In this document: in pieces, positions 1 to 64,000 of the stretch | Numbering within the stretch: the stretch's first letter is position 1 | How the letters are laid out: the number at the start of each line of letters is the position of its first letter | IMG/VR virus record: IMGVR_UViG_3300044842_000325 | Span: 1-64,000 of that record | Direction: 5' to 3' (one strand) | Length of the DNA stretch: 64,000 nucleotides | Source of the DNA: a virus | Taxonomy: Duplodnaviria > Caudoviricetes | The notes under the pieces: generated by a model | What the model was told of the DNA's origin: nothing | The model's input: only the letters and a program-made list of their open reading frames with translations | Databases searched by the model: none | Translations under genes and position numbers: made by a program

Positions 1-105
1 CTTTTTACGCAGTTTAAATAACCGGGTAAAATCACACGTGACGACCCATACCACAGCCCCAAAGATAATGGCCAGCGCAAGCCATTGATGGGGTTCTAAA
101 TTCAT
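1..105 (-). CDS. Small membrane protein, runs off the window start
   Basis: Manual translation from ATG at 105 gives MNLEPHQWLALAIIFGAVVWVVTCDFTRLFKLRKK: one hydrophobic helix followed by basic residues. It lies downstream of a terminator-like hairpin. Confidence 0.45.
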   Translation of the reverse strand, partial: MNLEPHQWLALAIIFGAVVWVVTCDFTRLFKLRKK

Positions 106-140
106 AAGAGTCCCAACAAAAAAAGAATAGAAAGTAAACC

Positions 141-161
141 CCTCCGCTCAATGAGCGGAGG
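141..161 (-). terminator. Intrinsic terminator hairpin
   Basis: CCTCCGCTCA-A-TGAGCGGAGG, followed on the minus strand by a T-rich tract, just after the stop at 171. Confidence 0.7.
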
Positions 162-170
162 AGGTTATGC

Positions 171-455
171 TCACAAGGGTTGATCCAACACCAAGTGAAA
201 CGTCGGGAGGTCGTAGACCAAGCGGCGATTGTGACCCACGATGTCGATTCGGGTTGGTGCGCAAATCGCTTCGCGTTTCGGCAGGCTTTGATCGATCAGC
301 ATGATTTGCCGAGCGATGATCGGAGCCAGTTTCTTCGGTTGCTTTTGCAACAGCTCCAAATCATCGACCAGAAAGTCACGCTTGAGTTCACCAAACCCAT
401 CGACTTGAAACCATACCGAACCATGTCGCTTGGACATAGGTAGGGATGGATTCAT
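171..455 (-). CDS. Hypothetical protein (start probably at 455 or 437, not 545)
   Basis: Same strand as neighbours; trimming the start removes the overlap with ORF 496..912; followed by a terminator. Confidence 0.5.
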   Translation of the reverse strand: MNPSLPMSKRHGSVWFQVDGFGELKRDFLVDDLELLQKQPKKLAPIIARQIMLIDQSLPKREAICAPTRIDIVGHNRRLVYDLPTFHLVLDQPL

Positions 456-495
456 GGCCACCCGGATCGCCGCTTTCAGCGAACGCTTGAGCGGA

Positions 496-912
496 TCACT
501 GCGCGGAAGGAGCCGCATGATTCTCGCTCGGGCGACGCAGGCCACGGGACACGGGGGTGCGATGTTGGGACTGGTCCCACGGGCGCGGCGTGACCACCGG
601 CTTCGGTTCTTCTTCCCGCGGGCGCAGCACGGGCGCCGGCGTCACGTTCATGACATCGGCGTAGCTACGCAGCTTGTACACCTTGTAGCCTTGACGTTCA
701 GCCTGATCCCAGATGTGGGCCAATACTTCCGGCGTCATCTGGGGCGGGGCGATGCCGACGAACGAGAAACGCACCGGCTCGTTCTTCAGGCGGTGTTGCA
801 CGTGGTCGACGTAGATCGAGCCGTGTTCCGGGAAGTCGTTGGATTCCTTGTGGAACAGGACCTTGGCGTCGATGGTGGTCTTGTTTTTCTTTTTGCTATT
901 GAACGGGAACAT
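496..912 (-). CDS. Hypothetical protein
   Basis: AAGGA RBS upstream of the ATG; part of a run of minus-strand genes. Confidence 0.65.
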   Translation of the reverse strand: MFPFNSKKKNKTTIDAKVLFHKESNDFPEHGSIYVDHVQHRLKNEPVRFSFVGIAPPQMTPEVLAHIWDQAERQGYKVYKLRSYADVMNVTPAPVLRPREEEPKPVVTPRPWDQSQHRTPVSRGLRRPSENHAAPSAQ

Positions 913-942
913 GATGGTTTTCCTTATAAGAAATGTTGTTGG

Positions 943-1332
943 TTATTCAGGTTGGGGCTCAAGAACTGCGCACTGCTTAACGATAATCGTCTCGGCTTCA
1001 GCTTTGGTGATGAAGCGTCGAACGACATGGGGTTGCTGGAGGCCATTGCGAATGGCCGTGTAATAATCGGGGGTGACAAAATCCGTAGCACCCAATGGGA
1101 GCAAATCGAAGATATCCTTCGTCACCACGTACGGACCACCTTTCGGATCATCTACCCAGTTCGGGAAAATAACGCGGCGATACGGTTGTCGAACGATCGC
1201 CAAACTCCCGCGATAGCAGGCGAGTTCAGCTTCGACGACTTCAACGATCGGAGGATGTTCACACGGCAACAACGTTGCACGAGTTCCATCGGTCCGATCA
1301 AAAACGATTGTGTCACGGGTTAAGTTCTTCAT
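943..1332 (-). CDS. Hypothetical protein
   Basis: 129-aa ORF in the minus-strand gene run. Confidence 0.6.
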   Translation of the reverse strand: MKNLTRDTIVFDRTDGTRATLLPCEHPPIVEVVEAELACYRGSLAIVRQPYRRVIFPNWVDDPKGGPYVVTKDIFDLLPLGATDFVTPDYYTAIRNGLQQPHVVRRFITKAEAETIIVKQCAVLEPQPE

Positions 1333-1405
1333 GATTGTTGTTGGTTATTGAAGTGCTACAGGGTCTATAAAGGATGCGTCTCTGGTAAATTTCTTACGGG
1401 TAAGA

Positions 1406-1600
1406 TCACTTACCCATGGATTGCACGACCATCTGCATGCCGACCAAACGGTTCAGGGTCTCTGCGGTTTGACTGGCCAGCTTGGCGGCGTTCTTGAGTT
1501 CTTGCAAGTCTGGCGCACAATCATTCGTGTCCGCCAAGATGTTACTGGCTTGACGCAGGTTATCTTTGGCCTGCAGCACATTACGACGCATGACGCTCAT
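1406..1600 (-). CDS. Small helical hypothetical protein
   Basis: Strong AAGGAG RBS upstream; amphipathic/coiled-coil composition. Confidence 0.6.
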   Translation of the reverse strand: MSVMRRNVLQAKDNLRQASNILADTNDCAPDLQELKNAAKLASQTAETLNRLVGMQMVVQSMGK

Positions 1601-1612
1601 TACTTTCTCCTT

Positions 1613-1972
1613 TTATCTTACACAGAAAATCTTATCCACCTTTTCATTGGGGTGATAACGCACCTGACAGCTCTTGACATCTGGGGGTAATGGATGGATA
1701 CGGATGACCGCGTTTAACTTACCATAACCGCACCATACTGACTTCGGATAGGTATTCGCTATTGCGTACGATTCGACCCATCCGCCACGGATACGTTTAC
1801 GGATGGGCTTTAGAATGCCATGTTCGTTAACCGGGCCTTCCATTACACCAGCGGCATGGAGTGGTACCCCCGCCACTACGAATGGTTCGCAACGCACCTC
1901 GAATTGCTGAGGCGCGGCGATAACCACCCAAGGCCACCACAATAGACCTACGAGTAGCCGCTGCATGGTCAC
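1613..1972 (-). CDS. tai2: Putative periplasmic amidase immunity protein (STY0301/Tai2-like)
   Basis: Sec-type signal peptide (MQRLLVGLLWWPWVVIAA); 4 Cys; pattern PL..AGVMEGP..E.G.L.P...W.C.YG......PLP..VKSC.V.Y; start overlaps the amidase stop (GTGA). Confidence 0.65.
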   Translation of the reverse strand: MTMQRLLVGLLWWPWVVIAAPQQFEVRCEPFVVAGVPLHAAGVMEGPVNEHGILKPIRKRIRGGWVESYAIANTYPKSVWCGYGKLNAVIRIHPLPPDVKSCQVRYHPNEKVDKIFCVR

Positions 1973-2448
1973 GGCCTCACGTGGTTCTTTTGAATCACGT
2001 AGAACGCTTCTAACGTATTCGAGGCATTAGTGTAACCACCGCTGCATGACATCGGGGCACTACCCTGACTACGGATCGGTCGCAGACTGATGACCGGCTT
2101 GGTCGGACCTTTCCACTGGTCGAGCACTTCGATCTCGGTCGGGATACGTTTGCCGTGTGCTGTCGTCCGGTATTTGGTGACGCGAACGAAAATAGCGAAA
2201 TGCTGACCGGTATCACTGTGTTGCGGATAGACACCACACAGGAACGTAGCGATCGCGGTGCCTGGCTTTAACTCGTCCGCCACATCCATCACCCGGTCAC
2301 CCGCCATCCACTTGTACGTGGGGCGATCCTTCAGTTCGGGGATGTGGGTACGGCCCAATGCCACACAGTCACCTGTCCCGGCCTTGGGTTGACCAATCAG
2401 AGATTTGTACTCTTTGTAAATGATGTCGTTACTCGTGTCGTGCGCCAT
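1969..2448 (-). CDS. tae2: T6SS-type peptidoglycan amidase effector (BPSL0067/Tae2 family, NlpC/P60-like Cys-His dyad)
   Basis: Motifs G.GDCVAL (catalytic Cys), W..G..V, PGTAIATF..G.YP, GQHFAIF (catalytic His), IEVLDQW, SN..EAFYVI; no signal peptide; GGAG RBS before ATG 2448. Confidence 0.8.
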   Translation of the reverse strand: MAHDTSNDIIYKEYKSLIGQPKAGTGDCVALGRTHIPELKDRPTYKWMAGDRVMDVADELKPGTAIATFLCGVYPQHSDTGQHFAIFVRVTKYRTTAHGKRIPTEIEVLDQWKGPTKPVISLRPIRSQGSAPMSCSGGYTNASNTLEAFYVIQKNHVRP

Positions 2449-2525
2449 GCTAAACTCCAATAGGTGGTTGAAAAGAAACCGACAACAACTGCTTGGAGAT
2501 AAGATGCTGACTTGTGGTAGGCTCC

Positions 2526-3020
2526 TTAGCGAATGTAGATCAAGATGTAGTCAAGAAAACGCTTCTTGTTGATTCGCTGAATGAGGTTCAACAAGAATTC
2601 TTTATGGGGTCGAACAGCGTGAACTCCGAATCTGTACATTCGACCATGCACGGGATCGATCCGATAAGGTTGGAATGACGCCTTCTCGTAGCATTTCTTT
2701 TGCAGCTCCCGATGGATGGCGTATTCAACCGGATGGTAAAGCTCAGGTACATGGATCGTCTTGACGCCATATTTCTCGGCAAGCTGTTTGACGGTCATGC
2801 CGTTCAGCATGTCTTTGAATGCTTCGATCGCTTGTTCAGCTTTATCGAGACGGTGATTCAGTTCGGTTATCGCTTGAATCGGTTTGGGGGTAGGGGCTTC
2901 CTGTTTAGGGATATACTCGATTTCCATCCGCCCCCCGAGGTAGTGGGCGGCTTCAAGAGCCAGATACATGCCGTCTTGCATTTGTTTCAAGTATTTCTTC
3001 TCGTCTTCTTTACTGAGCAT
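2526..3020 (-). CDS. Putative early DNA-binding protein (coiled coil plus HTH-like, antirepressor-like)
   Basis: AAGGA RBS before ATG 3020; coiled coil followed by MTVKQLAEKYGV; early-promoter-like motif upstream. Confidence 0.45.
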   Translation of the reverse strand: MLSKEDEKKYLKQMQDGMYLALEAAHYLGGRMEIEYIPKQEAPTPKPIQAITELNHRLDKAEQAIEAFKDMLNGMTVKQLAEKYGVKTIHVPELYHPVEYAIHRELQKKCYEKASFQPYRIDPVHGRMYRFGVHAVRPHKEFLLNLIQRINKKRFLDYILIYIR

Positions 3021-3079
3021 AGTGATTTCCTTTTGTTGTTGGTTATATGGCAAGTGCTTATATTCCCCAGCACATAGGT

Positions 3080-3087
3080 GTAATATG
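3080..3087 (-). promoter_or_regulatory. Putative early (virion RNAP) promoter CATATTAC
   Basis: One mismatch to the phiKZ early consensus TATATTAC; about 60 nt upstream of a start codon; AT-rich context. Confidence 0.5.
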
Positions 3088-3214
3088 TGTTTATTTTTAC
3101 GTAGCGCCATTACCTTTTGAGTGAAATGCTCCTGCTTGCCTAGCGGCAAGTAAACTTTCGCTTGCTACTCCATCCAACCACCCTTCCCAATACCCACCCC
3201 TTTGCTCTCTTAAT

Positions 3215-3237
3215 AGCTAGTAGCTTAGCTACTAGCT
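3215..3237. repeat. 23-bp palindrome AGCTAGTAGCT-T-AGCTACTAGCT
   Basis: Two 11-bp perfect inverted arms around a single T, in AT-rich non-coding DNA. Confidence 0.85.
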
Positions 3238-3341
3238 CACATCCTTCTTATTCCCTCTACTGTTAAGCTTCTCTAATCTCTCTGATGTTTATTCAAGAGA
3301 AGAAAGAAGAGAGCCCCTTAGGGCGATCGTTTTAATGACAT

Positions 3342-3381
3342 CATAAGCCCCCTAGGCCCTTGTGGGACCTAGGGAGTTATG
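3342..3381 (-). terminator. Hairpin closing the tail-appendage operon
   Basis: CATAA..CCCTAGG.CCC-TTGT-GGG.CCTAGGG..TTATG, just after the stop at 3397. Confidence 0.6.
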
Positions 3382-3396
3382 CAGCTAGATATTTAA

Positions 3397-6300
3397 TCAA
3401 TCTGGGACTGGCAAGACCAACCCACCTTGGATCTTGATGACCTTCAGGTTATTGCTGTTAATCTTGACAGTCGGTTTACTATTGGCAGTCGCTTCCAAAC
3501 GCACTTTGAAACCACCCGTGACATTCGACAGCTGAACCGCCCACTTCTTACCGAAGATGTTGGCTTTGACCGGCCCGACCGACGCACGGCCATCGGTGAA
3601 GTCGATGAACGCGTTGATGACAGCGTTAGCGTCACCTTGCGTATCTACGACACCATCCAAGCTGATCGTGTTCAGGTCGAACCCGGTTTTAGCGATCGCC
3701 AGTGTCGGCGCGTTGCCTACCGTACTTGCCGCTTCAGCCGCGATGATGCTGGCCGAAATCGGCAGGATGTTGATCGGTGCCCCGCCTGTTTGGGTGAGGT
3801 TTGTACCACCATCGTTGGTGATCCGGATGACCGGAGTTTGGTAGTTACCTGCCGGCACTTTATCCCACTTCACCGTCCAGGACGAACCATTGTTGGTGAG
3901 TGTGATCGGTGTCGGCCCCTGTTGCAGCGCCCCGTTGGGGTTGGTCGAATCCGGCAACAGCGTCGCCGCTCCTGAAATCGGCCCGTTGGTGCAGGTGCCG
4001 TTAACAGTGATGCTTTGCGCGTTGACGTCTTGGCTCGTGATGCTGACTTTCGACAACACCTTCACCACCGACCCTTGGATAGCGCCCGCGTCTGGCACAC
4101 CACCCCGCGACCCGTTGTACAGGTCCGTTGTATCGATCGCGCCCGAAGAAGCAGCACCGATCAATGGACCGTTATCGTCCGGGCGGAAGTCGTTCAACGC
4201 ATTACGCACCATGTTGCCGGTGGTAACGACAGTGATACCTGCTGCCGCTGTTGCCAAGGCTGCATCTGTGAAGTTGTTGAACAGGTTTGCCGCAGTCATC
4301 AGGTTGGTATTGACAACTGGGGTATCACCAAAGCCGAGGAACACGTTGTTACCCACCACCCCCTTCGAGGCCAAACTCAGGCCATTGCCAACGAAGACCG
4401 CGTGACCGGTTGCGCCGTTACGCCGCACGAAGGTATTGCGCAGGATGTTCAACGTACCGTTACCGGAGACAGCATCGCCCGTACCACCATCGAGGAAGAA
4501 CAGGTTGTCCGTCAACAGACACGGCGCGCCATATTCACCCGTCGCGATGCCCGGAATGTTGGTGCTCGGGTTGACCTTGATGCGGTTACGGGATACTTGA
4601 CCGGTCGGCCCATTACCCATCCCTGAAATCGCAAGAGAACCATTTCCGTTGATATTGACCCGGAAACCTTGCATCACTGCGCCGTAACTTAACCGCATAC
4701 CAGCGGAGATGACCAACTCAATACCTTCGGTACCGTAGTCGACTGCTTCACCTTTGTCCAGGTCATTGATGCTATTCCCGGGCACAGGCTGCACGATCAC
4801 CCTGTAGTCGGTCGTCGCGTTCGTGGCGTAAAGATCCGTGACACCACTGACAGCTTGGTTCTCGTACACTTCACCGAGGATCGAGGTCCGGTTGGCGGAC
4901 AGGTCGACACCACGAGCATAGGCTGCAAAGTCTTTCAACGTTGCATAGTCTTTACCCGTACCGATCGACTTCACAATCAGACCGTTCGTGCTCGGGGTAG
5001 GTGTCAACACAATCGGTGGCTTTTCCGTGATCTGCACCGACGTGTTTGCCAAACCGCCATCGTTACTCGTGGTGATGGTTTTCACACCCACCGATGCACC
5101 AACGTACGTGAAGGTGCCTTGCAGAGTGGTATTGTCGAGGGAAATGAATGGCGGATTGAACGAACCGCCAGCACCTCCATCACTCGGAATCACCTTCACA
5201 GGTGCCGTAACAATACCGTCCAGGCTCACCACAAAGTTACCACTCTGTTGACCAGCCCGCGCCGCGGTTGTGGGTGCCACCACATTTACCTTGGTGGCAG
5301 GTACTGCCGAACGATACACCAGCGATGCCGGTAATGTCAGCGCACCGTCGCTTGTCAGCGAAATCGTCACATCCCCAACGTTAGCTGGAGTGTACGTGAA
5401 AGTGGCATTGGGCACATCACCGACGATTTGCAGTGTCTGTGGCGTGAACGTACCACCGGCACCGTTATCGCTCGGCGTGACCGTGATCGCGTTGGCGACC
5501 GAGCCATTGGCACCCACTGTGAAGTTGGTAGAAGGTTGTTGATTACTACCCAATACCGGACCCGTGAGAGTCAACCCCGTAGCGGGAACAGGCAGTTCGT
5601 ATGCACCGATGTCCCACGCCGATTGACGCGGCAGACCGTAGATATCGCTGATCTGATACGTCGCCGACAGGTTGGTACCTTTATCCAGAAGATCACTCCC
5701 AGCCCTGAGACGGAAGTCGTTAACGGTGCTGATAAACTGGTTAGCATACGTCAGGTTCAGCTGGTTATGCGTGCCCGAAGAGCCGCCCGGTGCTTGATTC
5801 CAATCGGTCGCATTGTAGTCCGACGCCGAGAAGCTATTGGGTAGAATGTCACGACCAGTAAAGCCAAACATCGCGCAATTCTTCACTACATTGGTACCGT
5901 AGTTGAAAAGAATCGCACGAGCTGCGTCAGTACCATTGACAAACGTGGAAGGTTTAACAATGGTGCAGTTGATCAACGTGCCGTTGGTCATTTGCACCGC
6001 ATTGCCCACGCCTGCTGCGTTACTGACAATCAGGCTGTCCATGATGGTGCCATTCCCACCCATTGCCCCGGCCGAGCTATTGACGTTGTTGTCCGGTGTG
6101 CCGATCAGGATACAGTTCTTGATCACCGCACCAGTACCGCCGAACGAAAACGCCATCCCGCCCAAACCACTGGCCCAGATTTGGAGACCTTCAACCACGG
6201 TATAGTTGGCGTTAATATTCCACGTCGTGAGGTACGTACCGGCCGTTTTGATACCGACACCGTTGGCGCGGTTGTACCACAACGCGTTGCTAGAGCGGTT

Positions 6301-6543
6301 AGGGTTGGTGGCGAACGATTGACCAGCCGCCGCCCGCAGGGTGATGTTACAGGACGCACTGGTGGTCTTACCCGTAAGCGAGACCTTACCATTGGCGTCC
6401 GTGAACTCTGAGTCGTTGTACAACTCCCCCACGTAGGCGTTACCGGATGCAACCACGTCAGTCGGAATGGAATCGATGAACGCCTGCACAGTCGCATAAT
6501 CGCGCCCAGCAGCCGTACCAATACTCTTAACAATAGTTGCCAT
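3397..6543 (-). CDS. Module protein A1: two parallel beta-helix (pectin-lyase-like) domains plus Ig-like domains; putative receptor-binding/appendage protein
   Basis: Internal repeat of the KSIGT..DYAT cap; NxxI/NCTI beta-helix rungs; DFRL.AGS.L.D.G...DIGAYE closure; Thr/Val/Gly-rich Ig repeats (VTPSDNGAGGTFTP); paralog of 9351..12515. Confidence 0.7.
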   Translation of the reverse strand: MATIVKSIGTAAGRDYATVQAFIDSIPTDVVASGNAYVGELYNDSEFTDANGKVSLTGKTTSASCNITLRAAAGQSFATNPNRSSNALWYNRANGVGIKTAGTYLTTWNINANYTVVEGLQIWASGLGGMAFSFGGTGAVIKNCILIGTPDNNVNSSAGAMGGNGTIMDSLIVSNAAGVGNAVQMTNGTLINCTIVKPSTFVNGTDAARAILFNYGTNVVKNCAMFGFTGRDILPNSFSASDYNATDWNQAPGGSSGTHNQLNLTYANQFISTVNDFRLRAGSDLLDKGTNLSATYQISDIYGLPRQSAWDIGAYELPVPATGLTLTGPVLGSNQQPSTNFTVGANGSVANAITVTPSDNGAGGTFTPQTLQIVGDVPNATFTYTPANVGDVTISLTSDGALTLPASLVYRSAVPATKVNVVAPTTAARAGQQSGNFVVSLDGIVTAPVKVIPSDGGAGGSFNPPFISLDNTTLQGTFTYVGASVGVKTITTSNDGGLANTSVQITEKPPIVLTPTPSTNGLIVKSIGTGKDYATLKDFAAYARGVDLSANRTSILGEVYENQAVSGVTDLYATNATTDYRVIVQPVPGNSINDLDKGEAVDYGTEGIELVISAGMRLSYGAVMQGFRVNINGNGSLAISGMGNGPTGQVSRNRIKVNPSTNIPGIATGEYGAPCLLTDNLFFLDGGTGDAVSGNGTLNILRNTFVRRNGATGHAVFVGNGLSLASKGVVGNNVFLGFGDTPVVNTNLMTAANLFNNFTDAALATAAAGITVVTTGNMVRNALNDFRPDDNGPLIGAASSGAIDTTDLYNGSRGGVPDAGAIQGSVVKVLSKVSITSQDVNAQSITVNGTCTNGPISGAATLLPDSTNPNGALQQGPTPITLTNNGSSWTVKWDKVPAGNYQTPVIRITNDGGTNLTQTGGAPINILPISASIIAAEAASTVGNAPTLAIAKTGFDLNTISLDGVVDTQGDANAVINAFIDFTDGRASVGPVKANIFGKKWAVQLSNVTGGFKVRLEATANSKPTVKINSNNLKVIKIQGGLVLPVPD

Positions 6544-6555
6544 GTTGTATTACCT

Positions 6556-9267
6556 TTAGAGAGGACCCAGTGTAGCCGGCGCTTTGTAGATTGCCACCGG
6601 CGGCCACGCGTAGCCCATATCTGCCGACATGGCCGAGAACGGCGACGAGATGCCCTTGATCTTGGTATCGAGAGCATCCATCCAGCCCTGTACCATGTTG
6701 CATGTCGGCGTCACCATTTCATTGCCATTGTTGTCGACCGGGAACGGGATGTCCGGGAAGAAGTCGCGGCGAACAAACACCCACTGCATACGCATGGTCG
6801 TGCCAGCATCCAGCTTGGATGTGTTGAGCGTACCGTCCGTGTTGTGGATCATGGTTTCTTGACCCGTGGGCGGATTCTTCGCAACCCATTCCACCCAGTC
6901 TTGATACATCACCGGATCAGGGTTGCCGGCCGAGATATCAGCCGGTGCGGACCCTGCCGATGTGACGCGGTCCGAGTAAACGAAGTTCTTCTCGTAACGA
7001 CCCTTGGTGTAGTACAGCGACGCCAGCGAGTCTTTGTCCATCGAGTCAACGATGAAACGGAGCGCGGTTGCGCACTTGGCCGAACGCTGACGCATGGCAT
7101 TCCAGCAGCCCGTTTGACGCATCAGCGAAAGCACGCCGGCGAAGTAGCCAGCCTTATAGTCACTCACGCCACGCAGCCACTTCAGACCAGTGAAACCGTT
7201 TTGGCTGTTGCCGTATTCGACCAGACCAGGATTACCGAAACGACGAACTGCCACCAGATCCATGTCGGTCGAATTGTCGATGATCGCTGGTTTGTAGACT
7301 TGGTCATACACCGATTCCAATTCCACTTGCAGACGCTTTTCGATCGTTTCGCGATCGATACCCATCGGGTGGGCCGACGCGATCTTCCAGGCCACCACGA
7401 GCTGCAGCGTGCGCCATGCATGAACACGCGACAGGAAACCAACACGGATGTTGGTATTCGGCTTGGCATCACCCAGCTGACCGCACACGTGCGCGAACAG
7501 ACGTTGGTTGCCGCTGAGCGTGTGAGCCGGGCTGTTGCAGAAGATCGTAGCCAGACCAGGGGCCAAATAGGAGTGGTGTTGATCCACTTCCCAGCCGTTC
7601 CAGAAGCCTTTGTGACCATCCCGCACCGGCGCTGGCCAGTTACCACCATTGGCGATGGCGCGCAGGTCGACGTGTCGTGCCAGTCCACCCGGCACGTAAC
7701 CATAGTCGGAGTAGCCGTAGTAAGCGTGCGAATACGAGATCAAGCCATCGCGCATGTATTCCTTCGGCAACGTCGTGAGGGTCTTCACGTCAGCGATGAA
7801 GGTGTGATGTGCGTGGTGAAAGTAACCGTGGTTGTAACAATCGAGCAGCGTACGATGCGGGACGTTGCCCTTCAGACGGACGCCGTTCGGGCGGGTGAAG
7901 TAACGAATCAGCGGGGTATGCAGCGCACCGCGATCGTGACGCGGACCACCGGGTCCACAGTACCAGTCGTGCATGGAAATCGAACCCGGTTCGACGTTCC
8001 AGCCGCTGAGACGGCTCAAGTGACCTTCATCACCGTGATACGAGATGATGGGGTACAGATACGGATCATCGCCGTAGGTTTCACCCGGGACTTGGGTTGT
8101 TTCCTGACCCCATGGCAACGGCCATTCTGGCGCTGCGTACCAGTGCAGTGTCGAGTTCCATTGATCACGCGACACTTCCAGCGGTACCGAAGCGTTGGTC
8201 GACGCGCCGTTCTTGGCGACCGTGTCACGCATGAAGTGGTCGGTGATACCCGGAAAATATTTCAGGGCGTTCGAGCTATACTTCAGCTTGGCCGACTGCC
8301 AGAAATGCCACTGGCCACAGTTCATGTGGGGACGCAGCCCTTTGGTGTAACCAGGACCGAACAGCTGATCCAGCGACGGATCGTTCACCGGCAGACCATC
8401 ACGCATTTCGATCGTCTTGAGGACGGTCATATCCGAACGCATGATCTTGATCTTGTACGGCTTCGGGAACGTAGTGTCGCGGTCCGGACGGAACGTATCC
8501 GCGAATGGGTAGGTCGGCCATGTGCCGTAAGGCTTGTGGGCCACCACGATCTGATGCACGGGGGTACCGGGCGCATCCAGATTCAGAGCGCCGTTGATCG
8601 TCATCATGGTAGCGCCGAATTCGAATTGGCCGAAGATGACGGTCTTGGAACTTTGTGTCACACGTACATCGCCGATTTCAGCAGCCAGTTCCGCATCTTG
8701 ATAGACGAAGTCTTCGGCGCGCGTATCCAGCGGGATGATGCCGACAGATACCGGCGTTGCCGGATTCGACCAGTCCACCAGTTCGACGAACGCGGGTGCA
8801 TTGGCGTCCAGAGCCACAGCGACTGCGCCCGTACCGGACGGCAGGCTACGCGGACCCGAGATCGACAGCGTGGAGAAACCGAAGCCCGTTTTCGTCGTCG
8901 GATTACCCGACGCTTTGAAATCGCAGGCGCTGTTGGCCAAGCCCAGGGTGCCTTCGATCCAGTGGCCGTTGCCTTCGATACGCAGCACGCTGGCACCCGT
9001 GGTGAGATCGGCCGCCAGCTCAGTTGTTACGGCACCGATAGTGCCAAAACCGATGATGCTACCGCCACTACGCACCGGGCCACCCACCAGTTTGGCGTTG
9101 TAGAATTCGGTACCGGTGTCAAACACCGTGGTCGACGCGGGGTCGCTGGCACGCTTGCAACGCACGGTCAGATCAGTGCCGAGCATGTTCATCAGCGTAA
9201 TGCACCAATCCAGTTTGCTGGTTGCTGCCGCCAGCGAGGTTTGCAATGCCGAATCAAATTTAAGCAT
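6556..9267 (-). CDS. Module protein B1: N-terminal docking domain plus large His/Trp/Tyr-rich domain (putative polysaccharide-degrading enzyme)
   Basis: Paralog of 12530..15232; N-terminal ~145 aa resembles the C-terminus of the 15300..18626 fibre; HGYFHHAHH and GWEVDxxHSY conserved in both copies. Confidence 0.55.
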   Translation of the reverse strand: MLKFDSALQTSLAAATSKLDWCITLMNMLGTDLTVRCKRASDPASTTVFDTGTEFYNAKLVGGPVRSGGSIIGFGTIGAVTTELAADLTTGASVLRIEGNGHWIEGTLGLANSACDFKASGNPTTKTGFGFSTLSISGPRSLPSGTGAVAVALDANAPAFVELVDWSNPATPVSVGIIPLDTRAEDFVYQDAELAAEIGDVRVTQSSKTVIFGQFEFGATMMTINGALNLDAPGTPVHQIVVAHKPYGTWPTYPFADTFRPDRDTTFPKPYKIKIMRSDMTVLKTIEMRDGLPVNDPSLDQLFGPGYTKGLRPHMNCGQWHFWQSAKLKYSSNALKYFPGITDHFMRDTVAKNGASTNASVPLEVSRDQWNSTLHWYAAPEWPLPWGQETTQVPGETYGDDPYLYPIISYHGDEGHLSRLSGWNVEPGSISMHDWYCGPGGPRHDRGALHTPLIRYFTRPNGVRLKGNVPHRTLLDCYNHGYFHHAHHTFIADVKTLTTLPKEYMRDGLISYSHAYYGYSDYGYVPGGLARHVDLRAIANGGNWPAPVRDGHKGFWNGWEVDQHHSYLAPGLATIFCNSPAHTLSGNQRLFAHVCGQLGDAKPNTNIRVGFLSRVHAWRTLQLVVAWKIASAHPMGIDRETIEKRLQVELESVYDQVYKPAIIDNSTDMDLVAVRRFGNPGLVEYGNSQNGFTGLKWLRGVSDYKAGYFAGVLSLMRQTGCWNAMRQRSAKCATALRFIVDSMDKDSLASLYYTKGRYEKNFVYSDRVTSAGSAPADISAGNPDPVMYQDWVEWVAKNPPTGQETMIHNTDGTLNTSKLDAGTTMRMQWVFVRRDFFPDIPFPVDNNGNEMVTPTCNMVQGWMDALDTKIKGISSPFSAMSADMGYAWPPVAIYKAPATLGPL

Positions 9268-9300
9268 GTCTTTTTCCTAATGTCTTGTCAACATCTGAAA

Positions 9301-9339
9301 GTAATCTCCCGGGACGATAAGTCCCGGGAGAGGTATTAC
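9301..9339 (-). terminator. Hairpin between the two duplicated modules
   Basis: CTCCCGGGAC-GATAA-GTCCCGGGAG with GTAAT/ATTAC outer pairing. Confidence 0.65.
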
Positions 9340-9350
9340 TTCACACCGCC

Positions 9351-12300
9351 TTACTTCGGAATCGGCAGGGTGATAGCGCCCTTCAGTTTAAGAACTTTGA
9401 GGGTTGGTGTGGTGACGGTGGCCGGCGTTTGGCTATTCGCCGTGCCGACAACGCGCGCCTGGAAGTTGGTCGTGATGTTGGGTAACTGCACGCCCCACTT
9501 CTTACCGTTGATGGTTGCTCGGAACGGCCCCAACGTAGAACCACTCGGCTTCGGGTCAATGTAGACATCGATCGTAGCGTTCGGGTCACCTTGGTTGTCA
9601 ATCGAACCACTCAGGTTCACCGTCGTGTTGTCGAATGTCTTTTGTTCGACACTTATTACCGGCGCATTGCCGATAGAAGGCGAAGACTCATTCGCCACGA
9701 TGGCGCCCGTGATGGCGATGATGTTAACCGTGTCGGTTTTGCCAAGTTGCGAGCGATTGTAACCGGCCGTGTTTTGCATCACGATCAGCGGGATCTGATA
9801 GTTACCAGGCGGGATGTTCGTCAGTGTGAAGTCGAAATTCACCCGCGTTGCATCGTTCGGGTCAACCGTCAGTGGCAGATTCACGGGCCCTTGTTGCTGT
9901 GCGCCATTGGGGTTGGTGGTATCGGGCAGCAGTGTGATCGTAGCGGCGGTCGGCGTGTACTGAGCCGTCCCCGTCACGCGCACACTTTGACCGGTGGTGT
10001 CGATCAGGTTCAAAGTCACCCGCGGCAACATCTTCACCGGGCTACCTTGGACGCAACCCGGATCAGGCGAGCCGCCGCGAGTATAGCCATGGATGTCGAA
10101 CGAATCGATGGCCGACTCCGAAGCTTTACCCGCCATTGCCGAAGCTGGATCAGGCCGCAGGTCCGACGCCACGTTATTCACAAACGGAGCAGGCGAAGCC
10201 AGTACGGTGAAGCCGGATTTCGGCGTGGTCATCGCTACGTTCGTGTAGTTGTTGAATACGTTCGCATCCGGGATCTGGTCAAGGCCGATGACAGGAACCG
10301 GACCGCAATTGATGAACACGTTATCGAAGATGGTGTTCTTCGCTTGCACGCCCTGCGAATTGTTAGTCGTGATGGCGGCGCCGGTGGCGCTACCGCGGCG
10401 AATGAACGTATTGCAGTTGAGCGGCCCGAAGGACGACATACCGATAGCGTTGCCCGTGCTGGTGTCATCCAGGATAAACAAGCAATCACGAACCGTACCC
10501 GTACCGGTGTATTGACCGATCTGTACGCAGTTATTGGAACTGGTCGATTTGAATCGGCAGCTATTGATGATAGTGTCCGGACCCGCCCCGGACGAACCCA
10601 CCACCAGCATCGACGAACCCGCCAAACTGATACGGAAATCACTGATAATCACCCCTCTCGTGATTGCCCAGTTGTTCGACCCACTGAACTGCAGCTCGAT
10701 ACCTTCGGTGCCGTAGTCAAACGGATCACTTCCGTCTAGGTTGTTTACACTCGTGCCATATACCGGATTCAGATACAACCGGTATTTGTCAGTCGGGTTT
10801 TTGGCTGTCAGATTCGAGGCTGAGCTGACGGCTTGATTTTCATAAACTTCACCCACCAGAGAGATCTGGTTCGCCGTCAGGTCGAATGTAGCTGCGAAGT
10901 CCGTGAACGCTTTGAGGTTAGCGAAGTCTTTACCCGTACCGATCGATTTTATCAGGAAGTACGGACTGCTGGTGCCCGGCTGCGGCGTGATCGCTGCCTT
11001 GGCGGTGTAGGACACACTACCGTTAGTCAGGCCACCGTCGTTGGTCACCGCGATGGTTTTCACACCTCCCGATACCGCCACGTACGTAAACGTAGCCGAC
11101 GCGGTCGAGTTATCCAGCGTCACGAACGGTGGGTTGAACGAACCACCCCCGTTGTTGTCGTTCGGGATCACCTTCACCGGCGCAGACACGTAACCATCAA
11201 TTGCTACCGCGAAGTTACCGCTTTGCGTACCTGCACGTGCCGACGTTGTCGGTGCGGTCAGCGCCACCTGTGTGGCCGGAATCGTCGACTGGTAAACCAG
11301 CGCCGCCGAGTTAGCCAGACCGGCATTGTTGGTGATCGAGATGTTAATGTTGCCAGTATTGGCCGGTGTGTACGTAAACGTACCCGAGCTACTGCCCGAC
11401 AGTGTCAGGGAAGTCGGCGTGAACGTACCACCCGCGCCGCCGTCGCTGGGTGTAACTACGACGTTGTCGAGCGTGCCATCCGGCGTTACCGTGAAGTTGC
11501 TCGAAGCTTGACCGCTGCGGCCGAGCGAGGGACCAGTCAGCGTCAGTTTCGTGGCCGACTGCACCAGCTCATACGCACCGATGTCCCAGGTAATACGGCT
11601 GGTGCCGTAGATGTCCGTTGAACTGGCCGGATAGGTTGCCGACAAATTGATGCCTTTGTCGAACAGATCACTCCCCGCTTTCACGCGGAAGTCATTGGCA
11701 CTGCTGATAAACTGATTCGCGTACGTCAGACTCAGTTGGTTGTGGGTTGCCGCTGTACCACCCGGCGCTTGGTTCCAGTCCGTGGCGTTGTAATCCGATG
11801 CCGAGAAGCTGTTAGGTGCCAAGTCGCGGTTGGTGAAACCGAAGATTGCGCAATTCTTCACCACGCAGGTGCCGTAGTTGTACAGAATCGCGCGAGCTGC
11901 ATCAGTACCATTGACGAAATTCGACGGCCGTACCAGTGTACAGTTGATCAACGTGCCGTTGGTCATCTGTGCTGACGAAGCCACACCCGTGGTATTGTTG
12001 ACAATCAGGCAGTTGTTAAGCGTCGCACCGCCACCAACGTTAGCGGTATAGCTGTTGACGTTGCTATCTGGCGTACCGATGATGATGCAATTCTTGACCA
12101 CCACGCCTGTACCACCGGCACTAAAGTAAGAACCCGTGCCCGTCATCCAGATTTGCAGACCCTCCACCACCGTGTAAGGGCAACTGATCGCCCACATCGC
12201 GAGATACGAACCAGCACATTTGATGGCGACGCCGTTCGCCTTGTTATACCACAGCGGATTGTTGGCCCGATTGGGGTTATTGGCAAAGCCTTGTCCGGCG

Positions 12301-12515
12301 GCCGCACGAAGCGTGATGTTACATGTCGCGTTCGTGGTTTTACCGCTGATGCTTGCTTTACCGTTGGCATCGGTAAATTCGGAGTCGTTATACAACTCAC
12401 CGATATAAGCGTTACCAGACGCGACCACGTCGGTGGGGATCGAGTCGATGAACGCTTGAACGGTGGCGTAGTCTCGGCCCGCAGCTGTACCGATACTCTT
12501 GATGATAGTTGCCAT
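9351..12515 (-). CDS. Module protein A2 (paralog of A1): double beta-helix plus Ig domains
   Basis: Nearly identical N-terminus MATI.KSIGTAAGRDYATVQAFIDSIPTDVVASGNAY; same domain order as A1; start set at ATG 12515 by paralogy and AAGGA RBS. Confidence 0.7.
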   Translation of the reverse strand: MATIIKSIGTAAGRDYATVQAFIDSIPTDVVASGNAYIGELYNDSEFTDANGKASISGKTTNATCNITLRAAAGQGFANNPNRANNPLWYNKANGVAIKCAGSYLAMWAISCPYTVVEGLQIWMTGTGSYFSAGGTGVVVKNCIIIGTPDSNVNSYTANVGGGATLNNCLIVNNTTGVASSAQMTNGTLINCTLVRPSNFVNGTDAARAILYNYGTCVVKNCAIFGFTNRDLAPNSFSASDYNATDWNQAPGGTAATHNQLSLTYANQFISSANDFRVKAGSDLFDKGINLSATYPASSTDIYGTSRITWDIGAYELVQSATKLTLTGPSLGRSGQASSNFTVTPDGTLDNVVVTPSDGGAGGTFTPTSLTLSGSSSGTFTYTPANTGNINISITNNAGLANSAALVYQSTIPATQVALTAPTTSARAGTQSGNFAVAIDGYVSAPVKVIPNDNNGGGSFNPPFVTLDNSTASATFTYVAVSGGVKTIAVTNDGGLTNGSVSYTAKAAITPQPGTSSPYFLIKSIGTGKDFANLKAFTDFAATFDLTANQISLVGEVYENQAVSSASNLTAKNPTDKYRLYLNPVYGTSVNNLDGSDPFDYGTEGIELQFSGSNNWAITRGVIISDFRISLAGSSMLVVGSSGAGPDTIINSCRFKSTSSNNCVQIGQYTGTGTVRDCLFILDDTSTGNAIGMSSFGPLNCNTFIRRGSATGAAITTNNSQGVQAKNTIFDNVFINCGPVPVIGLDQIPDANVFNNYTNVAMTTPKSGFTVLASPAPFVNNVASDLRPDPASAMAGKASESAIDSFDIHGYTRGGSPDPGCVQGSPVKMLPRVTLNLIDTTGQSVRVTGTAQYTPTAATITLLPDTTNPNGAQQQGPVNLPLTVDPNDATRVNFDFTLTNIPPGNYQIPLIVMQNTAGYNRSQLGKTDTVNIIAITGAIVANESSPSIGNAPVISVEQKTFDNTTVNLSGSIDNQGDPNATIDVYIDPKPSGSTLGPFRATINGKKWGVQLPNITTNFQARVVGTANSQTPATVTTPTLKVLKLKGAITLPIPK

Positions 12516-12529
12516 CTTCAATTATCCTT

Positions 12530-15232
12530 TTAGAAAGGGCCTAATGTGGCCGGTGCTTTGTAGATACCGTGCGGTGGCCAGCAGAAGGTCATGTCGTTAC
12601 CCATCTTCGTGAAGTTACTGCTAATACCGTTGATCTTCACTTCCAAGGCATCCAACCAACCTTGGATCATGGTGCAGGTGGCGTTGACGATGTTGGTGTT
12701 GCCATCCATCGGGCTCGGAATCTCCGGGAAGAAATCACGACGCACGAAGGCCCATTGCAGGCGCAGTGCCGTGGTGGCCGCCATGTTAGCCGCGGTCGCA
12801 TTCCCGGCGCTATCGGTCATCAGTGTTTCCTGAGCGGTGGGCGGATGGTTTTGCACCCATTCGTTCCAGTCCTGATAAATCGGCGGATCGGGCATGTTCG
12901 AAGCGATATCGCGGTTCGGGTCGCCTGTCGTTTGGGCTTTGCCGGAATACTCGAAGAATCGCTCGTAACGGCCTTTGCTGTAATACAAGGACATCAACGT
13001 GTCTTTGTCCATGCATTCCACCAAGAACCGCAACGCTGTGTCGCACTTGGCCGAACGGCGACGCATGGCCGCCCAGCAACCCGTCTGGCGCATCAATGAC
13101 AACACCCCAGCGAAATAACCCGCTTTAGAGTCCGTCACTGCACGAATCCATTTGTAGCCAGCATAGCCATTACCCGAAGTACCATATTCGATACTGGAGA
13201 TTTGGCCAAAACGACGCACCGTCACCATGTCGAAATCATTCGACAGGTCGATCATGGCGGGCTTGTAGACGTAATCGTACAACGCTTCCAGTTCATCTTG
13301 GAATCGTGCTTCCACATTTTCGCGGTCCATCCCCATCGAGTGCGTGGTGGCAATCTTCCAGGCCACCGACAGCTGATGCCAGCGCCATGCTTGAACACGA
13401 GTCATGAACACGCTACGGGCACCAGAGCGCGGCGGCGCACTGGCCAACTGAGCGCACACGTGCGCGTACAGCCGCAACGTACCACTCACGGTGTGGGCGG
13501 GACTGTTGCAGAAAATGGTCGCTAATCCAGGCGCGATGTACGAGTGGTTATCGTCCACCTCCCAACCATTCCAGAAACCTTTATGACCATCGCGGACTGG
13601 CTTCGGCCAGTTACCTTGGTTGGGGATACCTTGCAGGTCGATGTGGCGGGTAAAACCGCCCGGCACATACGCGTTGTAGTTACCGTAGTACGCATTGGCC
13701 CACGCGATTTGACCATAACGCATGTACTCACGCGGCAGCATGGCAAACGTTTTCACGTCCGGCATGAGCATGTGGTGAGCGTGATGGAAGTAACCGTGAT
13801 TGTAGCAGTCCAGCAACTGGCGATGGGGAACGTTACCTTTCAGCCGCACGCCGTTCGGGTTGTTGAAGTAACGCACCAGCGGAGTACCCAGAGCCGACCG
13901 ATCGTGACGCGGTCCGCCGGGTCCGATGAACCAATCATGCATCGAAATCGAGCCAGGCTCGACATTCCAACCAGCCAGTAACGAAAGGTGACCTTCATCG
14001 CCATGATAGTCCGGCACGAACAGATAGGGATCGTCATCGTACGTGTAACCAGGTTGGCGAGCCTGCGAGGTGAAATACGCAATCGGCCATTCCGGCGCAG
14101 CATACCAGTGCAGTGTCGAGTTCCATTGATCGCTGTTAACTTCCAGCGGAATACGCGCATTCGACGAAATGCCGTTTTTGGCCATCGTTTCACGCTGCGA
14201 TTGCAACGTGGTGCCCGGGAAATACTTGAGGGCATTGGAATTGTACTTGAGGCGGTCGGATTGCCAGAAATGCCATTGACCGCAATTCATGTGCGGGCGC
14301 AGGCCCTTGGTGTAACCAGGACCGAACAGCTGATCCAACGACGGATCATTGACCGGCAAGCCGTCACGCATCTCGATGGTTTTCAAGATGGTGTTATCAG
14401 CTTTACGGATTTTGATTTTGTACGGTTTCGGGAAGGTTGTATCCCGATCACGTCGGAACGTATCCGCAAACGGATACGACGGCCAGGTGCCGTAGGGTTT
14501 ATGAGCGACAACAACTTGGTGCACGGGCGTACCCGGCTTATCCAGATTCAGTCCACCGTGAATGGTGAACATCGTCACACCGAATTCGAATTGACCATAC
14601 ACGATGGTTTTCGAGCTTTGGGTGATTCGCACGTCGCCGATTTCGGCGGCCAATTCGTCATCTTGGTAAACGAAGTCTTCAGCCCGAGTATCGAGCGGAA
14701 TCCGTCCAACCAGCACCACGTTGTTCGGATCGTTCCAATCTTCCAGCTCGATAAATGCCGGCGCATTGTCGTCCAGCGACGGTGCGACAGGGCCAGTACC
14801 CGAAGGCAAACTGCGCGGCGGCGAGATGGTAAGTGGTACGAATGCCATGCCGGTGCTGGCCGTCGGGTTTTGCGGTACCTTGAAGTCACAGGAACTGTTG
14901 GTCAGCCCCAATGTGCCTTCGATCCAGTGCCCGTTACCCTCGATACGCAGTACGCTGGCGCCGGTACTGAGATCCGCAGCCAAGTGGATGGTTGCGTTAA
15001 CAATCGTGCCAAACTTGACAATCGAGCTGCCCGAACGGGCCGGCGCTTCCGGCACCGAAGCCGAAAAGAATTCTGTACCCGTGTCGAACACGGTGGTGGA
15101 GGCGGAGTCAGCGCTACGTTTGCAGCGAATTTTCAGATCACTGCCCAGCGCGTTGACGAGCGTGATGCACCAGTCAAGCTTACTGATGGCCGACGCCAAC
15201 GAACTTTGTAATGCAGAATCAAATTTAAGCAT
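12530..15232 (-). CDS. Module protein B2 (paralog of B1)
   Basis: Colinear with B1 from MLKFDSALQ.SLA.A.SKLDWCITL to IYKAPATLGP. Confidence 0.55.
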   Translation of the reverse strand: MLKFDSALQSSLASAISKLDWCITLVNALGSDLKIRCKRSADSASTTVFDTGTEFFSASVPEAPARSGSSIVKFGTIVNATIHLAADLSTGASVLRIEGNGHWIEGTLGLTNSSCDFKVPQNPTASTGMAFVPLTISPPRSLPSGTGPVAPSLDDNAPAFIELEDWNDPNNVVLVGRIPLDTRAEDFVYQDDELAAEIGDVRITQSSKTIVYGQFEFGVTMFTIHGGLNLDKPGTPVHQVVVAHKPYGTWPSYPFADTFRRDRDTTFPKPYKIKIRKADNTILKTIEMRDGLPVNDPSLDQLFGPGYTKGLRPHMNCGQWHFWQSDRLKYNSNALKYFPGTTLQSQRETMAKNGISSNARIPLEVNSDQWNSTLHWYAAPEWPIAYFTSQARQPGYTYDDDPYLFVPDYHGDEGHLSLLAGWNVEPGSISMHDWFIGPGGPRHDRSALGTPLVRYFNNPNGVRLKGNVPHRQLLDCYNHGYFHHAHHMLMPDVKTFAMLPREYMRYGQIAWANAYYGNYNAYVPGGFTRHIDLQGIPNQGNWPKPVRDGHKGFWNGWEVDDNHSYIAPGLATIFCNSPAHTVSGTLRLYAHVCAQLASAPPRSGARSVFMTRVQAWRWHQLSVAWKIATTHSMGMDRENVEARFQDELEALYDYVYKPAMIDLSNDFDMVTVRRFGQISSIEYGTSGNGYAGYKWIRAVTDSKAGYFAGVLSLMRQTGCWAAMRRRSAKCDTALRFLVECMDKDTLMSLYYSKGRYERFFEYSGKAQTTGDPNRDIASNMPDPPIYQDWNEWVQNHPPTAQETLMTDSAGNATAANMAATTALRLQWAFVRRDFFPEIPSPMDGNTNIVNATCTMIQGWLDALEVKINGISSNFTKMGNDMTFCWPPHGIYKAPATLGPF

Positions 15233-15249
15233 TTTTTCGTCCGGTTAAA

Positions 15250-15278
15250 TGTCCCCGAGAAACCTTCTCCCGGGGACA
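15250..15278 (-). terminator. Hairpin after the tail fibre gene
   Basis: TGTCCCCG...CGGGGACA inverted repeat in the intergenic gap. Confidence 0.5.
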
Positions 15279-15299
15279 CGTCATTGGTTGATGATACGA

Positions 15300-18200
15300 T
15301 TAGCTCAAGCCATCGACCGAGCGCGGCACCGTCATCGTGAAGGACAATTGCATGCCCGTACCCGGTTCCGGATTGTCGCTGATTTCGATCAGCTTACCCG
15401 AACCAGTCGGACCGACACTGCCTTTGATGGCGCGTGTATAACCCGCACCGCCTTGCAGTTCGAAGTGCCAGGTACCAGCCGTGATGTCGGCGGCGACCAG
15501 CGGATCGACCGGATCAGGCACACCAGTGCTTACCGTGACGTTGGTGCCGTCGTCAGCGACAACCATCGTGCCGGTAAAGACGAGCGGCAACACCAAGGTA
15601 TTTTCTTGATAGATGTACAGGCGATACGGTTGGAACGCTGCGGCGATAGCATTGGCGCCTGCCAGACGCTTGCTACCGAGGTCGGCCGAGGCGATGGCGG
15701 TGTTGTATTCCGTCGTGGTCGTGTCGTCCATGGAGAACGGATACACGGTCGGCGCCGGCAACACATTCACCGTCACTGTGACCGGTGCACTTTCCGTGCG
15801 GTTGCCCGCCAGGTCGTATGCCTTTGCCGTGAACGTGTGGGTGCCGTTGTCAGCAACGCCCAGCGCCACCACACAGGTGTACGGCGAGCTGTTGTCAGAC
15901 GCGATCAGGATACCGTCTTTGTAGAACTCGACATTGACCACACCCACGTTATCGGTGGCATTGGCCGACAGCGTGATGCTGCCGCTGTTGGATACCACCG
16001 TCGACGACGTGGTCAGGCTGACCGACGGAGCGGTCAGGTCGGGGCCGAGACTTTCCGGGCGTACCGAAGGTGTCGCCGAAGAACCGGTCGGCGGGAAAGC
16101 ATCCAGCGTCGGGTCCGGACCCATGACCGCCACGGGTTGCAGGTTATCCGCCCAGATCGAGTTACCCGCCGTCGAGCTATAGGTGCCGCGCTTCGGCGTC
16201 ACACCACGGTTCGACTGATCCCAGCCTTCCGGACCAATCGGGCCACCCGTGTAATACAGCTCGAACGGTGTCGACATGATGCAGCGCGTCGGACCGATGA
16301 ACACGCAGTCAACGAATTTGACTGACACGTTCGAGTTATCCTGCATGATGTACGTTTCACTGAAGTTACCGCCTTGATCGTTCTGGAACAGGCAGTTACG
16401 GAAGATGTACTCAGCCGGCAGGTTAGCACCGTCGGACGGGATTTCTTGACCGATACCGATCAGGTTAGCCTGCGTTGCGCCCGCATCTTTGATGAACGAG
16501 CAGTTGACCGCGTGGACAACACCGCCGTTCGGCACGTCCAGTTCACGGCCTTCACGCGAACCACGATGATACGTCCGGTCCAGCACCGTCAGCGCGGCAC
16601 GGGTTTTGCAGTCGTGGCCGTGTTGGCAGTTGATGTACTTCGTACGCAGCAGGTAGGCCCGGTGCTTGTGCTGGATATAGCTGTTGTGCGATTGGCCGTC
16701 GTTGTAGGTACCGTTACCGTCCAGGACGCAGTCCACGATTTCGATCGAGTAACCCGTCGTCGGTGTGTTGGCCGTGCTCGGGATCGACGTAATGAAACCG
16801 TTTTCGTTGTTCGACATCGTCACACGTTCGACCCGCGTATGCACCACACCCGGGTTGATACGGATACCGCCACCCGAGTGGTCGGAGCTGACAGCGCCGG
16901 TCAGCTTGAGGTCACGGATGATGACGTTACCAGCTTCCGGGTCGAGAATAGCTTTACCGAATGCCAGACGGATCGTGCTGTCGACTTTCAGTTCCGGAAC
17001 ACCATTCACTGCTGGGTCACCTGCGACCGTATAGGTACCGGCTTGGCCGAACCATGCGGTACATTCGCTCAGCTGGCCAGAGCGCGTGACGTAGATCGTA
17101 TCGCCGTCTTGCAGCGCGTTCGACGCGAGCTGCATGCTGTCGTAACGAGTGGCGCCGATACGGGCGATTTGGGTGATCGTGTAGCCGGTATGGTAGTTGC
17201 AGAAGAAGAAACCCGTGTTCGAGTAGGTCGCTTCGAGCAAGTCGATAGCCGAACCGGCGGTCGACAGCTGCGGCGAGATGTTGTTACCGAACTTGTATTT
17301 CTTGTCCAGCGTAATTATGTGGTTACCGCCCTGGTCTTGCATCAGCACGAACAGGTAGGTCTGGCCCGAGACCGGGTTTTGAATCGGCGGCAGCGTGAAG
17401 TCGTTCTTGACCGTCACCGTAAAGACATTGCCGTCATCGGCGTTGATCGATTGCGGGGTGATTTGCGACGAATCCGGAATGACCACTTCGGCCACCGTAC
17501 CGCCACCACCACCGCCACCGCCGGTACCCGAATCACCCTTCGGACCCTTGAGGCTCAAGAACCAGTCGGTGATCGAGCCAACGAAACCGTTGTCGAGAGC
17601 CAGCTGGTAAGCGCTCTTACCTTCGATACCTTGATCGCCTTTCGGACCTTTCAGGCTCAGCAACCAATCCTGTTCCGTACCCGGAAAACCGTTATCCTTG
17701 GCGATCTCGAATGCCGATTTGCCATCAGCGCCGGACAGACCGAGGAACTTACCAGCGTCGAACCAGCCGTTTTCACCCTTGATCCAGACGTCTTCGCCGA
17801 TGACGTAGGCGCTACCGACGCCATCGTTTGCCGGCAAGTCTGCCGATGTTGCCAGGTGATCTTTGATGATGATGCTGGTGCCGTCTCTGCCCTTCAGCGA
17901 AGCGATCCAGTCAGCTTGGGTGCCGTTGTAGCCACCGGCTGCTGCCAGTTCGAAAGCGGACTTACCGTCCGTTCCTTTGTCACCCTTCGGGCCCTTCAGC
18001 GAGGCAAGCCAGCTGGTTTCGTCGCCCGGGAAATTGCCGATCTCCACAGCGATTTCATACGCACTTTTACCGCGCTCACCGTTGCTGCCGTTTTGGCCAT
18101 CGGTACCCTTGGGGCCTTTGAGGCTGTTGAGGAAGTCGGTTTCGGTACCGAGAAAGCCCTTCCGGACGGCGATCTCGTATAAACTTTCACCATTGAGACC

Positions 18201-18626
18201 ATCGTTGCCGTCGCGACCGCTCTTGCCGGGTACACCCGACAAAGTGATCATCCATTCGGAAGCGGCACCGCCACCCACCACACTTTGCACGTTGACAGTC
18301 AGGTTCGTGTCGGTGTAATCGGTAACAACCCCGTACATCGCATTGCTGCCGCTAGTGGCCACCACGTATTGGTTGGGCTTGAAAGCCTTGCCGGCTTCGA
18401 CCTCGAACGTTTTGCTGCCGGTACCGATGTTGATACCTGTTTGGCTGGTGGTCGAAATGGAGGCGAAGACTTTGTCGTTGACATGAGCGATGACCTTGGC
18501 GATACTGGGTACGTCGCCACCGGCGGTGGTGACTGACGTGTTGGCATCCCCTTGCACGATCTTATCGATCTTGTCGAAGTTGTCCATCGCTTTCGCGAGG
18601 GCCGTACTGAAAGTTGTATCGGTCAT
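15300..18626 (-). CDS. Tail fibre/spike: N-terminal anchor, collagen-like repeats, beta-helix domain, Big/Ig domain, C-terminal docking domain
   Basis: Anchor G..NT.V.T..G.VPSIAK; about 6 repeats of GKSA(Y/F)E.A...G..GT...W..SLKGPKG; beta-helix (SDHSGGGIR, NENG, GQSHN.Y, GRELDVPNGG); Ig motif APSVSL...ATDNVGV..VEFY.DG...AKAYDLAGN. Confidence 0.8.
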   Translation of the reverse strand: MTDTTFSTALAKAMDNFDKIDKIVQGDANTSVTTAGGDVPSIAKVIAHVNDKVFASISTTSQTGINIGTGSKTFEVEAGKAFKPNQYVVATSGSNAMYGVVTDYTDTNLTVNVQSVVGGGAASEWMITLSGVPGKSGRDGNDGLNGESLYEIAVRKGFLGTETDFLNSLKGPKGTDGQNGSNGERGKSAYEIAVEIGNFPGDETSWLASLKGPKGDKGTDGKSAFELAAAGGYNGTQADWIASLKGRDGTSIIIKDHLATSADLPANDGVGSAYVIGEDVWIKGENGWFDAGKFLGLSGADGKSAFEIAKDNGFPGTEQDWLLSLKGPKGDQGIEGKSAYQLALDNGFVGSITDWFLSLKGPKGDSGTGGGGGGGGTVAEVVIPDSSQITPQSINADDGNVFTVTVKNDFTLPPIQNPVSGQTYLFVLMQDQGGNHIITLDKKYKFGNNISPQLSTAGSAIDLLEATYSNTGFFFCNYHTGYTITQIARIGATRYDSMQLASNALQDGDTIYVTRSGQLSECTAWFGQAGTYTVAGDPAVNGVPELKVDSTIRLAFGKAILDPEAGNVIIRDLKLTGAVSSDHSGGGIRINPGVVHTRVERVTMSNNENGFITSIPSTANTPTTGYSIEIVDCVLDGNGTYNDGQSHNSYIQHKHRAYLLRTKYINCQHGHDCKTRAALTVLDRTYHRGSREGRELDVPNGGVVHAVNCSFIKDAGATQANLIGIGQEIPSDGANLPAEYIFRNCLFQNDQGGNFSETYIMQDNSNVSVKFVDCVFIGPTRCIMSTPFELYYTGGPIGPEGWDQSNRGVTPKRGTYSSTAGNSIWADNLQPVAVMGPDPTLDAFPPTGSSATPSVRPESLGPDLTAPSVSLTTSSTVVSNSGSITLSANATDNVGVVNVEFYKDGILIASDNSSPYTCVVALGVADNGTHTFTAKAYDLAGNRTESAPVTVTVNVLPAPTVYPFSMDDTTTTEYNTAIASADLGSKRLAGANAIAAAFQPYRLYIYQENTLVLPLVFTGTMVVADDGTNVTVSTGVPDPVDPLVAADITAGTWHFELQGGAGYTRAIKGSVGPTGSGKLIEISDNPEPGTGMQLSFTMTVPRSVDGLS
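17530..18235 (-). repeat. Collagen-like (GXY) / SAYEIA repeat array within the fibre
   Basis: Repeated SLKGPKG(D/T)..G..GKSA(Y/F). Confidence 0.8.
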
Positions 18627-18647
18627 GACTGATCTTTCCAGTAAAAA

Positions 18648-19139
18648 TTATCCGAGGAGGTTGTAGGAAGGGAGCGTGACATTCACGAAATGATCGAAGA
18701 TGTCATACTCGGGTGGGAAGCCAAGGGTATAGTCGGCCACCGTTTGGCCATACCACTTGATCGCACCGCTCTTGGCGACGATAGGGATTTTTACCACTTC
18801 GCCGATTTGGATATCAGGAAGAACAATGTCGTCGAATTCTTCCGCCAACAAATCGATCTTCTTTTGATTACTGAGCAGCGTCAGAAAGTCCGACACTGTC
18901 AGGGGAACGGGCGACGAGGCATCGAGTGTGCCCAGTGCCGGCAGGGACAGGCGGTTGTAGTAAATGTTCATACTACCGCTAAATTGCGTGTCAGGATTTG
19001 CACTGACCACGACTTTCGTGTTGCGTCCTTGGTAGTCAACTACCTCGGGTGCTGAAATCGTCACATCACTGGCTTGAAGGCTGGTGTTGTTGTCGTGGTT
19101 AATCAAATCGATCAATTCTTGCTTCGCTGTTGTGCTCAT
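18648..19139 (-). CDS. Fibre adaptor/attachment protein (paralog of 25046..25540 and 25673..26245)
   Basis: Shared pattern L..LIN..N...L....RNT.V...A...(F/Y)SG......YNR..L; sits directly upstream of a fibre gene. Confidence 0.65.
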   Translation of the reverse strand: MSTTAKQELIDLINHDNNTSLQASDVTISAPEVVDYQGRNTKVVVSANPDTQFSGSMNIYYNRLSLPALGTLDASSPVPLTVSDFLTLLSNQKKIDLLAEEFDDIVLPDIQIGEVVKIPIVAKSGAIKWYGQTVADYTLGFPPEYDIFDHFVNVTLPSYNLLG

Positions 19140-19201
19140 GATCGCCTTTAATAAATAAAAAAGTATCTTTCAGCATAGCATAACGACACGGTGTAAGACG
19201 C

Positions 19202-19231
19202 CTAGAAGGTGGGCTCACGCCCGCCTTCTAG
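19202..19231 (-). terminator. Terminator-like hairpin
   Basis: CTAGAAGGTGGGC-TCAC-GCCCGCCTTCTAG. Confidence 0.65.
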
Positions 19232-19242
19232 TTGTCATTATG

Positions 19243-19734
19243 TTAAATCGAAGCCCAATTTGTCGTGGGTAAGTTCATCATCTCTCGACGGTTGAACGAC
19301 TCGGCCAAGAACTTGATGACTTGATACAAACTGCCAGGATCGAAGCGCCACGAATTGGGAAGTCCAAGCGCCGCGCCAACTGCTTCCGAGCAGAACCAGT
19401 CGCCATTGCTGTCACCCACCACGCTGATCACGAAGTGCAGGTTGCCCAGCAAATCGTAGGGTTGCCCTTCATGAGCGTCGAACCACTGGCGCGCTTTCGC
19501 TTCGAACACTGCGGCGGGCAATTCAATGCAATCCCAGTGGTTGGGGTCGTAATCGATCTTCTTGTAGCGTACGCCACCATCGCTGTACGAAGACGACGCC
19601 GACCAACCGTCGCTAAATTGAATCTCGCAGTGCGAGTAAATCGATTTGGTGACGAGACGCACGCCACGGCTATAAATCCCCGCCAAACCCGGCCGGATGG
19701 ATTTATAGAAGTACACCTTGATGGTTTTCTCCAT
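19243..19734 (-). CDS. Permuted papain-like NlpC/P60 (YiiX/YaeF-type) amidase/acyl-hydrolase
   Basis: His before Cys: YSHCEI ... G.PYDLLG ... WFCSEAV. Confidence 0.7.
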   Translation of the reverse strand: MEKTIKVYFYKSIRPGLAGIYSRGVRLVTKSIYSHCEIQFSDGWSASSSYSDGGVRYKKIDYDPNHWDCIELPAAVFEAKARQWFDAHEGQPYDLLGNLHFVISVVGDSNGDWFCSEAVGAALGLPNSWRFDPGSLYQVIKFLAESFNRREMMNLPTTNWASI

Positions 19735-19752
19735 ACACTACTCCTTGCTCTT

Positions 19753-20688
19753 TCAGGGGGACAAGGTGGCCTTATAATCCTCATAGCTGAGCGGCCACCC
19801 TTCGTGGAAATTGTACGACTCCGGATCATCCAGGGTCATAACTTTGGCTTGATGCTTCTTGGCAACGTTGAAGACCACGATCTCGTTGAATGTTCCTGCG
19901 TCAATCACCTTGTAGAGTGTTTCGACTGTGAACGGCACGTATTCGCCCGACATGGTTCGCCATCCCACGTCGATCGTGAAATCCAGTGGCCACCCTTTGC
20001 GTGTGACTGAGCTGGCGAGGAGCGCGTACTGGTTTCGGCTTGGATCATCACTTTGGAACCAGTAATCGGCACCGTTCACGTTGATTTGGACGCCACCGGC
20101 TTTACGCTTATCACGTAACGCTTTGATGCGTGTGCACTGATTCATCCGACGCTCGTCCAGTGAAGGCGGTACGTAGGGGTTGGTGAGCATCGCCATAAAC
20201 TCTTCACTGGGGCGCAGCACAGCGCTGATGTCGGTGCGACGCACGAAGTCCAGCACGTTCGGGATGGCCGGCCACACAACGTTAAAGGGGTCGCCGTTAT
20301 CTGTGATGTCGCGCAGCGCCTGACGGAATTTGATGGCGTAATTTTGATCCACCGCATCGAGCGAATTCCAGCGATCGGCCACTGTGATCACGTCCGTAGC
20401 TTGCAGGATCGGATCACGCATCTGGCGCAACCACGCCAGCACCGCAGGTTTGGTGCGGGCAAGCACTTCATCGATGCTGGTCTGTTTGATACCGTATTCG
20501 ATTGCCCGTTGGATCGGCATAAAACTGATGTTCTGGTGCAACATCGCCCATTGGTAAAAGTGTTCGAGATTCTCGTCACTTTGTTCCAGCAAGCCCGTGG
20601 CACTGCCCCACGTATTATCGATCTGGATCAGATCACTGGCAGTTTTGGCGCGGATGTCGCACACCAGATACCATTTGGCGTTTAACAT
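19753..20688 (-). CDS. Tail fibre assembly chaperone (tail-assembly-chaperone domain plus DUF4376-like C-terminus)
   Basis: LRQMRDPIL.ATD...RW......FRQALRDIT....P.NVVWP; then IKALRDKR..GGV.....WFQSD..SR.Q...WRTMSGEYV. Confidence 0.7.
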   Translation of the reverse strand: MLNAKWYLVCDIRAKTASDLIQIDNTWGSATGLLEQSDENLEHFYQWAMLHQNISFMPIQRAIEYGIKQTSIDEVLARTKPAVLAWLRQMRDPILQATDVITVADRWNSLDAVDQNYAIKFRQALRDITDNGDPFNVVWPAIPNVLDFVRRTDISAVLRPSEEFMAMLTNPYVPPSLDERRMNQCTRIKALRDKRKAGGVQINVNGADYWFQSDDPSRNQYALLASSVTRKGWPLDFTIDVGWRTMSGEYVPFTVETLYKVIDAGTFNEIVVFNVAKKHQAKVMTLDDPESYNFHEGWPLSYEDYKATLSP

Positions 20689-20698
20689 GTTGTTTCCT

Positions 20699-21598
20699 TT
20701 AAATTGGAGTGATCGTCACGTATGCCCCGGGCGGCACGGTTACCGATACACCCGGCGCGCTGTACGAGAGATTGGACGGCGTCGGCGAGACTACCGGTGC
20801 GAGTTGGTCGGCCGCCCCACCTGGAAAAGTCACCCCACCAAACACCATGGGTGGCGCAGCATTTCCGGGGACTGTCGGATTATAGTTCGCCGTACCGGGC
20901 GTCGATGGATTGTAATTCGCAGTACCCGGCGTGGTCGGATTATAGTTCGCCGTCGATGGGTAATACGGATTGTAATTTGCATTCCCTGGGGTGGGGGAAT
21001 TCGTGGTGGTGTAACTCGGGTTGTAGTACGCCGGGGTGTACGTACCGGGATTGGTGTTCCCAGGTGTGAATGTGGCTGGGTTGTTATAACCCGCCTCGTA
21101 CAACGTACACAATTTAATCGGCTTACCGAACTCATCGTAGTCGTAGCCTGACAAAGTCCAGCCAGACGGGCAACTTTGCGTATAACCGACCCACGCTTCG
21201 GTGTAGTACGGGTTGTTGGTGTTGCCGGGTGAATAGGTGCCGGGATTGTTGTTACCCGGCGTGTAGCTGGCCGGCACCAAGTTACCCGGGGTTGTTGTGC
21301 TATTCCCGGGCACTCGAGGATTGTAGTAAGCAACGTTACCGCCCGATGCCGTGTTATAGCCAGAAACATTTCCAGCCACTGGCGGATTGTAATTGGCGAT
21401 GTTACCCGGAGTTGGGGAATTGTAGTTTGCTACCGTCGACGGCACCGTCGTGTTTCCACTGGGGCCACGGCCACCCACTTTGATAAGCCCGCGTCCATAC
21501 GGGACGGGATACGTGCCAGGCGCATTGAAAGTTGTTGAACTCCGGTTGGCACGTAGCGTCCGGTCAAGACGAAATCGTGTTGATAAAGTCATCTTCAT
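20699..21598 (-). CDS. Putative fibre-tip adhesin with an ANYNPxxPG repeat stalk and a Cys-paired central domain
   Basis: Lies between fibre and chaperone genes; 10-11-aa repeats flank a CPSGW...LC core. Confidence 0.55.
   Translation of the reverse strand: MKMTLSTRFRLDRTLRANRSSTTFNAPGTYPVPYGRGLIKVGGRGPSGNTTVPSTVANYNSPTPGNIANYNPPVAGNVSGYNTASGGNVAYYNPRVPGNSTTTPGNLVPASYTPGNNNPGTYSPGNTNNPYYTEAWVGYTQSCPSGWTLSGYDYDEFGKPIKLCTLYEAGYNNPATFTPGNTNPGTYTPAYYNPSYTTTNSPTPGNANYNPYYPSTANYNPTTPGTANYNPSTPGTANYNPTVPGNAAPPMVFGGVTFPGGAADQLAPVVSPTPSNLSYSAPGVSVTVPPGAYVTITPI
20862..20990 (-). repeat. 30-bp coding tandem repeats (ANYNPxxPG[T/N])
   Basis: GGATTATAGTTCGCCGT / GGATTGTAATTCGCAGT units at 30-bp period. 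Confidence 0.75.
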
Positions 21599-21611
21599 CC
21601 CTCAGAAAAAC

Positions 21612-21633
21612 CGGATGGGGCGAACCCCATCCG
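21612..21633 (-). terminator. Intrinsic terminator between fibre and adhesin genes
   Basis: CGGATGGGG-CGAA-CCCCATCCG (UUCG loop on the minus strand) followed by GTTTTT. Confidence 0.7.
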
Positions 21634-21640
21634 AGAAGGG

Positions 21641-24600
21641 TTAGCGTTGGTCGGCGATCGACAACGAACCGGCGTAAACAGCCGCATCATCCACATAGAA
21701 CGTCCAGACGTCTTTGGCGTTTGCTGTGGTGGTGCGGGGTGGCAGCAGACCACCCGCCCACTGGATCGTGTTACCGAACGACATTGCACGCCCGCCGGTG
21801 GCGTCGTTGATCGTGATCACGGTGAAGTTGAAGAACTCACCATTGGGGGATGGCGGAGGATTGGTGAAGGTCAATGTGGTATTGGCCTGCACATACACCT
21901 TGAACACAGTGGCACCATCACCATTGTTCAAATCGATGACGGTGGAGGCCGTATTAGCAATCACTGTACGACTACGTTCACGCGCGTTACCGAAAATCGG
22001 CACGCCCAGTGCAGTCATGTAGTTCAAGCACTGTGTCACGCCACTGGCGCGACCCACAAACACCGCCCAGTCACCCGCTTGGGTTTTGATGTTGGAGCCC
22101 GTCGGCAAATCGATCACGTTGTTCTCGGTCAGAATCAGAGAACTGGCAAACCGCACAAAGCGCATGTGACCGTCCGCTAAGTTAATGGCGCTGATTGTGG
22201 TATTGCCCGTGATCTCAACCACATTGCTAAGTACCGAATCAAGGTTAATGGTCGCAGCGCTGGCAAGCGATGCCGCGGGTGCAAAGTTCAGCACCCCCGC
22301 CATGGTGTCGCCACCTTTGTTTACCGGCGTGTACGTCAGCTTTTGAAGAATCGACGCCTGCGTCTCATCGCCAGTGTTGCTACCCGACAGCGTCGACACC
22401 CCGAGCTTTGACTTGATTGAAGCTTGGGTTTCGTCACCAGTGTTGCTGCCTGAAATCGACGAGATGCCCAGTTTCGACAGGATCGTCGCCTGTGTCTCAT
22501 CGCCCGTATTCGTGCCACTGTTGGTACCCGTGATGTCGGCTGTGGTAGCCAGCGTGCCGCTCTTATCCGGCAAGACGTAAGTACGAATCGCGGTGTTGTT
22601 ATTTTCCAGTGTCGAAGTGACTGTGCCCGCGTTGTTCTTCAGATTAAGCTTGAACCCCGCCAAGCCCGGGAAACCGCTGCTTGCGTCTTTCGATGCCGGT
22701 GAGACCGGGGTGTAGCCCAACGCGGTTGTGACCATACCGCTTGTGATGGCCGAAATGTAACCGGCGGGGTTCGACGCATTGTACGGCACATACCCGAGAT
22801 TGGATTCGAGGATATCCCAGTTCGCAGCCGTTTGGCCCGGTGTATCCACAAGAGCACGAATGCTGTCGCCGATGTTCACCGCAATACCGCCGATCGTACC
22901 AGCGACCGACACAAAGAACAGGTTACCTTTCTTAATCGCCCCACTGGTGCCCGTGCCACCCGTAGTTGGATACGTGCCACCCGAAGCATCCCAGTTACCG
23001 CAATCGACCACCACGTTGGTTAACCGCGAATCCAGCAGCGTCTTCACTGCCAGCGTCGTCGGGAACTTGACGTTGTCCACCACACTGAAATCGATCGCTT
23101 TGTTCGCGCTGTTCTCTTTCAAGTTCAGCGCAGTTTGCTGCGCGGTCGACACCGGCTTATTGGCGTCAGAGGTATTGTTGACTTGATCGAGCGTCAGCAA
23201 GGCTTTGACTTGGGTAGCGTTAAGCGTTTCGATATTGCCCGAACCGGCACTCGCGCGACCCAGCATAACGCCATTGGCGACCTGTGTCATCTTGGCCAGT
23301 GTCACCGCATTCGGCGCGATGGTGGCGGCAAACGAGCCCGTGCCCGTGCCCGTCACGTCACCCGTTAAGGTGATGGTTTGGTCACCGGTATTAACACCAG
23401 AGATTGACGAGATGCCGAGCTTTTGCAAGATGGACGCTTGGGTTTCGTCGCCCGTGTTGACACCACTACTGGTGCCTTGCAAGTCGTCGATTGTCGCAAG
23501 CGTGCCATCTTTGTCGGGCAGCTTCCAGGTCCGAACAGCCGTGGCGTCCGTTGTCAGTTTGGAACTGATCGTACCCAGCGCATTCACAACGGTGATCGCG
23601 TAACCGTTTAACCCGACCACGCCATTGGCGGCATTTTTGTCAGTAGTTTTGATCGGTGTATAACCGAGCGCGGTGGTCACCATCGAGCCGGTGATTCCCG
23701 AGATATAGCCTGCGGGGTTCGTGGCGTTGTACGGCACGTATCCCAGGTTTGATTCCAGCACTGCCCAGTTGGCAGCCGTCTGGCCAGGCGCATCTACCAG
23801 CGCACGGAACGAGTCACCGACGTTGACGGCCACGCCACCCAAAGTACCAGCAACACTGACATACCACATGTTGCCCTTCTTGACGGCGCCCCCGGTACCA
23901 CTACCGCCCGTAGTAGGGAAAGCGTTGGTCGACGCGTCCCAGTTACCACAGTCCTTCAGAAGACCCACGACGAGCGAATCGGCGTAAGTCTTGACCGCTT
24001 GCACGCTTGGGTAGAGGGTATTGTTAACCGTGCTGAAATCGGTGGCTTTGTTCGACAGGTTCTCTTTGAGTAAGAGTTTGGCGACGTAATCGTTGACCGC
24101 GCCATTGATTTGCGTCTGCAGCTTACTGATCGCGTTGACTACCGTATCGCTCGCAGCCACAGCCCCCGTGGTCCCTGCCACATACGTCGTCAATACCGAT
24201 TGAATCGCACGCAGTTGTGTGAAGTACAGGTTCTGCGTCCCTTCCGGCACCGAATTGGTGTCGCTCACCAACACGTTGAGTTGCTGATAACCGACTCCGT
24301 TCCAGTAATACATCGTAGACAGGTCAAGCGTGATGTACAGTCGCTTAGGTACCCCTTGGTTGGGCAGCGCTGCGGCGTTAGCGACAGTTACGACCGAATC
24401 GAAGTCACCCGTGTTAGAACCGCTTAACGTGCTGATTCCCAACTTTTGCAAGATGGATGCCTGCGTTTCATCACCGGTGTTGGTGCCGCTATTGGTGCCT
24501 GTGATGTCGGCCAACGTAGCCAATACGCCGTCCTTGCTTGGCAAGGTCCATGAGCGAGCGACGGTGTTGTTATTGGCCAGATAACCTTTGGTGGTGTTAA

Positions 24601-25021
24601 CTGTGCTGATCAGCGTCAAGCGCGAGCTGTTCAAGCCAGGGTAACCATTGGCCGTGTCTTTGTTAGCCGCTTGTTCGCAAGCGCGGATTTGCGAAAGCGC
24701 GTCGTTCATGGCCGCCGAGACTTGCTCGGACATGGGTTTTTTCAGGTCGGGTGTGTTGTCCACATTTTCCAGACCGATGTTCTTACGCGCTTGTGTGGCC
24801 TGCGCGCTGGTGTAAGTGACTTGGGTATCCGTACGTACCACGGCGCTACCGTCGCCCACCACGGCGTCAATTTTTTCGCGCGCTTGTTTGGCTTGTTTAG
24901 CCAGCGAAGGAATCAACCCAGCGGGGGTTTGTACATCCGTATTTTCATCACCGCCAGCCACCAAGCCAGCAATGGTCATGCTGTTTTTAAACCCAGCAAT
25001 CAGGTCGTCCATTTGAGACAT
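21641..25021 (-). CDS. Long tail fibre with internal duplications
   Basis: Anchor GDENTDVQTPAGLIPSLAK; NVDNT.D..KP.S motifs; repeated G.NTGDETQA.I..KLG; two copies of the DCGNWDAS...ESNLGYVPYNA.NPAGYIS..T..MVTTALGYTP block. Confidence 0.8.
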   Translation of the reverse strand: MSQMDDLIAGFKNSMTIAGLVAGGDENTDVQTPAGLIPSLAKQAKQAREKIDAVVGDGSAVVRTDTQVTYTSAQATQARKNIGLENVDNTPDLKKPMSEQVSAAMNDALSQIRACEQAANKDTANGYPGLNSSRLTLISTVNTTKGYLANNNTVARSWTLPSKDGVLATLADITGTNSGTNTGDETQASILQKLGISTLSGSNTGDFDSVVTVANAAALPNQGVPKRLYITLDLSTMYYWNGVGYQQLNVLVSDTNSVPEGTQNLYFTQLRAIQSVLTTYVAGTTGAVAASDTVVNAISKLQTQINGAVNDYVAKLLLKENLSNKATDFSTVNNTLYPSVQAVKTYADSLVVGLLKDCGNWDASTNAFPTTGGSGTGGAVKKGNMWYVSVAGTLGGVAVNVGDSFRALVDAPGQTAANWAVLESNLGYVPYNATNPAGYISGITGSMVTTALGYTPIKTTDKNAANGVVGLNGYAITVVNALGTISSKLTTDATAVRTWKLPDKDGTLATIDDLQGTSSGVNTGDETQASILQKLGISSISGVNTGDQTITLTGDVTGTGTGSFAATIAPNAVTLAKMTQVANGVMLGRASAGSGNIETLNATQVKALLTLDQVNNTSDANKPVSTAQQTALNLKENSANKAIDFSVVDNVKFPTTLAVKTLLDSRLTNVVVDCGNWDASGGTYPTTGGTGTSGAIKKGNLFFVSVAGTIGGIAVNIGDSIRALVDTPGQTAANWDILESNLGYVPYNASNPAGYISAITSGMVTTALGYTPVSPASKDASSGFPGLAGFKLNLKNNAGTVTSTLENNNTAIRTYVLPDKSGTLATTADITGTNSGTNTGDETQATILSKLGISSISGSNTGDETQASIKSKLGVSTLSGSNTGDETQASILQKLTYTPVNKGGDTMAGVLNFAPAASLASAATINLDSVLSNVVEITGNTTISAINLADGHMRFVRFASSLILTENNVIDLPTGSNIKTQAGDWAVFVGRASGVTQCLNYMTALGVPIFGNARERSRTVIANTASTVIDLNNGDGATVFKVYVQANTTLTFTNPPPSPNGEFFNFTVITINDATGGRAMSFGNTIQWAGGLLPPRTTTANAKDVWTFYVDDAAVYAGSLSIADQR

Positions 25022-25045
25022 GAGGTTTCCTTCAAAAACGGAAGG

Positions 25046-25540
25046 TTAAGGTTGCGGGAACAAATGGGCCAGTTGTTGGGTCAGGAACATGTTCAAGTCC
25101 GGTGCACTGGCTGGGATGCCATTGAGCACTGTAACTTCCGTGTTGCCTAACCACGCCAGCGAACTGTCCGTCGCACTTAAGGTAAACGTCAGCGGCACCC
25201 CTGTTTCGGTGTCCGGCATTGTGGTATTCGTAACATCTTCCGCGGTCATCTGGGCGTTCTTGATGACATTGATGGCGGCAAGCAATGTGTCGATGGTGAG
25301 ACGTTCTTCGTGAATGACTTCCACCACCCCCAACGCAGACAACCCAACGCGGGTGTAGAATAAGTCCACTTCGCCGCTGTAACCCGTCGCGCCTCCCTTG
25401 GCGCGCATCGTTACACGGGTGTTATGGTCATTGGCGTGTTCGACCAGCATCCCACTCAACCCCACCCGTTCTTGGGTCAAAGGGTAGGTGGGGTGGTTGC
25501 GTTCAGTGACCATTTGCAAAATACGATCGGTACTGGACAT
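25046..25540 (-). CDS. Fibre adaptor/attachment protein
   Basis: HNTRVTMRA....GYSGEVDLFYTRV; paralog of 18648..19139; directly upstream of a fibre gene. Confidence 0.65.
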   Translation of the reverse strand: MSSTDRILQMVTERNHPTYPLTQERVGLSGMLVEHANDHNTRVTMRAKGGATGYSGEVDLFYTRVGLSALGVVEVIHEERLTIDTLLAAINVIKNAQMTAEDVTNTTMPDTETGVPLTFTLSATDSSLAWLGNTEVTVLNGIPASAPDLNMFLTQQLAHLFPQP

Positions 25541-25571
25541 GGGAATTCCTTGGTTGACAACAAAAAAAGAA

Positions 25572-25618
25572 GCACCCCACCCTTACTCGCCCGAGAAAGG
25601 AAAGTAAGGGTGGGGTGC
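25572..25618 (-). terminator. Intrinsic terminator
   Basis: 16-bp stem GCACCCCACCCTTACT / AGTAAGGGTGGGGTGC with a T7 tract on the minus strand. Confidence 0.8.
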
Positions 25619-25672
25619 GCTCTTCAAAAGCTAAGCAGAACACAGACCTCCGCTTACGGTCTTGGCCAGAGA

Positions 25673-26245
25673 TTACGCCGACGGGTTGGGGAAGCTGAAC
25701 CCGTTCAAGATTTTGTCGCCATACAGCGTCTCGTGGTAATCCGGCAGGACAAAGCCGCTGAGCAGATTCTGCGTCAGGTAATCACTGATGATCGTCTTTC
25801 CGCCGATACCCGACAACACCAACATGCCGATGTAAACGTACGACGCTGGTTTGGCCCGCAACACGAAGTTGTGGTCATTCAGGGTCGGGTCGTTCAGATC
25901 AGGCAGGATATCGTCGTAGTAATCTTCGGGTTGCAGATTGATGCGGTACGCTTCGTTGATCTTGGGGACCACGTCTTTCATGGTCTTGCACCCCGTCAGA
26001 TCGAACGCGGTGCTGCGCAGTCCCGGGATGATGGCCATGTCGACACGGTTGTACGACAAGTCGCGGGTACCGGAATACGGACTGCTGGGCACGGCTGTGA
26101 TGGTCACACCCGTGTTGCGATTACCCGAGGTCAGTACCTTAACAGGACCGTACAAAATGTCCGCGGGGGAGAGCGCACAACCGTTGGTGAAGTTAATCAG
26201 ATCAGTGATGATCTCCAACGGCATTTTGGTGAAATCTGTCGCCAT
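25673..26245 (-). CDS. Third paralog of the fibre adaptor family (virion structural)
   Basis: DLINFTN...RNTGVTITA..SSPYSGTRDLSYNRVD...INEAYRINL...DYYD. Confidence 0.65.
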   Translation of the reverse strand: MATDFTKMPLEIITDLINFTNGCALSPADILYGPVKVLTSGNRNTGVTITAVPSSPYSGTRDLSYNRVDMAIIPGLRSTAFDLTGCKTMKDVVPKINEAYRINLQPEDYYDDILPDLNDPTLNDHNFVLRAKPASYVYIGMLVLSGIGGKTIISDYLTQNLLSGFVLPDYHETLYGDKILNGFSFPNPSA

Positions 26246-26316
26246 ACTGGCTCCTCATGAGGACTACATGTCGGCAGGTGGATAAAAAGATATCTTGGGC
26301 ATACAATAAAAGCCCA

Positions 26317-27678
26317 TTACGCTTCAGCGTCTGCTGTCAAGGCTTTGACAAATACGCTCAAGGTCATGGTGCTGATAAAACGCCGCGCTGTCACACCCGG
26401 GTCCCGCAGACTCGTATACCAGTGCGCTCCCTGCAATACCCCTTCCAGCTCCTTGACCTCATCCCCATCCAAGTACATCACCCGGGTTGGCATACCTGGA
26501 TAGATCACGCTTGGATCGGCATTTTCCCACACCAGATTAATCCCGCTTCCCTGTCTGGCTGCCAGCGCCGAATACTCCACGAATGGATTGGCATTCACCG
26601 GGCGTTTACCTTGAGTGACGTAGTTAATGTCATTCGGGCGTTCGTTGGCCAAAATCTCCGTATTGCTCTTCGCGCGGGCCGCTACTGCTTTGTTCCCTTT
26701 GACCGTCACGAAGTTATTTAACAGCTGATCGGCATCGGCAAAACGCACCCCATTACCACCATTGAGCTGGGCGATATTGCGCAGATCCTTGAAGTTGGTT
26801 TTCCCAGTCGCCAATACCACCAGATTGTCACCGTCCTGGCGATAGGTCCGCTCGATACCGGGCAAACGATGCGTGGGTACGTTGATAATGGTCAAGGTTG
26901 GACCGCCATCTTGAAACCGGGTAGTGTCATACACCGGAAACACGTACCACGTTTTATCTTGCAGATAGTAACCCAACCCTGACGAATATACGCCACCACA
27001 ATGGTAATGCACGTGATGTGGGACATGCACAATGGGGACCGTGTGCGGGATGATGATGGATGAGCGCTTGGCCTTGTTCGACGCTGGTACCATGTTCACA
27101 CCTTTGACAGCTTGGGTGTCGTCCACCTTAGCTTGTTGCGACACCCGCGCCAGCTCCGCTTTGATCACATCTTCAACGGTCATATCGCGATAAATCGCCC
27201 CCGTCGGAATCGTACGGATCTGATCCAACGCTTGGTTGAGCAACTGAAACTTAACCCGCAAGATGTCGATGCGGTTCAAATCTTCTTCACTGGTCACGCT
27301 CCCAACAGCGTTTTCGACGATCGGGTTACCAGTGTCCACCATGACGGCTGTGAAACGCTGCACATCCACAGCGCTATCAAGATCCACCCGATCACTGCTT
27401 TCGCCGATCGTGATCCGCTTCAGTTCAATCTCGACATTGTTGATGTTGGGGTACAAACGTTTAGCGTAAGTGCCCAACGGAATGTAAAGATCGACCAACG
27501 TGTAATCGGTGTAGTTGTGCAGATAGTCACGGTTGATATCAATCGACATCAACTTAAACGGGGTGATGACTTCTTCCCCCGCGTAAATCGTGACATCCCA
27601 CATCTGGTGCACTTCTTTCGCGCCGGATTCGACCACAGCCTGGACTTCCCGCCACAAGGAGCTTTTCTGGATATCCAT
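26317..27678 (-). CDS. Virion structural protein, probable baseplate hub (phiKZ gp101-like)
   Basis: Size and position at the end of the core structural block; beta-rich; C-terminal W.NADP..IYPGMP pattern. Confidence 0.5.
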   Translation of the reverse strand: MDIQKSSLWREVQAVVESGAKEVHQMWDVTIYAGEEVITPFKLMSIDINRDYLHNYTDYTLVDLYIPLGTYAKRLYPNINNVEIELKRITIGESSDRVDLDSAVDVQRFTAVMVDTGNPIVENAVGSVTSEEDLNRIDILRVKFQLLNQALDQIRTIPTGAIYRDMTVEDVIKAELARVSQQAKVDDTQAVKGVNMVPASNKAKRSSIIIPHTVPIVHVPHHVHYHCGGVYSSGLGYYLQDKTWYVFPVYDTTRFQDGGPTLTIINVPTHRLPGIERTYRQDGDNLVVLATGKTNFKDLRNIAQLNGGNGVRFADADQLLNNFVTVKGNKAVAARAKSNTEILANERPNDINYVTQGKRPVNANPFVEYSALAARQGSGINLVWENADPSVIYPGMPTRVMYLDGDEVKELEGVLQGAHWYTSLRDPGVTARRFISTMTLSVFVKALTADAEA

Positions 27679-27689
27679 CCTTCACTCCT

Positions 27690-28403
27690 TTATTTCCACT
27701 GCGAACCCAGCAGGCGGCGATCTTCGAACAACTTGGCCAGACTGGTACGGGTGGGTAAGGTCGGGTCCTCGACGATTGGATCGAGTGGCACCAATCCGTT
27801 TTCCAATGCCGTGGGTTCGACTTTGGGTTGTTCTGCCAACGTACCGTACTGACGACCAAATGCCGATCCGCCCGGCACTTTCTCGACGGGTGGTTCAGGC
27901 GTGAGCTGTTTATTGCGCAGCTTATCGTTCAACCGTGCAAATGGATCACGGGCCCGCGCGCGCCGGGCAAAGCCAGCGTGTTGCAAATTATCGCGCAAAC
28001 CATGACGCGCATGCTGGAAGACGGCGTCCGCGAATTGATCCAACCGCGCCAACTCAGCCATGGTCTGCGGATCACCCTCGACGTTCTCCGAAGTGGTGAA
28101 CAGGGATTGCATCGCCGTCAAGTGGTTCTGTACCAGCTTGTAAACTTCTTGGCAATCCTCGCGACGGACAAACTTGACTGGGTAGCCACTGGCGAAGTGA
28201 GCTTCCAGTTTAGAAATCGGCAACATCACGATCTGTTCGTACTTATCGAGTTCCCGATCCATGTCTTCGTGACCGGTCGACGGCGTACCGTACAGCTTGA
28301 TTTCTTCCGCGGTACGCAGGTGGTGCGGATTGACCCGCACTTGGAATAGCTTGTTAAAGAGGTACCATGCGGTGGTACGATCTTTTTCAGGGACGTAACC
28401 CAT
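27690..28403 (-). CDS. Conserved phiKZ-like hypothetical protein
   Basis: ATG at 28403 overlaps the upstream TAA (TAATG), indicating translational coupling. Confidence 0.6.
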   Translation of the reverse strand: MGYVPEKDRTTAWYLFNKLFQVRVNPHHLRTAEEIKLYGTPSTGHEDMDRELDKYEQIVMLPISKLEAHFASGYPVKFVRREDCQEVYKLVQNHLTAMQSLFTTSENVEGDPQTMAELARLDQFADAVFQHARHGLRDNLQHAGFARRARARDPFARLNDKLRNKQLTPEPPVEKVPGGSAFGRQYGTLAEQPKVEPTALENGLVPLDPIVEDPTLPTRTSLAKLFEDRRLLGSQWK

Positions 28404-29767
28404 TACATTCTCCGAAGAGCACCACGCACCATCGCCAGCAAGAACGGGATTTGATAAAACTGATCCAGTGGCGCCCAGCTCGTGTAACTGACACACAGTT
28501 GCAGCAAGAGCTTAAGCGGGATCGCTTTGTCATCCAGGTAATTCTGGAAGGCCAGTTCCAGCGCCGATTGACCGGGGCTAGTGCGTTGATAAAATTGAGG
28601 GGAAAACACATACGTATCGGCATTCGAACGATTGATCGCCGGTGCCTCGAAACTGGGCAGACCGTTCAGATCATCGATCTGGATCAGGTCAAACAGATCC
28701 ACCAGCTGGGTGTGGGTCGGTTTGATGACCACCGAACTCAGCAGTTTGGTTTGATTACCATGTTCGTAATCAAGAGGTGTGAACGTCGGGATCGGATAAA
28801 CCACGAAGTCCACACCCGCATAACGCACACTGTTTAGCACCGGGTCACGCGAGAACGCGCGGCAGTTCACCAGACCCACCTTCTGCATCGAGCCGATCAA
28901 TTCCTTGCGTCGTTTCTTCAGCAACGCTGTCCAGATATTGGACACGTTGTAATTCTGGTCTTCATGCACGTTCAGTTCGCGAATCAGTTTGATGTTCGGA
29001 TGTTGCTCATCACGCAGCATCGCGAGCACGGCGCGGGTCAGAAACGGGTCGTATACCAGATTGTCTTGTCCCGGCAGAATCAGGGTACGCAGATCCCGGC
29101 TCATGAAGCGCGAGAAATAGTAGTCAACGATCTCGTCATGGTACACCTGGAGCTTGACGCTCAGCTGGTAGTCACTGATATCCATCAGTCCACGCTGACC
29201 GTTGTCCATCATACCCGTTGTCAGATGCAGGGTTTGCACAACCTTGCTGTTGAGGTCTTGGATACGGTTATCTTGTTCCGACCACGCCACGATCTTGTAA
29301 TCGACGATATAAGCGCCATCACGATAAATCGAGCGCTTCTCAGAACCGGTGATCTCAAACACGGCTTCCCGACCATCGCCCACGTCCGCGATGAAGCAAT
29401 CGCCTTCATTGGGCACCAGACCACACGGGTAGACATGTGCTTGCCCGGTGACATTGAACTCCTTGGTGTTCTGGTCTTGGGTGGTGTTAAGCGACGTGGT
29501 GACTTTAAACTCGAAGTCTTGGATCAGCTTGTACTGTTGATACGCGGCCGGTCGATCGAGGTTTTGACCCGACAGGGCGTTGTCCAATCCCAGCACTTGG
29601 CTGTAGTAATTCACCGTCCACGAAGCGCCTTCGATGTGAGTCAGCAGCGATGTGACGGCCTCGTAACGCGAGTTGACCGTCACTCCACGAAACTCCGGCG
29701 CAGTCACTTGGACCGGTACCGGCTTTTCGACGGGGGGTGTCAACGGAGTATCTTCAATAATCGGCAT
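28403..29767 (-). CDS. Virion structural protein (phiKZ gp99-like; neck/head-completion-like)
   Basis: LLTHIEGASWTVNYYSQVL, PNEGDCFIADVGDGR; gene order. Confidence 0.55.
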   Translation of the reverse strand: MPIIEDTPLTPPVEKPVPVQVTAPEFRGVTVNSRYEAVTSLLTHIEGASWTVNYYSQVLGLDNALSGQNLDRPAAYQQYKLIQDFEFKVTTSLNTTQDQNTKEFNVTGQAHVYPCGLVPNEGDCFIADVGDGREAVFEITGSEKRSIYRDGAYIVDYKIVAWSEQDNRIQDLNSKVVQTLHLTTGMMDNGQRGLMDISDYQLSVKLQVYHDEIVDYYFSRFMSRDLRTLILPGQDNLVYDPFLTRAVLAMLRDEQHPNIKLIRELNVHEDQNYNVSNIWTALLKKRRKELIGSMQKVGLVNCRAFSRDPVLNSVRYAGVDFVVYPIPTFTPLDYEHGNQTKLLSSVVIKPTHTQLVDLFDLIQIDDLNGLPSFEAPAINRSNADTYVFSPQFYQRTSPGQSALELAFQNYLDDKAIPLKLLLQLCVSYTSWAPLDQFYQIPFLLAMVRGALRRM

Positions 29768-29779
29768 GGTATTCTTTCG

Positions 29780-31324
29780 TTAAGCGTGACTGGTCTCGGC
29801 GAACAATGTCTGGACGGTCATCATCAATCCCGTCGGACCGTGGATCACGGGCGTGCGCACGGGGCGCAGGTTATTCACCGCGATGAGGAGACTGGTCTTG
29901 GAGACGAAGTTGTCATCGATCAGAGCGGGCAAGAAGCCTCGGGTCTTGAGCGACGGGTCGATCGCCATCAACATCATGATCGCTGCGCGCCCATGGTCCT
30001 GCAAACGCGTCAGCGCGCCACCCCGCAAGCTTTGCCAGTCGGTGAACAGACTGACTCGCAGATGGTGCTGCACACGGTAGTTGGTCGAGAGCAATCCCAC
30101 CACATTCAGATTCTCGTCCACCTTGAAGGGGGGCGGATCGTTGGCAATTAAGAACTCGTTCTTGTACAGCGCGAGATTGATCGCGCTCATTCCCGGTAAC
30201 GCCAGATAGTCCCGCTCGGCTTTCATGTAGGCCAAGATATCGGCATTGAACTTCCGACTTTTCAGATCGGCCAGATTCAAGAACTGATGAGGGTTGGTGT
30301 CATCGAGCGTGAACAGAATCGTCAGCAGCCGTTGAGTGCTGATCGGTGTCATCCGTGGCCAGAACTCATCAAAAGCGGGAATCGAGAAACCGAAGTCTTG
30401 GACTTGCTTATCACTCCATTGCGAGCCTTCCAGCGAATGGAAAATACGGGCAGTCATCGAATACGATTTCTCGACGTCCGTATGATCCTGCATCGGGACG
30501 TCACGGAATTTCTTATCCAGCATCTGGTTATGCACCATGATCGGATAAGTCATCTCGATAGCAGTGGGGCGGGCGTAGCGGAACTTGTAGTTAAACGAAA
30601 TCGTGTACGGTCCCGTGTCGCCTTCCTTTTGGGTTTCTTCCGGCGTCTCCCAATCGAACCAGCCTTGGATGCGCGTTTGTGTCTCCGGTACAGCCCAGAG
30701 TTCTGCCGTACCGGAAAGGTTCGTGAGCATCGTCATCTTGGGTGTGCGATGACTCTCGAAGTAGGTATCGAAGTCTTCTCCGTAACCGGCCACGTTTTCC
30801 CGCAGACGGTGAATTTCCTTCAGGATGTAGAGCAGCTCTTCAGGAATGCCGAATGCGTAGGTGACGTTGTGGATGTACAGCTCACGCTTTTGCGTCATCC
30901 GCGCTTTGACGTAGTCACGCCACTGCTGAGCAGCCGTCTTGTTGTTGGCCCGGTACTTGATACTGACAGTCGCTTCCATCTGGGCATAAATGGGTTTCAT
31001 GATTACCGACAGCGGTGCATCTTGAAACACGAGCAAGTTCTCAGGACGCTCAACCGCGTCGTTATGGCCCATATCACCGTAGTAACTCTCAGCGACTTCC
31101 ACGGTGATCTTGTCGTTATGGGCGAAGGTATTCGGATCGTCTTTCTCTACATCCGCGCCGATGGCGGAGTTAAGTTGCTTACTGCGTTCCACGTCGCCGA
31201 AGTAGACGATGTTGGTCTTCTTCGAAATGCCGGTCAGACCCATCAGCTGACGAATGACGTCGAGCATCACAGGGCGTGTAACGCTCTCGATGGTCTCCGG
31301 AATGGGTAGATTAATCATGGGCAT
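29780..31324 (-). CDS. Virion structural protein (phiKZ gp98-like)
   Basis: AGGA RBS before ATG 31324; motifs ESVTRP and YPIMVHNQ; gene order. Confidence 0.5.
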   Translation of the reverse strand: MPMINLPIPETIESVTRPVMLDVIRQLMGLTGISKKTNIVYFGDVERSKQLNSAIGADVEKDDPNTFAHNDKITVEVAESYYGDMGHNDAVERPENLLVFQDAPLSVIMKPIYAQMEATVSIKYRANNKTAAQQWRDYVKARMTQKRELYIHNVTYAFGIPEELLYILKEIHRLRENVAGYGEDFDTYFESHRTPKMTMLTNLSGTAELWAVPETQTRIQGWFDWETPEETQKEGDTGPYTISFNYKFRYARPTAIEMTYPIMVHNQMLDKKFRDVPMQDHTDVEKSYSMTARIFHSLEGSQWSDKQVQDFGFSIPAFDEFWPRMTPISTQRLLTILFTLDDTNPHQFLNLADLKSRKFNADILAYMKAERDYLALPGMSAINLALYKNEFLIANDPPPFKVDENLNVVGLLSTNYRVQHHLRVSLFTDWQSLRGGALTRLQDHGRAAIMMLMAIDPSLKTRGFLPALIDDNFVSKTSLLIAVNNLRPVRTPVIHGPTGLMMTVQTLFAETSHA

Positions 31325-31394
31325 GGTAGTGTTCCTAAGGGAAACGGATTTAGCGTCATAACATCCACGCCGTTCTAAGGGCATAAATAGACCA

Positions 31395-31413
31395 CCTGCC
31401 CTTGTGGGGCAGG
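31395..31413 (-). terminator. Hairpin after the internal head protein genes
   Basis: CCTGCCC-TTGTG-GGGCAGG preceded by GGCATAA. Confidence 0.5.
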
Positions 31414-31434
31414 CAGTCCATTCATGTGCCGTGA

Positions 31435-32877
31435 TTAGGCAGCGATGCCACCTGCGGCCGGTGCTGCCGCCGGAGCCGGTTTGTATTGGCTCAGCGACTT
31501 GTCGACCAGCACCAGGGTGGTGCGGCAGGTTTGGTAGATCTTCTTGGTGACCGGCATGGTCAGCTCCGTCATCCAGCGCGTGAGCGTGGTGTTGAAGTTG
31601 GCCAGGGCCTTCATGACGTCCAGCGCGTAGGCGCGTTCCATCTTGCCTGCTTCGTCGTTGCCGGCCAGTTTGCCGACTTCGCCCGCGGCGTGGTTGCCGC
31701 CGTCGATCAGGCTTTGACGCACGCTTTCCATGGCTTTGCCGTCGGCCGAGGTTTCGAATGCCACGACCTGCTTGACCAGCGCTTCGACTTGGTTCAGCGT
31801 CTGCTCCATTTCCGCGAACGTCATCGTAGCGAAGCCGTTCTTGGTATTGATGAGCGAAGCTTGGCCTTGACGAGCGCGCAGCTTCATGCCGCTGTTACGC
31901 AGCGCGGCGACGATCTGGGCGTCGCTCAGCTCCTTGGTCTTGTTCTTGTCCAGGCGGACAGGATCGACGTCGAAGCAGCCGAGGTAACCGGTCGGCGGGT
32001 TGCCGCCCCAGTTGGTGAAGTTGTTCTTCTGGAGACCGACAGCGACCGTCTTCAGAGCGGCAGCGGCGTTCTTCGGATCGAACTTCTTCAGTTCGGTGGC
32101 GACTTGCTCACCCATGGACTTGCAGTCCTTCAAGTAGTTGCCGAAGGCGTACTTGCCCAGGTTGCCCAGCTCGGTCAGACCCTTGGTCAGTTCCTTGGTG
32201 TTGTGCACCATGTACTCCGGATAGGAGATCGAGTTGGAACCGACCATGACCATCACGGTATCGGACGCCATCTTCAGGTTGGCAGCGTCCTTCTTGCGTT
32301 CGGCGACTTTCTCGCGCAGGACTTTCACGTTGTGCAGCAGACGCGGAGCGGCGTGGAAAATGCGAGCGAAGAATTCCTTGATGGTCTTCCAGATTTCCAG
32401 GCAGAACTGGCGGATACGTTGCCAGATTTCAGCGGCGCGCTTGCGGATATCGTCGACGAACGATTCCAGCGAGACCTTGCCTTCGACCACGTCAGCGGCG
32501 GTCGGGATCACGTCGTCCGGATCACCGTCCGAACCCGCCACGGCCATTTCCGACACGGTGTCGGTCAGCATGGCTTGTTGCGGCGTGATCGCATCGGTGG
32601 TTTCGAGCGTGTCGGCCACGTTCAGCATGACGTCGGTGACGTCTTCGACGCGGGTGGTTTCCTGCACGTCAGCGACGGCTTGCGCTTGCGCGGCATCGGC
32701 TTCTTGCAGATCGATGGTTTCTTCTTCCAGGCTCGGCACATGGCGGCCCGCCAGGATCTGATCGACCGACATCTCTTCGATCGACAGGGTGGGCTGGTTG
32801 CCCGGGGTATGGCCTTCGTTCGACGGCTTTACGGCCGGCGTCGTGAGGATACCCGGATTCTTTTGAAAGCGACGCAT
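31435..32877 (-). CDS. Internal head (inner-body/ejection) protein, phiKZ gp93-97-like paralog
   Basis: Acidic propeptide with S-x-E sites (SIE, SLE) before SFVDDIRKRAAEIW..I..F; highly biased codon usage. Confidence 0.7.
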   Translation of the reverse strand: MRRFQKNPGILTTPAVKPSNEGHTPGNQPTLSIEEMSVDQILAGRHVPSLEEETIDLQEADAAQAQAVADVQETTRVEDVTDVMLNVADTLETTDAITPQQAMLTDTVSEMAVAGSDGDPDDVIPTAADVVEGKVSLESFVDDIRKRAAEIWQRIRQFCLEIWKTIKEFFARIFHAAPRLLHNVKVLREKVAERKKDAANLKMASDTVMVMVGSNSISYPEYMVHNTKELTKGLTELGNLGKYAFGNYLKDCKSMGEQVATELKKFDPKNAAAALKTVAVGLQKNNFTNWGGNPPTGYLGCFDVDPVRLDKNKTKELSDAQIVAALRNSGMKLRARQGQASLINTKNGFATMTFAEMEQTLNQVEALVKQVVAFETSADGKAMESVRQSLIDGGNHAAGEVGKLAGNDEAGKMERAYALDVMKALANFNTTLTRWMTELTMPVTKKIYQTCRTTLVLVDKSLSQYKPAPAAAPAAGGIAA

Positions 32878-32926
32878 CACTTTGTCCTTTTAAGGAGTGT
32901 TCGGTATAATCGAAAAAAAGAAAACA

Positions 32927-32963
32927 ACCCCTTCACCCTCGGTTGCCCAGAGAGTGAAGGGGT
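32927..32963 (-). terminator. Intrinsic terminator
   Basis: ACCCCTTCAC / GTGAAGGGGT stem with a long T tract on the minus strand. Confidence 0.75.
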
Positions 32964-32978
32964 GTTACCTAAACCCGA

Positions 32979-34400
32979 TTAGGCTTTGGCGGCCGGAGCA
33001 GCGGCGCCTTCCGGCTTCGCTGCTTCGGTCTTCTTGCCAGCAGCTTTCAGCGACTGCTCGCCGTATTGCAGCACGTAGCCGCCGGCGTTCAGGGCGAACG
33101 CAGCCAGCGGGGGCGCAGCGTTGACGACGGTCGACATGGCGGCCTTGGCGATGGCGCGCTCGTCCGAACCAGCCAGCAGGGCTTTGCCAGCGGCCTTGGC
33201 CTTGTCGACGACGCCAGCGTCGGCGCCGGCTTCAGCGCGGACGGTTTCCTTGGCTTTCTTCTCGGCCAGGGCGATCACCTTCTTGGCGACGGCTTCGGCT
33301 TCTTTCTGTGCCGACTTGTACGACAGCAGATGGTCGGCAGCTTGCGCGACTTGCTTGGCGATGGCTTCGATGTCGCCCGAGGACAGGACCGGCAGTTCGT
33401 TCTTCTCGGCGACTTTCTTCGATGCGTCGAACGTACCCAGCTTGTAGCCGACTTTGCCCAGGGCAGCGGCGGTAGCGCCGGCGACCGGAACGATAGCGAC
33501 CACGGCCTTGTTGCCCGGCAGTTCTTCCGACTTCATCAGTTCCAGACCTTCGCCCGGAGCAGCCATGCCGACCGATGCCGGATCGGAGACCTTGGCGAAG
33601 CCTTGGGTGGCCGGACCTTGGACGCTCTGGGTCAGTTGGGTCAGCAGGCCGGTGTCGCCGGACTCGATCAGGCGGGTGGCTTGTTCAGCGAACTGGACCG
33701 ATGCCTTGGTCATGGCTTGCAGGAACGAGGCTTCGTGCACGACAGCCGCAGCGGCTTTCTTGACGTCGACGACGCCGCCGATCGACAGGTTGGCTGCCAG
33801 GGTCTGGTTTTCGAACGTGCCACCGCCGGCGGCCTTGGCCGTGTTGGCTGCTTTGGTCAGGTTCTCGGCGCGGGCCTTCAGCTTGGTGGCGCCGTCGAAC
33901 AGGCGGTTCCAGACGTTGACGATGGCTTGCACGGCCGAACGGAACATCTCGACGATCTTGCCCCACAGTTCTTTGGCCTTGTCGGCGATCGACTCGGCGG
34001 CCAGCTTGGTGGACGAGACCTTGTCAGCGGTGCCGCCGAACGATTCGACGGACATGGTCTTGTGGTTGTCCGGGTAGCCCAGGCGACGGTTGATCGAGGC
34101 CAGGTGCAGGTTCAGCACGCGGGCGCCGTTGCGGTCCAGGCCGCCGTTGGCGGCGATCGATTCCAGGGCGACGGCGGTTTCTTCCAGTTCGTCGACGGCT
34201 TCAGCCGCGTCGTCGACGATGGCTTCGTCTTGCGCGACTTCGACGATGTCCGAATTGACTTCGACCAGTTCAGCCTCGACGCTGTCTGCGCCAGCTTCGA
34301 CCGGGGCGGCGACCGGCTCTTCGCCGACGACGACTGCGTTGTTTTCGATGTCTTCGACGGCCAGACGGGCGACGATGCCGTAGTTGCGGTTTTGACGCAT
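32979..34400 (-). CDS. Major internal head (inner-body) protein, phiKZ gp93-97-like paralog
   Basis: Acidic propeptide with AVE/ALE/SVE/AAE sites, then SIADKAKELW..IV..F...W; Ala/Lys-rich; GGAG RBS. Confidence 0.7.
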   Translation of the reverse strand: MRQNRNYGIVARLAVEDIENNAVVVGEEPVAAPVEAGADSVEAELVEVNSDIVEVAQDEAIVDDAAEAVDELEETAVALESIAANGGLDRNGARVLNLHLASINRRLGYPDNHKTMSVESFGGTADKVSSTKLAAESIADKAKELWGKIVEMFRSAVQAIVNVWNRLFDGATKLKARAENLTKAANTAKAAGGGTFENQTLAANLSIGGVVDVKKAAAAVVHEASFLQAMTKASVQFAEQATRLIESGDTGLLTQLTQSVQGPATQGFAKVSDPASVGMAAPGEGLELMKSEELPGNKAVVAIVPVAGATAAALGKVGYKLGTFDASKKVAEKNELPVLSSGDIEAIAKQVAQAADHLLSYKSAQKEAEAVAKKVIALAEKKAKETVRAEAGADAGVVDKAKAAGKALLAGSDERAIAKAAMSTVVNAAPPLAAFALNAGGYVLQYGEQSLKAAGKKTEAAKPEGAAAPAAKA

Positions 34401-34521
34401 GGTGTTACTCCATTCGAATGGTTTAATAAAGATTTACATATTCCGCGCGGAATAGGGCATGACGGCTTGCCTTGCCACTATACTATCACCAATAGCAGGG
34501 CAAGTTCGTCATAAGGATTGG

Positions 34522-35127
34522 TCACACTTCACCAAACAATACGTGTAGTGTGTGCGCCAAATCGATGAATCCGCTCGGTTGGCTGCACCAGCGCTGGATG
34601 ACGTCGATGAGGGTGGTGTTCTTCGGGCGCTTGTCGCCGGTGATGAAGAACCAGTTGAATTGCCCTTCGTTGGGCGTTTCGTTGTGGGTGATTTCCGACA
34701 GCGAGAGCATGGCGCCCCAGTTGTGCAGACTCATCCCCCGTTTACCGGTCTCGATGAAGGTCAGCGTCTCGTGCAGGAACTTCATATGCATGTCACCCGT
34801 GGACGGACCATTCATCTGAATGTTGATCCATTCGACGAAGTCTTTGGTGCCAAACGCATTGAGCGCGACCCGCAGAATCTTCTCACGGAACTCCATCGAA
34901 TCGGCTGCGCCATACGAATCGTTCAGCGCGGCCCACAGGGCTTCGATGTTTTGGTTGACCTCTTTCGGGTTAACCTGGTTCTTGAACCAGTCCGGATGGT
35001 ACTGGTAAGAACGCAGCTGCGATGCTGCCGAACGCTCAGTCGGTTTGATTTGCTCACCGAGGCTGGCACCCAGAAAGCCGCGCGGGTAGACCCGAAAGCC
35101 TTTGTAGGCCGGTGCGGTATCAGGCAT
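34522..35127 (-). CDS. Conserved virion/head protein
   Basis: RVYPRGFLG; C-terminal IQRWCSQPSG; coupled to the upstream gene. Confidence 0.55.
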   Translation of the reverse strand: MPDTAPAYKGFRVYPRGFLGASLGEQIKPTERSAASQLRSYQYHPDWFKNQVNPKEVNQNIEALWAALNDSYGAADSMEFREKILRVALNAFGTKDFVEWINIQMNGPSTGDMHMKFLHETLTFIETGKRGMSLHNWGAMLSLSEITHNETPNEGQFNWFFITGDKRPKNTTLIDVIQRWCSQPSGFIDLAHTLHVLFGEV

Positions 35128-36031
35128 ATTGTTCCTCGACTTTACGGATCTGGGCCGCGAGGTCTTCGATCCGCTTTTGGGTGTATTCGATCTGCTTGTC
35201 CAGCGCCGGGTCTTGCTTGCCGTGTTGCATGCGCTCCAGCTTCAGCTTACGCAGTTCCAGCGCGTCTTTCTCGGCTTTCTTCTGTTCGTAGCGATAGTGC
35301 TGGTAATCGGCGATCTTCATGCGCACATGGTAGATCGGGTTCATGGCGATCGGTACGAAACCGTGGCGGAACGGATCGAGCTTGGCCGCGCCGACGGTGT
35401 GCTGGACCACGGCGTCGCCGGTCTTCGTAACCGTGATGTCCGGGATCTCTTCGAAATCGCTCTTGATCTTGTCGGTCGGCTTGGACAGCGTGTCCATCAC
35501 CGTGCAGAAGTCGATCAGGCGCTCGTTGATGAAGCGCACATCAGCCGGCACTAGCGCTGCGCCGAGTTCGTTGGCGACATCGGCGTCTTCGCCTTCCAGT
35601 TCAGCGGCCTCGACGACGTACGCGTAGTTCAGGTACTTCATCGAGTAGTCGATGGCGAAGCCGATCGATTCCAGCATTTGCAGGATAGCGGTCTTGTAGT
35701 ACGTGATCCCCACGCCTTCGATGTCGTCAGTGTAATCCTTCTCGACCAGCGATTCGATCAGGGCCAGCGTGGAGAGCATCGGTTTGATCGACTTTTCGAT
35801 CGCGACGATGGTGTTCGTGCCGTTGGCGCCGCGCACGTTACGACGGAACACTTCCCAGTCCTTTTGCAGCGACTGGTTGATGAACTTGCGGGCACCGAAC
35901 ACTTTCAGTGCGTCCTCGTACGCCGGCACCACGATGGTGGTCAGGAGCAGCTTGTTGATGCGGATGTCTTCCAAGACCGTCTGCTTGGAGAAGTTGGGCA
36001 GCAGCGACTTGAGAAAGTCAACGATTTTCAT
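35120..36031 (-). CDS. Virion head protein (phiKZ gp90-like)
   Basis: FLKSLLP.F.K start; NPIYHVRM followed by a C-terminal coiled coil; gene order. Confidence 0.55.
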   Translation of the reverse strand: MKIVDFLKSLLPNFSKQTVLEDIRINKLLLTTIVVPAYEDALKVFGARKFINQSLQKDWEVFRRNVRGANGTNTIVAIEKSIKPMLSTLALIESLVEKDYTDDIEGVGITYYKTAILQMLESIGFAIDYSMKYLNYAYVVEAAELEGEDADVANELGAALVPADVRFINERLIDFCTVMDTLSKPTDKIKSDFEEIPDITVTKTGDAVVQHTVGAAKLDPFRHGFVPIAMNPIYHVRMKIADYQHYRYEQKKAEKDALELRKLKLERMQHGKQDPALDKQIEYTQKRIEDLAAQIRKVEEQYA

Positions 36032-36051
36032 TTTGGATGGTTCCTATTTGG

Positions 36052-37218
36052 TCAGAGCGCCGGTGCGTGACCCGACATGAGGGCTTTCAGGATTTCGCCG
36101 ATGTCCGGGCCCGAACCTTTCGAGGAGGCTTTCAGATCCTTGATCCGTACCACAGTCGGCTGCGCGATGTTGCGGTGGTAGAAGGTCACGGTGTTGTAAT
36201 CGACTTCATCGACGACTGCCATGATCATCAGCGAGGTTTTCTTCATCATGCGCTGACGGATGTCGAATTTGGACAGTTTGCCTTCCAGTTCGAGTTCGAG
36301 CTGTTCAGCGCTGTCTTTGGTGAGCACCACCAGGTTCGAGGACGAGGCGATCGACGGCTGGCCGGTGATGACCGAGGTCACGGCATTGCCGAAGTTGGTG
36401 CGGCCGATGTTCGACAGCGTGCCGGTCTTGTCTTTCATCAGATCGGTGCGGTGCTTGTCGATCAGGTCGTTGCAGAACACCAGGTCCTTCCAGAACGACA
36501 GCTTGCCCATCTTCCAGCCATGCCAGCGTTCCTTGAAGGAGTTGTCGTCGCTGCCCGTGGCTAAAATATGAATCAGGTCCGGGGAGGGCAGCGTGCTCGC
36601 GATGAGGCGAATGTTGATCTGCACCGGAATCGAATGCTGACCGTCGCTGATGTTGATCTCGTAGGATTTGCCCACCGACAGATTGGCCAGCTCGGTCATC
36701 GTTTTACCGACATCCTTGGCCGCCGACTTGACGTCGCCACTGGGTTGACCATAGGTCTTGTTGACCGTGTCACCGCCCGCCCCTTTACCACCCGCCGGCG
36801 CAGCAGCGCCGCCGAGGCTACCCATGCCGGACTCGACCGACAGCTTCAGCTTTTCGTTGCTGGGGAAGGGCAACCCCTTTTCGTACGATTCGGTGGCCAC
36901 CAGCCAGCTCGACAGACCTGCGTTGACCGGGCTGCGGTTCGGGTTGAGCGCATCGAGACGTTCCAGCACACGCACATTGCCGATGGTGTTCATCAGCGAC
37001 GCAGCTTGCAGGTAGTAACCAGCGAAGATCGACAGCAGGCTTTGCTGCACTTCGCCGATGCAATCGAGGTGCAGCGCGTTTTGTTCGATGAGAACGATGG
37101 GTTCGACGCGACCGACACTGGTGAAGTCCACCAGCGAATCGCTACCACCGCCACGGCGGAGCAGGTCACCTGCCCGGTTCAGAACAGTGAGGCCACCATT
37201 CATGATATCGCTATACAT
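36052..37218 (-). CDS. Virion head protein (phiKZ gp89-like)
   Basis: SLVDFTSVGRVEP, SIFAGYYLQA, NLSVGK, FWKDLVFCND; ATE/SVE cleavage-type sites. Confidence 0.6.
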   Translation of the reverse strand: MYSDIMNGGLTVLNRAGDLLRRGGGSDSLVDFTSVGRVEPIVLIEQNALHLDCIGEVQQSLLSIFAGYYLQAASLMNTIGNVRVLERLDALNPNRSPVNAGLSSWLVATESYEKGLPFPSNEKLKLSVESGMGSLGGAAAPAGGKGAGGDTVNKTYGQPSGDVKSAAKDVGKTMTELANLSVGKSYEINISDGQHSIPVQINIRLIASTLPSPDLIHILATGSDDNSFKERWHGWKMGKLSFWKDLVFCNDLIDKHRTDLMKDKTGTLSNIGRTNFGNAVTSVITGQPSIASSSNLVVLTKDSAEQLELELEGKLSKFDIRQRMMKKTSLMIMAVVDEVDYNTVTFYHRNIAQPTVVRIKDLKASSKGSGPDIGEILKALMSGHAPAL

Positions 37219-37249
37219 TGTTTTTCCTTTTAATACAAGGGGTTTCTAA

Positions 37250-38350
37250 ATGGCCGATGATAATTCTAACGTCTATCGGGACGTTAACTATAGCGCCACG
37301 CCGATTAAATCCGCTGATGTCGACCAAGTCTTTCGCATTTCTCCTGCGGGACAACATACCACCGCCATTGGGGATAATTTTCGTGGATTTAACCACAGAC
37401 AAGCGCCGAGTCTCATACCAATTAATAAGGATCAGTACGGCCTGACGTTTTTCACACGGCCACGGATGAACTTGTCGGACGCCAACCTGCGTATCCCGTC
37501 GATGCGAAAGCTCACCCCGCTCCTCAGCAATCAGGAAGATTCGATCCAACGAATCATTCGCTGCTGGCTTGATCCGGTGGGTAACAAGCGCGGCGACTTC
37601 ACCAGCCCTTACGTTGATCCATGCATGCCATTCATTCCGCTGCTGAGCAATTTATTGGTCAGTCTCCCGGGTTGGCCCGATGTGGCGATGCCGTATTCGA
37701 CGTCGGCAGCTGGGGTACGGCAAGAACAATTCTCGCTCTACGATGGCACCGATGAGATCAACCGCATCGTGGACTTGACCGCCAACTTCCGTAACGTCGA
37801 CGGCGATCCGATCACGCCGCTGTTTGACGCATGGTTCACCTATGGCCGGGGCGTGTACTTCGGCGACCTGTGGCCCCACTCGGACAGCGTGCTGGAAAAC
37901 GAGGTCGACTATGACCTGCGCATCTACCGCCTGATCCTCGACAGCAAAAAGCAATTCGTGCTCCGTATTGCTGCGACGGCATGGGGTGACCCGGTGTCCA
38001 ACCCGCTGGGGGCAGTCTTTAATTACGAAGCCGACCAAGGTGCAGGGCAAGTGAACAACGGCTTGCAACAAGTCAGTGTCCATTTCGTCAATACCGCAGT
38101 CCAATACAACGATCCGATTCTGTACTGGGAATTCAATCAGTGCAGTGAGCAGTGGTTCAATCCGGCAATGGCCGATGGCACACGTGAGCAGGTCTATCAA
38201 AAGATCGCGTTCGATGAGCTACCCATTTTCAATTACCGTGGTTATCCCCGCATCAATCTGGATACGTTCGAATTGGAATGGTGGGTACCCAAACGCGAGT
38301 ATGCTGCGCTCACGTCGGTTCTCAAACAATTCAAAGCAACTCAAGGATAA
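37250..38350 (+). CDS. Baseplate/tail-tube-initiator-like structural protein (phiKZ gp88-like)
   Basis: GLTFFTRP.MNLS, FIPLLSN, DYDLRIYRLILD; tube-fold-like C-terminal pattern. Confidence 0.55.
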   Translation: MADDNSNVYRDVNYSATPIKSADVDQVFRISPAGQHTTAIGDNFRGFNHRQAPSLIPINKDQYGLTFFTRPRMNLSDANLRIPSMRKLTPLLSNQEDSIQRIIRCWLDPVGNKRGDFTSPYVDPCMPFIPLLSNLLVSLPGWPDVAMPYSTSAAGVRQEQFSLYDGTDEINRIVDLTANFRNVDGDPITPLFDAWFTYGRGVYFGDLWPHSDSVLENEVDYDLRIYRLILDSKKQFVLRIAATAWGDPVSNPLGAVFNYEADQGAGQVNNGLQQVSVHFVNTAVQYNDPILYWEFNQCSEQWFNPAMADGTREQVYQKIAFDELPIFNYRGYPRINLDTFELEWWVPKREYAALTSVLKQFKATQG

Positions 38351-38353
38351 GCC

Positions 38354-41296
38354 ATGACTCTGGCCAGCCAAGAACTCATCGATAACATCGCCACCTACCG
38401 CTTTAATGGTACCGCCATTCAACGCGCGGTCGTGCAAGCGATCGTGGAAGCCAACAATGGTGAACAGCCGGCGTTTGACGCCACCTTGCCGTTCGTGCAA
38501 GCGCTGTCGGCCAGCGCTTACGAGACTGCCGCTTTCATGCAAGAACATGCGGCTGAATGCCGCCGCCGTTATCCATCACTGGCGCAGACGCAAGAAGACC
38601 TGTATCTGCACATGTCCGACACGGATTACGTGAATCGGTTCTCGATCCCCGCTGAGGCCACGTTCAGCCTGCGCTTTAACAAGGCCGAACTCATCAACGC
38701 GATGGTGTACGAGGATGCCACCGGCTACATGAAGCTCGTGATCCCGCGTAACACCTACTTCACGGTGGATGTCTATACTTTCAGTTTGCAGTACCCGATC
38801 GAGATCCGACTGCTGCACAATAACGGTTTGCAGATCACGTACAACAACGACATCGTCTCACCTCTCCAGAGCTTGGTCAGCAACACGATCGAGTACACCA
38901 TTCTGGAAGATGCGAACTTCATCGAGTACGTCAAGTTCGACGTGCCGGTGCAACAGTTCTACATCACCCAGAGCACCACCCCGATCAGTCTGGGTAAGGA
39001 TCTGGCGATGGCGATCCCGATCGCTGATCAGTATTTCTACGCTCGGGTGTACCACAAGAACCCGCAAACACTGAAGTGGGATGAGCTGCTGACTGTACAC
39101 AACGCGATGGTGTACGATGTCAAGAAACCCACGGCGGTGTTGCAAGTGCTTGACGGGTACTTGTCGGTCAAGATCCCGCAGATCTACGTTACCACCGGCC
39201 AGCTTACGTCCACCATCCGGGTCGACCTGTACCAGACCAAGGGTCAGATCAACATCCCACTGGCGGACTACAACAGCGATGCCGTCTCCATCACCTGGAA
39301 AACGTTCGACAGCACGGAAGTGGGTAGCAAATACTCGGCGGCGTTGCCGAACATGAATGTGGCTGCTTACTCGGACAGCATCGTGATCGGTGGTAAGAAC
39401 GAGATGGAGTTCAGCACGCTGCGTGACAATGTCATCAACAATGCCACCGGCCCGATCGAGCAAGCCATCACCCCGGCCCGTCTGGTGGCACAGATGCAAA
39501 ACGCCGGTTACTCGGTGGTGAAGAATATCGATAACGTGACTAACCGGGTGTTCCTGGCCACGCGCGAGATGCCTTCGCCTGATGTGGTGAAGTTGACGAC
39601 GTCAAGTGATAATGCGGTGCGTCTGCTCACAGCGGCAGCAGCGTCGATTCAAACACTCACGACCTCGACCGAACGTCTGGCCAGCCTGCCGTCAGTGGTG
39701 GACAACGGCGAGAGCCTGACGATCAAACCAGACACGCTGTATCAAATCGTCAACGGGGTGATCAATCCGGTCCAAGCCAGCGAAGTCCAACGTTTGCTGT
39801 CGTTGCCGGCGGATAAGCTTGCGCAAGAAGTCACGGAAGGCAATTACCTGTCCACGCCGTTTCACTACGTGTTCGACACCAGCAACAACGCGTTCGAGAT
39901 CCGCCCGTACTACTTGGACGCCCCCGTCGCCCAGTCAAAAGTGTTCGTCAAACAAAACGACACCACATTGTTGTTGGTTGGCACGTCTAACTACGCGCTG
40001 ATTCGGGTCGACAGCGGCTACAAGCTCATCGTGTACACCCGCTCGGATGACGCTTACAAAGCGCTGCCGGATAGCCAAGTATTCGCCCAGTTGGCTTTTG
40101 TACCCTATTCGGAACGGGATCGCGCTTACGTGAACGGTCTGCTGGTGGGTAAAACTTCTGCGGGTGAACGGGTGTTTGAGTTCGATCTGTCGACCACCTT
40201 CAATGTGGACAGTTCTGACCATCTGGACTTGACCAAGTTCACGATGTACAACAATGAAAGCCGTATCACCAAGACTCCGCTCACCAATACGTTCGATCTG
40301 GTCTACTCGACGTCCGCTGTGTTGAGCAGCCGTTGGGTTCCGAACGAAGTCGATGCAGTGTTGGGTAAACACCTGTTGCCTAACCAGGTGGCCGGTATCA
40401 ACCAAGAGCAAATCACCATGAAATTCGGTGAAGCACTGGACATGCTCTGGACGCGAGCCCGCAGTGTGGTCTCGTCGATCGTGTACGACGTGTGGGACAG
40501 CGATCAGCAGGCGTTTTACAAAGAGGACATCTACGAGTATCAGCCGGATGGCACGAAACTCAAGATCGTCAATGGGCAACTGCAATACACGATCCTGCAC
40601 CACAAGGGTGACCCGATCCTTGATCAAGATGGCCATATCACGTACGAGCATCGTAAGGGTGATCTCAAACGGGATTCGTCAGGACAATTGGTGCAAGCCA
40701 ACCCGCGTGGGATCTTGCGTCAACTGGACCTGATGTTGCTCGAAGGGGTGTACTGGTTTGCGAATGAAGACACAACCGTGCAATACCGTAAGTCGCTCAC
40801 CAACGTACTGGTCGACTGGATCGTCAATGATCTGGAATCCTTCAAGGACGCTCTGCTCGACAAGACGCGGGTCTACTTCTATCCGAAGACGACCTCGGGT
40901 GTGATTCCGGTGTATGTGCTCGATGGTGCGCTGACCAACATCGATGCGGGCCAAGCATTTACGGTCACGCTCGGTGTGTCCAAACAAGTGTACGACAACC
41001 CGAACCTGCGGGCTCGTCTGGACACAGTCACGGTCAGTGTGCTCTATACGGCACTGCAGCAAAAGACGGTATCGATCTCGGCCATTCTCAAGGCACTGAG
41101 TGAAGCGTACGGTTCGGATGTGGTCGACATCCAAATCACTGGACTGGGGGGTAGCGATAACTACTCAGTGGTCACGGTGGCAGATGAAACCGACCGTCTG
41201 TCGATCCGTAAGCGGCTGGTCGCGCTGCCAGATGGCAAACTGGCGGCAGAAGAAGACGTCAATACAGTGTACCGTATCGTCACAACCCAAGCTTAA
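38354..41296 (+). CDS. Large baseplate (wedge-like) structural protein (phiKZ gp87-like)
   Basis: 980 aa; RRRYPSLAQT.EDLYLHMSD.DY, FSLQYPIEIR; gene order. Confidence 0.6.
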   Translation: MTLASQELIDNIATYRFNGTAIQRAVVQAIVEANNGEQPAFDATLPFVQALSASAYETAAFMQEHAAECRRRYPSLAQTQEDLYLHMSDTDYVNRFSIPAEATFSLRFNKAELINAMVYEDATGYMKLVIPRNTYFTVDVYTFSLQYPIEIRLLHNNGLQITYNNDIVSPLQSLVSNTIEYTILEDANFIEYVKFDVPVQQFYITQSTTPISLGKDLAMAIPIADQYFYARVYHKNPQTLKWDELLTVHNAMVYDVKKPTAVLQVLDGYLSVKIPQIYVTTGQLTSTIRVDLYQTKGQINIPLADYNSDAVSITWKTFDSTEVGSKYSAALPNMNVAAYSDSIVIGGKNEMEFSTLRDNVINNATGPIEQAITPARLVAQMQNAGYSVVKNIDNVTNRVFLATREMPSPDVVKLTTSSDNAVRLLTAAAASIQTLTTSTERLASLPSVVDNGESLTIKPDTLYQIVNGVINPVQASEVQRLLSLPADKLAQEVTEGNYLSTPFHYVFDTSNNAFEIRPYYLDAPVAQSKVFVKQNDTTLLLVGTSNYALIRVDSGYKLIVYTRSDDAYKALPDSQVFAQLAFVPYSERDRAYVNGLLVGKTSAGERVFEFDLSTTFNVDSSDHLDLTKFTMYNNESRITKTPLTNTFDLVYSTSAVLSSRWVPNEVDAVLGKHLLPNQVAGINQEQITMKFGEALDMLWTRARSVVSSIVYDVWDSDQQAFYKEDIYEYQPDGTKLKIVNGQLQYTILHHKGDPILDQDGHITYEHRKGDLKRDSSGQLVQANPRGILRQLDLMLLEGVYWFANEDTTVQYRKSLTNVLVDWIVNDLESFKDALLDKTRVYFYPKTTSGVIPVYVLDGALTNIDAGQAFTVTLGVSKQVYDNPNLRARLDTVTVSVLYTALQQKTVSISAILKALSEAYGSDVVDIQITGLGGSDNYSVVTVADETDRLSIRKRLVALPDGKLAAEEDVNTVYRIVTTQA

Positions 41297-41297
41297 C

Positions 41298-41342
41298 GGC
41301 ATAACTCCCGCTACCCCGTCAAGGGTAGCGGGGGTGTATGTC
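41298..41342. terminator. Bidirectional hairpin between convergent genes
   Basis: GGCATAA-CTCCCGCTACCC..GGGTAGCGGGGG-TGTATGTC. Confidence 0.7.
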
Positions 41343-41354
41343 GCTTACAGCGAA

Positions 41355-42734
41355 TTACAGCGTGTTGGTACGCACTGCAGCTTGCAGATCTTCTACCATG
41401 AGTTTCATGGCTTGGTAGGCCGATTCACGCATCTGCATGGTCTCACGGCATTGGTTCACCGATTTCCATGCATGTTCGATGACGCGGTCCGCGAGCACAC
41501 CGACGTAGGACGTCGCCATACCAGCATTCACGCACCAGCGCACGATTTGGAAGAAACCTTGGTTCATGCCTTCCGCGGTTTGGATGAACGCCGTGGCCAT
41601 TTGACCCAGATCTTTCACGGCACCAGCATTGGTATTGTGCGCGTCGGTCAACTGGGCCGCAATCTCTTTCAGAAGACCTGCCACTTCGTTGGCCACGTTC
41701 ACATACGAACGCGCGCGGTTGATGATGTCTTCCACCCGAGCTTGCTGCGCGGCGTTACCCACATCACGCAGCCACTCATACGTGGTGCGTGCTTGCGCCG
41801 GTTCTTGCAGCTTGTCTTCAGCGCTGGTGAACACGTCCGCGATGTTGTCGATCGACGTGGTTTTTCTGCCGAAGTTGAAGTACACGGTCGGGGCTTTGGG
41901 CAGATCCGGCTTGATGCCGTCGGCGTCATCCTTCAACGCTTCGAGTGCGAACATGAAGCTCAGTTTCCACTGGTTCAGGTGCGTGGTCATCAGCTCCATC
42001 ATGGCAGGGGCATCTTGGTGGACTTTGTAATACTCGTCCATGCTGGCCATGAAGTTTGGCCACTTCTTGTCCGTGTTGAGGATCTCGGGTACAAAGTAGC
42101 CATTCTGACTCGGATCGACCGCACAGCCTTGAAAGCATGCATCATCCCAGGTGAAGCCATTCTCGACCGCAGTGCCGATGAAGTCCTTCAGGATCGACGC
42201 TTGCATCGACACTTGATCTGCCCGACGTTTGAAATCGAGGTTTTCCAGTGCTTGACCGATTCCCGGTACACCGACCACGTTTTCCAGACGCATGGCCATG
42301 GTGGTGAGTTGACCGATCAAGTCTTGTTCGATACCTGCATCGATTTCTTCCAGAGCCATCTGGAAACCGGTGGCACTCGGGTGGCGGCTGTAGAAGTTGA
42401 TCGGGCGACCTTTACCGAAGTTCGGCAGGATGGCCATGGCCTCGTTGGCGATGCGTTGACACATACCGCGCTGGGCGAGCAGATCTTGACGCAGATAACG
42501 CAGAGCATTGCCATGCGATTCCGTAGCGACGACTGCTTGTTGCTGAAGTTCCGGCAGCATCTTCATCACCGCGTCTGCGTCGGCGTACAGCGTGGTGGTG
42601 AGTGTGTCGGGCACCGGCTCATCCGGCAGCAGGGCGCCGGCGTTCAGGCTTTCGTCTGTCGGCGCAGCCAGTTCGATCGCTTGAGCATTCGCTTGAGCGA
42701 GAGTGTTGGTTGCGTTAATGTCCGTCATGATCAA
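41355..42734 (-). CDS. Internal head protein with cleavable propeptide
   Basis: ATE/ALE sites; RPINFYSRHPSATGFQMALE; within the head operon. Confidence 0.55.
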   Translation of the reverse strand: MIMTDINATNTLAQANAQAIELAAPTDESLNAGALLPDEPVPDTLTTTLYADADAVMKMLPELQQQAVVATESHGNALRYLRQDLLAQRGMCQRIANEAMAILPNFGKGRPINFYSRHPSATGFQMALEEIDAGIEQDLIGQLTTMAMRLENVVGVPGIGQALENLDFKRRADQVSMQASILKDFIGTAVENGFTWDDACFQGCAVDPSQNGYFVPEILNTDKKWPNFMASMDEYYKVHQDAPAMMELMTTHLNQWKLSFMFALEALKDDADGIKPDLPKAPTVYFNFGRKTTSIDNIADVFTSAEDKLQEPAQARTTYEWLRDVGNAAQQARVEDIINRARSYVNVANEVAGLLKEIAAQLTDAHNTNAGAVKDLGQMATAFIQTAEGMNQGFFQIVRWCVNAGMATSYVGVLADRVIEHAWKSVNQCRETMQMRESAYQAMKLMVEDLQAAVRTNTL

Positions 42735-43261
42735 CCCACCACAGTGGTGCCGGCCACCGGAGCATCGGCTTCGTCAGCCGCCGGCGGTTGCAGGATCACC
42801 GCGACACGGGAAGCGATACCCATGATTTCGGCGCGGTATTTGTTCATGAACAGCGACATTTCTTGCGACAGCTGGACGAGGCCGCCGGCCCAGAGCGAAG
42901 TGATATCGATCGAGTGCGAAGCGTGGGCGGCGATCAGACGGTCGATCTGGTAGGCGTTGTCCACGAGCATACGGTTCGGGAAGGCGGCCGTGTAACGCAT
43001 CTTCCAGAACAGCTGGGCGTAGTCGAGGGCCGACTTGGATGCGAACACCACTGCCTCGCCGACTTCCGAGATCTTTTCGCAGACGAACGGATGGACTTGC
43101 TCGCCGTAGTACGCCAGCTGGTTTTCCACGTCCGAGGACGGCAGATGGGCTTGTGCGGACACCGCGAGAGCGACCGCGATGGCCACGATGCGGCTCTGGT
43201 CGCCGGGGTTCTTGACGAGTTTGCCGATGGCTTCGTTCAGGCCGAAGTATTTGGGATTCAT
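42731..43261 (-). CDS. Conserved virion-associated hypothetical protein
   Basis: AAGGA RBS; stop overlaps the next gene; FWKMRY motif. Confidence 0.55.
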   Translation of the reverse strand: MNPKYFGLNEAIGKLVKNPGDQSRIVAIAVALAVSAQAHLPSSDVENQLAYYGEQVHPFVCEKISEVGEAVVFASKSALDYAQLFWKMRYTAAFPNRMLVDNAYQIDRLIAAHASHSIDITSLWAGGLVQLSQEMSLFMNKYRAEIMGIASRVAVILQPPAADEADAPVAGTTVVG

Positions 43262-43284
43262 GGATCAGGTTCCTTGTTGTTGAA

Positions 43285-44598
43285 TTAGAGCAGCACCGAC
43301 AGCTCAGCAGCACGGACGAACAGCGGGTTGTTACCGAGTTGTTCGAGCTGTTGTTGCAGGAGTTTGGTTTTGCGGTAACGACGATACACCGGGATGATCG
43401 TGGTGGCGATGTATTCACGCCATTCACGCTTGTCTTCGATGTGGCCGATGGCTTTCTCGATGGCTTCGAGATCCGCCAGGATACGTTTCTTTTCCGTGGC
43501 CGAAATGCTACGGTTCTTCAGACGGGCCAGCGTGTCCATCTTGATGCGACGGAAACGCACTTCCGGGGTGTCGTAGGTGTTGTCACCATCGTCACCGAAG
43601 CCACCGACCAGGATACCGATGATGTTCAGCGGAATCGTGAAGAAGCACACCGGCGGGATAAACATCAGTGCGATCGACAGGATCTGGGTGAACATGAACA
43701 GGGGCGTGCTCATCTCAGCATTGCTGCCGCCGAAGAGGCCGTGGATCTTTTGCAGAGCCGTGGTCAGGTGCAGGCCCGCGCCATGGCGCGAAGCGAACTG
43801 GTCAGCGAGTTGCTCGGAGGCCGTCGAATCGTAGATCGAGATACCCAGTTCCGAACGCGACTTCTCGGTCACCTCGGTAACGATTGCCGTTTCCAGGATC
43901 GCGCGTTTGTCGATCTTCGACAGAGCTTCGACATCGACGTCTTTGAGCTTGAGTTCGTCCACAGTGCGGGCGATGATGACTTGGCGTTTGCCGATGTCGT
44001 AATTGCCGTCGAGTTCTTTGACCATTGCAGCCAGCGCTTGGTTGGTCGACACCGTGCGGTTGAACATTTCGCAGTACGTGAAGAAGTGACCGATCTCGTG
44101 CAGCGTCACTGCCGCCATCTCTTCCGAGGTGAGCTGGTATTGCTTCGGCACTGCCCAGCCATCGTGCGAACGACCGTCGCGCTTGAGCATGATCGACGGC
44201 AGGTAGATGGTGGCCGGCAGTTCCGAGAACAGGCCCGACAGACGCGCGGTATTGATGTCGACACCCGCCTTGACCCCGCCTGAACCACCGACGAAGCGAC
44301 GGGTGAAGTTCATCTGTGCCGCGAAGAACTCGCGGTATTCGTTGCGGATCAGGACGTTGTTGTGGTATTCGTCGAAGATACGGATGCACGGCCATTCGTC
44401 GCCGAACACCACCGAGATGTTGGCGTTGAAGCTGTTCTTGATGATAGCTTCGATAAGCTGTTCGTTCTTGCGCTGCTGTTCATCGAAAGCGTTGCCGCCT
44501 TGGAACATGATGTCACGAAACGCCAGCTCCAGTTCTTTGAAGGTTTTGGTGTCCTGATAATTGATCGCCTCGGTAGAGAGCAGGGGCATGCGTCGCAT
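43285..44598 (-). CDS. Virion head protein with Zn-metallopeptidase motif and transmembrane hairpin (phiKZ gp84-like)
   Basis: EEMAAVTLHEIGH ... SEQLADQFA.R.G (M48-like); hydrophobic LFMFTQILSIALMFIPPVCFFTIPLNIIGILV; N-terminal LSTE site; RBS before ATG 44598. Confidence 0.65.
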   Translation of the reverse strand: MRRMPLLSTEAINYQDTKTFKELELAFRDIMFQGGNAFDEQQRKNEQLIEAIIKNSFNANISVVFGDEWPCIRIFDEYHNNVLIRNEYREFFAAQMNFTRRFVGGSGGVKAGVDINTARLSGLFSELPATIYLPSIMLKRDGRSHDGWAVPKQYQLTSEEMAAVTLHEIGHFFTYCEMFNRTVSTNQALAAMVKELDGNYDIGKRQVIIARTVDELKLKDVDVEALSKIDKRAILETAIVTEVTEKSRSELGISIYDSTASEQLADQFASRHGAGLHLTTALQKIHGLFGGSNAEMSTPLFMFTQILSIALMFIPPVCFFTIPLNIIGILVGGFGDDGDNTYDTPEVRFRRIKMDTLARLKNRSISATEKKRILADLEAIEKAIGHIEDKREWREYIATTIIPVYRRYRKTKLLQQQLEQLGNNPLFVRAAELSVLL

Positions 44599-44774
44599 GG
44601 TGGTGTCCTTGTTAACCAGGGGGTATGAGATAAAAATAACAGGGCTGACTATCATCTGGTTCAGCATGATAGGTTCAATAATTTAACCCTGTTATCAGGG
44701 AAGTCATATCAATATCGATCCTTCCGTGATCGGTCCTGTTGCACTCGATTAACATAGAAGAACTTAAAAAGCGT

Positions 44775-46574
44775 ATGTCACAAAAGAAACCTCGGCAGTT
44801 TAGTAACGAAGACATCGTCGGTCACGAATGTCGTCACGTTACTTACTGTCCGCCTCCGGAGCCTGGCATGCCAGACCTCCACTTGATCAAACGCGTGACC
44901 CACGTTAAGCAAGGCGACAAAGTCGTTCAGTTCCCCAACGTGGTGGCTAAGAAAGATTTCGAAAGGAAGTTCTGGATCGAGAAGCCGGGTCGGCAAAATC
45001 ACCGCGAGAAACGCGAGTTTGCCGAGATGGATGACTTGATCGAAGTGGTGTGCACTGAAGCGCAGCTGAAGGACAAGGTGCGCAATAAGCTGATCGAGCT
45101 GACGGAGAAAGCACGTACGCGTTTCGGCTTACCGTTCCCAGGTAAAAATGACAGTTTGCGTAAGTTGTCCCGCAGCCCTTACCTGTACGGCACCGACGTC
45201 TCGTCCACGACGCTGCTCAAAAAGATGTACATGGACATGTTTCCGAATCTGCGCTCGCCCTCCACGGTGGCGTGTACCGACACGGAAACAAACATGTTCT
45301 CAAAAGAACAAGAGATCATCATGCAGACGATCTCCATGAAGGATAAAGTCTTCACGGCGATCAAACGCAGTTTCTTCGGCAACCACACCAACATCGAAGA
45401 GCGCTTGCACGAATGCTTCAATTACCACTTAGGAGACGTGGTGAAAGAGCGTGGGATCAACTGGGAGATCAAGCTGGTTGATACCGCCGGGCAGGTGGTG
45501 ACCGCGGTGATGGAGAAAGCCCACGAGTGGGGTCCGGACTTCTTGGCCATCTGGAACATCAAGTTCGACATGGTGAAAATGCTCGAAGCGCTGGAAAAGG
45601 ATCGTCTCGATCCCGCCAAGGTATTTTCGCATCCTACTCTGCCTGATGCTTACAAGCATTTCAACTTCAAGATCGGCCCTTCCTCGAAAGAAACCGCTTC
45701 CGGGGTGCACAAACCACTGGGCTTTCACGAACAGTGGCACGTCGTTACCACACCAGCATCGTTCTACTTTATCGATGCGATGTGCGCGTACCGGCAGATC
45801 CGTCAAGGTCAGCAAGAAGAACCCAGCTACAAGCTCGATGCGTTGATGGACAAACACATCAAGCGGGGTAAACTCAAGTTCACGGAAGCCGATGGTTTCG
45901 TTGAAGGCGAGTGGCACCGTTTCATGCAGGAGTTCTACAAGTTCGAATACGTGATTTATAACGTGTTTGACTGCGTGGGTATGGAAATGTTGGATGAGAA
46001 GACGGGTGACTTGAACCTGAACTTCCCGCTGTACTCGGGTCCGTCCGACTACGCGATCTTCCCGTCCCAACCGAAGAAGCTATGCAACAAATTCTTCTTT
46101 GACTTGCTCTCGCAGAATCGGGTATTGGCCTCGACGTCTGATACCATGCGTGACGCCAATGACGACCGAACCGTGATCGGTAAAGGTTGGATTACCATGT
46201 TGCCCGCACACCTGTGTATGGACAACGGGCTGAAGTGTTTGGAGGAGATGCGCAATCTGCCTTCTAACATTCGTATCGGCGTGGGTGACTTGGACATCGC
46301 AGGTACCTATCCGAACGAAGGTATTTGCATGAACATCAGCAAATACACAACACACCGTGAACTGCTATACATCGAAGGTATTCCCGATCACTTGCGTAGG
46401 CGGATTGGTTTCAATCTGGCAGGTGGCCATGTCAATGCCTTGGAAGTGGGACATGACCTCTTCAAGATCCCGACGTTGGATCAAATGTACGCGTCGTATC
46501 TACGTCAACAAATGCAACAGTCCTCCGGACAATCGCATCAAATGCTGACTTCATACCAGCAACTTGCCGCATAG
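44775..46574 (+). CDS. Split family-B DNA polymerase, N-terminal 3'-5' exonuclease subunit (phiKZ gp82-like)
   Basis: ExoI DTET, ExoII WNIKFD, ExoIII YNVFD; PolB motif A DLDIAGTYP near the C-terminus. Confidence 0.8.
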   Translation: MSQKKPRQFSNEDIVGHECRHVTYCPPPEPGMPDLHLIKRVTHVKQGDKVVQFPNVVAKKDFERKFWIEKPGRQNHREKREFAEMDDLIEVVCTEAQLKDKVRNKLIELTEKARTRFGLPFPGKNDSLRKLSRSPYLYGTDVSSTTLLKKMYMDMFPNLRSPSTVACTDTETNMFSKEQEIIMQTISMKDKVFTAIKRSFFGNHTNIEERLHECFNYHLGDVVKERGINWEIKLVDTAGQVVTAVMEKAHEWGPDFLAIWNIKFDMVKMLEALEKDRLDPAKVFSHPTLPDAYKHFNFKIGPSSKETASGVHKPLGFHEQWHVVTTPASFYFIDAMCAYRQIRQGQQEEPSYKLDALMDKHIKRGKLKFTEADGFVEGEWHRFMQEFYKFEYVIYNVFDCVGMEMLDEKTGDLNLNFPLYSGPSDYAIFPSQPKKLCNKFFFDLLSQNRVLASTSDTMRDANDDRTVIGKGWITMLPAHLCMDNGLKCLEEMRNLPSNIRIGVGDLDIAGTYPNEGICMNISKYTTHRELLYIEGIPDHLRRRIGFNLAGGHVNALEVGHDLFKIPTLDQMYASYLRQQMQQSSGQSHQMLTSYQQLAA

Positions 46575-46582
46575 ACGGCATG

Positions 46583-46612
46583 CCTCCCTCCACCCCTGCG
46601 GGTGGAGGGAGG
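46583..46612. terminator. Bidirectional hairpin
   Basis: CCTCCCTCCACCC-CTGC-GGGTGGAGGGAGG between convergent genes. Confidence 0.75.
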
Positions 46613-46629
46613 TGCACTTATGACGTCGA

Positions 46630-47388
46630 TTAAACGTTGAAGTAGTTCAGCACGCGTTGACGTGCGTCTTCGCGGATCGGGGCACGATGGAACGTCTGCG
46701 CCAGGTTGACTTGACGCAGGGCGATCTGGCGGCTGGCCGGGTCAGCCAAGGCGGTCAGGGTCGACAGCAGATGACGGAAGTGTGCGACACGTTGCGACGG
46801 CATGGTCACGTGCGGCGTGTAGCGGTGCATGTTCTCGTCGCTGAAGGCGCCCTTCAGGTTGTCGCGGATCAGCTTCATGGTCAGGCCGAACACGGCGTCG
46901 AAGTCTTCGGCTTTCGAGTTGATGGCTTGCACCAGCGTGTGGTACAGGTTCATCTGCATCTGGCCGCCTTCTTCGACCGGCATGCGTACGCGCGCCGACA
47001 TCTTCTCGATGTAGTGCTTGAGTTCCTCGATCACGAGACGCGAGGAAGGCGAGCAGGACAGCGGCAGCTGGTCGACGTCGTCCAAGGTGGCCGGGGGCAG
47101 GACACGACCCGCCGGGATCACGACCGGTTCTTGCGGGGCGGCGGCCGGTGCCGGTTCCTCGACCGGCTGTTCTTCGCCGGCGCTGTCCTTCTCGGCGCCT
47201 TCGTCCATGGGTTGGAGCAGGCCGGCGGCTTGGTCGGCGGTCACATTCAGGACGATGGTGTCCGCACTCGGCTGAGCATCGCCATCGACCGGGGTGACGA
47301 TATCGTTCTTTTGGTCGGTGTTTTGGGTGTTGTCCACGGTGGACTCCTTCTTGACTGGTTTTTGGAAACTGCTACGGTTCTTGCCCAT
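46630..47388 (-). CDS. Conserved hypothetical protein (acidic disordered N-terminus, helical C-terminus)
   Basis: GGAG RBS; biased codon usage; downstream of the vRNAP subunit gene. Confidence 0.6.
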   Translation of the reverse strand: MGKNRSSFQKPVKKESTVDNTQNTDQKNDIVTPVDGDAQPSADTIVLNVTADQAAGLLQPMDEGAEKDSAGEEQPVEEPAPAAAPQEPVVIPAGRVLPPATLDDVDQLPLSCSPSSRLVIEELKHYIEKMSARVRMPVEEGGQMQMNLYHTLVQAINSKAEDFDAVFGLTMKLIRDNLKGAFSDENMHRYTPHVTMPSQRVAHFRHLLSTLTALADPASRQIALRQVNLAQTFHRAPIREDARQRVLNYFNV

Positions 47389-47413
47389 ACATTACTCCGA
47401 ATTGTGAAAGTGA

Positions 47414-48754
47414 TCAGTGGATACGCAATTTGTAGTCGTACTTTTGCAGCAGCAGTGCCTTACCGTGGTTCGCCTTCATGAACATCAGCATGATAGTGGA
47501 ACCAAAGTCGGAAATGGCCGACGACGACCCGGTGGGGTTTTCTTCCAAACGCGGACCCACACAAGTTGCACAGTAGTCCGTATGCGAATAGATGCAATAC
47601 ATAGGAGAACGCATCAAAAGCTTCTTACCCATGTATTGATCGATGACCTCTTCGGTCAGACGCACGGTGTTACCGGAACTGACGATGGCACTGAAGTTCA
47701 GGTACTTATTACGCAGCTCAGGGGTCAGGACGAGTTCTTTACCCATCTTGGTACCGCAGTCGCCCGGCAGGATGTTGATGTTGGACGACGCGCGTTGCTG
47801 CCATTTCACGGCTTCACCACCGCGCATGGTTTCAGCGCCACGGTTAAACGAACCCGCACGCAGGTTGTTGACCATCGCTGGCAACTTGTCAACGTCCCAG
47901 CCTTCTTCCAGCGAGTTGGGGATGAGTTCCATGTCTTGGCCATCACCCAGACCCGCTTCTGCGCCGACCATCAAGAACTTCTTGGCACGTACCACATCGA
48001 ACGACTTGGACTTGATCAGGAAGTTCAGCGTGTCATCGCCCTTGAGCCACTCTTTGTCCAGATCGCGCAGTTCTTTGGCAATCTGGGCCACCACACCCGG
48101 ATCGATGTTTGGGTTGTTGGGGTCGATGTTGTACTTCTTAAAGAGCTGCGCCTTGAACTCTTTCAAGCCCGGCGGTGGGAGCAGGGATTTCTCAGTACCA
48201 CCCGTGACCCACAAATTCGCAAAGCCCGAGATGTATGTCATGGCATCGGCGAACTTCAGGTATTCCTTCACGTAGATCGGTGACACGGACGGCATCGAGC
48301 GTGCCATTGGCGCGGGTTGACCCGGCACCGGATCATCTTGCAAGCGTGGCAAGATCATGTTCTCCAGCTTTTCCGGTTGCATCCGACCCAACACGAACGG
48401 GATTTTGTTCTTGAATGGATACACCAACAAAATCCCATTGGCCAGCACATTACCGTAACTGGTTTCCACTTCTTCCAACACGTTGGGCAGATCACCCGCT
48501 TTGAGCGAGATCTTGTCCGCTTTGTTAAACGGCGGTTGACCGACTTGGGCGTCTTCCAGTGGCAGCAGCTGGCCTGGGTTCTCCGGATCGACGAAGAAAA
48601 TACCCGTCGGCTGTTGGACGATGCGGTAGGCATACGGGTCAGCCTTGTAAGCATCCGGCCCTTCTTGAGTGACAGCAAACGCGCTGATCACCCAGTTCTT
48701 ATGCCGATACATTTCGGCTCGCATCGCCGCGAGGAAATAGTCTTGACGTTTCAT
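47414..48754 (-). CDS. Virion RNA polymerase beta' subunit fragment (phiKZ gp80-like)
   Basis: SL.EGW...RAGSF.RG.ET..GG (bridge-helix region), DCGT, RSPMYC...YCATCVG Zn site, C-terminal FMKANHG. Confidence 0.85.
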   Translation of the reverse strand: MKRQDYFLAAMRAEMYRHKNWVISAFAVTQEGPDAYKADPYAYRIVQQPTGIFFVDPENPGQLLPLEDAQVGQPPFNKADKISLKAGDLPNVLEEVETSYGNVLANGILLVYPFKNKIPFVLGRMQPEKLENMILPRLQDDPVPGQPAPMARSMPSVSPIYVKEYLKFADAMTYISGFANLWVTGGTEKSLLPPPGLKEFKAQLFKKYNIDPNNPNIDPGVVAQIAKELRDLDKEWLKGDDTLNFLIKSKSFDVVRAKKFLMVGAEAGLGDGQDMELIPNSLEEGWDVDKLPAMVNNLRAGSFNRGAETMRGGEAVKWQQRASSNINILPGDCGTKMGKELVLTPELRNKYLNFSAIVSSGNTVRLTEEVIDQYMGKKLLMRSPMYCIYSHTDYCATCVGPRLEENPTGSSSAISDFGSTIMLMFMKANHGKALLLQKYDYKLRIH

Positions 48755-49587
48755 TTGGCATATCCCGACATGAGTTGGCGCACTTCGATCATGGTTTCCG
48801 AGATCAGTTTCAGATCCGGGATGAATTGCTCCAGACTGGCTTTGACTGTCTCGCCTGGATTACCGTAACCGTCGCTGGAGATCAACGCGGCCGCGAACAG
48901 CTCCCGAGCGATTTGGTAGCCGGGCATCGTGAGGATGGGTTGCATCCCGTCGATCAGCTTCGCGTACAGCTCGTACGTCATCCCAGGCTGCACGCCTTTA
49001 CTCAGCATGGCAGGCACTTGTACAATCGTCGCGCCAATGGCTTGCAGATAGATATCGAACAAGCGATACGCATGGATGCGCTCACGACGCTCATGCAGCT
49101 CATCGTCGTCTTGTTCCAACTCCGCTTGATTGATCGACTTCAGCCGCACGAAGAACATCTCGGAGACGTCATCGATGACTTGCATGAGTTGGTCGGTGGT
49201 CCACGTCATCACTCGTGATAGCGTTTCTGCGAGCTTTTCGTTGGCACGCATTTCCTCATCAGCGATCTTGAAAAACTGCTGCGGGTTTTCCGTGTTATCG
49301 ATGGTCAGCAAACCTTGCACAACTTCCGCTTTCTGCTTCAGCGTCACGTCCTCAACCAACTTGACCGCGTGCAAGTCGAGCAGATAATTCAGTCCTTGGT
49401 GATAGGTATTACGGATTTCTTGGATGGGCAGGCCGGAATCCATCTCTTCGGCTGTCATCAAGATTTCTTCCACGATGTGCTCGTAATCAAGCTGCGCTTG
49501 CTGCAAAACAGCATCCGCCGCCCTGATTACCGCTTTCTCTTCCACCGTGGTGTGGATATCGAGAAAGTCGCTTAACAAGTCTAGCAT
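48751..49587 (-). CDS. Conserved hypothetical protein (phiKZ gp79-like)
   Basis: ATGA overlap with the vRNAP subunit gene. Confidence 0.6.
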   Translation of the reverse strand: MLDLLSDFLDIHTTVEEKAVIRAADAVLQQAQLDYEHIVEEILMTAEEMDSGLPIQEIRNTYHQGLNYLLDLHAVKLVEDVTLKQKAEVVQGLLTIDNTENPQQFFKIADEEMRANEKLAETLSRVMTWTTDQLMQVIDDVSEMFFVRLKSINQAELEQDDDELHERRERIHAYRLFDIYLQAIGATIVQVPAMLSKGVQPGMTYELYAKLIDGMQPILTMPGYQIARELFAAALISSDGYGNPGETVKASLEQFIPDLKLISETMIEVRQLMSGYAK

Positions 49588-49810
49588 ATTGGGTCACCCT
49601 AAAATGGGAAGAGGGAAAGCTTGGGGTCAAATGATGGGGAATGTATTCCCATTCTTTGACGCTTTGTCGTTGTATTCAAAGCAATTTTTGATATTGTAAA
49701 AAAATATCTATTCAGTGCCATGCTTTGACAGTTGCCTTAAATCAAGGCTTTTATAGAGACAACGTCTCTCGTGGCAGTTATTAAAAATTGAAGCATTCGG
49801 AGTTAGGGAT

Positions 49811-50404
49811 ATGACCAAGAAAAGTCAAGCGCGTCTGCAACGTGACGCCACCAATAAGCAGGCCCAGAGCCAAGGCATCGAAGGGGTGTATGACAATTTG
49901 AACTTTATGTTCGAAAAGCAATGGGGTCTGTTCGAGCAATATCGCAAGATGATCGAGATCATCACGCACGAAGCGGTGGCGCCGTTCCTGAAAGACCAAG
50001 CGACCGTCGACGTGCTCCTGAAGGGCTTCGATGCCGACATCGGCCAGCTGCTCGACAAGACGAAAGCCACCTATGCCCTGCACCGTGGCAAGACCGGCTT
50101 CCAGAAGCCGGACGACGAAGACGAACACTTCCTCACCATGCAGCTGCAACAGGACTACATGGTTTACATGGGCGTGCACCAGCAAGTCCTGATTCCGGTC
50201 ATGATGGAACTGGACGAGCACATGCGCGGGGCGCTGACCGAACGCAAGCGTCTGGAAGACCAAGCCGCCGCGGCAGCTGCCGCCCTGGACAGCCAACCGC
50301 TGGTGCAAGTGCCGGCTGAAAGCGAAATCGGGGTCGAAGCAAACACCGCCCCGGCAGTGGCCACCGCCGCATCGTACGAACAACCGGCCCTCGACGCCCA
50401 ATAA
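49811..50404 (+). CDS. Hypothetical helical protein
   Basis: RBS present; strongly biased codon usage; first gene of the plus-strand operon. Confidence 0.6.
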   Translation: MTKKSQARLQRDATNKQAQSQGIEGVYDNLNFMFEKQWGLFEQYRKMIEIITHEAVAPFLKDQATVDVLLKGFDADIGQLLDKTKATYALHRGKTGFQKPDDEDEHFLTMQLQQDYMVYMGVHQQVLIPVMMELDEHMRGALTERKRLEDQAAAAAAALDSQPLVQVPAESEIGVEANTAPAVATAASYEQPALDAQ

Positions 50405-50407
50405 GCC

Positions 50408-51994
50408 ATGAGCGACATCGAAAACAACCAGCCGATCGGCATCGAGCAAATCGACGAGACCATCGGTCAACAATCCGCCCTCGAACCTGCCGCAGCAGTC
50501 GACACCAATCCCGACCCTGCCCCGACCGCGGCTGCTGAGCCGGCGCCCGTCGCCGAAGAACAGCCGGACGAGCCGTCGTTCGACTGGCCGGCACCGCTTC
50601 CGGTGAACAACGCCACCACGGATGTGGAATACTTCACGCCGATTGGCGACAAGTGGGACGACCTGTCGGCGATCATCGAGATCCCACCCGATACCGCTGC
50701 CCGTACGCTCAACTACGGGGCCAACAACCCACACGCCAAAGACCAGATCGACACCCCCGAAGGGGAGAAGTGGGCGGATGTGGTCTCGCGTGGCCTGGAC
50801 CATGGTTCGTTCCATGACAGCATGCTGGGTGCGGCCAAACGCGATGGTGCGAACTGGCGCCAACGGCCGGCTGCTGAAGGTGGCAAACCCCTGACCTATG
50901 GCGTGCCGCGTCTGGGTCAAGACGATGGTCCCCTGCTGACCGGTGAACGCGCCATGTTGCGTACGATGGCCCTGATGGGGCGTGGTTCGATCCTGCAAAT
51001 CCCGCTGTGGCATTCGGGCTTCTGGATGACCATCAAGAACCCGGGTGAAGTCGACCTGCTCGACACCCTGCAAACCATCGTCGACAACAAGATCAGCTTC
51101 GGCCGCGCGACCAACGGTCTGGCATTTGCCAACCACGTGGTGGTGAACCAAGGCGCCGTCATCGATCTCGCGATGCGTAACCTGTACGAGACTTCGGTCA
51201 AGGGGTTCACGACAGTCGAAAAGATCCGTGGCAGCATCTGCGCGCTGGACATCCCGATGATCGCCTGGGGCTTGGCCTGCGTGATGTACCCGCGTGGTTT
51301 CCAATTCGAACGCGCTCTGCTCGACGCCAAAGGTGTCAAGACCAAGGTCGTGCGTGAACTGCTCAACGTGGCGGCCTGTTTGCGTGTCGATACCAGCAGC
51401 CTCGACGAATGGCAGCTCAAGCACATGAGCCAGCGCGTCACCGGTTCGATGGGTGAAGAAACGGTCAAGCTGTACCGTGAGCGCTTCCTGCGCGGCAAAC
51501 CGCAATCGATTCAGCTCGACGATTCGATCGGTATCACGATGCGCGTGCCTTCGGTCGACGAGTACCTGATCGCCGGTCAAACCTGGGTGGACGAACTGGC
51601 GGCCATCGTCAACGAAGCTTTCACCCAAGACATGTCGGAACAGAAGCGCACCGAGATGATCATCGACCGCGCCAAGGCCACGTCGATGCGTCAGTATGTG
51701 CACTGGATCAAGTCGATCGATCACCCGAACGATCAGCGTATCGAAGATCGCCCGACCATCGAAAACACGATCTCGAACATGTCGGCGGACGACGTCGTAC
51801 GCGGCAAGTATTACGAGGCGGTGCAAGCCTACATCAACGATTCGGTGATCGCACTCATCGGCGTGCCGCAGGTGCATCCGGAAGAAGCCGAGCAAGTCAA
51901 ACCGCGGTTCGAGAACATCATCCCGCTCGACCCGGTTTCGGTTTTTTCCAGCCTCCTTTACCAAAAGACCCAACAAATCCGTCAGCGTCCGTAG
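50408..51994 (+). CDS. Conserved phiKZ gp77-like protein; candidate tail/baseplate assembly chaperone ('G' part)
   Basis: QIPLWHSGFWMTIK.P, WGLACVMYP.GF; T6 slippery run near the 3' end. Confidence 0.6.
   Translation: MSDIENNQPIGIEQIDETIGQQSALEPAAAVDTNPDPAPTAAAEPAPVAEEQPDEPSFDWPAPLPVNNATTDVEYFTPIGDKWDDLSAIIEIPPDTAARTLNYGANNPHAKDQIDTPEGEKWADVVSRGLDHGSFHDSMLGAAKRDGANWRQRPAAEGGKPLTYGVPRLGQDDGPLLTGERAMLRTMALMGRGSILQIPLWHSGFWMTIKNPGEVDLLDTLQTIVDNKISFGRATNGLAFANHVVVNQGAVIDLAMRNLYETSVKGFTTVEKIRGSICALDIPMIAWGLACVMYPRGFQFERALLDAKGVKTKVVRELLNVAACLRVDTSSLDEWQLKHMSQRVTGSMGEETVKLYRERFLRGKPQSIQLDDSIGITMRVPSVDEYLIAGQTWVDELAAIVNEAFTQDMSEQKRTEMIIDRAKATSMRQYVHWIKSIDHPNDQRIEDRPTIENTISNMSADDVVRGKYYEAVQAYINDSVIALIGVPQVHPEEAEQVKPRFENIIPLDPVSVFSSLLYQKTQQIRQRP
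51940..51948 (+). promoter_or_regulatory. Candidate -1 programmed ribosomal frameshift site G_GTT_TTT_TC
   Basis: Six T residues (51942-51947); the -1 frame is open without stops from here through 52452. Confidence 0.55.
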
Positions 51995-52020
51995 ACGTCA
52001 TCAGTCACGTCGCCCACCCG

Positions 52021-52452
52021 ATGTTCGGAGCCGAGTTCTTAGAGGAACCGTCTCGGGTGGTCGAATTCTTTGTCGAAACGATTCGTCCCTATCTTTCGCA
52101 CAAAGGCAAACTGAGTTCGGTTGAAGCTTCGTTGCTGCTCCATAAAGCTTACCTGTTGCGCTATAACCTCGCCACCAAGACTGAGTTGAACCATAACCCA
52201 GCCTCGTTGGTGAAGATGCGGCCAGCAGAAGACGGTTACGTCGGTACGCTGATGGAGGAGCACTTTGAACATTTCGTGGACTTAGAAATTTATCAGTTCA
52301 TGAAATGGAATGAGTACATTCAGTTACCCCGACACGAGATCGCCATGATCCGACGGGTGGCAGAGAAGCGGCTTCGGCGTAAGAACGCAGTGGATGACAA
52401 AAGCGTACAACAAGCTGAAGACATGATGCGGGGCTTGGGAATAGGGAGATAA
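52021..52452 (+). CDS. Conserved small protein, probably the C-terminal ('T') part of a frameshift fusion
   Basis: In the -1 frame relative to 50408; no Shine-Dalgarno before ATG 52021; WNEYIQLPRHEI..I resembles chaperone T segments. Confidence 0.55.
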   Translation: MFGAEFLEEPSRVVEFFVETIRPYLSHKGKLSSVEASLLLHKAYLLRYNLATKTELNHNPASLVKMRPAEDGYVGTLMEEHFEHFVDLEIYQFMKWNEYIQLPRHEIAMIRRVAEKRLRRKNAVDDKSVQQAEDMMRGLGIGR

Positions 52453-52454
52453 CC

Positions 52455-52898
52455 ATGGGTATCCGGTATGTTGAGCGTGGAAACATTTTCCACAGCACCG
52501 CGCAAGTGTGGGTGTGTCCCACCAACGCTGGCGGGGTGATGGGAAATGGTTTGGCCCGGGCATTCCGTGACCGAGTGCCGGATCTTTTCCACGCGTATCG
52601 GCGACACTGCTCTAAGCATTTGCCGAAGCTCATGGTACCTTTCGTATTCGAAGCTGAAAAATGTATCGTGTATTGTTTACACACCAAGCGCAAGTGGTGG
52701 GAAGATTCTTCCACAGCGATTGTGCGTGATGGCTTACTCAAGCTGATTGCGTGGTGTCAACAAGAAAAGATCGAGTCGGTGGCGATACCGGCGTTGGGTT
52801 GTGGTAAAGGAGGACTTGAGTTTTATCGGGATGTCAAACCGATCATTCACGAACTCCTGAAAGAGTCGAACATGGACGTAACTGTTTATTGCCCGTGA
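52455..52898 (+). CDS. Stand-alone DarG/TARG1-like macrodomain (ADP-ribosyl glycohydrolase)
   Basis: GNIF...VCPTNAGGVMGNGLA..F, LHTK..W (position of the DarG catalytic Lys), SVAIPALGCGKGGL. Confidence 0.85.
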   Translation: MGIRYVERGNIFHSTAQVWVCPTNAGGVMGNGLARAFRDRVPDLFHAYRRHCSKHLPKLMVPFVFEAEKCIVYCLHTKRKWWEDSSTAIVRDGLLKLIAWCQQEKIESVAIPALGCGKGGLEFYRDVKPIIHELLKESNMDVTVYCP

Positions 52899-52924
52899 AA
52901 CAAAAAAAGAAATAGCGCATACGG

Positions 52925-52952
52925 CCTCCCTACCCCGCAAAGGGTAGGGAGG
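52925..52952. terminator. Bidirectional hairpin
   Basis: CCTCCCTACCC..GGGTAGGGAGG with GCATA/TTATGCC flanks. Confidence 0.7.
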
Positions 52953-52960
52953 TTATGCCG

Positions 52961-53407
52961 TCAGTTGGATAAGGTGGACAAAATATCGAAGAGCGCATAT
53001 TTGCCATCCTTCTGCGCGGGCAGAATGAACAAATGTTGTCGGTCTTCTGTGGAAAGAAATAACTGACCAAATAGCAAATAGTCACGAATGTCCATTGCTG
53101 CTTGATCGAGTTTAGTAAGTGGGTAGGTGCGGCGCTGTGAAAGTGGAAACGCATCCATCCACATGGGGCCAACAAAAACAGCCACTTGATCACGTACGTC
53201 TTGAATAAAGACATTACGTGCACCCATGGAATCGCACGTGTTCTCGGTGACATGTAAGCTGAGCTTCGTGTACAACGTGGCATGGGAGGCGAATTGACCA
53301 ACCAACACATTGCCCTGCATCAGCTTAATTCCATCGGTGATGACTTGTAAGATTTTGAGGAGTCCTTCCGTACCGGATTGCTTGGGTGTTGTATGAATAA
53401 GTGCCAT
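52961..53407 (-). CDS. Hypothetical protein (AT-richer accessory gene)
   Basis: 148-aa ORF bounded by hairpins. Confidence 0.5.
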   Translation of the reverse strand: MALIHTTPKQSGTEGLLKILQVITDGIKLMQGNVLVGQFASHATLYTKLSLHVTENTCDSMGARNVFIQDVRDQVAVFVGPMWMDAFPLSQRRTYPLTKLDQAAMDIRDYLLFGQLFLSTEDRQHLFILPAQKDGKYALFDILSTLSN

Positions 53408-53483
53408 GCGGCCACGCCTTTATACTGCTTCTTTTTTGCTAATAGAACGGTTGGAAACAAAAGAAAAAACGCTACACAGCATA

Positions 53484-53507
53484 GAGAGACGCCTTCGGGC
53501 GTCTCTC
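53484..53507 (-). terminator. Terminator hairpin
   Basis: GAGAGACGCC-TTCG-GGCGTCTCTC. Confidence 0.7.
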
Positions 53508-53511
53508 GACT

Positions 53512-53880
53512 CTATTGTTTTTCTTTCAACACCCAACCAATACTGAGCACATAACGAATTCCTTGTTTTACTTCTGTTACCGAATGAACCGTAAGGTCAG
53601 GACGAAAAAGGTTGACACGTTTGGTGCGAAAGATGGACTCTTTGCACACCAATTCGCCACCTTCTTTGGCCCGCCAGATTTCAATGTTAAGACGGAAATG
53701 ACGTTTACCTCTACCTGCGGGGTCGCGATGAGGAGGAATACTCGCGCCGACTTTGTAACGAATCAGATGACAGTCAAACTTTAGGAGTTTATTATTGATG
53801 AACGTCATGACATCATAACCCGTCTTTTGACGACCATACTGCCACTTAAACATCGTTGTGTACCACCGTAAAAGCTTCAT
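53512..53880 (-). CDS. 2OG-Fe(II) oxygenase
   Basis: IRY..G..IPPHRD (HxD), EGGEL, HSVTEV..GIRYVLS (distal His and 2OG-binding Arg); AAGGAG RBS. Confidence 0.85.
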   Translation of the reverse strand: MKLLRWYTTMFKWQYGRQKTGYDVMTFINNKLLKFDCHLIRYKVGASIPPHRDPAGRGKRHFRLNIEIWRAKEGGELVCKESIFRTKRVNLFRPDLTVHSVTEVKQGIRYVLSIGWVLKEKQ

Positions 53881-53892
53881 AAATACTCCTTA

Positions 53893-53920
53893 CTGCTACC
53901 GATCCGAAGACCGGTAGCAG
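53893..53920 (-). terminator. Hairpin after the helicase gene
   Basis: CTGCTACCG...CGGTAGCAG. Confidence 0.55.
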
Positions 53921-53923
53921 AGG

Positions 53924-55489
53924 TTAAATCAGCGTGCCGTAGTAACGCGGTTCGTACTTCAGTGCACGGGTCGCCAACAGCTCTTTCTTACGCTGATGGT
54001 AATCCACATGCTTAATGATGTCATCTGCCACGAAGTACACGAAAAACATTTCACGCCCCAGTGTCGGGTCTTTCCGGTTCAAGTCCCGCAAGCGACCAAA
54101 GCCTTGCAAGTTAGATGGCGAACTGTTGATGGCCACAGTAAGAATCACAGTGGTCAATTGCGCAATGTCTTTCCCCGTGCCAGCAGCTTTCAGGGTTGAC
54201 ATGCTCATATCCGCATTCATCAGGTTCTCAAACGGGTCGAGCGTACTCACATAACGTCGCACTTCAATGTGGGGATAGATCGGCGTGATGTAATTCGTGA
54301 AGAGCGTGCACATCTCGATGGTGGCAAAGTAGATCAGACAACGGTCACCAGGCCGGTACTTCAAGTCATACGTGTAGAGCAAGCTGTCGCGCACCATCCC
54401 AAAGTAAGCGGCAGTTTTCTCTTTCGACTTCATGATGCTCTTTTCGAACTCCACATGAGAATACGAACCCATACCCTTTTGCAAAGTCCGAATTTCATTG
54501 GGACGACGCAAACTGTAGTGGAGCGAATAAGCGGTCACGTATTTCTTAAAGCCACCCTTATCGAAGCGTTGCGTGGGTGGGTACGCCACCCGCATCATAC
54601 CGTCAAGGAACCGATCATCGTGGAACAGCGTGGCCGAAAGCGACACTGAGTAGACCACGTTGGTGTACAGATCGATTTTGAACATGAGGTGGAAGTTCTC
54701 ATGCACTTCATCGATCACCCGTAACCCAGCACGAATATGTTGAAAAAAAAGATGGGGCGGGGCTGCATAACCCTCCGCATTAAGCAGAGCCGTGCCAGAA
54801 CCATGGAACTCATAGGCGTCGATGTACATGCGGAATGTAATCGTGCTGACGATGATAGCGTCGTAGGGTAGGTCACCTTCCGCAGCCATGTCGAGCAATG
54901 ACTTCAAGGAATCGCTGCCTTGAATCACCGCGATGCGTTTTTTGTTGATCACGCAGTTTTCATCGAACGCTTTGAGCCACTGTTTGATGTACTTGGGTTC
55001 AACCATAATCACCATACGCAAGCGCAACTTGGCCGCAGCATACATGGCAGTAAACGTCTTACCCGCCCCCGGCTGCATGATCACGACCTTGTTACGGATC
55101 TCGCTGTGTTCACTGGTGATATATTCGATCGCCTCTTCTTGTAAAGGGTCAGGGAAGAATCCCGGTCGCGTTTCGAGATACATCGGATCGGCCAAATAAC
55201 CATCCGCGACTTTCCACTCGATGGCGCCTGGGGCGTCGAGATTATGCCGATGCAAAATCTTTTTGAATGTCTCCAAATGGTTGATGTGGTAACGGAACTC
55301 GCTACGCGACGTTGTGGACGCCGCGTAGCACCGATCGGGGACCTCTTGTAAAGGTCGCCCGCGGCCGACGAACTTCTTCACGTACTGGATGAGAGAACGT
55401 GAGAATTCAGCGCAGGCGACCTTGACCCCTAAAGAAGCACGGCTGACCACGAAATGGTGTGATGCAACCGTGATAGTGGCGATGGTCAT
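53924..55489 (-). CDS. Superfamily 2 DExH helicase (phiKZ gp75-like)
   Basis: Walker A QPGAGKT, DEVH, motif III SAT, motif VI QGFGRLR. Confidence 0.9.
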   Translation of the reverse strand: MTIATITVASHHFVVSRASLGVKVACAEFSRSLIQYVKKFVGRGRPLQEVPDRCYAASTTSRSEFRYHINHLETFKKILHRHNLDAPGAIEWKVADGYLADPMYLETRPGFFPDPLQEEAIEYITSEHSEIRNKVVIMQPGAGKTFTAMYAAAKLRLRMVIMVEPKYIKQWLKAFDENCVINKKRIAVIQGSDSLKSLLDMAAEGDLPYDAIIVSTITFRMYIDAYEFHGSGTALLNAEGYAAPPHLFFQHIRAGLRVIDEVHENFHLMFKIDLYTNVVYSVSLSATLFHDDRFLDGMMRVAYPPTQRFDKGGFKKYVTAYSLHYSLRRPNEIRTLQKGMGSYSHVEFEKSIMKSKEKTAAYFGMVRDSLLYTYDLKYRPGDRCLIYFATIEMCTLFTNYITPIYPHIEVRRYVSTLDPFENLMNADMSMSTLKAAGTGKDIAQLTTVILTVAINSSPSNLQGFGRLRDLNRKDPTLGREMFFVYFVADDIIKHVDYHQRKKELLATRALKYEPRYYGTLI

Positions 55490-57612
55490 GTTGTTTGTGG
55501 GCTACCGAAAACCTTTGTGGGTGTATAGATGCCGTCAAACAAATGGTCAAGCCGGTTGGTGTGGATGAAGCTGGCCGGGTCATTCGGCGCTTCGTATTGT
55601 TTCTCGAAGGCGAACAGCACCGACAGACTACGCCCTTTCATCGTCATGGACAACACCGAAGGTTGCGATGTGGTCCATGGCTTTGGCAAGCCGTAATCGT
55701 TGGCTTCGGCCGAGATGATCGTCGTCGCGTACAGAATCACTTCCAGACACGACAAGTTCACATTCAGCTTCCGGTTCACGAAATCGAACAGGTCGACAAT
55801 CATCTTGTCAGCCGTTTCGGTCCGTGCGCGTGCTTTCATTTCTGCCACACGCGATTCCAACCGCCGGGCCACTTGGTCGACGTGGTCCGAGTTATTGAAG
55901 TGCTTGGCAGGCATCACCAAGACAGGATCGTCCCAGTTCCAATTGGTCAGATCCACCTCATAACGATCTTCACCTTTGCGCTTACTACGCGGATCATCGG
56001 CACTGGCCGAGATGGTCTTGTACCCGTACTCCTTGATGTAGTTGAGCATCTCGTACGACAGGCTCGCTTCGCGGCTACCGGGTACCCCGACCGAGGCACT
56101 GACGGTATAGCTGAGCGTACCCACCTTTTGCTTCGCCCCCGTTGTGGCTTCGAAGTCCGGAATCCCTTCAGCGAATTTGATGTTGAGCACCGTCATTTCA
56201 CTGTAGTGGTTTTCCGGGTGCAGCTCGACATCCTCCACACTCTTGATATCGTGCAAACTTTCCACTTGGCTGCGCAAGAACACCAGGCTGACGTCCTTGT
56301 CCTCGATCAGCTTGTTTAGCAAGTACGATGAGTTATCGGGTCCCCCCACAATGTAATTGCGCCAGCGTGGATCAACATCGATCCGTTCCAACGCGCTAGA
56401 ACGCTCCAGGTGCTTCGCGGACAGCAGTGCTTGGGTTGCTTGCTCTGCCATCGTGGTCGCGCACCACTGGCCGATATTCGCGTCTGGTGGTACGTTGAAC
56501 GCCAGCAGCCCGAAACAGGTCGAGCACACACCGACTGGATCAGGGTGAGCACAGTGCAGCGTGCTGCGCAGCCGTACTGTTTGGCCCAGCAGGTGGAAGT
56601 CGAGTGGGCTTAGCACCTTGAGCTGCCCCGTGGCTTCGTCGAGATAATACTTGCCGTTGAGCAGTTCCAAGTCGCTGGCTTTGACTTCTTCACCCGATTC
56701 ATCCACCATCCGGTCGCGTAGCTTCCACGACAGGTACTGGGTCGACCCACAGTCACAGTCTTGGTGGATGTGGCGTACGTTCTGCGACACGAATTGCAGC
56801 TTACGCGAGAAATACTCGGACATCCTGAGCGACTCGGCCGCGTAGTACGATGCACGTGCCGCCGAACGCGTTTCGATGGCGGAGTCGGCGATGCCGCGGA
56901 TGCCTTCCACATAACCACGTCGGATCGTGTGGCCGAAGATACGCGAGTTCATGTCAGTCGGATTGCCGCGGGGACCGATGTTCTGGTGCACCTGGGTTTC
57001 CTTGAGCAGCTTCGAACGGTACTCGCGCACCAGCGGATTGTGAGCCAGACGCGTGGTCTTCTTGAACACGTTGTCGATTGTCTGGTACACTTCCCGCACG
57101 TGGATCTCACCGCGTTGCACTGCTTGGTTGGCCGCGTAGATTTCCGGATCGTCCATCGCTTCGTGGAAGTGCAGGATGTCGATGGTGCCGACAAACCGCC
57201 CTGCACGTTTGATGAAGTCACAATACTGAAAGTTGTTGATGTCGTACGCCATCTTCCACAGCACCGTGCGCTCGATCGGCTCGCCGTTGGCCTTGTACGT
57301 ATCGTAGGTCGACAACATACAGTTGCCGATGAGTTTCAAATCTTGACTGATCGACAGGCGTCCTGGCAGACCCGTCTTCTTGTCGAACTTCAGGATGCCG
57401 CGGATATGGTGATCCGCCAACAGCGGCGTGTTGCGATAACGCCGATGGAAGTCCCACGCATAACTGCTGTAACACGTCTCCACATGGTTGGTTTTGAATT
57501 CCTCACCATCATCCATGACCAGGATGAATTCACCGGTGAGTACGTTCCACAGATCGGTAGCGGCAAAGTCCAACAGGCAACGGGCTGGGATACGTTTGAG
57601 TGGTTGGGTCAT
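55486..57612 (-). CDS. Non-virion RNA polymerase beta' C-terminal subunit (phiKZ gp74-like)
   Basis: GPRG..TD, SEYFSRKLQ, DCGS, RSTLHC....GVCSTCFG, IGQWCATTMAEQATQALLSAKH (trigger-loop equivalent). Confidence 0.85.
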   Translation of the reverse strand: MTQPLKRIPARCLLDFAATDLWNVLTGEFILVMDDGEEFKTNHVETCYSSYAWDFHRRYRNTPLLADHHIRGILKFDKKTGLPGRLSISQDLKLIGNCMLSTYDTYKANGEPIERTVLWKMAYDINNFQYCDFIKRAGRFVGTIDILHFHEAMDDPEIYAANQAVQRGEIHVREVYQTIDNVFKKTTRLAHNPLVREYRSKLLKETQVHQNIGPRGNPTDMNSRIFGHTIRRGYVEGIRGIADSAIETRSAARASYYAAESLRMSEYFSRKLQFVSQNVRHIHQDCDCGSTQYLSWKLRDRMVDESGEEVKASDLELLNGKYYLDEATGQLKVLSPLDFHLLGQTVRLRSTLHCAHPDPVGVCSTCFGLLAFNVPPDANIGQWCATTMAEQATQALLSAKHLERSSALERIDVDPRWRNYIVGGPDNSSYLLNKLIEDKDVSLVFLRSQVESLHDIKSVEDVELHPENHYSEMTVLNIKFAEGIPDFEATTGAKQKVGTLSYTVSASVGVPGSREASLSYEMLNYIKEYGYKTISASADDPRSKRKGEDRYEVDLTNWNWDDPVLVMPAKHFNNSDHVDQVARRLESRVAEMKARARTETADKMIVDLFDFVNRKLNVNLSCLEVILYATTIISAEANDYGLPKPWTTSQPSVLSMTMKGRSLSVLFAFEKQYEAPNDPASFIHTNRLDHLFDGIYTPTKVFGSPQTT

Positions 57613-57634
57613 ATTCCTTATGTTTCCTCAAGCA

Positions 57635-57658
57635 CCTGCCCCGAGGTGGCGGGGCAGG
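57635..57658 (-). terminator. Intergenic hairpin between nvRNAP genes
   Basis: CCTGCCCCG-AGGTGG-CGGGGCAGG. Confidence 0.55.
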
Positions 57659-57669
57659 CCGTGGTTGAA

Positions 57670-59877
57670 TTAAGCAGCGACAGGTTGCGGCGCCAGATAG
57701 AATCCCATGTTGGCCGGGTGCGTCGGACGATACGGCTCCCACGTCATCTCGTAACCGCCGCAAGCCCACACGTGGTTGACAGTTTGCAGACTGCGCGAAC
57801 CATCGAGCGGGATGACGCTGCGGTCGACCGCTTGGAAGATGCGGGTCGGTGCTTCGGCTTCGAAGATACTCCAGCACATGGCTTTGTGGGCTTCCACGCT
57901 GTTGTTGCGGTCGAGGATCTCGGCAGCCGTGAGTGTACCCGAATACGACAACACGATGCGGATTTCCGATTCGCCGTATGCCTTGGTCGGTTGCATGCGA
58001 ATGCGTTCCGAATACTTGTCGGCATTCGAGAGCGTCGCTTGCACCCCGGCGTGTTGACGGCGAGTCGATGCCACAGCTGACCAACTGTCCGCGATCTTCT
58101 CCAGCATGATGATCGACAGCGGCGCGATCCGGATCGGTTCCACCGTGGGTTCATGGATACCCGCAGCGGTTTTGTAAACCACAGGGCCGAAGGTCGGCGG
58201 GTACAGACGCTCGATGTCCGATACCATGTCCTTCAGTTCCAGCTCGTGGTCCGACCGCATGTACAACACCGCGTGGCCTTTGGCCAGGATGTACGACAGA
58301 TGCGAAATCGGCGTCGAGTTGAAGTCACCGTTACGGAACACCGCCGCTTGACGCGGCACCGTGATGTCGTAAAAGCCCAACAGGTATTCCCACGCCCGAC
58401 TCAAGTCTTGTGGGCGCTCACGCTGCACACGCATCAGATCGGTCATGATCACCGAACGACGGCGACGGTCTTCGATTCCCAGAATACGCACGACCTGCTT
58501 GTACATGTCGCGCGCTGCGCCGTTGATGATGTGCTCATACAGGCGACCTGGGATCATGCGGTTATTCACCGCTGCTTGGTCAAAGATCATCTCAGCGCGG
58601 TTGCCATCGGCATCGACCGGCATGTCTTCATCTTCCCAGATGGAGACCACCACCCCTTTACCGCCGAACAGATCGGTGAACTTGTTCCCCATGTTGGGGA
58701 TGATCTTGTTCTTGATGGTAAATTCCATCCGGTAGTCGTCCAAGCGCGTTTTCTTGTGCACCTTCACGACCGTGTTATTGTCCTGGTTGGGGGCCAACAC
58801 CGAGATGGCTTCGATGATCAGGCTGTGCAGTTTCGGTTGCAAGATCGGATCACGACCCAGCAGATGGGTGGTTTGGCGCCACCAATCATACACCCCGCGC
58901 AGGAATTCACGCCGCCCGGCATCGTAACGCAGCGGCTGCGCTTCCATCGGTGCCGGTGTACCCATGATGCCGGTGTTGAAGTCGTGGTGGACTTTGATGT
59001 CGATCACTTCGCCATCGGCACACACCTTTTCATCAAACATGAAGTCGATGCGTTGGCAGGCTTTGACGGATTGCTCAGCAAACACCAGATCCGGTCGGTA
59101 CGAACGCAGCGCCATCAGTACGCCGTCAGGATTGACGCGCTCACCAATGTTCGGGCAGATCTTGTAATTCTCATCGTCACCGTACAGATTAAGTGGGAAC
59201 TTGGTTTGACCGAATTCCACCACCCGACGCTCGAATGTATTGAAGCCAAACTTCTTCAGCGCAGAACGTGCCACCACGATGCCGTCCTCAGCGACATCGG
59301 GTAAACCCATCATGGCCACGTTGATGGTCACACTGAAAGCGTAGTCGACACCGCCATCAGGATCATCGCGGTCCACAATCACCCCGGGTGAATCGCGAAA
59401 CACGGTGTCCTTCTCGATGGTTGCGCCATGTGACAGCTTGGGCATGCCTTCGCGGTCAACGTAACTGAACCCAAGATAAGGGTGGAACGTGCTGTAATCT
59501 GTGAGGCTCACCATCCCGTACTCGTACATTGCGTCCGGTTCCGTGGTCCGGAAAATCGCAACAGTCTCGGGTGGGTTGGTGCGGAATGTATCGTCTCCCT
59601 CCTTCTTGGGGTAGCGGTGAATGATCTTTTCCACGCGCCCCGTGGCCGGCATGCGCTGTGCAAAGGTGGTCTTCGCCAGCAACGTATCCAGACCGGATTG
59701 GATGATGCGCTCTTGCACACCGTCCACCACGACGATCTGACCTAGGTTATTCCCGTACATTTGCTTACGGGATGCGGAAATGGCCGCATTGAAGGGATTG
59801 ATCGCCATGATGCTCTCGCCTTGCGGGAAGTGCTCATTGCGCTGGTAATACGACTTCTTGATATCCCATGATGCCAT
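57670..59877 (-). CDS. Non-virion RNA polymerase beta C-terminal subunit (phiKZ gp71-73-like), uninterrupted
   Basis: SASRKQM...Q, AEDGIVV, GNKFTDLFGGKGVV...EDMP......AEMIFD......RM..GR, GESE.R. Confidence 0.9.
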   Translation of the reverse strand: MASWDIKKSYYQRNEHFPQGESIMAINPFNAAISASRKQMYGNNLGQIVVVDGVQERIIQSGLDTLLAKTTFAQRMPATGRVEKIIHRYPKKEGDDTFRTNPPETVAIFRTTEPDAMYEYGMVSLTDYSTFHPYLGFSYVDREGMPKLSHGATIEKDTVFRDSPGVIVDRDDPDGGVDYAFSVTINVAMMGLPDVAEDGIVVARSALKKFGFNTFERRVVEFGQTKFPLNLYGDDENYKICPNIGERVNPDGVLMALRSYRPDLVFAEQSVKACQRIDFMFDEKVCADGEVIDIKVHHDFNTGIMGTPAPMEAQPLRYDAGRREFLRGVYDWWRQTTHLLGRDPILQPKLHSLIIEAISVLAPNQDNNTVVKVHKKTRLDDYRMEFTIKNKIIPNMGNKFTDLFGGKGVVVSIWEDEDMPVDADGNRAEMIFDQAAVNNRMIPGRLYEHIINGAARDMYKQVVRILGIEDRRRRSVIMTDLMRVQRERPQDLSRAWEYLLGFYDITVPRQAAVFRNGDFNSTPISHLSYILAKGHAVLYMRSDHELELKDMVSDIERLYPPTFGPVVYKTAAGIHEPTVEPIRIAPLSIIMLEKIADSWSAVASTRRQHAGVQATLSNADKYSERIRMQPTKAYGESEIRIVLSYSGTLTAAEILDRNNSVEAHKAMCWSIFEAEAPTRIFQAVDRSVIPLDGSRSLQTVNHVWACGGYEMTWEPYRPTHPANMGFYLAPQPVAA

Positions 59878-59938
59878 ACGTAATCCTTTGTTATGGATTT
59901 GTTTGTTGTTACTTATGAGGCGATTGGCCTACGTATTA

Positions 59939-59955
59939 GTGATATAGGCTTGAAA
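59939..59955 (-). promoter_or_regulatory. Putative early promoter TTTCAA-N3-TATATCAC
   Basis: One mismatch to phiKZ early TATATTAC; directly upstream of an nvRNAP subunit gene, which must be expressed early. Confidence 0.65.
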
Positions 59956-59981
59956 CTTTTTAATGCAAATTGAGGTGGAAA

Positions 59982-60308
59982 ATGGCGTTGTCCGACTTGA
60001 TGGTTGACCCTGGTGACGACTTGTTTTACGACAGTGATTTCCGCAACGTCTTGGAAGACCACATGACGTATCTGCGCGAGAACTACTCCCAAGTAAAGAT
60101 GATCAATCCCGACCAAGCGTATCAGTGGCGGGGTGATATGTTCGGGTTACTGGATGTGATGGGATATGCACGCCAGTACCATTGGTTGATCATGCGGCTG
60201 AATCAGTTCACTTCCCCCCTTCAGTTCCATGAAAACGTGTTGGCGATTTTGGTCCCCGACACGGATGCCGTGGATCGAATCGCGCAGTCGCACAAAACCA
60301 AGAAGTGA
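59982..60308 (+). CDS. Small baseplate wedge protein (T4 gp53/LysM-like)
   Basis: GAGG RBS before ATG 59982; AYQWRGDMFGLL...YHWLIMRLN..TSP.......ILVPD. Confidence 0.55.
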   Translation: MALSDLMVDPGDDLFYDSDFRNVLEDHMTYLRENYSQVKMINPDQAYQWRGDMFGLLDVMGYARQYHWLIMRLNQFTSPLQFHENVLAILVPDTDAVDRIAQSHKTKK

Positions 60309-60426
60309 GCAAGATCAGCTAATAGATAGCGTTAATCTTTTTTAACACTATTGAGAAAAAATGAAGTGCAAAAGCAACTGCCAACACAACCCGCGAAGGT
60401 TGTGTTGGCTGTATGCCGTCGACCGA

Positions 60427-61791
60427 TTAATAACGGCGAGGTGGCTGCATCGGCGGCATGTATTGCTGCTGTTGCGGTTGCTGGTACACCGGCTGACCGT
60501 AACCCGGATACACGGCTTGTTGGCCAGGGTAGTACGGTTGCTGCTGTTGCTGCGGATAACGACCGCCGCCGAGCAACCGGTTCATGTCGCTCACGCTCAT
60601 ACTACCAGCCGGTGCACCTGCGCCCGGTTGTGCCGGAGGCGGCGGCATGTACTGCGTTGCCGGGTTGTACGGTTGCTGGTAGATCGCCGGTTTCGGTGCA
60701 TCCCATGGCGCCGGCGGCGGTGCCGCAGGTGCCGGAGCGGGTGCCGGTTGGTGATTGGCTTGGGCGCGTTGACGCGGATCGATGGCTTCCGGGGCTGGTT
60801 CGTTGATGACACTGGTCGCTTGCGGCGGGATCATGCGGATTTGCGGCCACAGCGCATCCAGATTGTCGAAGGCCGGCGCCCAGTCCAGATTCAGCAGGGC
60901 GTCCTTGAGCAGACGGTCATGCTGCGGCGACACGCCGGTCAGGCGTTCCGTGATGGCATTCAGGTGGCGACCCAGTGCCAGCCAGGCAGTCATCATGGCG
61001 TCCAGCGACGGCGCGATACGCGAGTTGGAGCCGACGTCGTAGTGGTTCGGGACGTCCAGATTCGGCACCAGATAGCGCATCAGGCCCAGGAACGGTTTGC
61101 GGTCCTTGACCTTGACTTCGCACCCGAACACCTTGTCTTCCGGTTTCGGCGGCTTCTTCGCCTTCGGCGCAGCCTTGTACGCTTCCGCATCTTCGTCGAG
61201 TTTCTTGAGTTCGTCGTAGAACGGGAACGTCACGGCCGCGACGCGCTGGTAGCTCTGGCCCCGCAGGACGGCCGCTTGGCGGATGTACATCGACACGAAG
61301 ACTTGTTGGATCTGGTTCGGCTTGGAGGCGGCTTCAGCGATGTCATTCCAGTGCTTGACCGTTTCACCGATGTCTTCCCAGCGTTCCAGCGAGCCTTGGT
61401 CAGCGTCGACCACCAGTTCGAGGAAGTCCTTCTGGTCCGGCGACAGGCGCTTGGTGATTTCCTTGTTGGCGATGAAGTCCAGGATCACGAAGCCGAGCGT
61501 GCCGATCACGAGGTTGAAGCGGTTGATCAGCCAGTGGCGGTAGCGTGACATCAGGTCGGAATCCTTCGGTCCGCTTTCGCGCAGCAGGTGGAACACTTCG
61601 TACTCGTTGGCCTTGGGGTCCTTCAGCCGTGCCTCGTACGGCAGCACCACCAGCTTGCGATCTTTGGCCGTTACGGGGATGTATTCGCCGGGTTCGACTT
61701 CCATCCGGACGAAGCCTTCCGACGTGGCCTCCATGCGCGCCAGTGCCAGCATCGAAATGTAGGTACTGAACATGTCGGGTTGATCACTCAT
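60427..61791 (-). CDS. Conserved core protein (phiKZ gp70-like) with Pro/Gln/Tyr-rich C-terminal tail
   Basis: Position between the gp69-like and gp71-like genes; low-complexity tail. Confidence 0.55.
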   Translation of the reverse strand: MSDQPDMFSTYISMLALARMEATSEGFVRMEVEPGEYIPVTAKDRKLVVLPYEARLKDPKANEYEVFHLLRESGPKDSDLMSRYRHWLINRFNLVIGTLGFVILDFIANKEITKRLSPDQKDFLELVVDADQGSLERWEDIGETVKHWNDIAEAASKPNQIQQVFVSMYIRQAAVLRGQSYQRVAAVTFPFYDELKKLDEDAEAYKAAPKAKKPPKPEDKVFGCEVKVKDRKPFLGLMRYLVPNLDVPNHYDVGSNSRIAPSLDAMMTAWLALGRHLNAITERLTGVSPQHDRLLKDALLNLDWAPAFDNLDALWPQIRMIPPQATSVINEPAPEAIDPRQRAQANHQPAPAPAPAAPPPAPWDAPKPAIYQQPYNPATQYMPPPPAQPGAGAPAGSMSVSDMNRLLGGGRYPQQQQQPYYPGQQAVYPGYGQPVYQQPQQQQYMPPMQPPRRY

Positions 61792-61813
61792 TGTGTTTTC
61801 CTTTTCTTATAAC

Positions 61814-61834
61814 TGCCCCGCGTTAAGCGGGGCA
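61814..61834 (-). terminator. Hairpin with downstream A/T tract
   Basis: TGCCCCGC-GTTAA-GCGGGGCA. Confidence 0.5.
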
Positions 61835-61840
61835 TGTGGT

Positions 61841-63502
61841 TTAATAGCGGGTACCCGACGGCGTGACACCTTGGGCGACATCCGTGACCAGCTGGTTGAT
61901 CGGTGGCAGCACCGCAGCTTGCAGGTTCTTGAACTCGGACGCGATGTGATCGAGCGTGTCCGGTTGCGAGGTGAGCACCGGCGCCATGGCCGAACCCATG
62001 AAGGCCGGGAAGACGAACGTCTCGCGTGGCGAACCATTGAGCGACAGGCCGATCACGATGTCACCGTACAGGTCAGCCACGATGTCCAGATCGTACCGCA
62101 TCCAGTCACCGTCACCGGTCATCGGGCGGACAAACTGCTCGTAGAACAGGATGTCTAGGGTGCGCATCTGGGGCGACAGATCCACGCCCTCGACGAACGG
62201 CCAGGCATTGGTGGCCTTACACATCCGCTCGAAGCTGTTGGAGGCAAACACTTCGACTCGACGCATGGCCAGATCCATCATCATCGGCGGCAGCATGTTC
62301 GTCACCTGCACCGCCCATTCCGTGGCTAGGTCACGACCATTCCACGTTTGCGTGTCACGACCGTAGGCCATGTTTTCACCACGCTTGTTGACATACGCAT
62401 TGAAGTCACGCATGTTGATCTTGCAGACCTGATCGCTGTCAGCGTTCGGGTCGATGGCGAGCAGGTCACGGAACTTGAAGGTTGCCGAAACGATGCCATC
62501 GTCGAAGCTGGCCAGCGCCTTGAGGAACGGGTCTTCCCGCGAGATCGGATCACGCAGGATGCGGCCGGCTTGGGTGTACTGCCCCACCAGACTGCTCATG
62601 TTGGTCTCGATTGCGGCGTCACGGCCTGCCGCCAGACCGCCGAGGATCTTGGCCATGTAGTTGTTCGGATTGGTGTTGTGCACATCCGAAAACTCCGGGG
62701 CCGTCGTCTGCATGTAGCGCGTGTCGGTCACATCGATGCCCCGTTGCGCGGTGCGAGGGTCGTGCATGCGCGACAGTGCCGAGGTCACTTCGTACGGCCG
62801 CATGCGGATCACGTTCGGATCATCGACACTGCGGAACTCGGTGTCGACCAGCACTTGGTGCACAGCATGCATTTCCCACGCGATTTGGTCACCGTAACCG
62901 TAGTTGCGGGTCACCTTACGCACTTCCATGACCGAGTTGATGGTCAGTTCCATCAGCGGATCGAGCGTGTAGTCGCTTTGGTTCAAGCCAGCGCGGCCAG
63001 CCTTCTGGAGAATCCCCATGTGGCTGGTATAGCCAGTCATGACGAACCGTTGCGGTTCCACGGCGCCATGACGCTGCACCGCGATCCGCAGCACGAAACG
63101 GGCCGTTTGGAATTCCAGGCTGTGCTTCAGGTTCAGACGAGCCGGAGCTTCAGCACCCATCGCCGGCTTGATGAACGAACTCGAAATCGCCGACAATTGC
63201 ATCGGGTCGATGTCGTACGCCGCGTTGGCGGGCAGCGAGCCATTCTTCTTGCGCAGCATGAAATCATGGTACGCATGGCTCACCACGTCGTAGACTTGGG
63301 TGATGTTGTTGTTGTCCAGCTGGGTCACGAACGGACGACGCCACTGCTGCTGATACGTGCCGGTGGGCACCACCAATAGCATTTCCACTTGAATGGAAGC
63401 GCCGCGGGTCGGGAACGTGGGCCGTTCACCCATCGGCTGCGGGGCCGGGTTGTAGAGGTTGTACGGGTCGATCGGTTGTTGGTTATAAGGATCGTACGAC
63501 AT
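61841..63502 (-). CDS. picA: Probable PicA/Imp1 phage-nucleus protein-import factor (phiKZ gp69-like)
   Basis: About 550 aa, in the gp68-gp69-gp70-gp71 core order; TGTYQQQWRRPF, MTGYTSH, MRPYEV, FPAFMGSAMAPV. Inferred mainly from gene order. Confidence 0.55.
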   Translation of the reverse strand: MSYDPYNQQPIDPYNLYNPAPQPMGERPTFPTRGASIQVEMLLVVPTGTYQQQWRRPFVTQLDNNNITQVYDVVSHAYHDFMLRKKNGSLPANAAYDIDPMQLSAISSSFIKPAMGAEAPARLNLKHSLEFQTARFVLRIAVQRHGAVEPQRFVMTGYTSHMGILQKAGRAGLNQSDYTLDPLMELTINSVMEVRKVTRNYGYGDQIAWEMHAVHQVLVDTEFRSVDDPNVIRMRPYEVTSALSRMHDPRTAQRGIDVTDTRYMQTTAPEFSDVHNTNPNNYMAKILGGLAAGRDAAIETNMSSLVGQYTQAGRILRDPISREDPFLKALASFDDGIVSATFKFRDLLAIDPNADSDQVCKINMRDFNAYVNKRGENMAYGRDTQTWNGRDLATEWAVQVTNMLPPMMMDLAMRRVEVFASNSFERMCKATNAWPFVEGVDLSPQMRTLDILFYEQFVRPMTGDGDWMRYDLDIVADLYGDIVIGLSLNGSPRETFVFPAFMGSAMAPVLTSQPDTLDHIASEFKNLQAAVLPPINQLVTDVAQGVTPSGTRY

Positions 63503-63504
63503 GG

Positions 63505-63999
63505 TTACAGGCTCCTGGTGGCAATGCGGGTTGCGAGTTCCGCAAGGCGGTTACGAAAATCAGACTTGACCGTATAGCGACGCCCACCGTCATGGTTGGG
63601 CAATTGCTTGATCCACACGGCTGGTAGGTTAAGCAACCAGTGGTTCCGGGTCAAGTTTTGGGTGATGTCATTGACCAGCAAGATCGCCGGGTTGGGCAAC
63701 TTGATGTTCAATGGGTTATCGCTACGACGCTTACCTTCTTTCCGTTGCGCGAACGGGAAGTGTTGGTGCAGCGCAGCGATGTTGGCATCTGTCAATTCAG
63801 CAGGAGGTGGGCTGCCGCCTTGCAGATTACCATCGCGGTCTTTGGCTGCCGTTGCCGTCATCAAAGCCGCGATATCGTAGAAGCCGTTGTAACAGAGAAT
63901 CGCTGTCGCAACGGCCATGATGTTCAAACCCTCGACAAGATTCATCTCGTCGATGGCGCGGGGTGGGAAGAATGCATCCCAGCGTTCTCGAAACTTCGG
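63505..63999 (-). CDS. C-terminal part of the nvRNAP promoter-specificity subunit (phiKZ gp68-like), 5' truncated
   Basis: Frame stays open to the window edge (PKFRERWDAFFPPRAIDEMNL...); gene order. Confidence 0.5.
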   Translation of the reverse strand, partial: PKFRERWDAFFPPRAIDEMNLVEGLNIMAVATAILCYNGFYDIAALMTATAAKDRDGNLQGGSPPPAELTDANIAALHQHFPFAQRKEGKRRSDNPLNIKLPNPAILLVNDITQNLTRNHWLLNLPAVWIKQLPNHDGGRRYTVKSDFRNRLAELATRIATRSL

Positions 64000-64000
64000 G

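Follow-up and report, generated by a model that had tools for sequence, protein, structure and literature searches.

In the systems described so far, type VI secretion system (T6SS) effector-immunity pairs are either weapons of living bacteria or the cargo of temperate elements, where they arm the lysogen. Tae2 is an established effector of the SPI-6 T6SS, and its activity is the cleavage of mDAP-D-Ala cross-links of peptidoglycan (PMC10469887). Cys23 and His73 have been named as residues of Tae2 (bioRxiv 10.1101/2020.04.10.036376). In V. cholerae, the Aux3 element is an example of a T6SS effector-immunity cassette that resides on a prophage-like element (bioRxiv 10.1101/868539). A wall hydrolase and its inhibitor are also known from phage T4, where Spackle (gp61.3), a small, Sec-exported, disulfide-containing periplasmic protein, binds and blocks the gp5 tail lysozyme (PMC7677548).

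The DNA analysed here, termed the window, is a stretch of 64,000 nucleotides (positions 1 to 64,000 of IMG/VR record IMGVR_UViG_3300044842_000325) from a tailed phage. It carries a gene pair that resembles Tae2/Tai2 of Salmonella Typhi SPI-6 and of Burkholderia in both protein families, in fold, in aligned catalytic Cys and His residues, in the order and close coupling of the genes, in having an effector without a signal peptide and a four-Cys partner predicted to be exported, and, in a structural model, in the placement of the partner over the active site. The carrier differs, being a lytic-type phiKZ-like jumbo phage rather than a T6SS cluster or chromosome; in addition, an extra Cys pair (C71/C135) marks the phage-type subclade, and there is no hcp or other T6SS gene in the record. 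With T4 gp5 and Spackle the locus shares the combination, predicted here, of a wall hydrolase and a small exported Cys-containing inhibitor in one lytic-type phage, but there is no sequence or fold relation. Moreover, the T4 lysozyme is a domain of the spike protein and Spackle is encoded by an unlinked early gene, whereas the window enzyme is a separate protein whose inhibitor is co-translated with it. As in the cassettes of temperate phages (Aux3 and the contig L032 described below), the effector-immunity pair appears as cargo beside tail-fibre genes. However, temperate elements become integrated and equip a living lysogen with a weapon, and L032 contributes its own Hcp, while the window phage has no Hcp. 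We know of no lysogeny in its phage group. A literature search returned no paper on T6SS effector pairs in jumbo phages.

Phage context and gene block

The source is a phiKZ-like jumbo phage, seen in metagenomes only. Its record is a linear fragment of 128.8 kb, 48% complete according to CheckV, and the pair is situated 1.6 kb from the contig end. The window encodes split RNA-polymerase beta subunits, internal head proteins and phiKZ-group PHROGs, which bears out the jumbo-phage context given in a preliminary description of this DNA. That description also saw no T6SS machinery in the window, and the same holds for the whole 128.8-kb record (~48% complete), where Hcp (PF05638) and TssC/VipB (PF05943) were not found. 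The other phage record searched, making two records in total, likewise yielded no Hcp or T6SS sheath.

The location of the pair near the start of a linear and incomplete record would fit a host segment mis-joined to the phage contig near its end, and mis-assembled host DNA had indeed been raised in the preliminary description. However, there are phage genes on both sides of the pair, with phage-like genes on the outer side matching phrog_19581 (E 3e-15) and phrog_37514 (E 2e-7). Positions 1-4000 have a GC content (0.51-0.53) similar to that of the remaining window. In addition, a separate run gave, by independent assembly, the same five-gene block beside tail-fibre-like genes (contig L026), and in the collinear jumbo-phage contig G001 the pair is 71 kb from the nearest end. 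The flanking phage genes, the gene order in L026 and the internal copy in G001 exclude this artefact for practical purposes and leave it a negligible probability.

The block and its features, in the direction of transcription, are as follows.

3025..3290, minus strand: non-coding leader/promoter region of the small-gene block, ~95% identical to L026 (alignment A4)
2526..3020, minus strand: upstream co-oriented gene, 164 aa from the ATG at 3020, 52% identical to its 168-aa L026 counterpart
2449..2525, minus strand: short spacer separating the upstream gene from the effector gene, with a ribosome-binding site (GGAG) 8 nt ahead of the ATG
1969..2448, minus strand: predicted gene for a Tae2-like (BPSL0067-family) papain-fold peptidoglycan amidase/endopeptidase (NF033857, 6WIN, AF2 model)
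1613..1966, minus strand: predicted gene for a Tai2-like (STY0301-family) exported immunity protein (NF042415, hydrophobic N-terminus, four Cys)
1406..1600, minus strand: downstream co-oriented small gene, 64 aa, phrog_37514 (E 2.3e-7), 80% identical to its L026 counterpart
943..1332, minus strand: downstream co-oriented gene, 129 aa, 84% identical to L026 4402-4788

At 3025..3290, identity to L026 far exceeds that of the flanking genes. This region carries two hairpins, the sequence ATATTAC at 3086 and the leader ATAACCAACAACA ahead of the ribosome-binding site. It has no Rfam match and no conserved small open reading frame, and its fold z-score of -1.4 is not significant. The ATATTAC motif is weakly similar to phiKZ early motifs, and two or three similar sites are present in 129 kb. 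De novo k-mer enrichment returned only T-runs and the CCAACAAC leader, scans for sigma-70 promoters and terminators were uninformative, and a search with a 23-mer of the conserved intergenic region gave no match. The upstream gene at 2526..3020 has no Pfam or PHROG match; a longer frame of 207 aa is not conserved, as the in-frame extension is closed by a stop codon in L026. The terminator scan of the spacer at 2449..2525 showed no terminator-like hairpin. On the other side of the pair, the 64-aa gene starts 13 nt past the Tai2 stop codon and has a strong ribosome-binding site. The gene at 943..1332, which has no match in Pfam or PHROGs, completes the block common to the window and L026.

A GTGA overlap between the stop codon of the effector gene and a start codon of the partner gene had been proposed in the preliminary description. 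The overlap is present in the sequence, but its GTG (at 1972) is probably not the start used. The ATG at 1966-1964, two bases past the Tae2 stop codon, is favoured because it is 8 nt downstream of a GAGG motif, whereas the spacing to the GTG is only 2 nt. The public gene call (P0112) also starts the Tai2 gene at this ATG, to give 117 aa, and L026 has the identical arrangement of stop codon and ATG two bases on. Thus the start codon changes, but the tight coupling of the two genes that the overlap had implied still stands.

The effector, its partner and their predicted complex

The Tae2-like product consists of 159 aa (17.6 kDa, pI 9.2). It has no hydrophobic N-terminus, the top 15-residue Kyte-Doolittle window being 1.08, and contains the motifs GDCVALG (C28), GTAIATF (63-69), GQHFAIF (H83) and DQW (110-112). 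It was on such features that the preliminary description based a Cys-His protein without a signal peptide, and it went on to name the Tae2 and Tai2 families; profile searches now support both assignments. With the NCBIfam profile NF033857 (BPSL0067_fam) the effector scores 80.1 bits (cut-off 27, E 1.4e-22), and the match spans profile positions 2-115 of 115. Pfam has no match for either the effector or the partner, and PHROGs give nothing significant for either.

By phmmer, the protein matches PDB 6WIN, the Tae2 of S. Typhi (E 7e-10), with ~29% identity to Tae2St, whose catalytic Cys23 and His73 stand opposite C28 and H83 in the alignment. An AF2 model of the protein (pLDDT 90.8) has 6WIN as its top Foldseek match (E 2.4e-10, TM 0.76/0.85, rmsd 2.3 A). 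This is the sole match at E<=0.001, followed weakly by CHAP/NlpC-type lysins, and 6WIN is thus the sole clear match in both sequence and fold. C28, H83 and Q111 are invariant across the 29 family members aligned, and D110-Q111-W112 is conserved in the window protein. In the same alignment, the Cys pair C71/C135 co-occurs only in the phage-type subclade; a wider alignment (A1) is too divergent for pattern scans. By homology and modelling, the window protein is a papain-fold Cys-His hydrolase with C28 and H83 as the predicted catalytic residues. It stands alone: carrier, spike, hub and tape-measure domains are absent, and it is not fused to a virion protein. In a scan of the 10 longest family representatives out of the top 100, the fused forms are linked to WXG100, Rhs or PG_binding_1, and none to a tail protein.

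The Tai2-like protein scores 40.6 bits with NCBIfam NF042415 (STY0301_fam; cut-off 22, E 2.1e-10). The match is limited to profile positions 46-135 of 137. The absence of the first ~45 positions sets the lineage of the window, L026 and L002 copies apart from known Tai2 proteins. A match to the STY0301 family is also found in the partners of all nine other loci tested. We take the STY0301 family to be Tai2, as background knowledge that stands beside the position of these genes after Tae2 genes in every locus examined and the binding model described below. The N-terminus has a charged residue (R3), a hydrophobic stretch at residues 4-18 (KD 2.08) and a V-I-A-A-P end, and from this hydrophobic N-terminus a Sec-type signal peptide of ~18 residues is predicted. 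The mature part would be ~99 aa and has exactly four Cys residues (26, 79, 100 and 115), in agreement with the exported four-Cys partner of the preliminary description. The window protein does not have a lipobox, and the L002 copy has the sequence L-L-A-C.

When Tai2 is modelled alone, from a six-row alignment, the AF2 model is poor (pLDDT 50.9). Modelling of the pair as a complex, a step that the preliminary description had put forward, places a Tai2 loop over the Tae2 active site with an ipSAE of 0.86, as against 0.04 for the best of three controls. The calibration set contained 80 solved complexes, of which 58 attained this ipSAE mark, and 110 mismatched pairs, of which 2 did. Model runs have at least 94% of contacts in common, and the pLDDT of the partner is at least 89. 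The loop (residues 48-57, with G50-I-L-K53-P) contacts C28, H83, D110 and W112 of Tae2. A sequence search of the PDB with the partner gave no match, and no solved structure of the Tai2 family was found; recall of a solved Tae2-Tai2 complex is therefore unlikely. Tai2 is thus predicted, from the model, to bind its Tae2 over the active site, and the model provides a first structural hypothesis for the blockage of Tae2 by Tai2.

Other copies, transfer and selection

The pair is present in three further contigs: L026, a close relative; L002, a distant relative; and G001, a 227-kb jumbo phage. L026 comes from another sample and has the same five-gene block in the same order, beside tail-fibre-like genes. 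G001 is collinear with the window phage over 33 proteins, yet its pair is at another place, 71 kb inside the contig, flanked by a gene for an Rz-like spanin and a gene for an SLT-type endolysin-like protein. The L002 pair adjoins a helicase gene. This helicase is 37% identical to that of the window, whereas the Tae2 proteins are 78% identical, which suggests phage-to-phage transfer, i.e. that the module moved between distant jumbo phages. In all, the pair occupies three genomic places across the four phage contigs, with no neighbours common to these places. All four phage-borne Tae2 copies and their partners exceed the curated HMM cut-offs, and the catalytic residues are intact in every copy.

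Both genes are under purifying selection, as far as approximate values can indicate. Between the window and L026, Tae2 is 93% identical with a dN/dS of 0.027, making it the most conserved gene of the block, and Tai2 is 69% identical with a dN/dS of 0.148; dS is 1.4-1.7, near saturation, and these dN/dS values are approximate.

Among bacterial proteins, P0006 is the sister of the G001 copy, in a quick tree only whose deep forks are open. Three of 401 sampled Burkholderiales genomes have a family match, and both sampled bacteria that carry orphan pairs encode Hcp. The hcp gene is directly upstream of tae2 in the temperate-phage contig L032 and in Undibacterium. In L032, a tRNA-Phe gene is followed by hcp-tae2-tai2 and then by tail fibres. 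A tblastn search of 50,697 GenBank phage records with phage Tae2, phage Tai2 and a bacterial-type Tae2 gave no match, nor did the same search of plasmids. IMG/VR scans with P0001 alone and with the flanking gene g129 also gave no match. A metagenome scan returned 32 more loci of at most 42% identity; none has another protein in common with the two jumbo phages, and these loci therefore add no phage carriers.

Possible roles of the pair in infection

That the pair is kept by selection and has moved between lineages argues that the phage gains from both enzyme and antidote during infection. The reading preferred here, tentatively and at somewhat short of even chances, is that the pair is a working Tae2/Tai2 module carried as accessory phage cargo, with the enzyme exported via the host T6SS. 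The enzyme, lacking a signal peptide, would be produced in the cytoplasm and, once in a periplasm, would cut D-Ala-mDAP peptide cross-links of peptidoglycan. The partner would be exported by Sec and oxidized at its four Cys residues, and would block the enzyme by means of the conserved G-I-L-K53-P loop over the catalytic cleft. An infected cell may then export Tae2 via the host's own T6SS against neighbours without the antidote, while Tai2 would shield cells infected by the same phage from one another. Perhaps infected cells become a new compatibility group that kills un-infected or differently infected neighbours and spares same-phage cells, although this further step is doubtful.

Export via the T6SS is favoured because the bacterial layout is kept: an enzyme without a signal peptide that is small enough for transport in Hcp, a coupled periplasmic antidote and no virion fusion. 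Burkholderia and Ralstonia are the hosts of the nearest cultured phages, and T6SSs are common in these bacteria. The linkage of hcp and tae2 in L032 and Undibacterium, and the status of Tae2 as a T6SS effector of SPI-6 (PMC10469887), point the same way. However, with no Hcp or TssC in either phage record, export would depend on the T6SS of the host, and in both of the Hcp-linked loci found the effector comes with its own Hcp. In addition, the killing of neighbours removes potential hosts, and the gain for a lytic phage is not obvious. T6SS loading is nonetheless preferred to its main rival, a wall enzyme of the virion, a role that seems rather unlikely. In the latter, Tae2 would be packaged in the virion, be delivered into the periplasm and open the wall at entry, and Tai2 would be a Spackle-like inhibitor directed against later virions, so that superinfection exclusion and resistance to lysis from without would follow. 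T4 offers a direct precedent, in that its tail lysozyme is inhibited by an early protein that is periplasmic and disulfide-bonded (PMC7677548). Selection on both partners fits a cell on which the phage's own enzyme acts from the outside, the C71/C135 pair of the phage-type subclade suggests a disulfide for life outside the cytoplasm, and the phiKZ-early-like ATATTAC upstream of the block is a weak hint in the same direction. The pair also adjoins tail-fibre or virion genes in the window, L026 and G001, but tail-fibre surroundings are the usual site of accessory cargo as well, as in L032, and the L002 pair adjoins a replication helicase. Known virion wall hydrolases are, to our knowledge, nearly always domains of structural proteins, whereas this effector is free-standing without a carrier domain, and the family representatives scanned showed no tail-protein fusion. 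Tight co-translation is also ill-suited to the joint production of a late structural protein and an early exclusion factor.

Two other roles appear less probable. Tai2 may be the gene that is needed, shielding the infected cell from neighbours that attack with Tae2-type T6SS effectors during a long jumbo-phage cycle with host shut-off; the effector would then be a passenger, or the pair would be maintained as a selfish, mobile toxin-antidote cassette. Orphan immunity genes are common in bacteria, the module appears autonomous, with three genomic places in four phage contigs, and phage and bacterial copies are mixed, P0006 being placed with the G001 copy in the quick tree. This is distinctly unlikely, however: the effector, and not Tai2, is the most conserved gene of the block and shows no decay, its catalytic residues being intact in every phage copy. 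Furthermore, the rarity of the family in the probable host order implies that attack by Tae2 is uncommon, and an enzyme that lacks a signal peptide and stays in the cytoplasm does no harm to the cell that makes it and so cannot enforce addiction. Alternatively, Tae2 could be a second, holin-released endolysin that cleaves peptide cross-links beside a glycan-cutting enzyme, with Tai2 as a buffer against leaks and premature activity. A small, free-standing protein without a signal peptide has the canonical endolysin layout, CHAP/NlpC-type lysins are the weak next-best fold matches, and the G001 pair is located between Rz-like spanin and SLT-type endolysin-like genes. Yet lysis would be counteracted by an inhibitor that is produced with the enzyme and acts in the periplasm, and G001 possesses an endolysin-like gene already. 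Moreover, no lysis genes surround the pair in the window, L026 or L002, and none of the adjacent products appears membrane-spanning on inspection by eye. A lysis function is accordingly judged very unlikely.

Here, then, at least four contigs of large, lytic-type phages carry a complete effector-immunity pair that strong purifying selection maintains. If true, any of the live readings would be new for this phage group, whether a hijack of the T6SS, a convergent, Spackle-like exclusion derived from a bacterial toxin-antidote pair or the protection of the infected cell from its neighbours. Export via the host T6SS, if true, would amount to a form of phage kin recognition by means of a borrowed bacterial weapon.

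Enzyme, partner and their predicted complex

The pair is encoded on one strand, with the enzyme gene first:

2448 to 1969, minus strand, Tae2-like enzyme (P0001), 159 aa
1966 to 1613, minus strand, Tai2-like partner (P0112), 117 aa, alternative GTG start at 1972

Neither protein matches a Pfam model. At NCBIfam the enzyme matches BPSL0067_fam (80.1 bits, cut-off 27, E 1.4e-22) and the partner STY0301_fam (40.6 bits, cut-off 22, E 2.1e-10), both above the family cut-offs, and the Tae2 and Tai2 assignments of the preliminary description are thus upheld. Tae2 has been described as a T6SS amidase of SPI-6, which cuts D-Ala-mDAP cross-links, and Tai2 is its immunity protein (PMC10469887). The phage enzyme (17.6 kDa, pI 9.2) has no hydrophobic segment at its N-terminus and contains all motifs first quoted for it (GDCVALG, GTAIATF, GQHFAIF and DQW). 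Also as described, the N-terminal segment of the partner is hydrophobic and its mature part contains four cysteines. The GTGA overlap between the stop of one gene and the start of the other is present, but the start used is more likely the ATG two bases past the stop, since this has a well-spaced GAGG, is chosen in the public gene call and is found in the same layout in L026, a short contig bearing a related pair.

A sequence search of solved structures with the enzyme gave a sole match, 6WIN, the S. Typhi 'Type 6 secretion amidase effector 2' (E 7e-10). C28 and H83 align onto Cys23 and His73, the catalytic residues of 6WIN according to its depositors (bioRxiv 10.1101/2020.04.10.036376), which bears out the intact Cys-His dyad. 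C28, H83 and Q111 do not vary in 29 aligned family sequences. An AlphaFold2 model, made with an alignment of 29 homologues, has a pLDDT of 90.8; Foldseek with this model again places 6WIN on top, as the sole match at E ≤ 0.001 (E 2.4e-10, TM 0.76/0.85), and CHAP-type phage lysins come next, far weaker. Two non-catalytic cysteines, C71 (FLCG, window about 2236–2238) and C135 (SCSGG, about 2044–2046), occur throughout the phage-type subclade (six members: the window, L026, L002, L004, G001 and P0006) and in 0 of 24 other aligned members. Their co-occurrence suggests a subclade-specific disulfide.

The complex was predicted with alignments supplied for both chains and only the mature part of the partner, in three runs and with three controls. 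The ipSAE is 0.86 (0.86–0.87 over the three runs) versus 0.04 in the best control; in calibration of the tool, this mark was attained by 58 of 80 solved complexes versus 2 of 110 mismatched pairs. The runs have at least 94% of contacts in common, and pLDDT of the partners is at least 89. No solved structure matches the partner in sequence, which makes it unlikely that the predictor simply reproduced a known Tae2-Tai2 complex. The modelled interface takes in enzyme residues 28, 83, 110 and 112 and so lies over the active site. Contacts of lowest error cluster at partner residues 50–54, a G-I-L-K-P loop in which G50, L52 and P54 are kept in most aligned Tai2-like proteins, K53 is found in four of six and I51 is variable. 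The model supports binding of Tai2 to Tae2 by occlusion of the active site.

Carrier phage and genomic setting

The window spans bases 1–64,000 of a 128,846 bp IMG/VR record with a CheckV completeness of 48%. Its gene set includes two split RNA-polymerase beta subunits of the phiKZ type (phrog_3015 and phrog_3295, E 1e-161 and below), along with internal head and virion proteins and several phiKZ-group families, in agreement with the jumbo-phage context first proposed. By RNA-polymerase subunit, the nearest cultured phages are Burkholderia phage FLC9 (42%) and Ralstonia phages RP12 and RP31 (33%). The pair sits 1.6 kb from the contig start, in DNA of unremarkable GC content. Members of phrog_37514 and phrog_19581 form its outer flank, and an array of very large open reading frames, one matching tail-fibre PHROGs, its inner flank. 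With phage genes on both sides, host DNA or mis-assembly as the source of the pair is effectively excluded.

The array (3397–18626, minus strand) comprises five consecutive open reading frames of 900–1108 aa each. The innermost (15300–18626) alone has tail-fibre PHROG matches; the remaining four are without a hit in any PHROG family. Perhaps this is a multi-fibre or depolymerase array. Collagen-like tail-fibre genes, unrelated to these, occupy the same position in L026, before the small-gene block, and the fibre region has thus apparently been swapped between relatives. Also among tail genes is a 163 aa open reading frame (19243–19734, minus strand) that matches phrog_1128, 'enoyl-CoA hydratase/carnithine racemase-like' (E 1.9e-38), of the PHROGs class of morons and auxiliary genes.

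The small-gene block is separated from the last of the large tail-fibre-like genes by a non-coding stretch (3025–3290, minus strand) that is ∼95% identical to L026 2425–2695, above the 59–82% DNA identity of the flanking genes. It contains a perfect hairpin, GAGCTAGTAGCT..AGCTACTAGCTC, and a second one, CTTGCC-N4-GGCAAG, seen again near 88.7 kb of the record. The stretch has no Rfam match and no conserved small open reading frame, and its predicted fold is not significant. At least four genes of the minus strand have the leader motif ATAACCAACAACA directly ahead of their ribosome-binding site:

3033–3046, minus strand, window
1336–1349, minus strand, window
about 87,760, minus strand, whole record
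about 93,850, minus strand, whole record

At two sites, (T)ATATTAC, which resembles the phiKZ early-promoter core, is 31–38 nt upstream, and the two motifs may constitute a promoter-leader module of this phage.

Relatives, probable transfer and selection

When 1.84 billion representatives were searched exhaustively with HMMER, only 100 family members reached E ≤ 1e-3. The closest pairs are as follows; every effector and partner tested exceeds its family cut-off.

Contigs and records with related pairs (identities are to the window)
L026, Logan run SRR31761968, 4.8 kb: 75% DNA identity over 2.4 kb, with the block in matching gene order; upstream gene of unknown function 52%, Tae2 93%, Tai2 69%, 62 aa gene 80%, 128 aa gene 84% (amino acid)
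L002, SRR32256216, 2.8 kb, GC 0.44: Tae2 78%, Tai2 47%
L004, 3.3 kb, 60% GC: Tae2 56%, pair noted as second closest
G001, jumbo phage IMGVR_UViG_3300046507_000773, 226,810 bp, 86% complete: Tae2 about 45–46%, followed by a STY0301-family gene

Related phages also carry the pair. G001 has 33 proteins in common with the window phage, collinear and 25–55% identical (median near 40%), and its pair, at 71 kb, is beyond the collinear region and in another place. In L004 (290–3166) the pair is directly 3′ of a gene for a 529 aa patatin-like phospholipase, and the locus may represent a two-effector island. The next relatives (P0006, P0010 and P0013) are orphan pairs amid ordinary bacterial chromosomal genes, as are the Duganella and Undibacterium copies.

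Elsewhere the pair is rare. Neither phage Tae2, phage Tai2 nor bacterial-type Tae2 has a match in 50,697 GenBank phage records, or in plasmids. IMG/VR pattern scans found G001 alone for the phage-type clade; for the bacterial type they found three contigs of temperate or island-like character. Scanning of metagenomes yielded 32 more loci, all at ≤42% identity and with no other protein in common with the two jumbo phages; among 401 sampled Burkholderiales genomes, three have a match at E ≤ 1e-5.

The quick ML tree places the phage copies within one 10-row clade (SH-aLRT 92) that includes bacterial copies, with bacterial P0006 sister to the G001 copy (support 83), which points to more than one phage–bacterium transfer. 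The L002 pair adjoins a helicase gene; the window helicase is 50 kb from its pair. L002 and G001 helicases are at similar distance from that of the window (37% versus 40%), and Tae2 identities are 78% versus about 45%. Since L002 Tae2 is far closer than the helicase, and L002 Tai2 is shortened as in the window lineage, the module has most probably passed from one jumbo-phage lineage to another. In the comparison of the window with L026, dN/dS is 0.027 for Tae2, 0.148 for Tai2, and 0.154 and 0.065 for the two downstream genes, values that are approximate because dS (0.7–1.7) is near saturation. Within the block, these ratios clearly put the tightest constraint on Tae2; Tai2 is constrained as well.

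Possible roles in the phage

Both genes are under selection, which implies an enzyme in use and infected cells that are exposed to it on their periplasmic side. Two routes are compatible with this: export by the T6SS of the host, and delivery by the virion. As initially noted for the window, T6SS machinery is lacking: neither Hcp nor TssC is present in the window phage's record (48% complete) or in that of G001 (86% complete), so a T6SS route, if real, must use that of the host. Hcp is encoded by both sampled bacteria with orphan pairs.

Two other loci have the family next to hcp. At the end of a temperate phage (IMGVR_UViG_3300046506_000180, 542–2330), tRNA-Phe, hcp, tae2 and tai2 are followed by opposite-strand tail-fibre genes; this is a phage-borne Hcp-effector-immunity unit, a pair with its own Hcp. 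In an Undibacterium sp. genome (G003 contig C8, 134879–135736; L036, L043), a Tae2-like open reading frame is immediately 3′ of hcp; its match is limited to query residues 9–89, perhaps because the effector is truncated or has diverged.

Tentatively, host T6SS export is favoured. Phage Tae2 would leave the infected cell by this route, and infected cells would fire on one another and on neighbours. The whole bacterial layout is kept (a free-standing, signal-less, Hcp-sized enzyme with a co-translated antidote), the module shows no adaptation to a structural role, and the genomic places of the pair, one adjoining a helicase gene, resemble cargo sites. The scan for fusions took in the ten longest of the top 100 representatives; the fused forms in it are linked to WXG100, Rhs and PG_binding_1, and none is tail-linked. 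Virion delivery is a serious rival, although we think it rather improbable. Tai2 would here block a virion-delivered wall enzyme, as phage T4 Spackle acts against gp5 lysozyme (PMC7677548), and give superinfection exclusion and resistance to lysis from without; proximity to tail-fibre genes in three of four contigs, the subclade-specific C71/C135 pair and the weak early-promoter-like motif are in its favour. An immunity-only or selfish-cassette role is unlikely, being hard to reconcile with so low a dN/dS for Tae2. Least probable is a lysis accessory, for which a periplasmic inhibitor made alongside the enzyme would be a poor fit; moreover, an SLT-type endolysin-like gene is already present in G001.

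We found no published account of T6SS effector pairs in jumbo phages; from temperate elements such pairs are already known. The molecules are known; the carrier and the use it implies are new.
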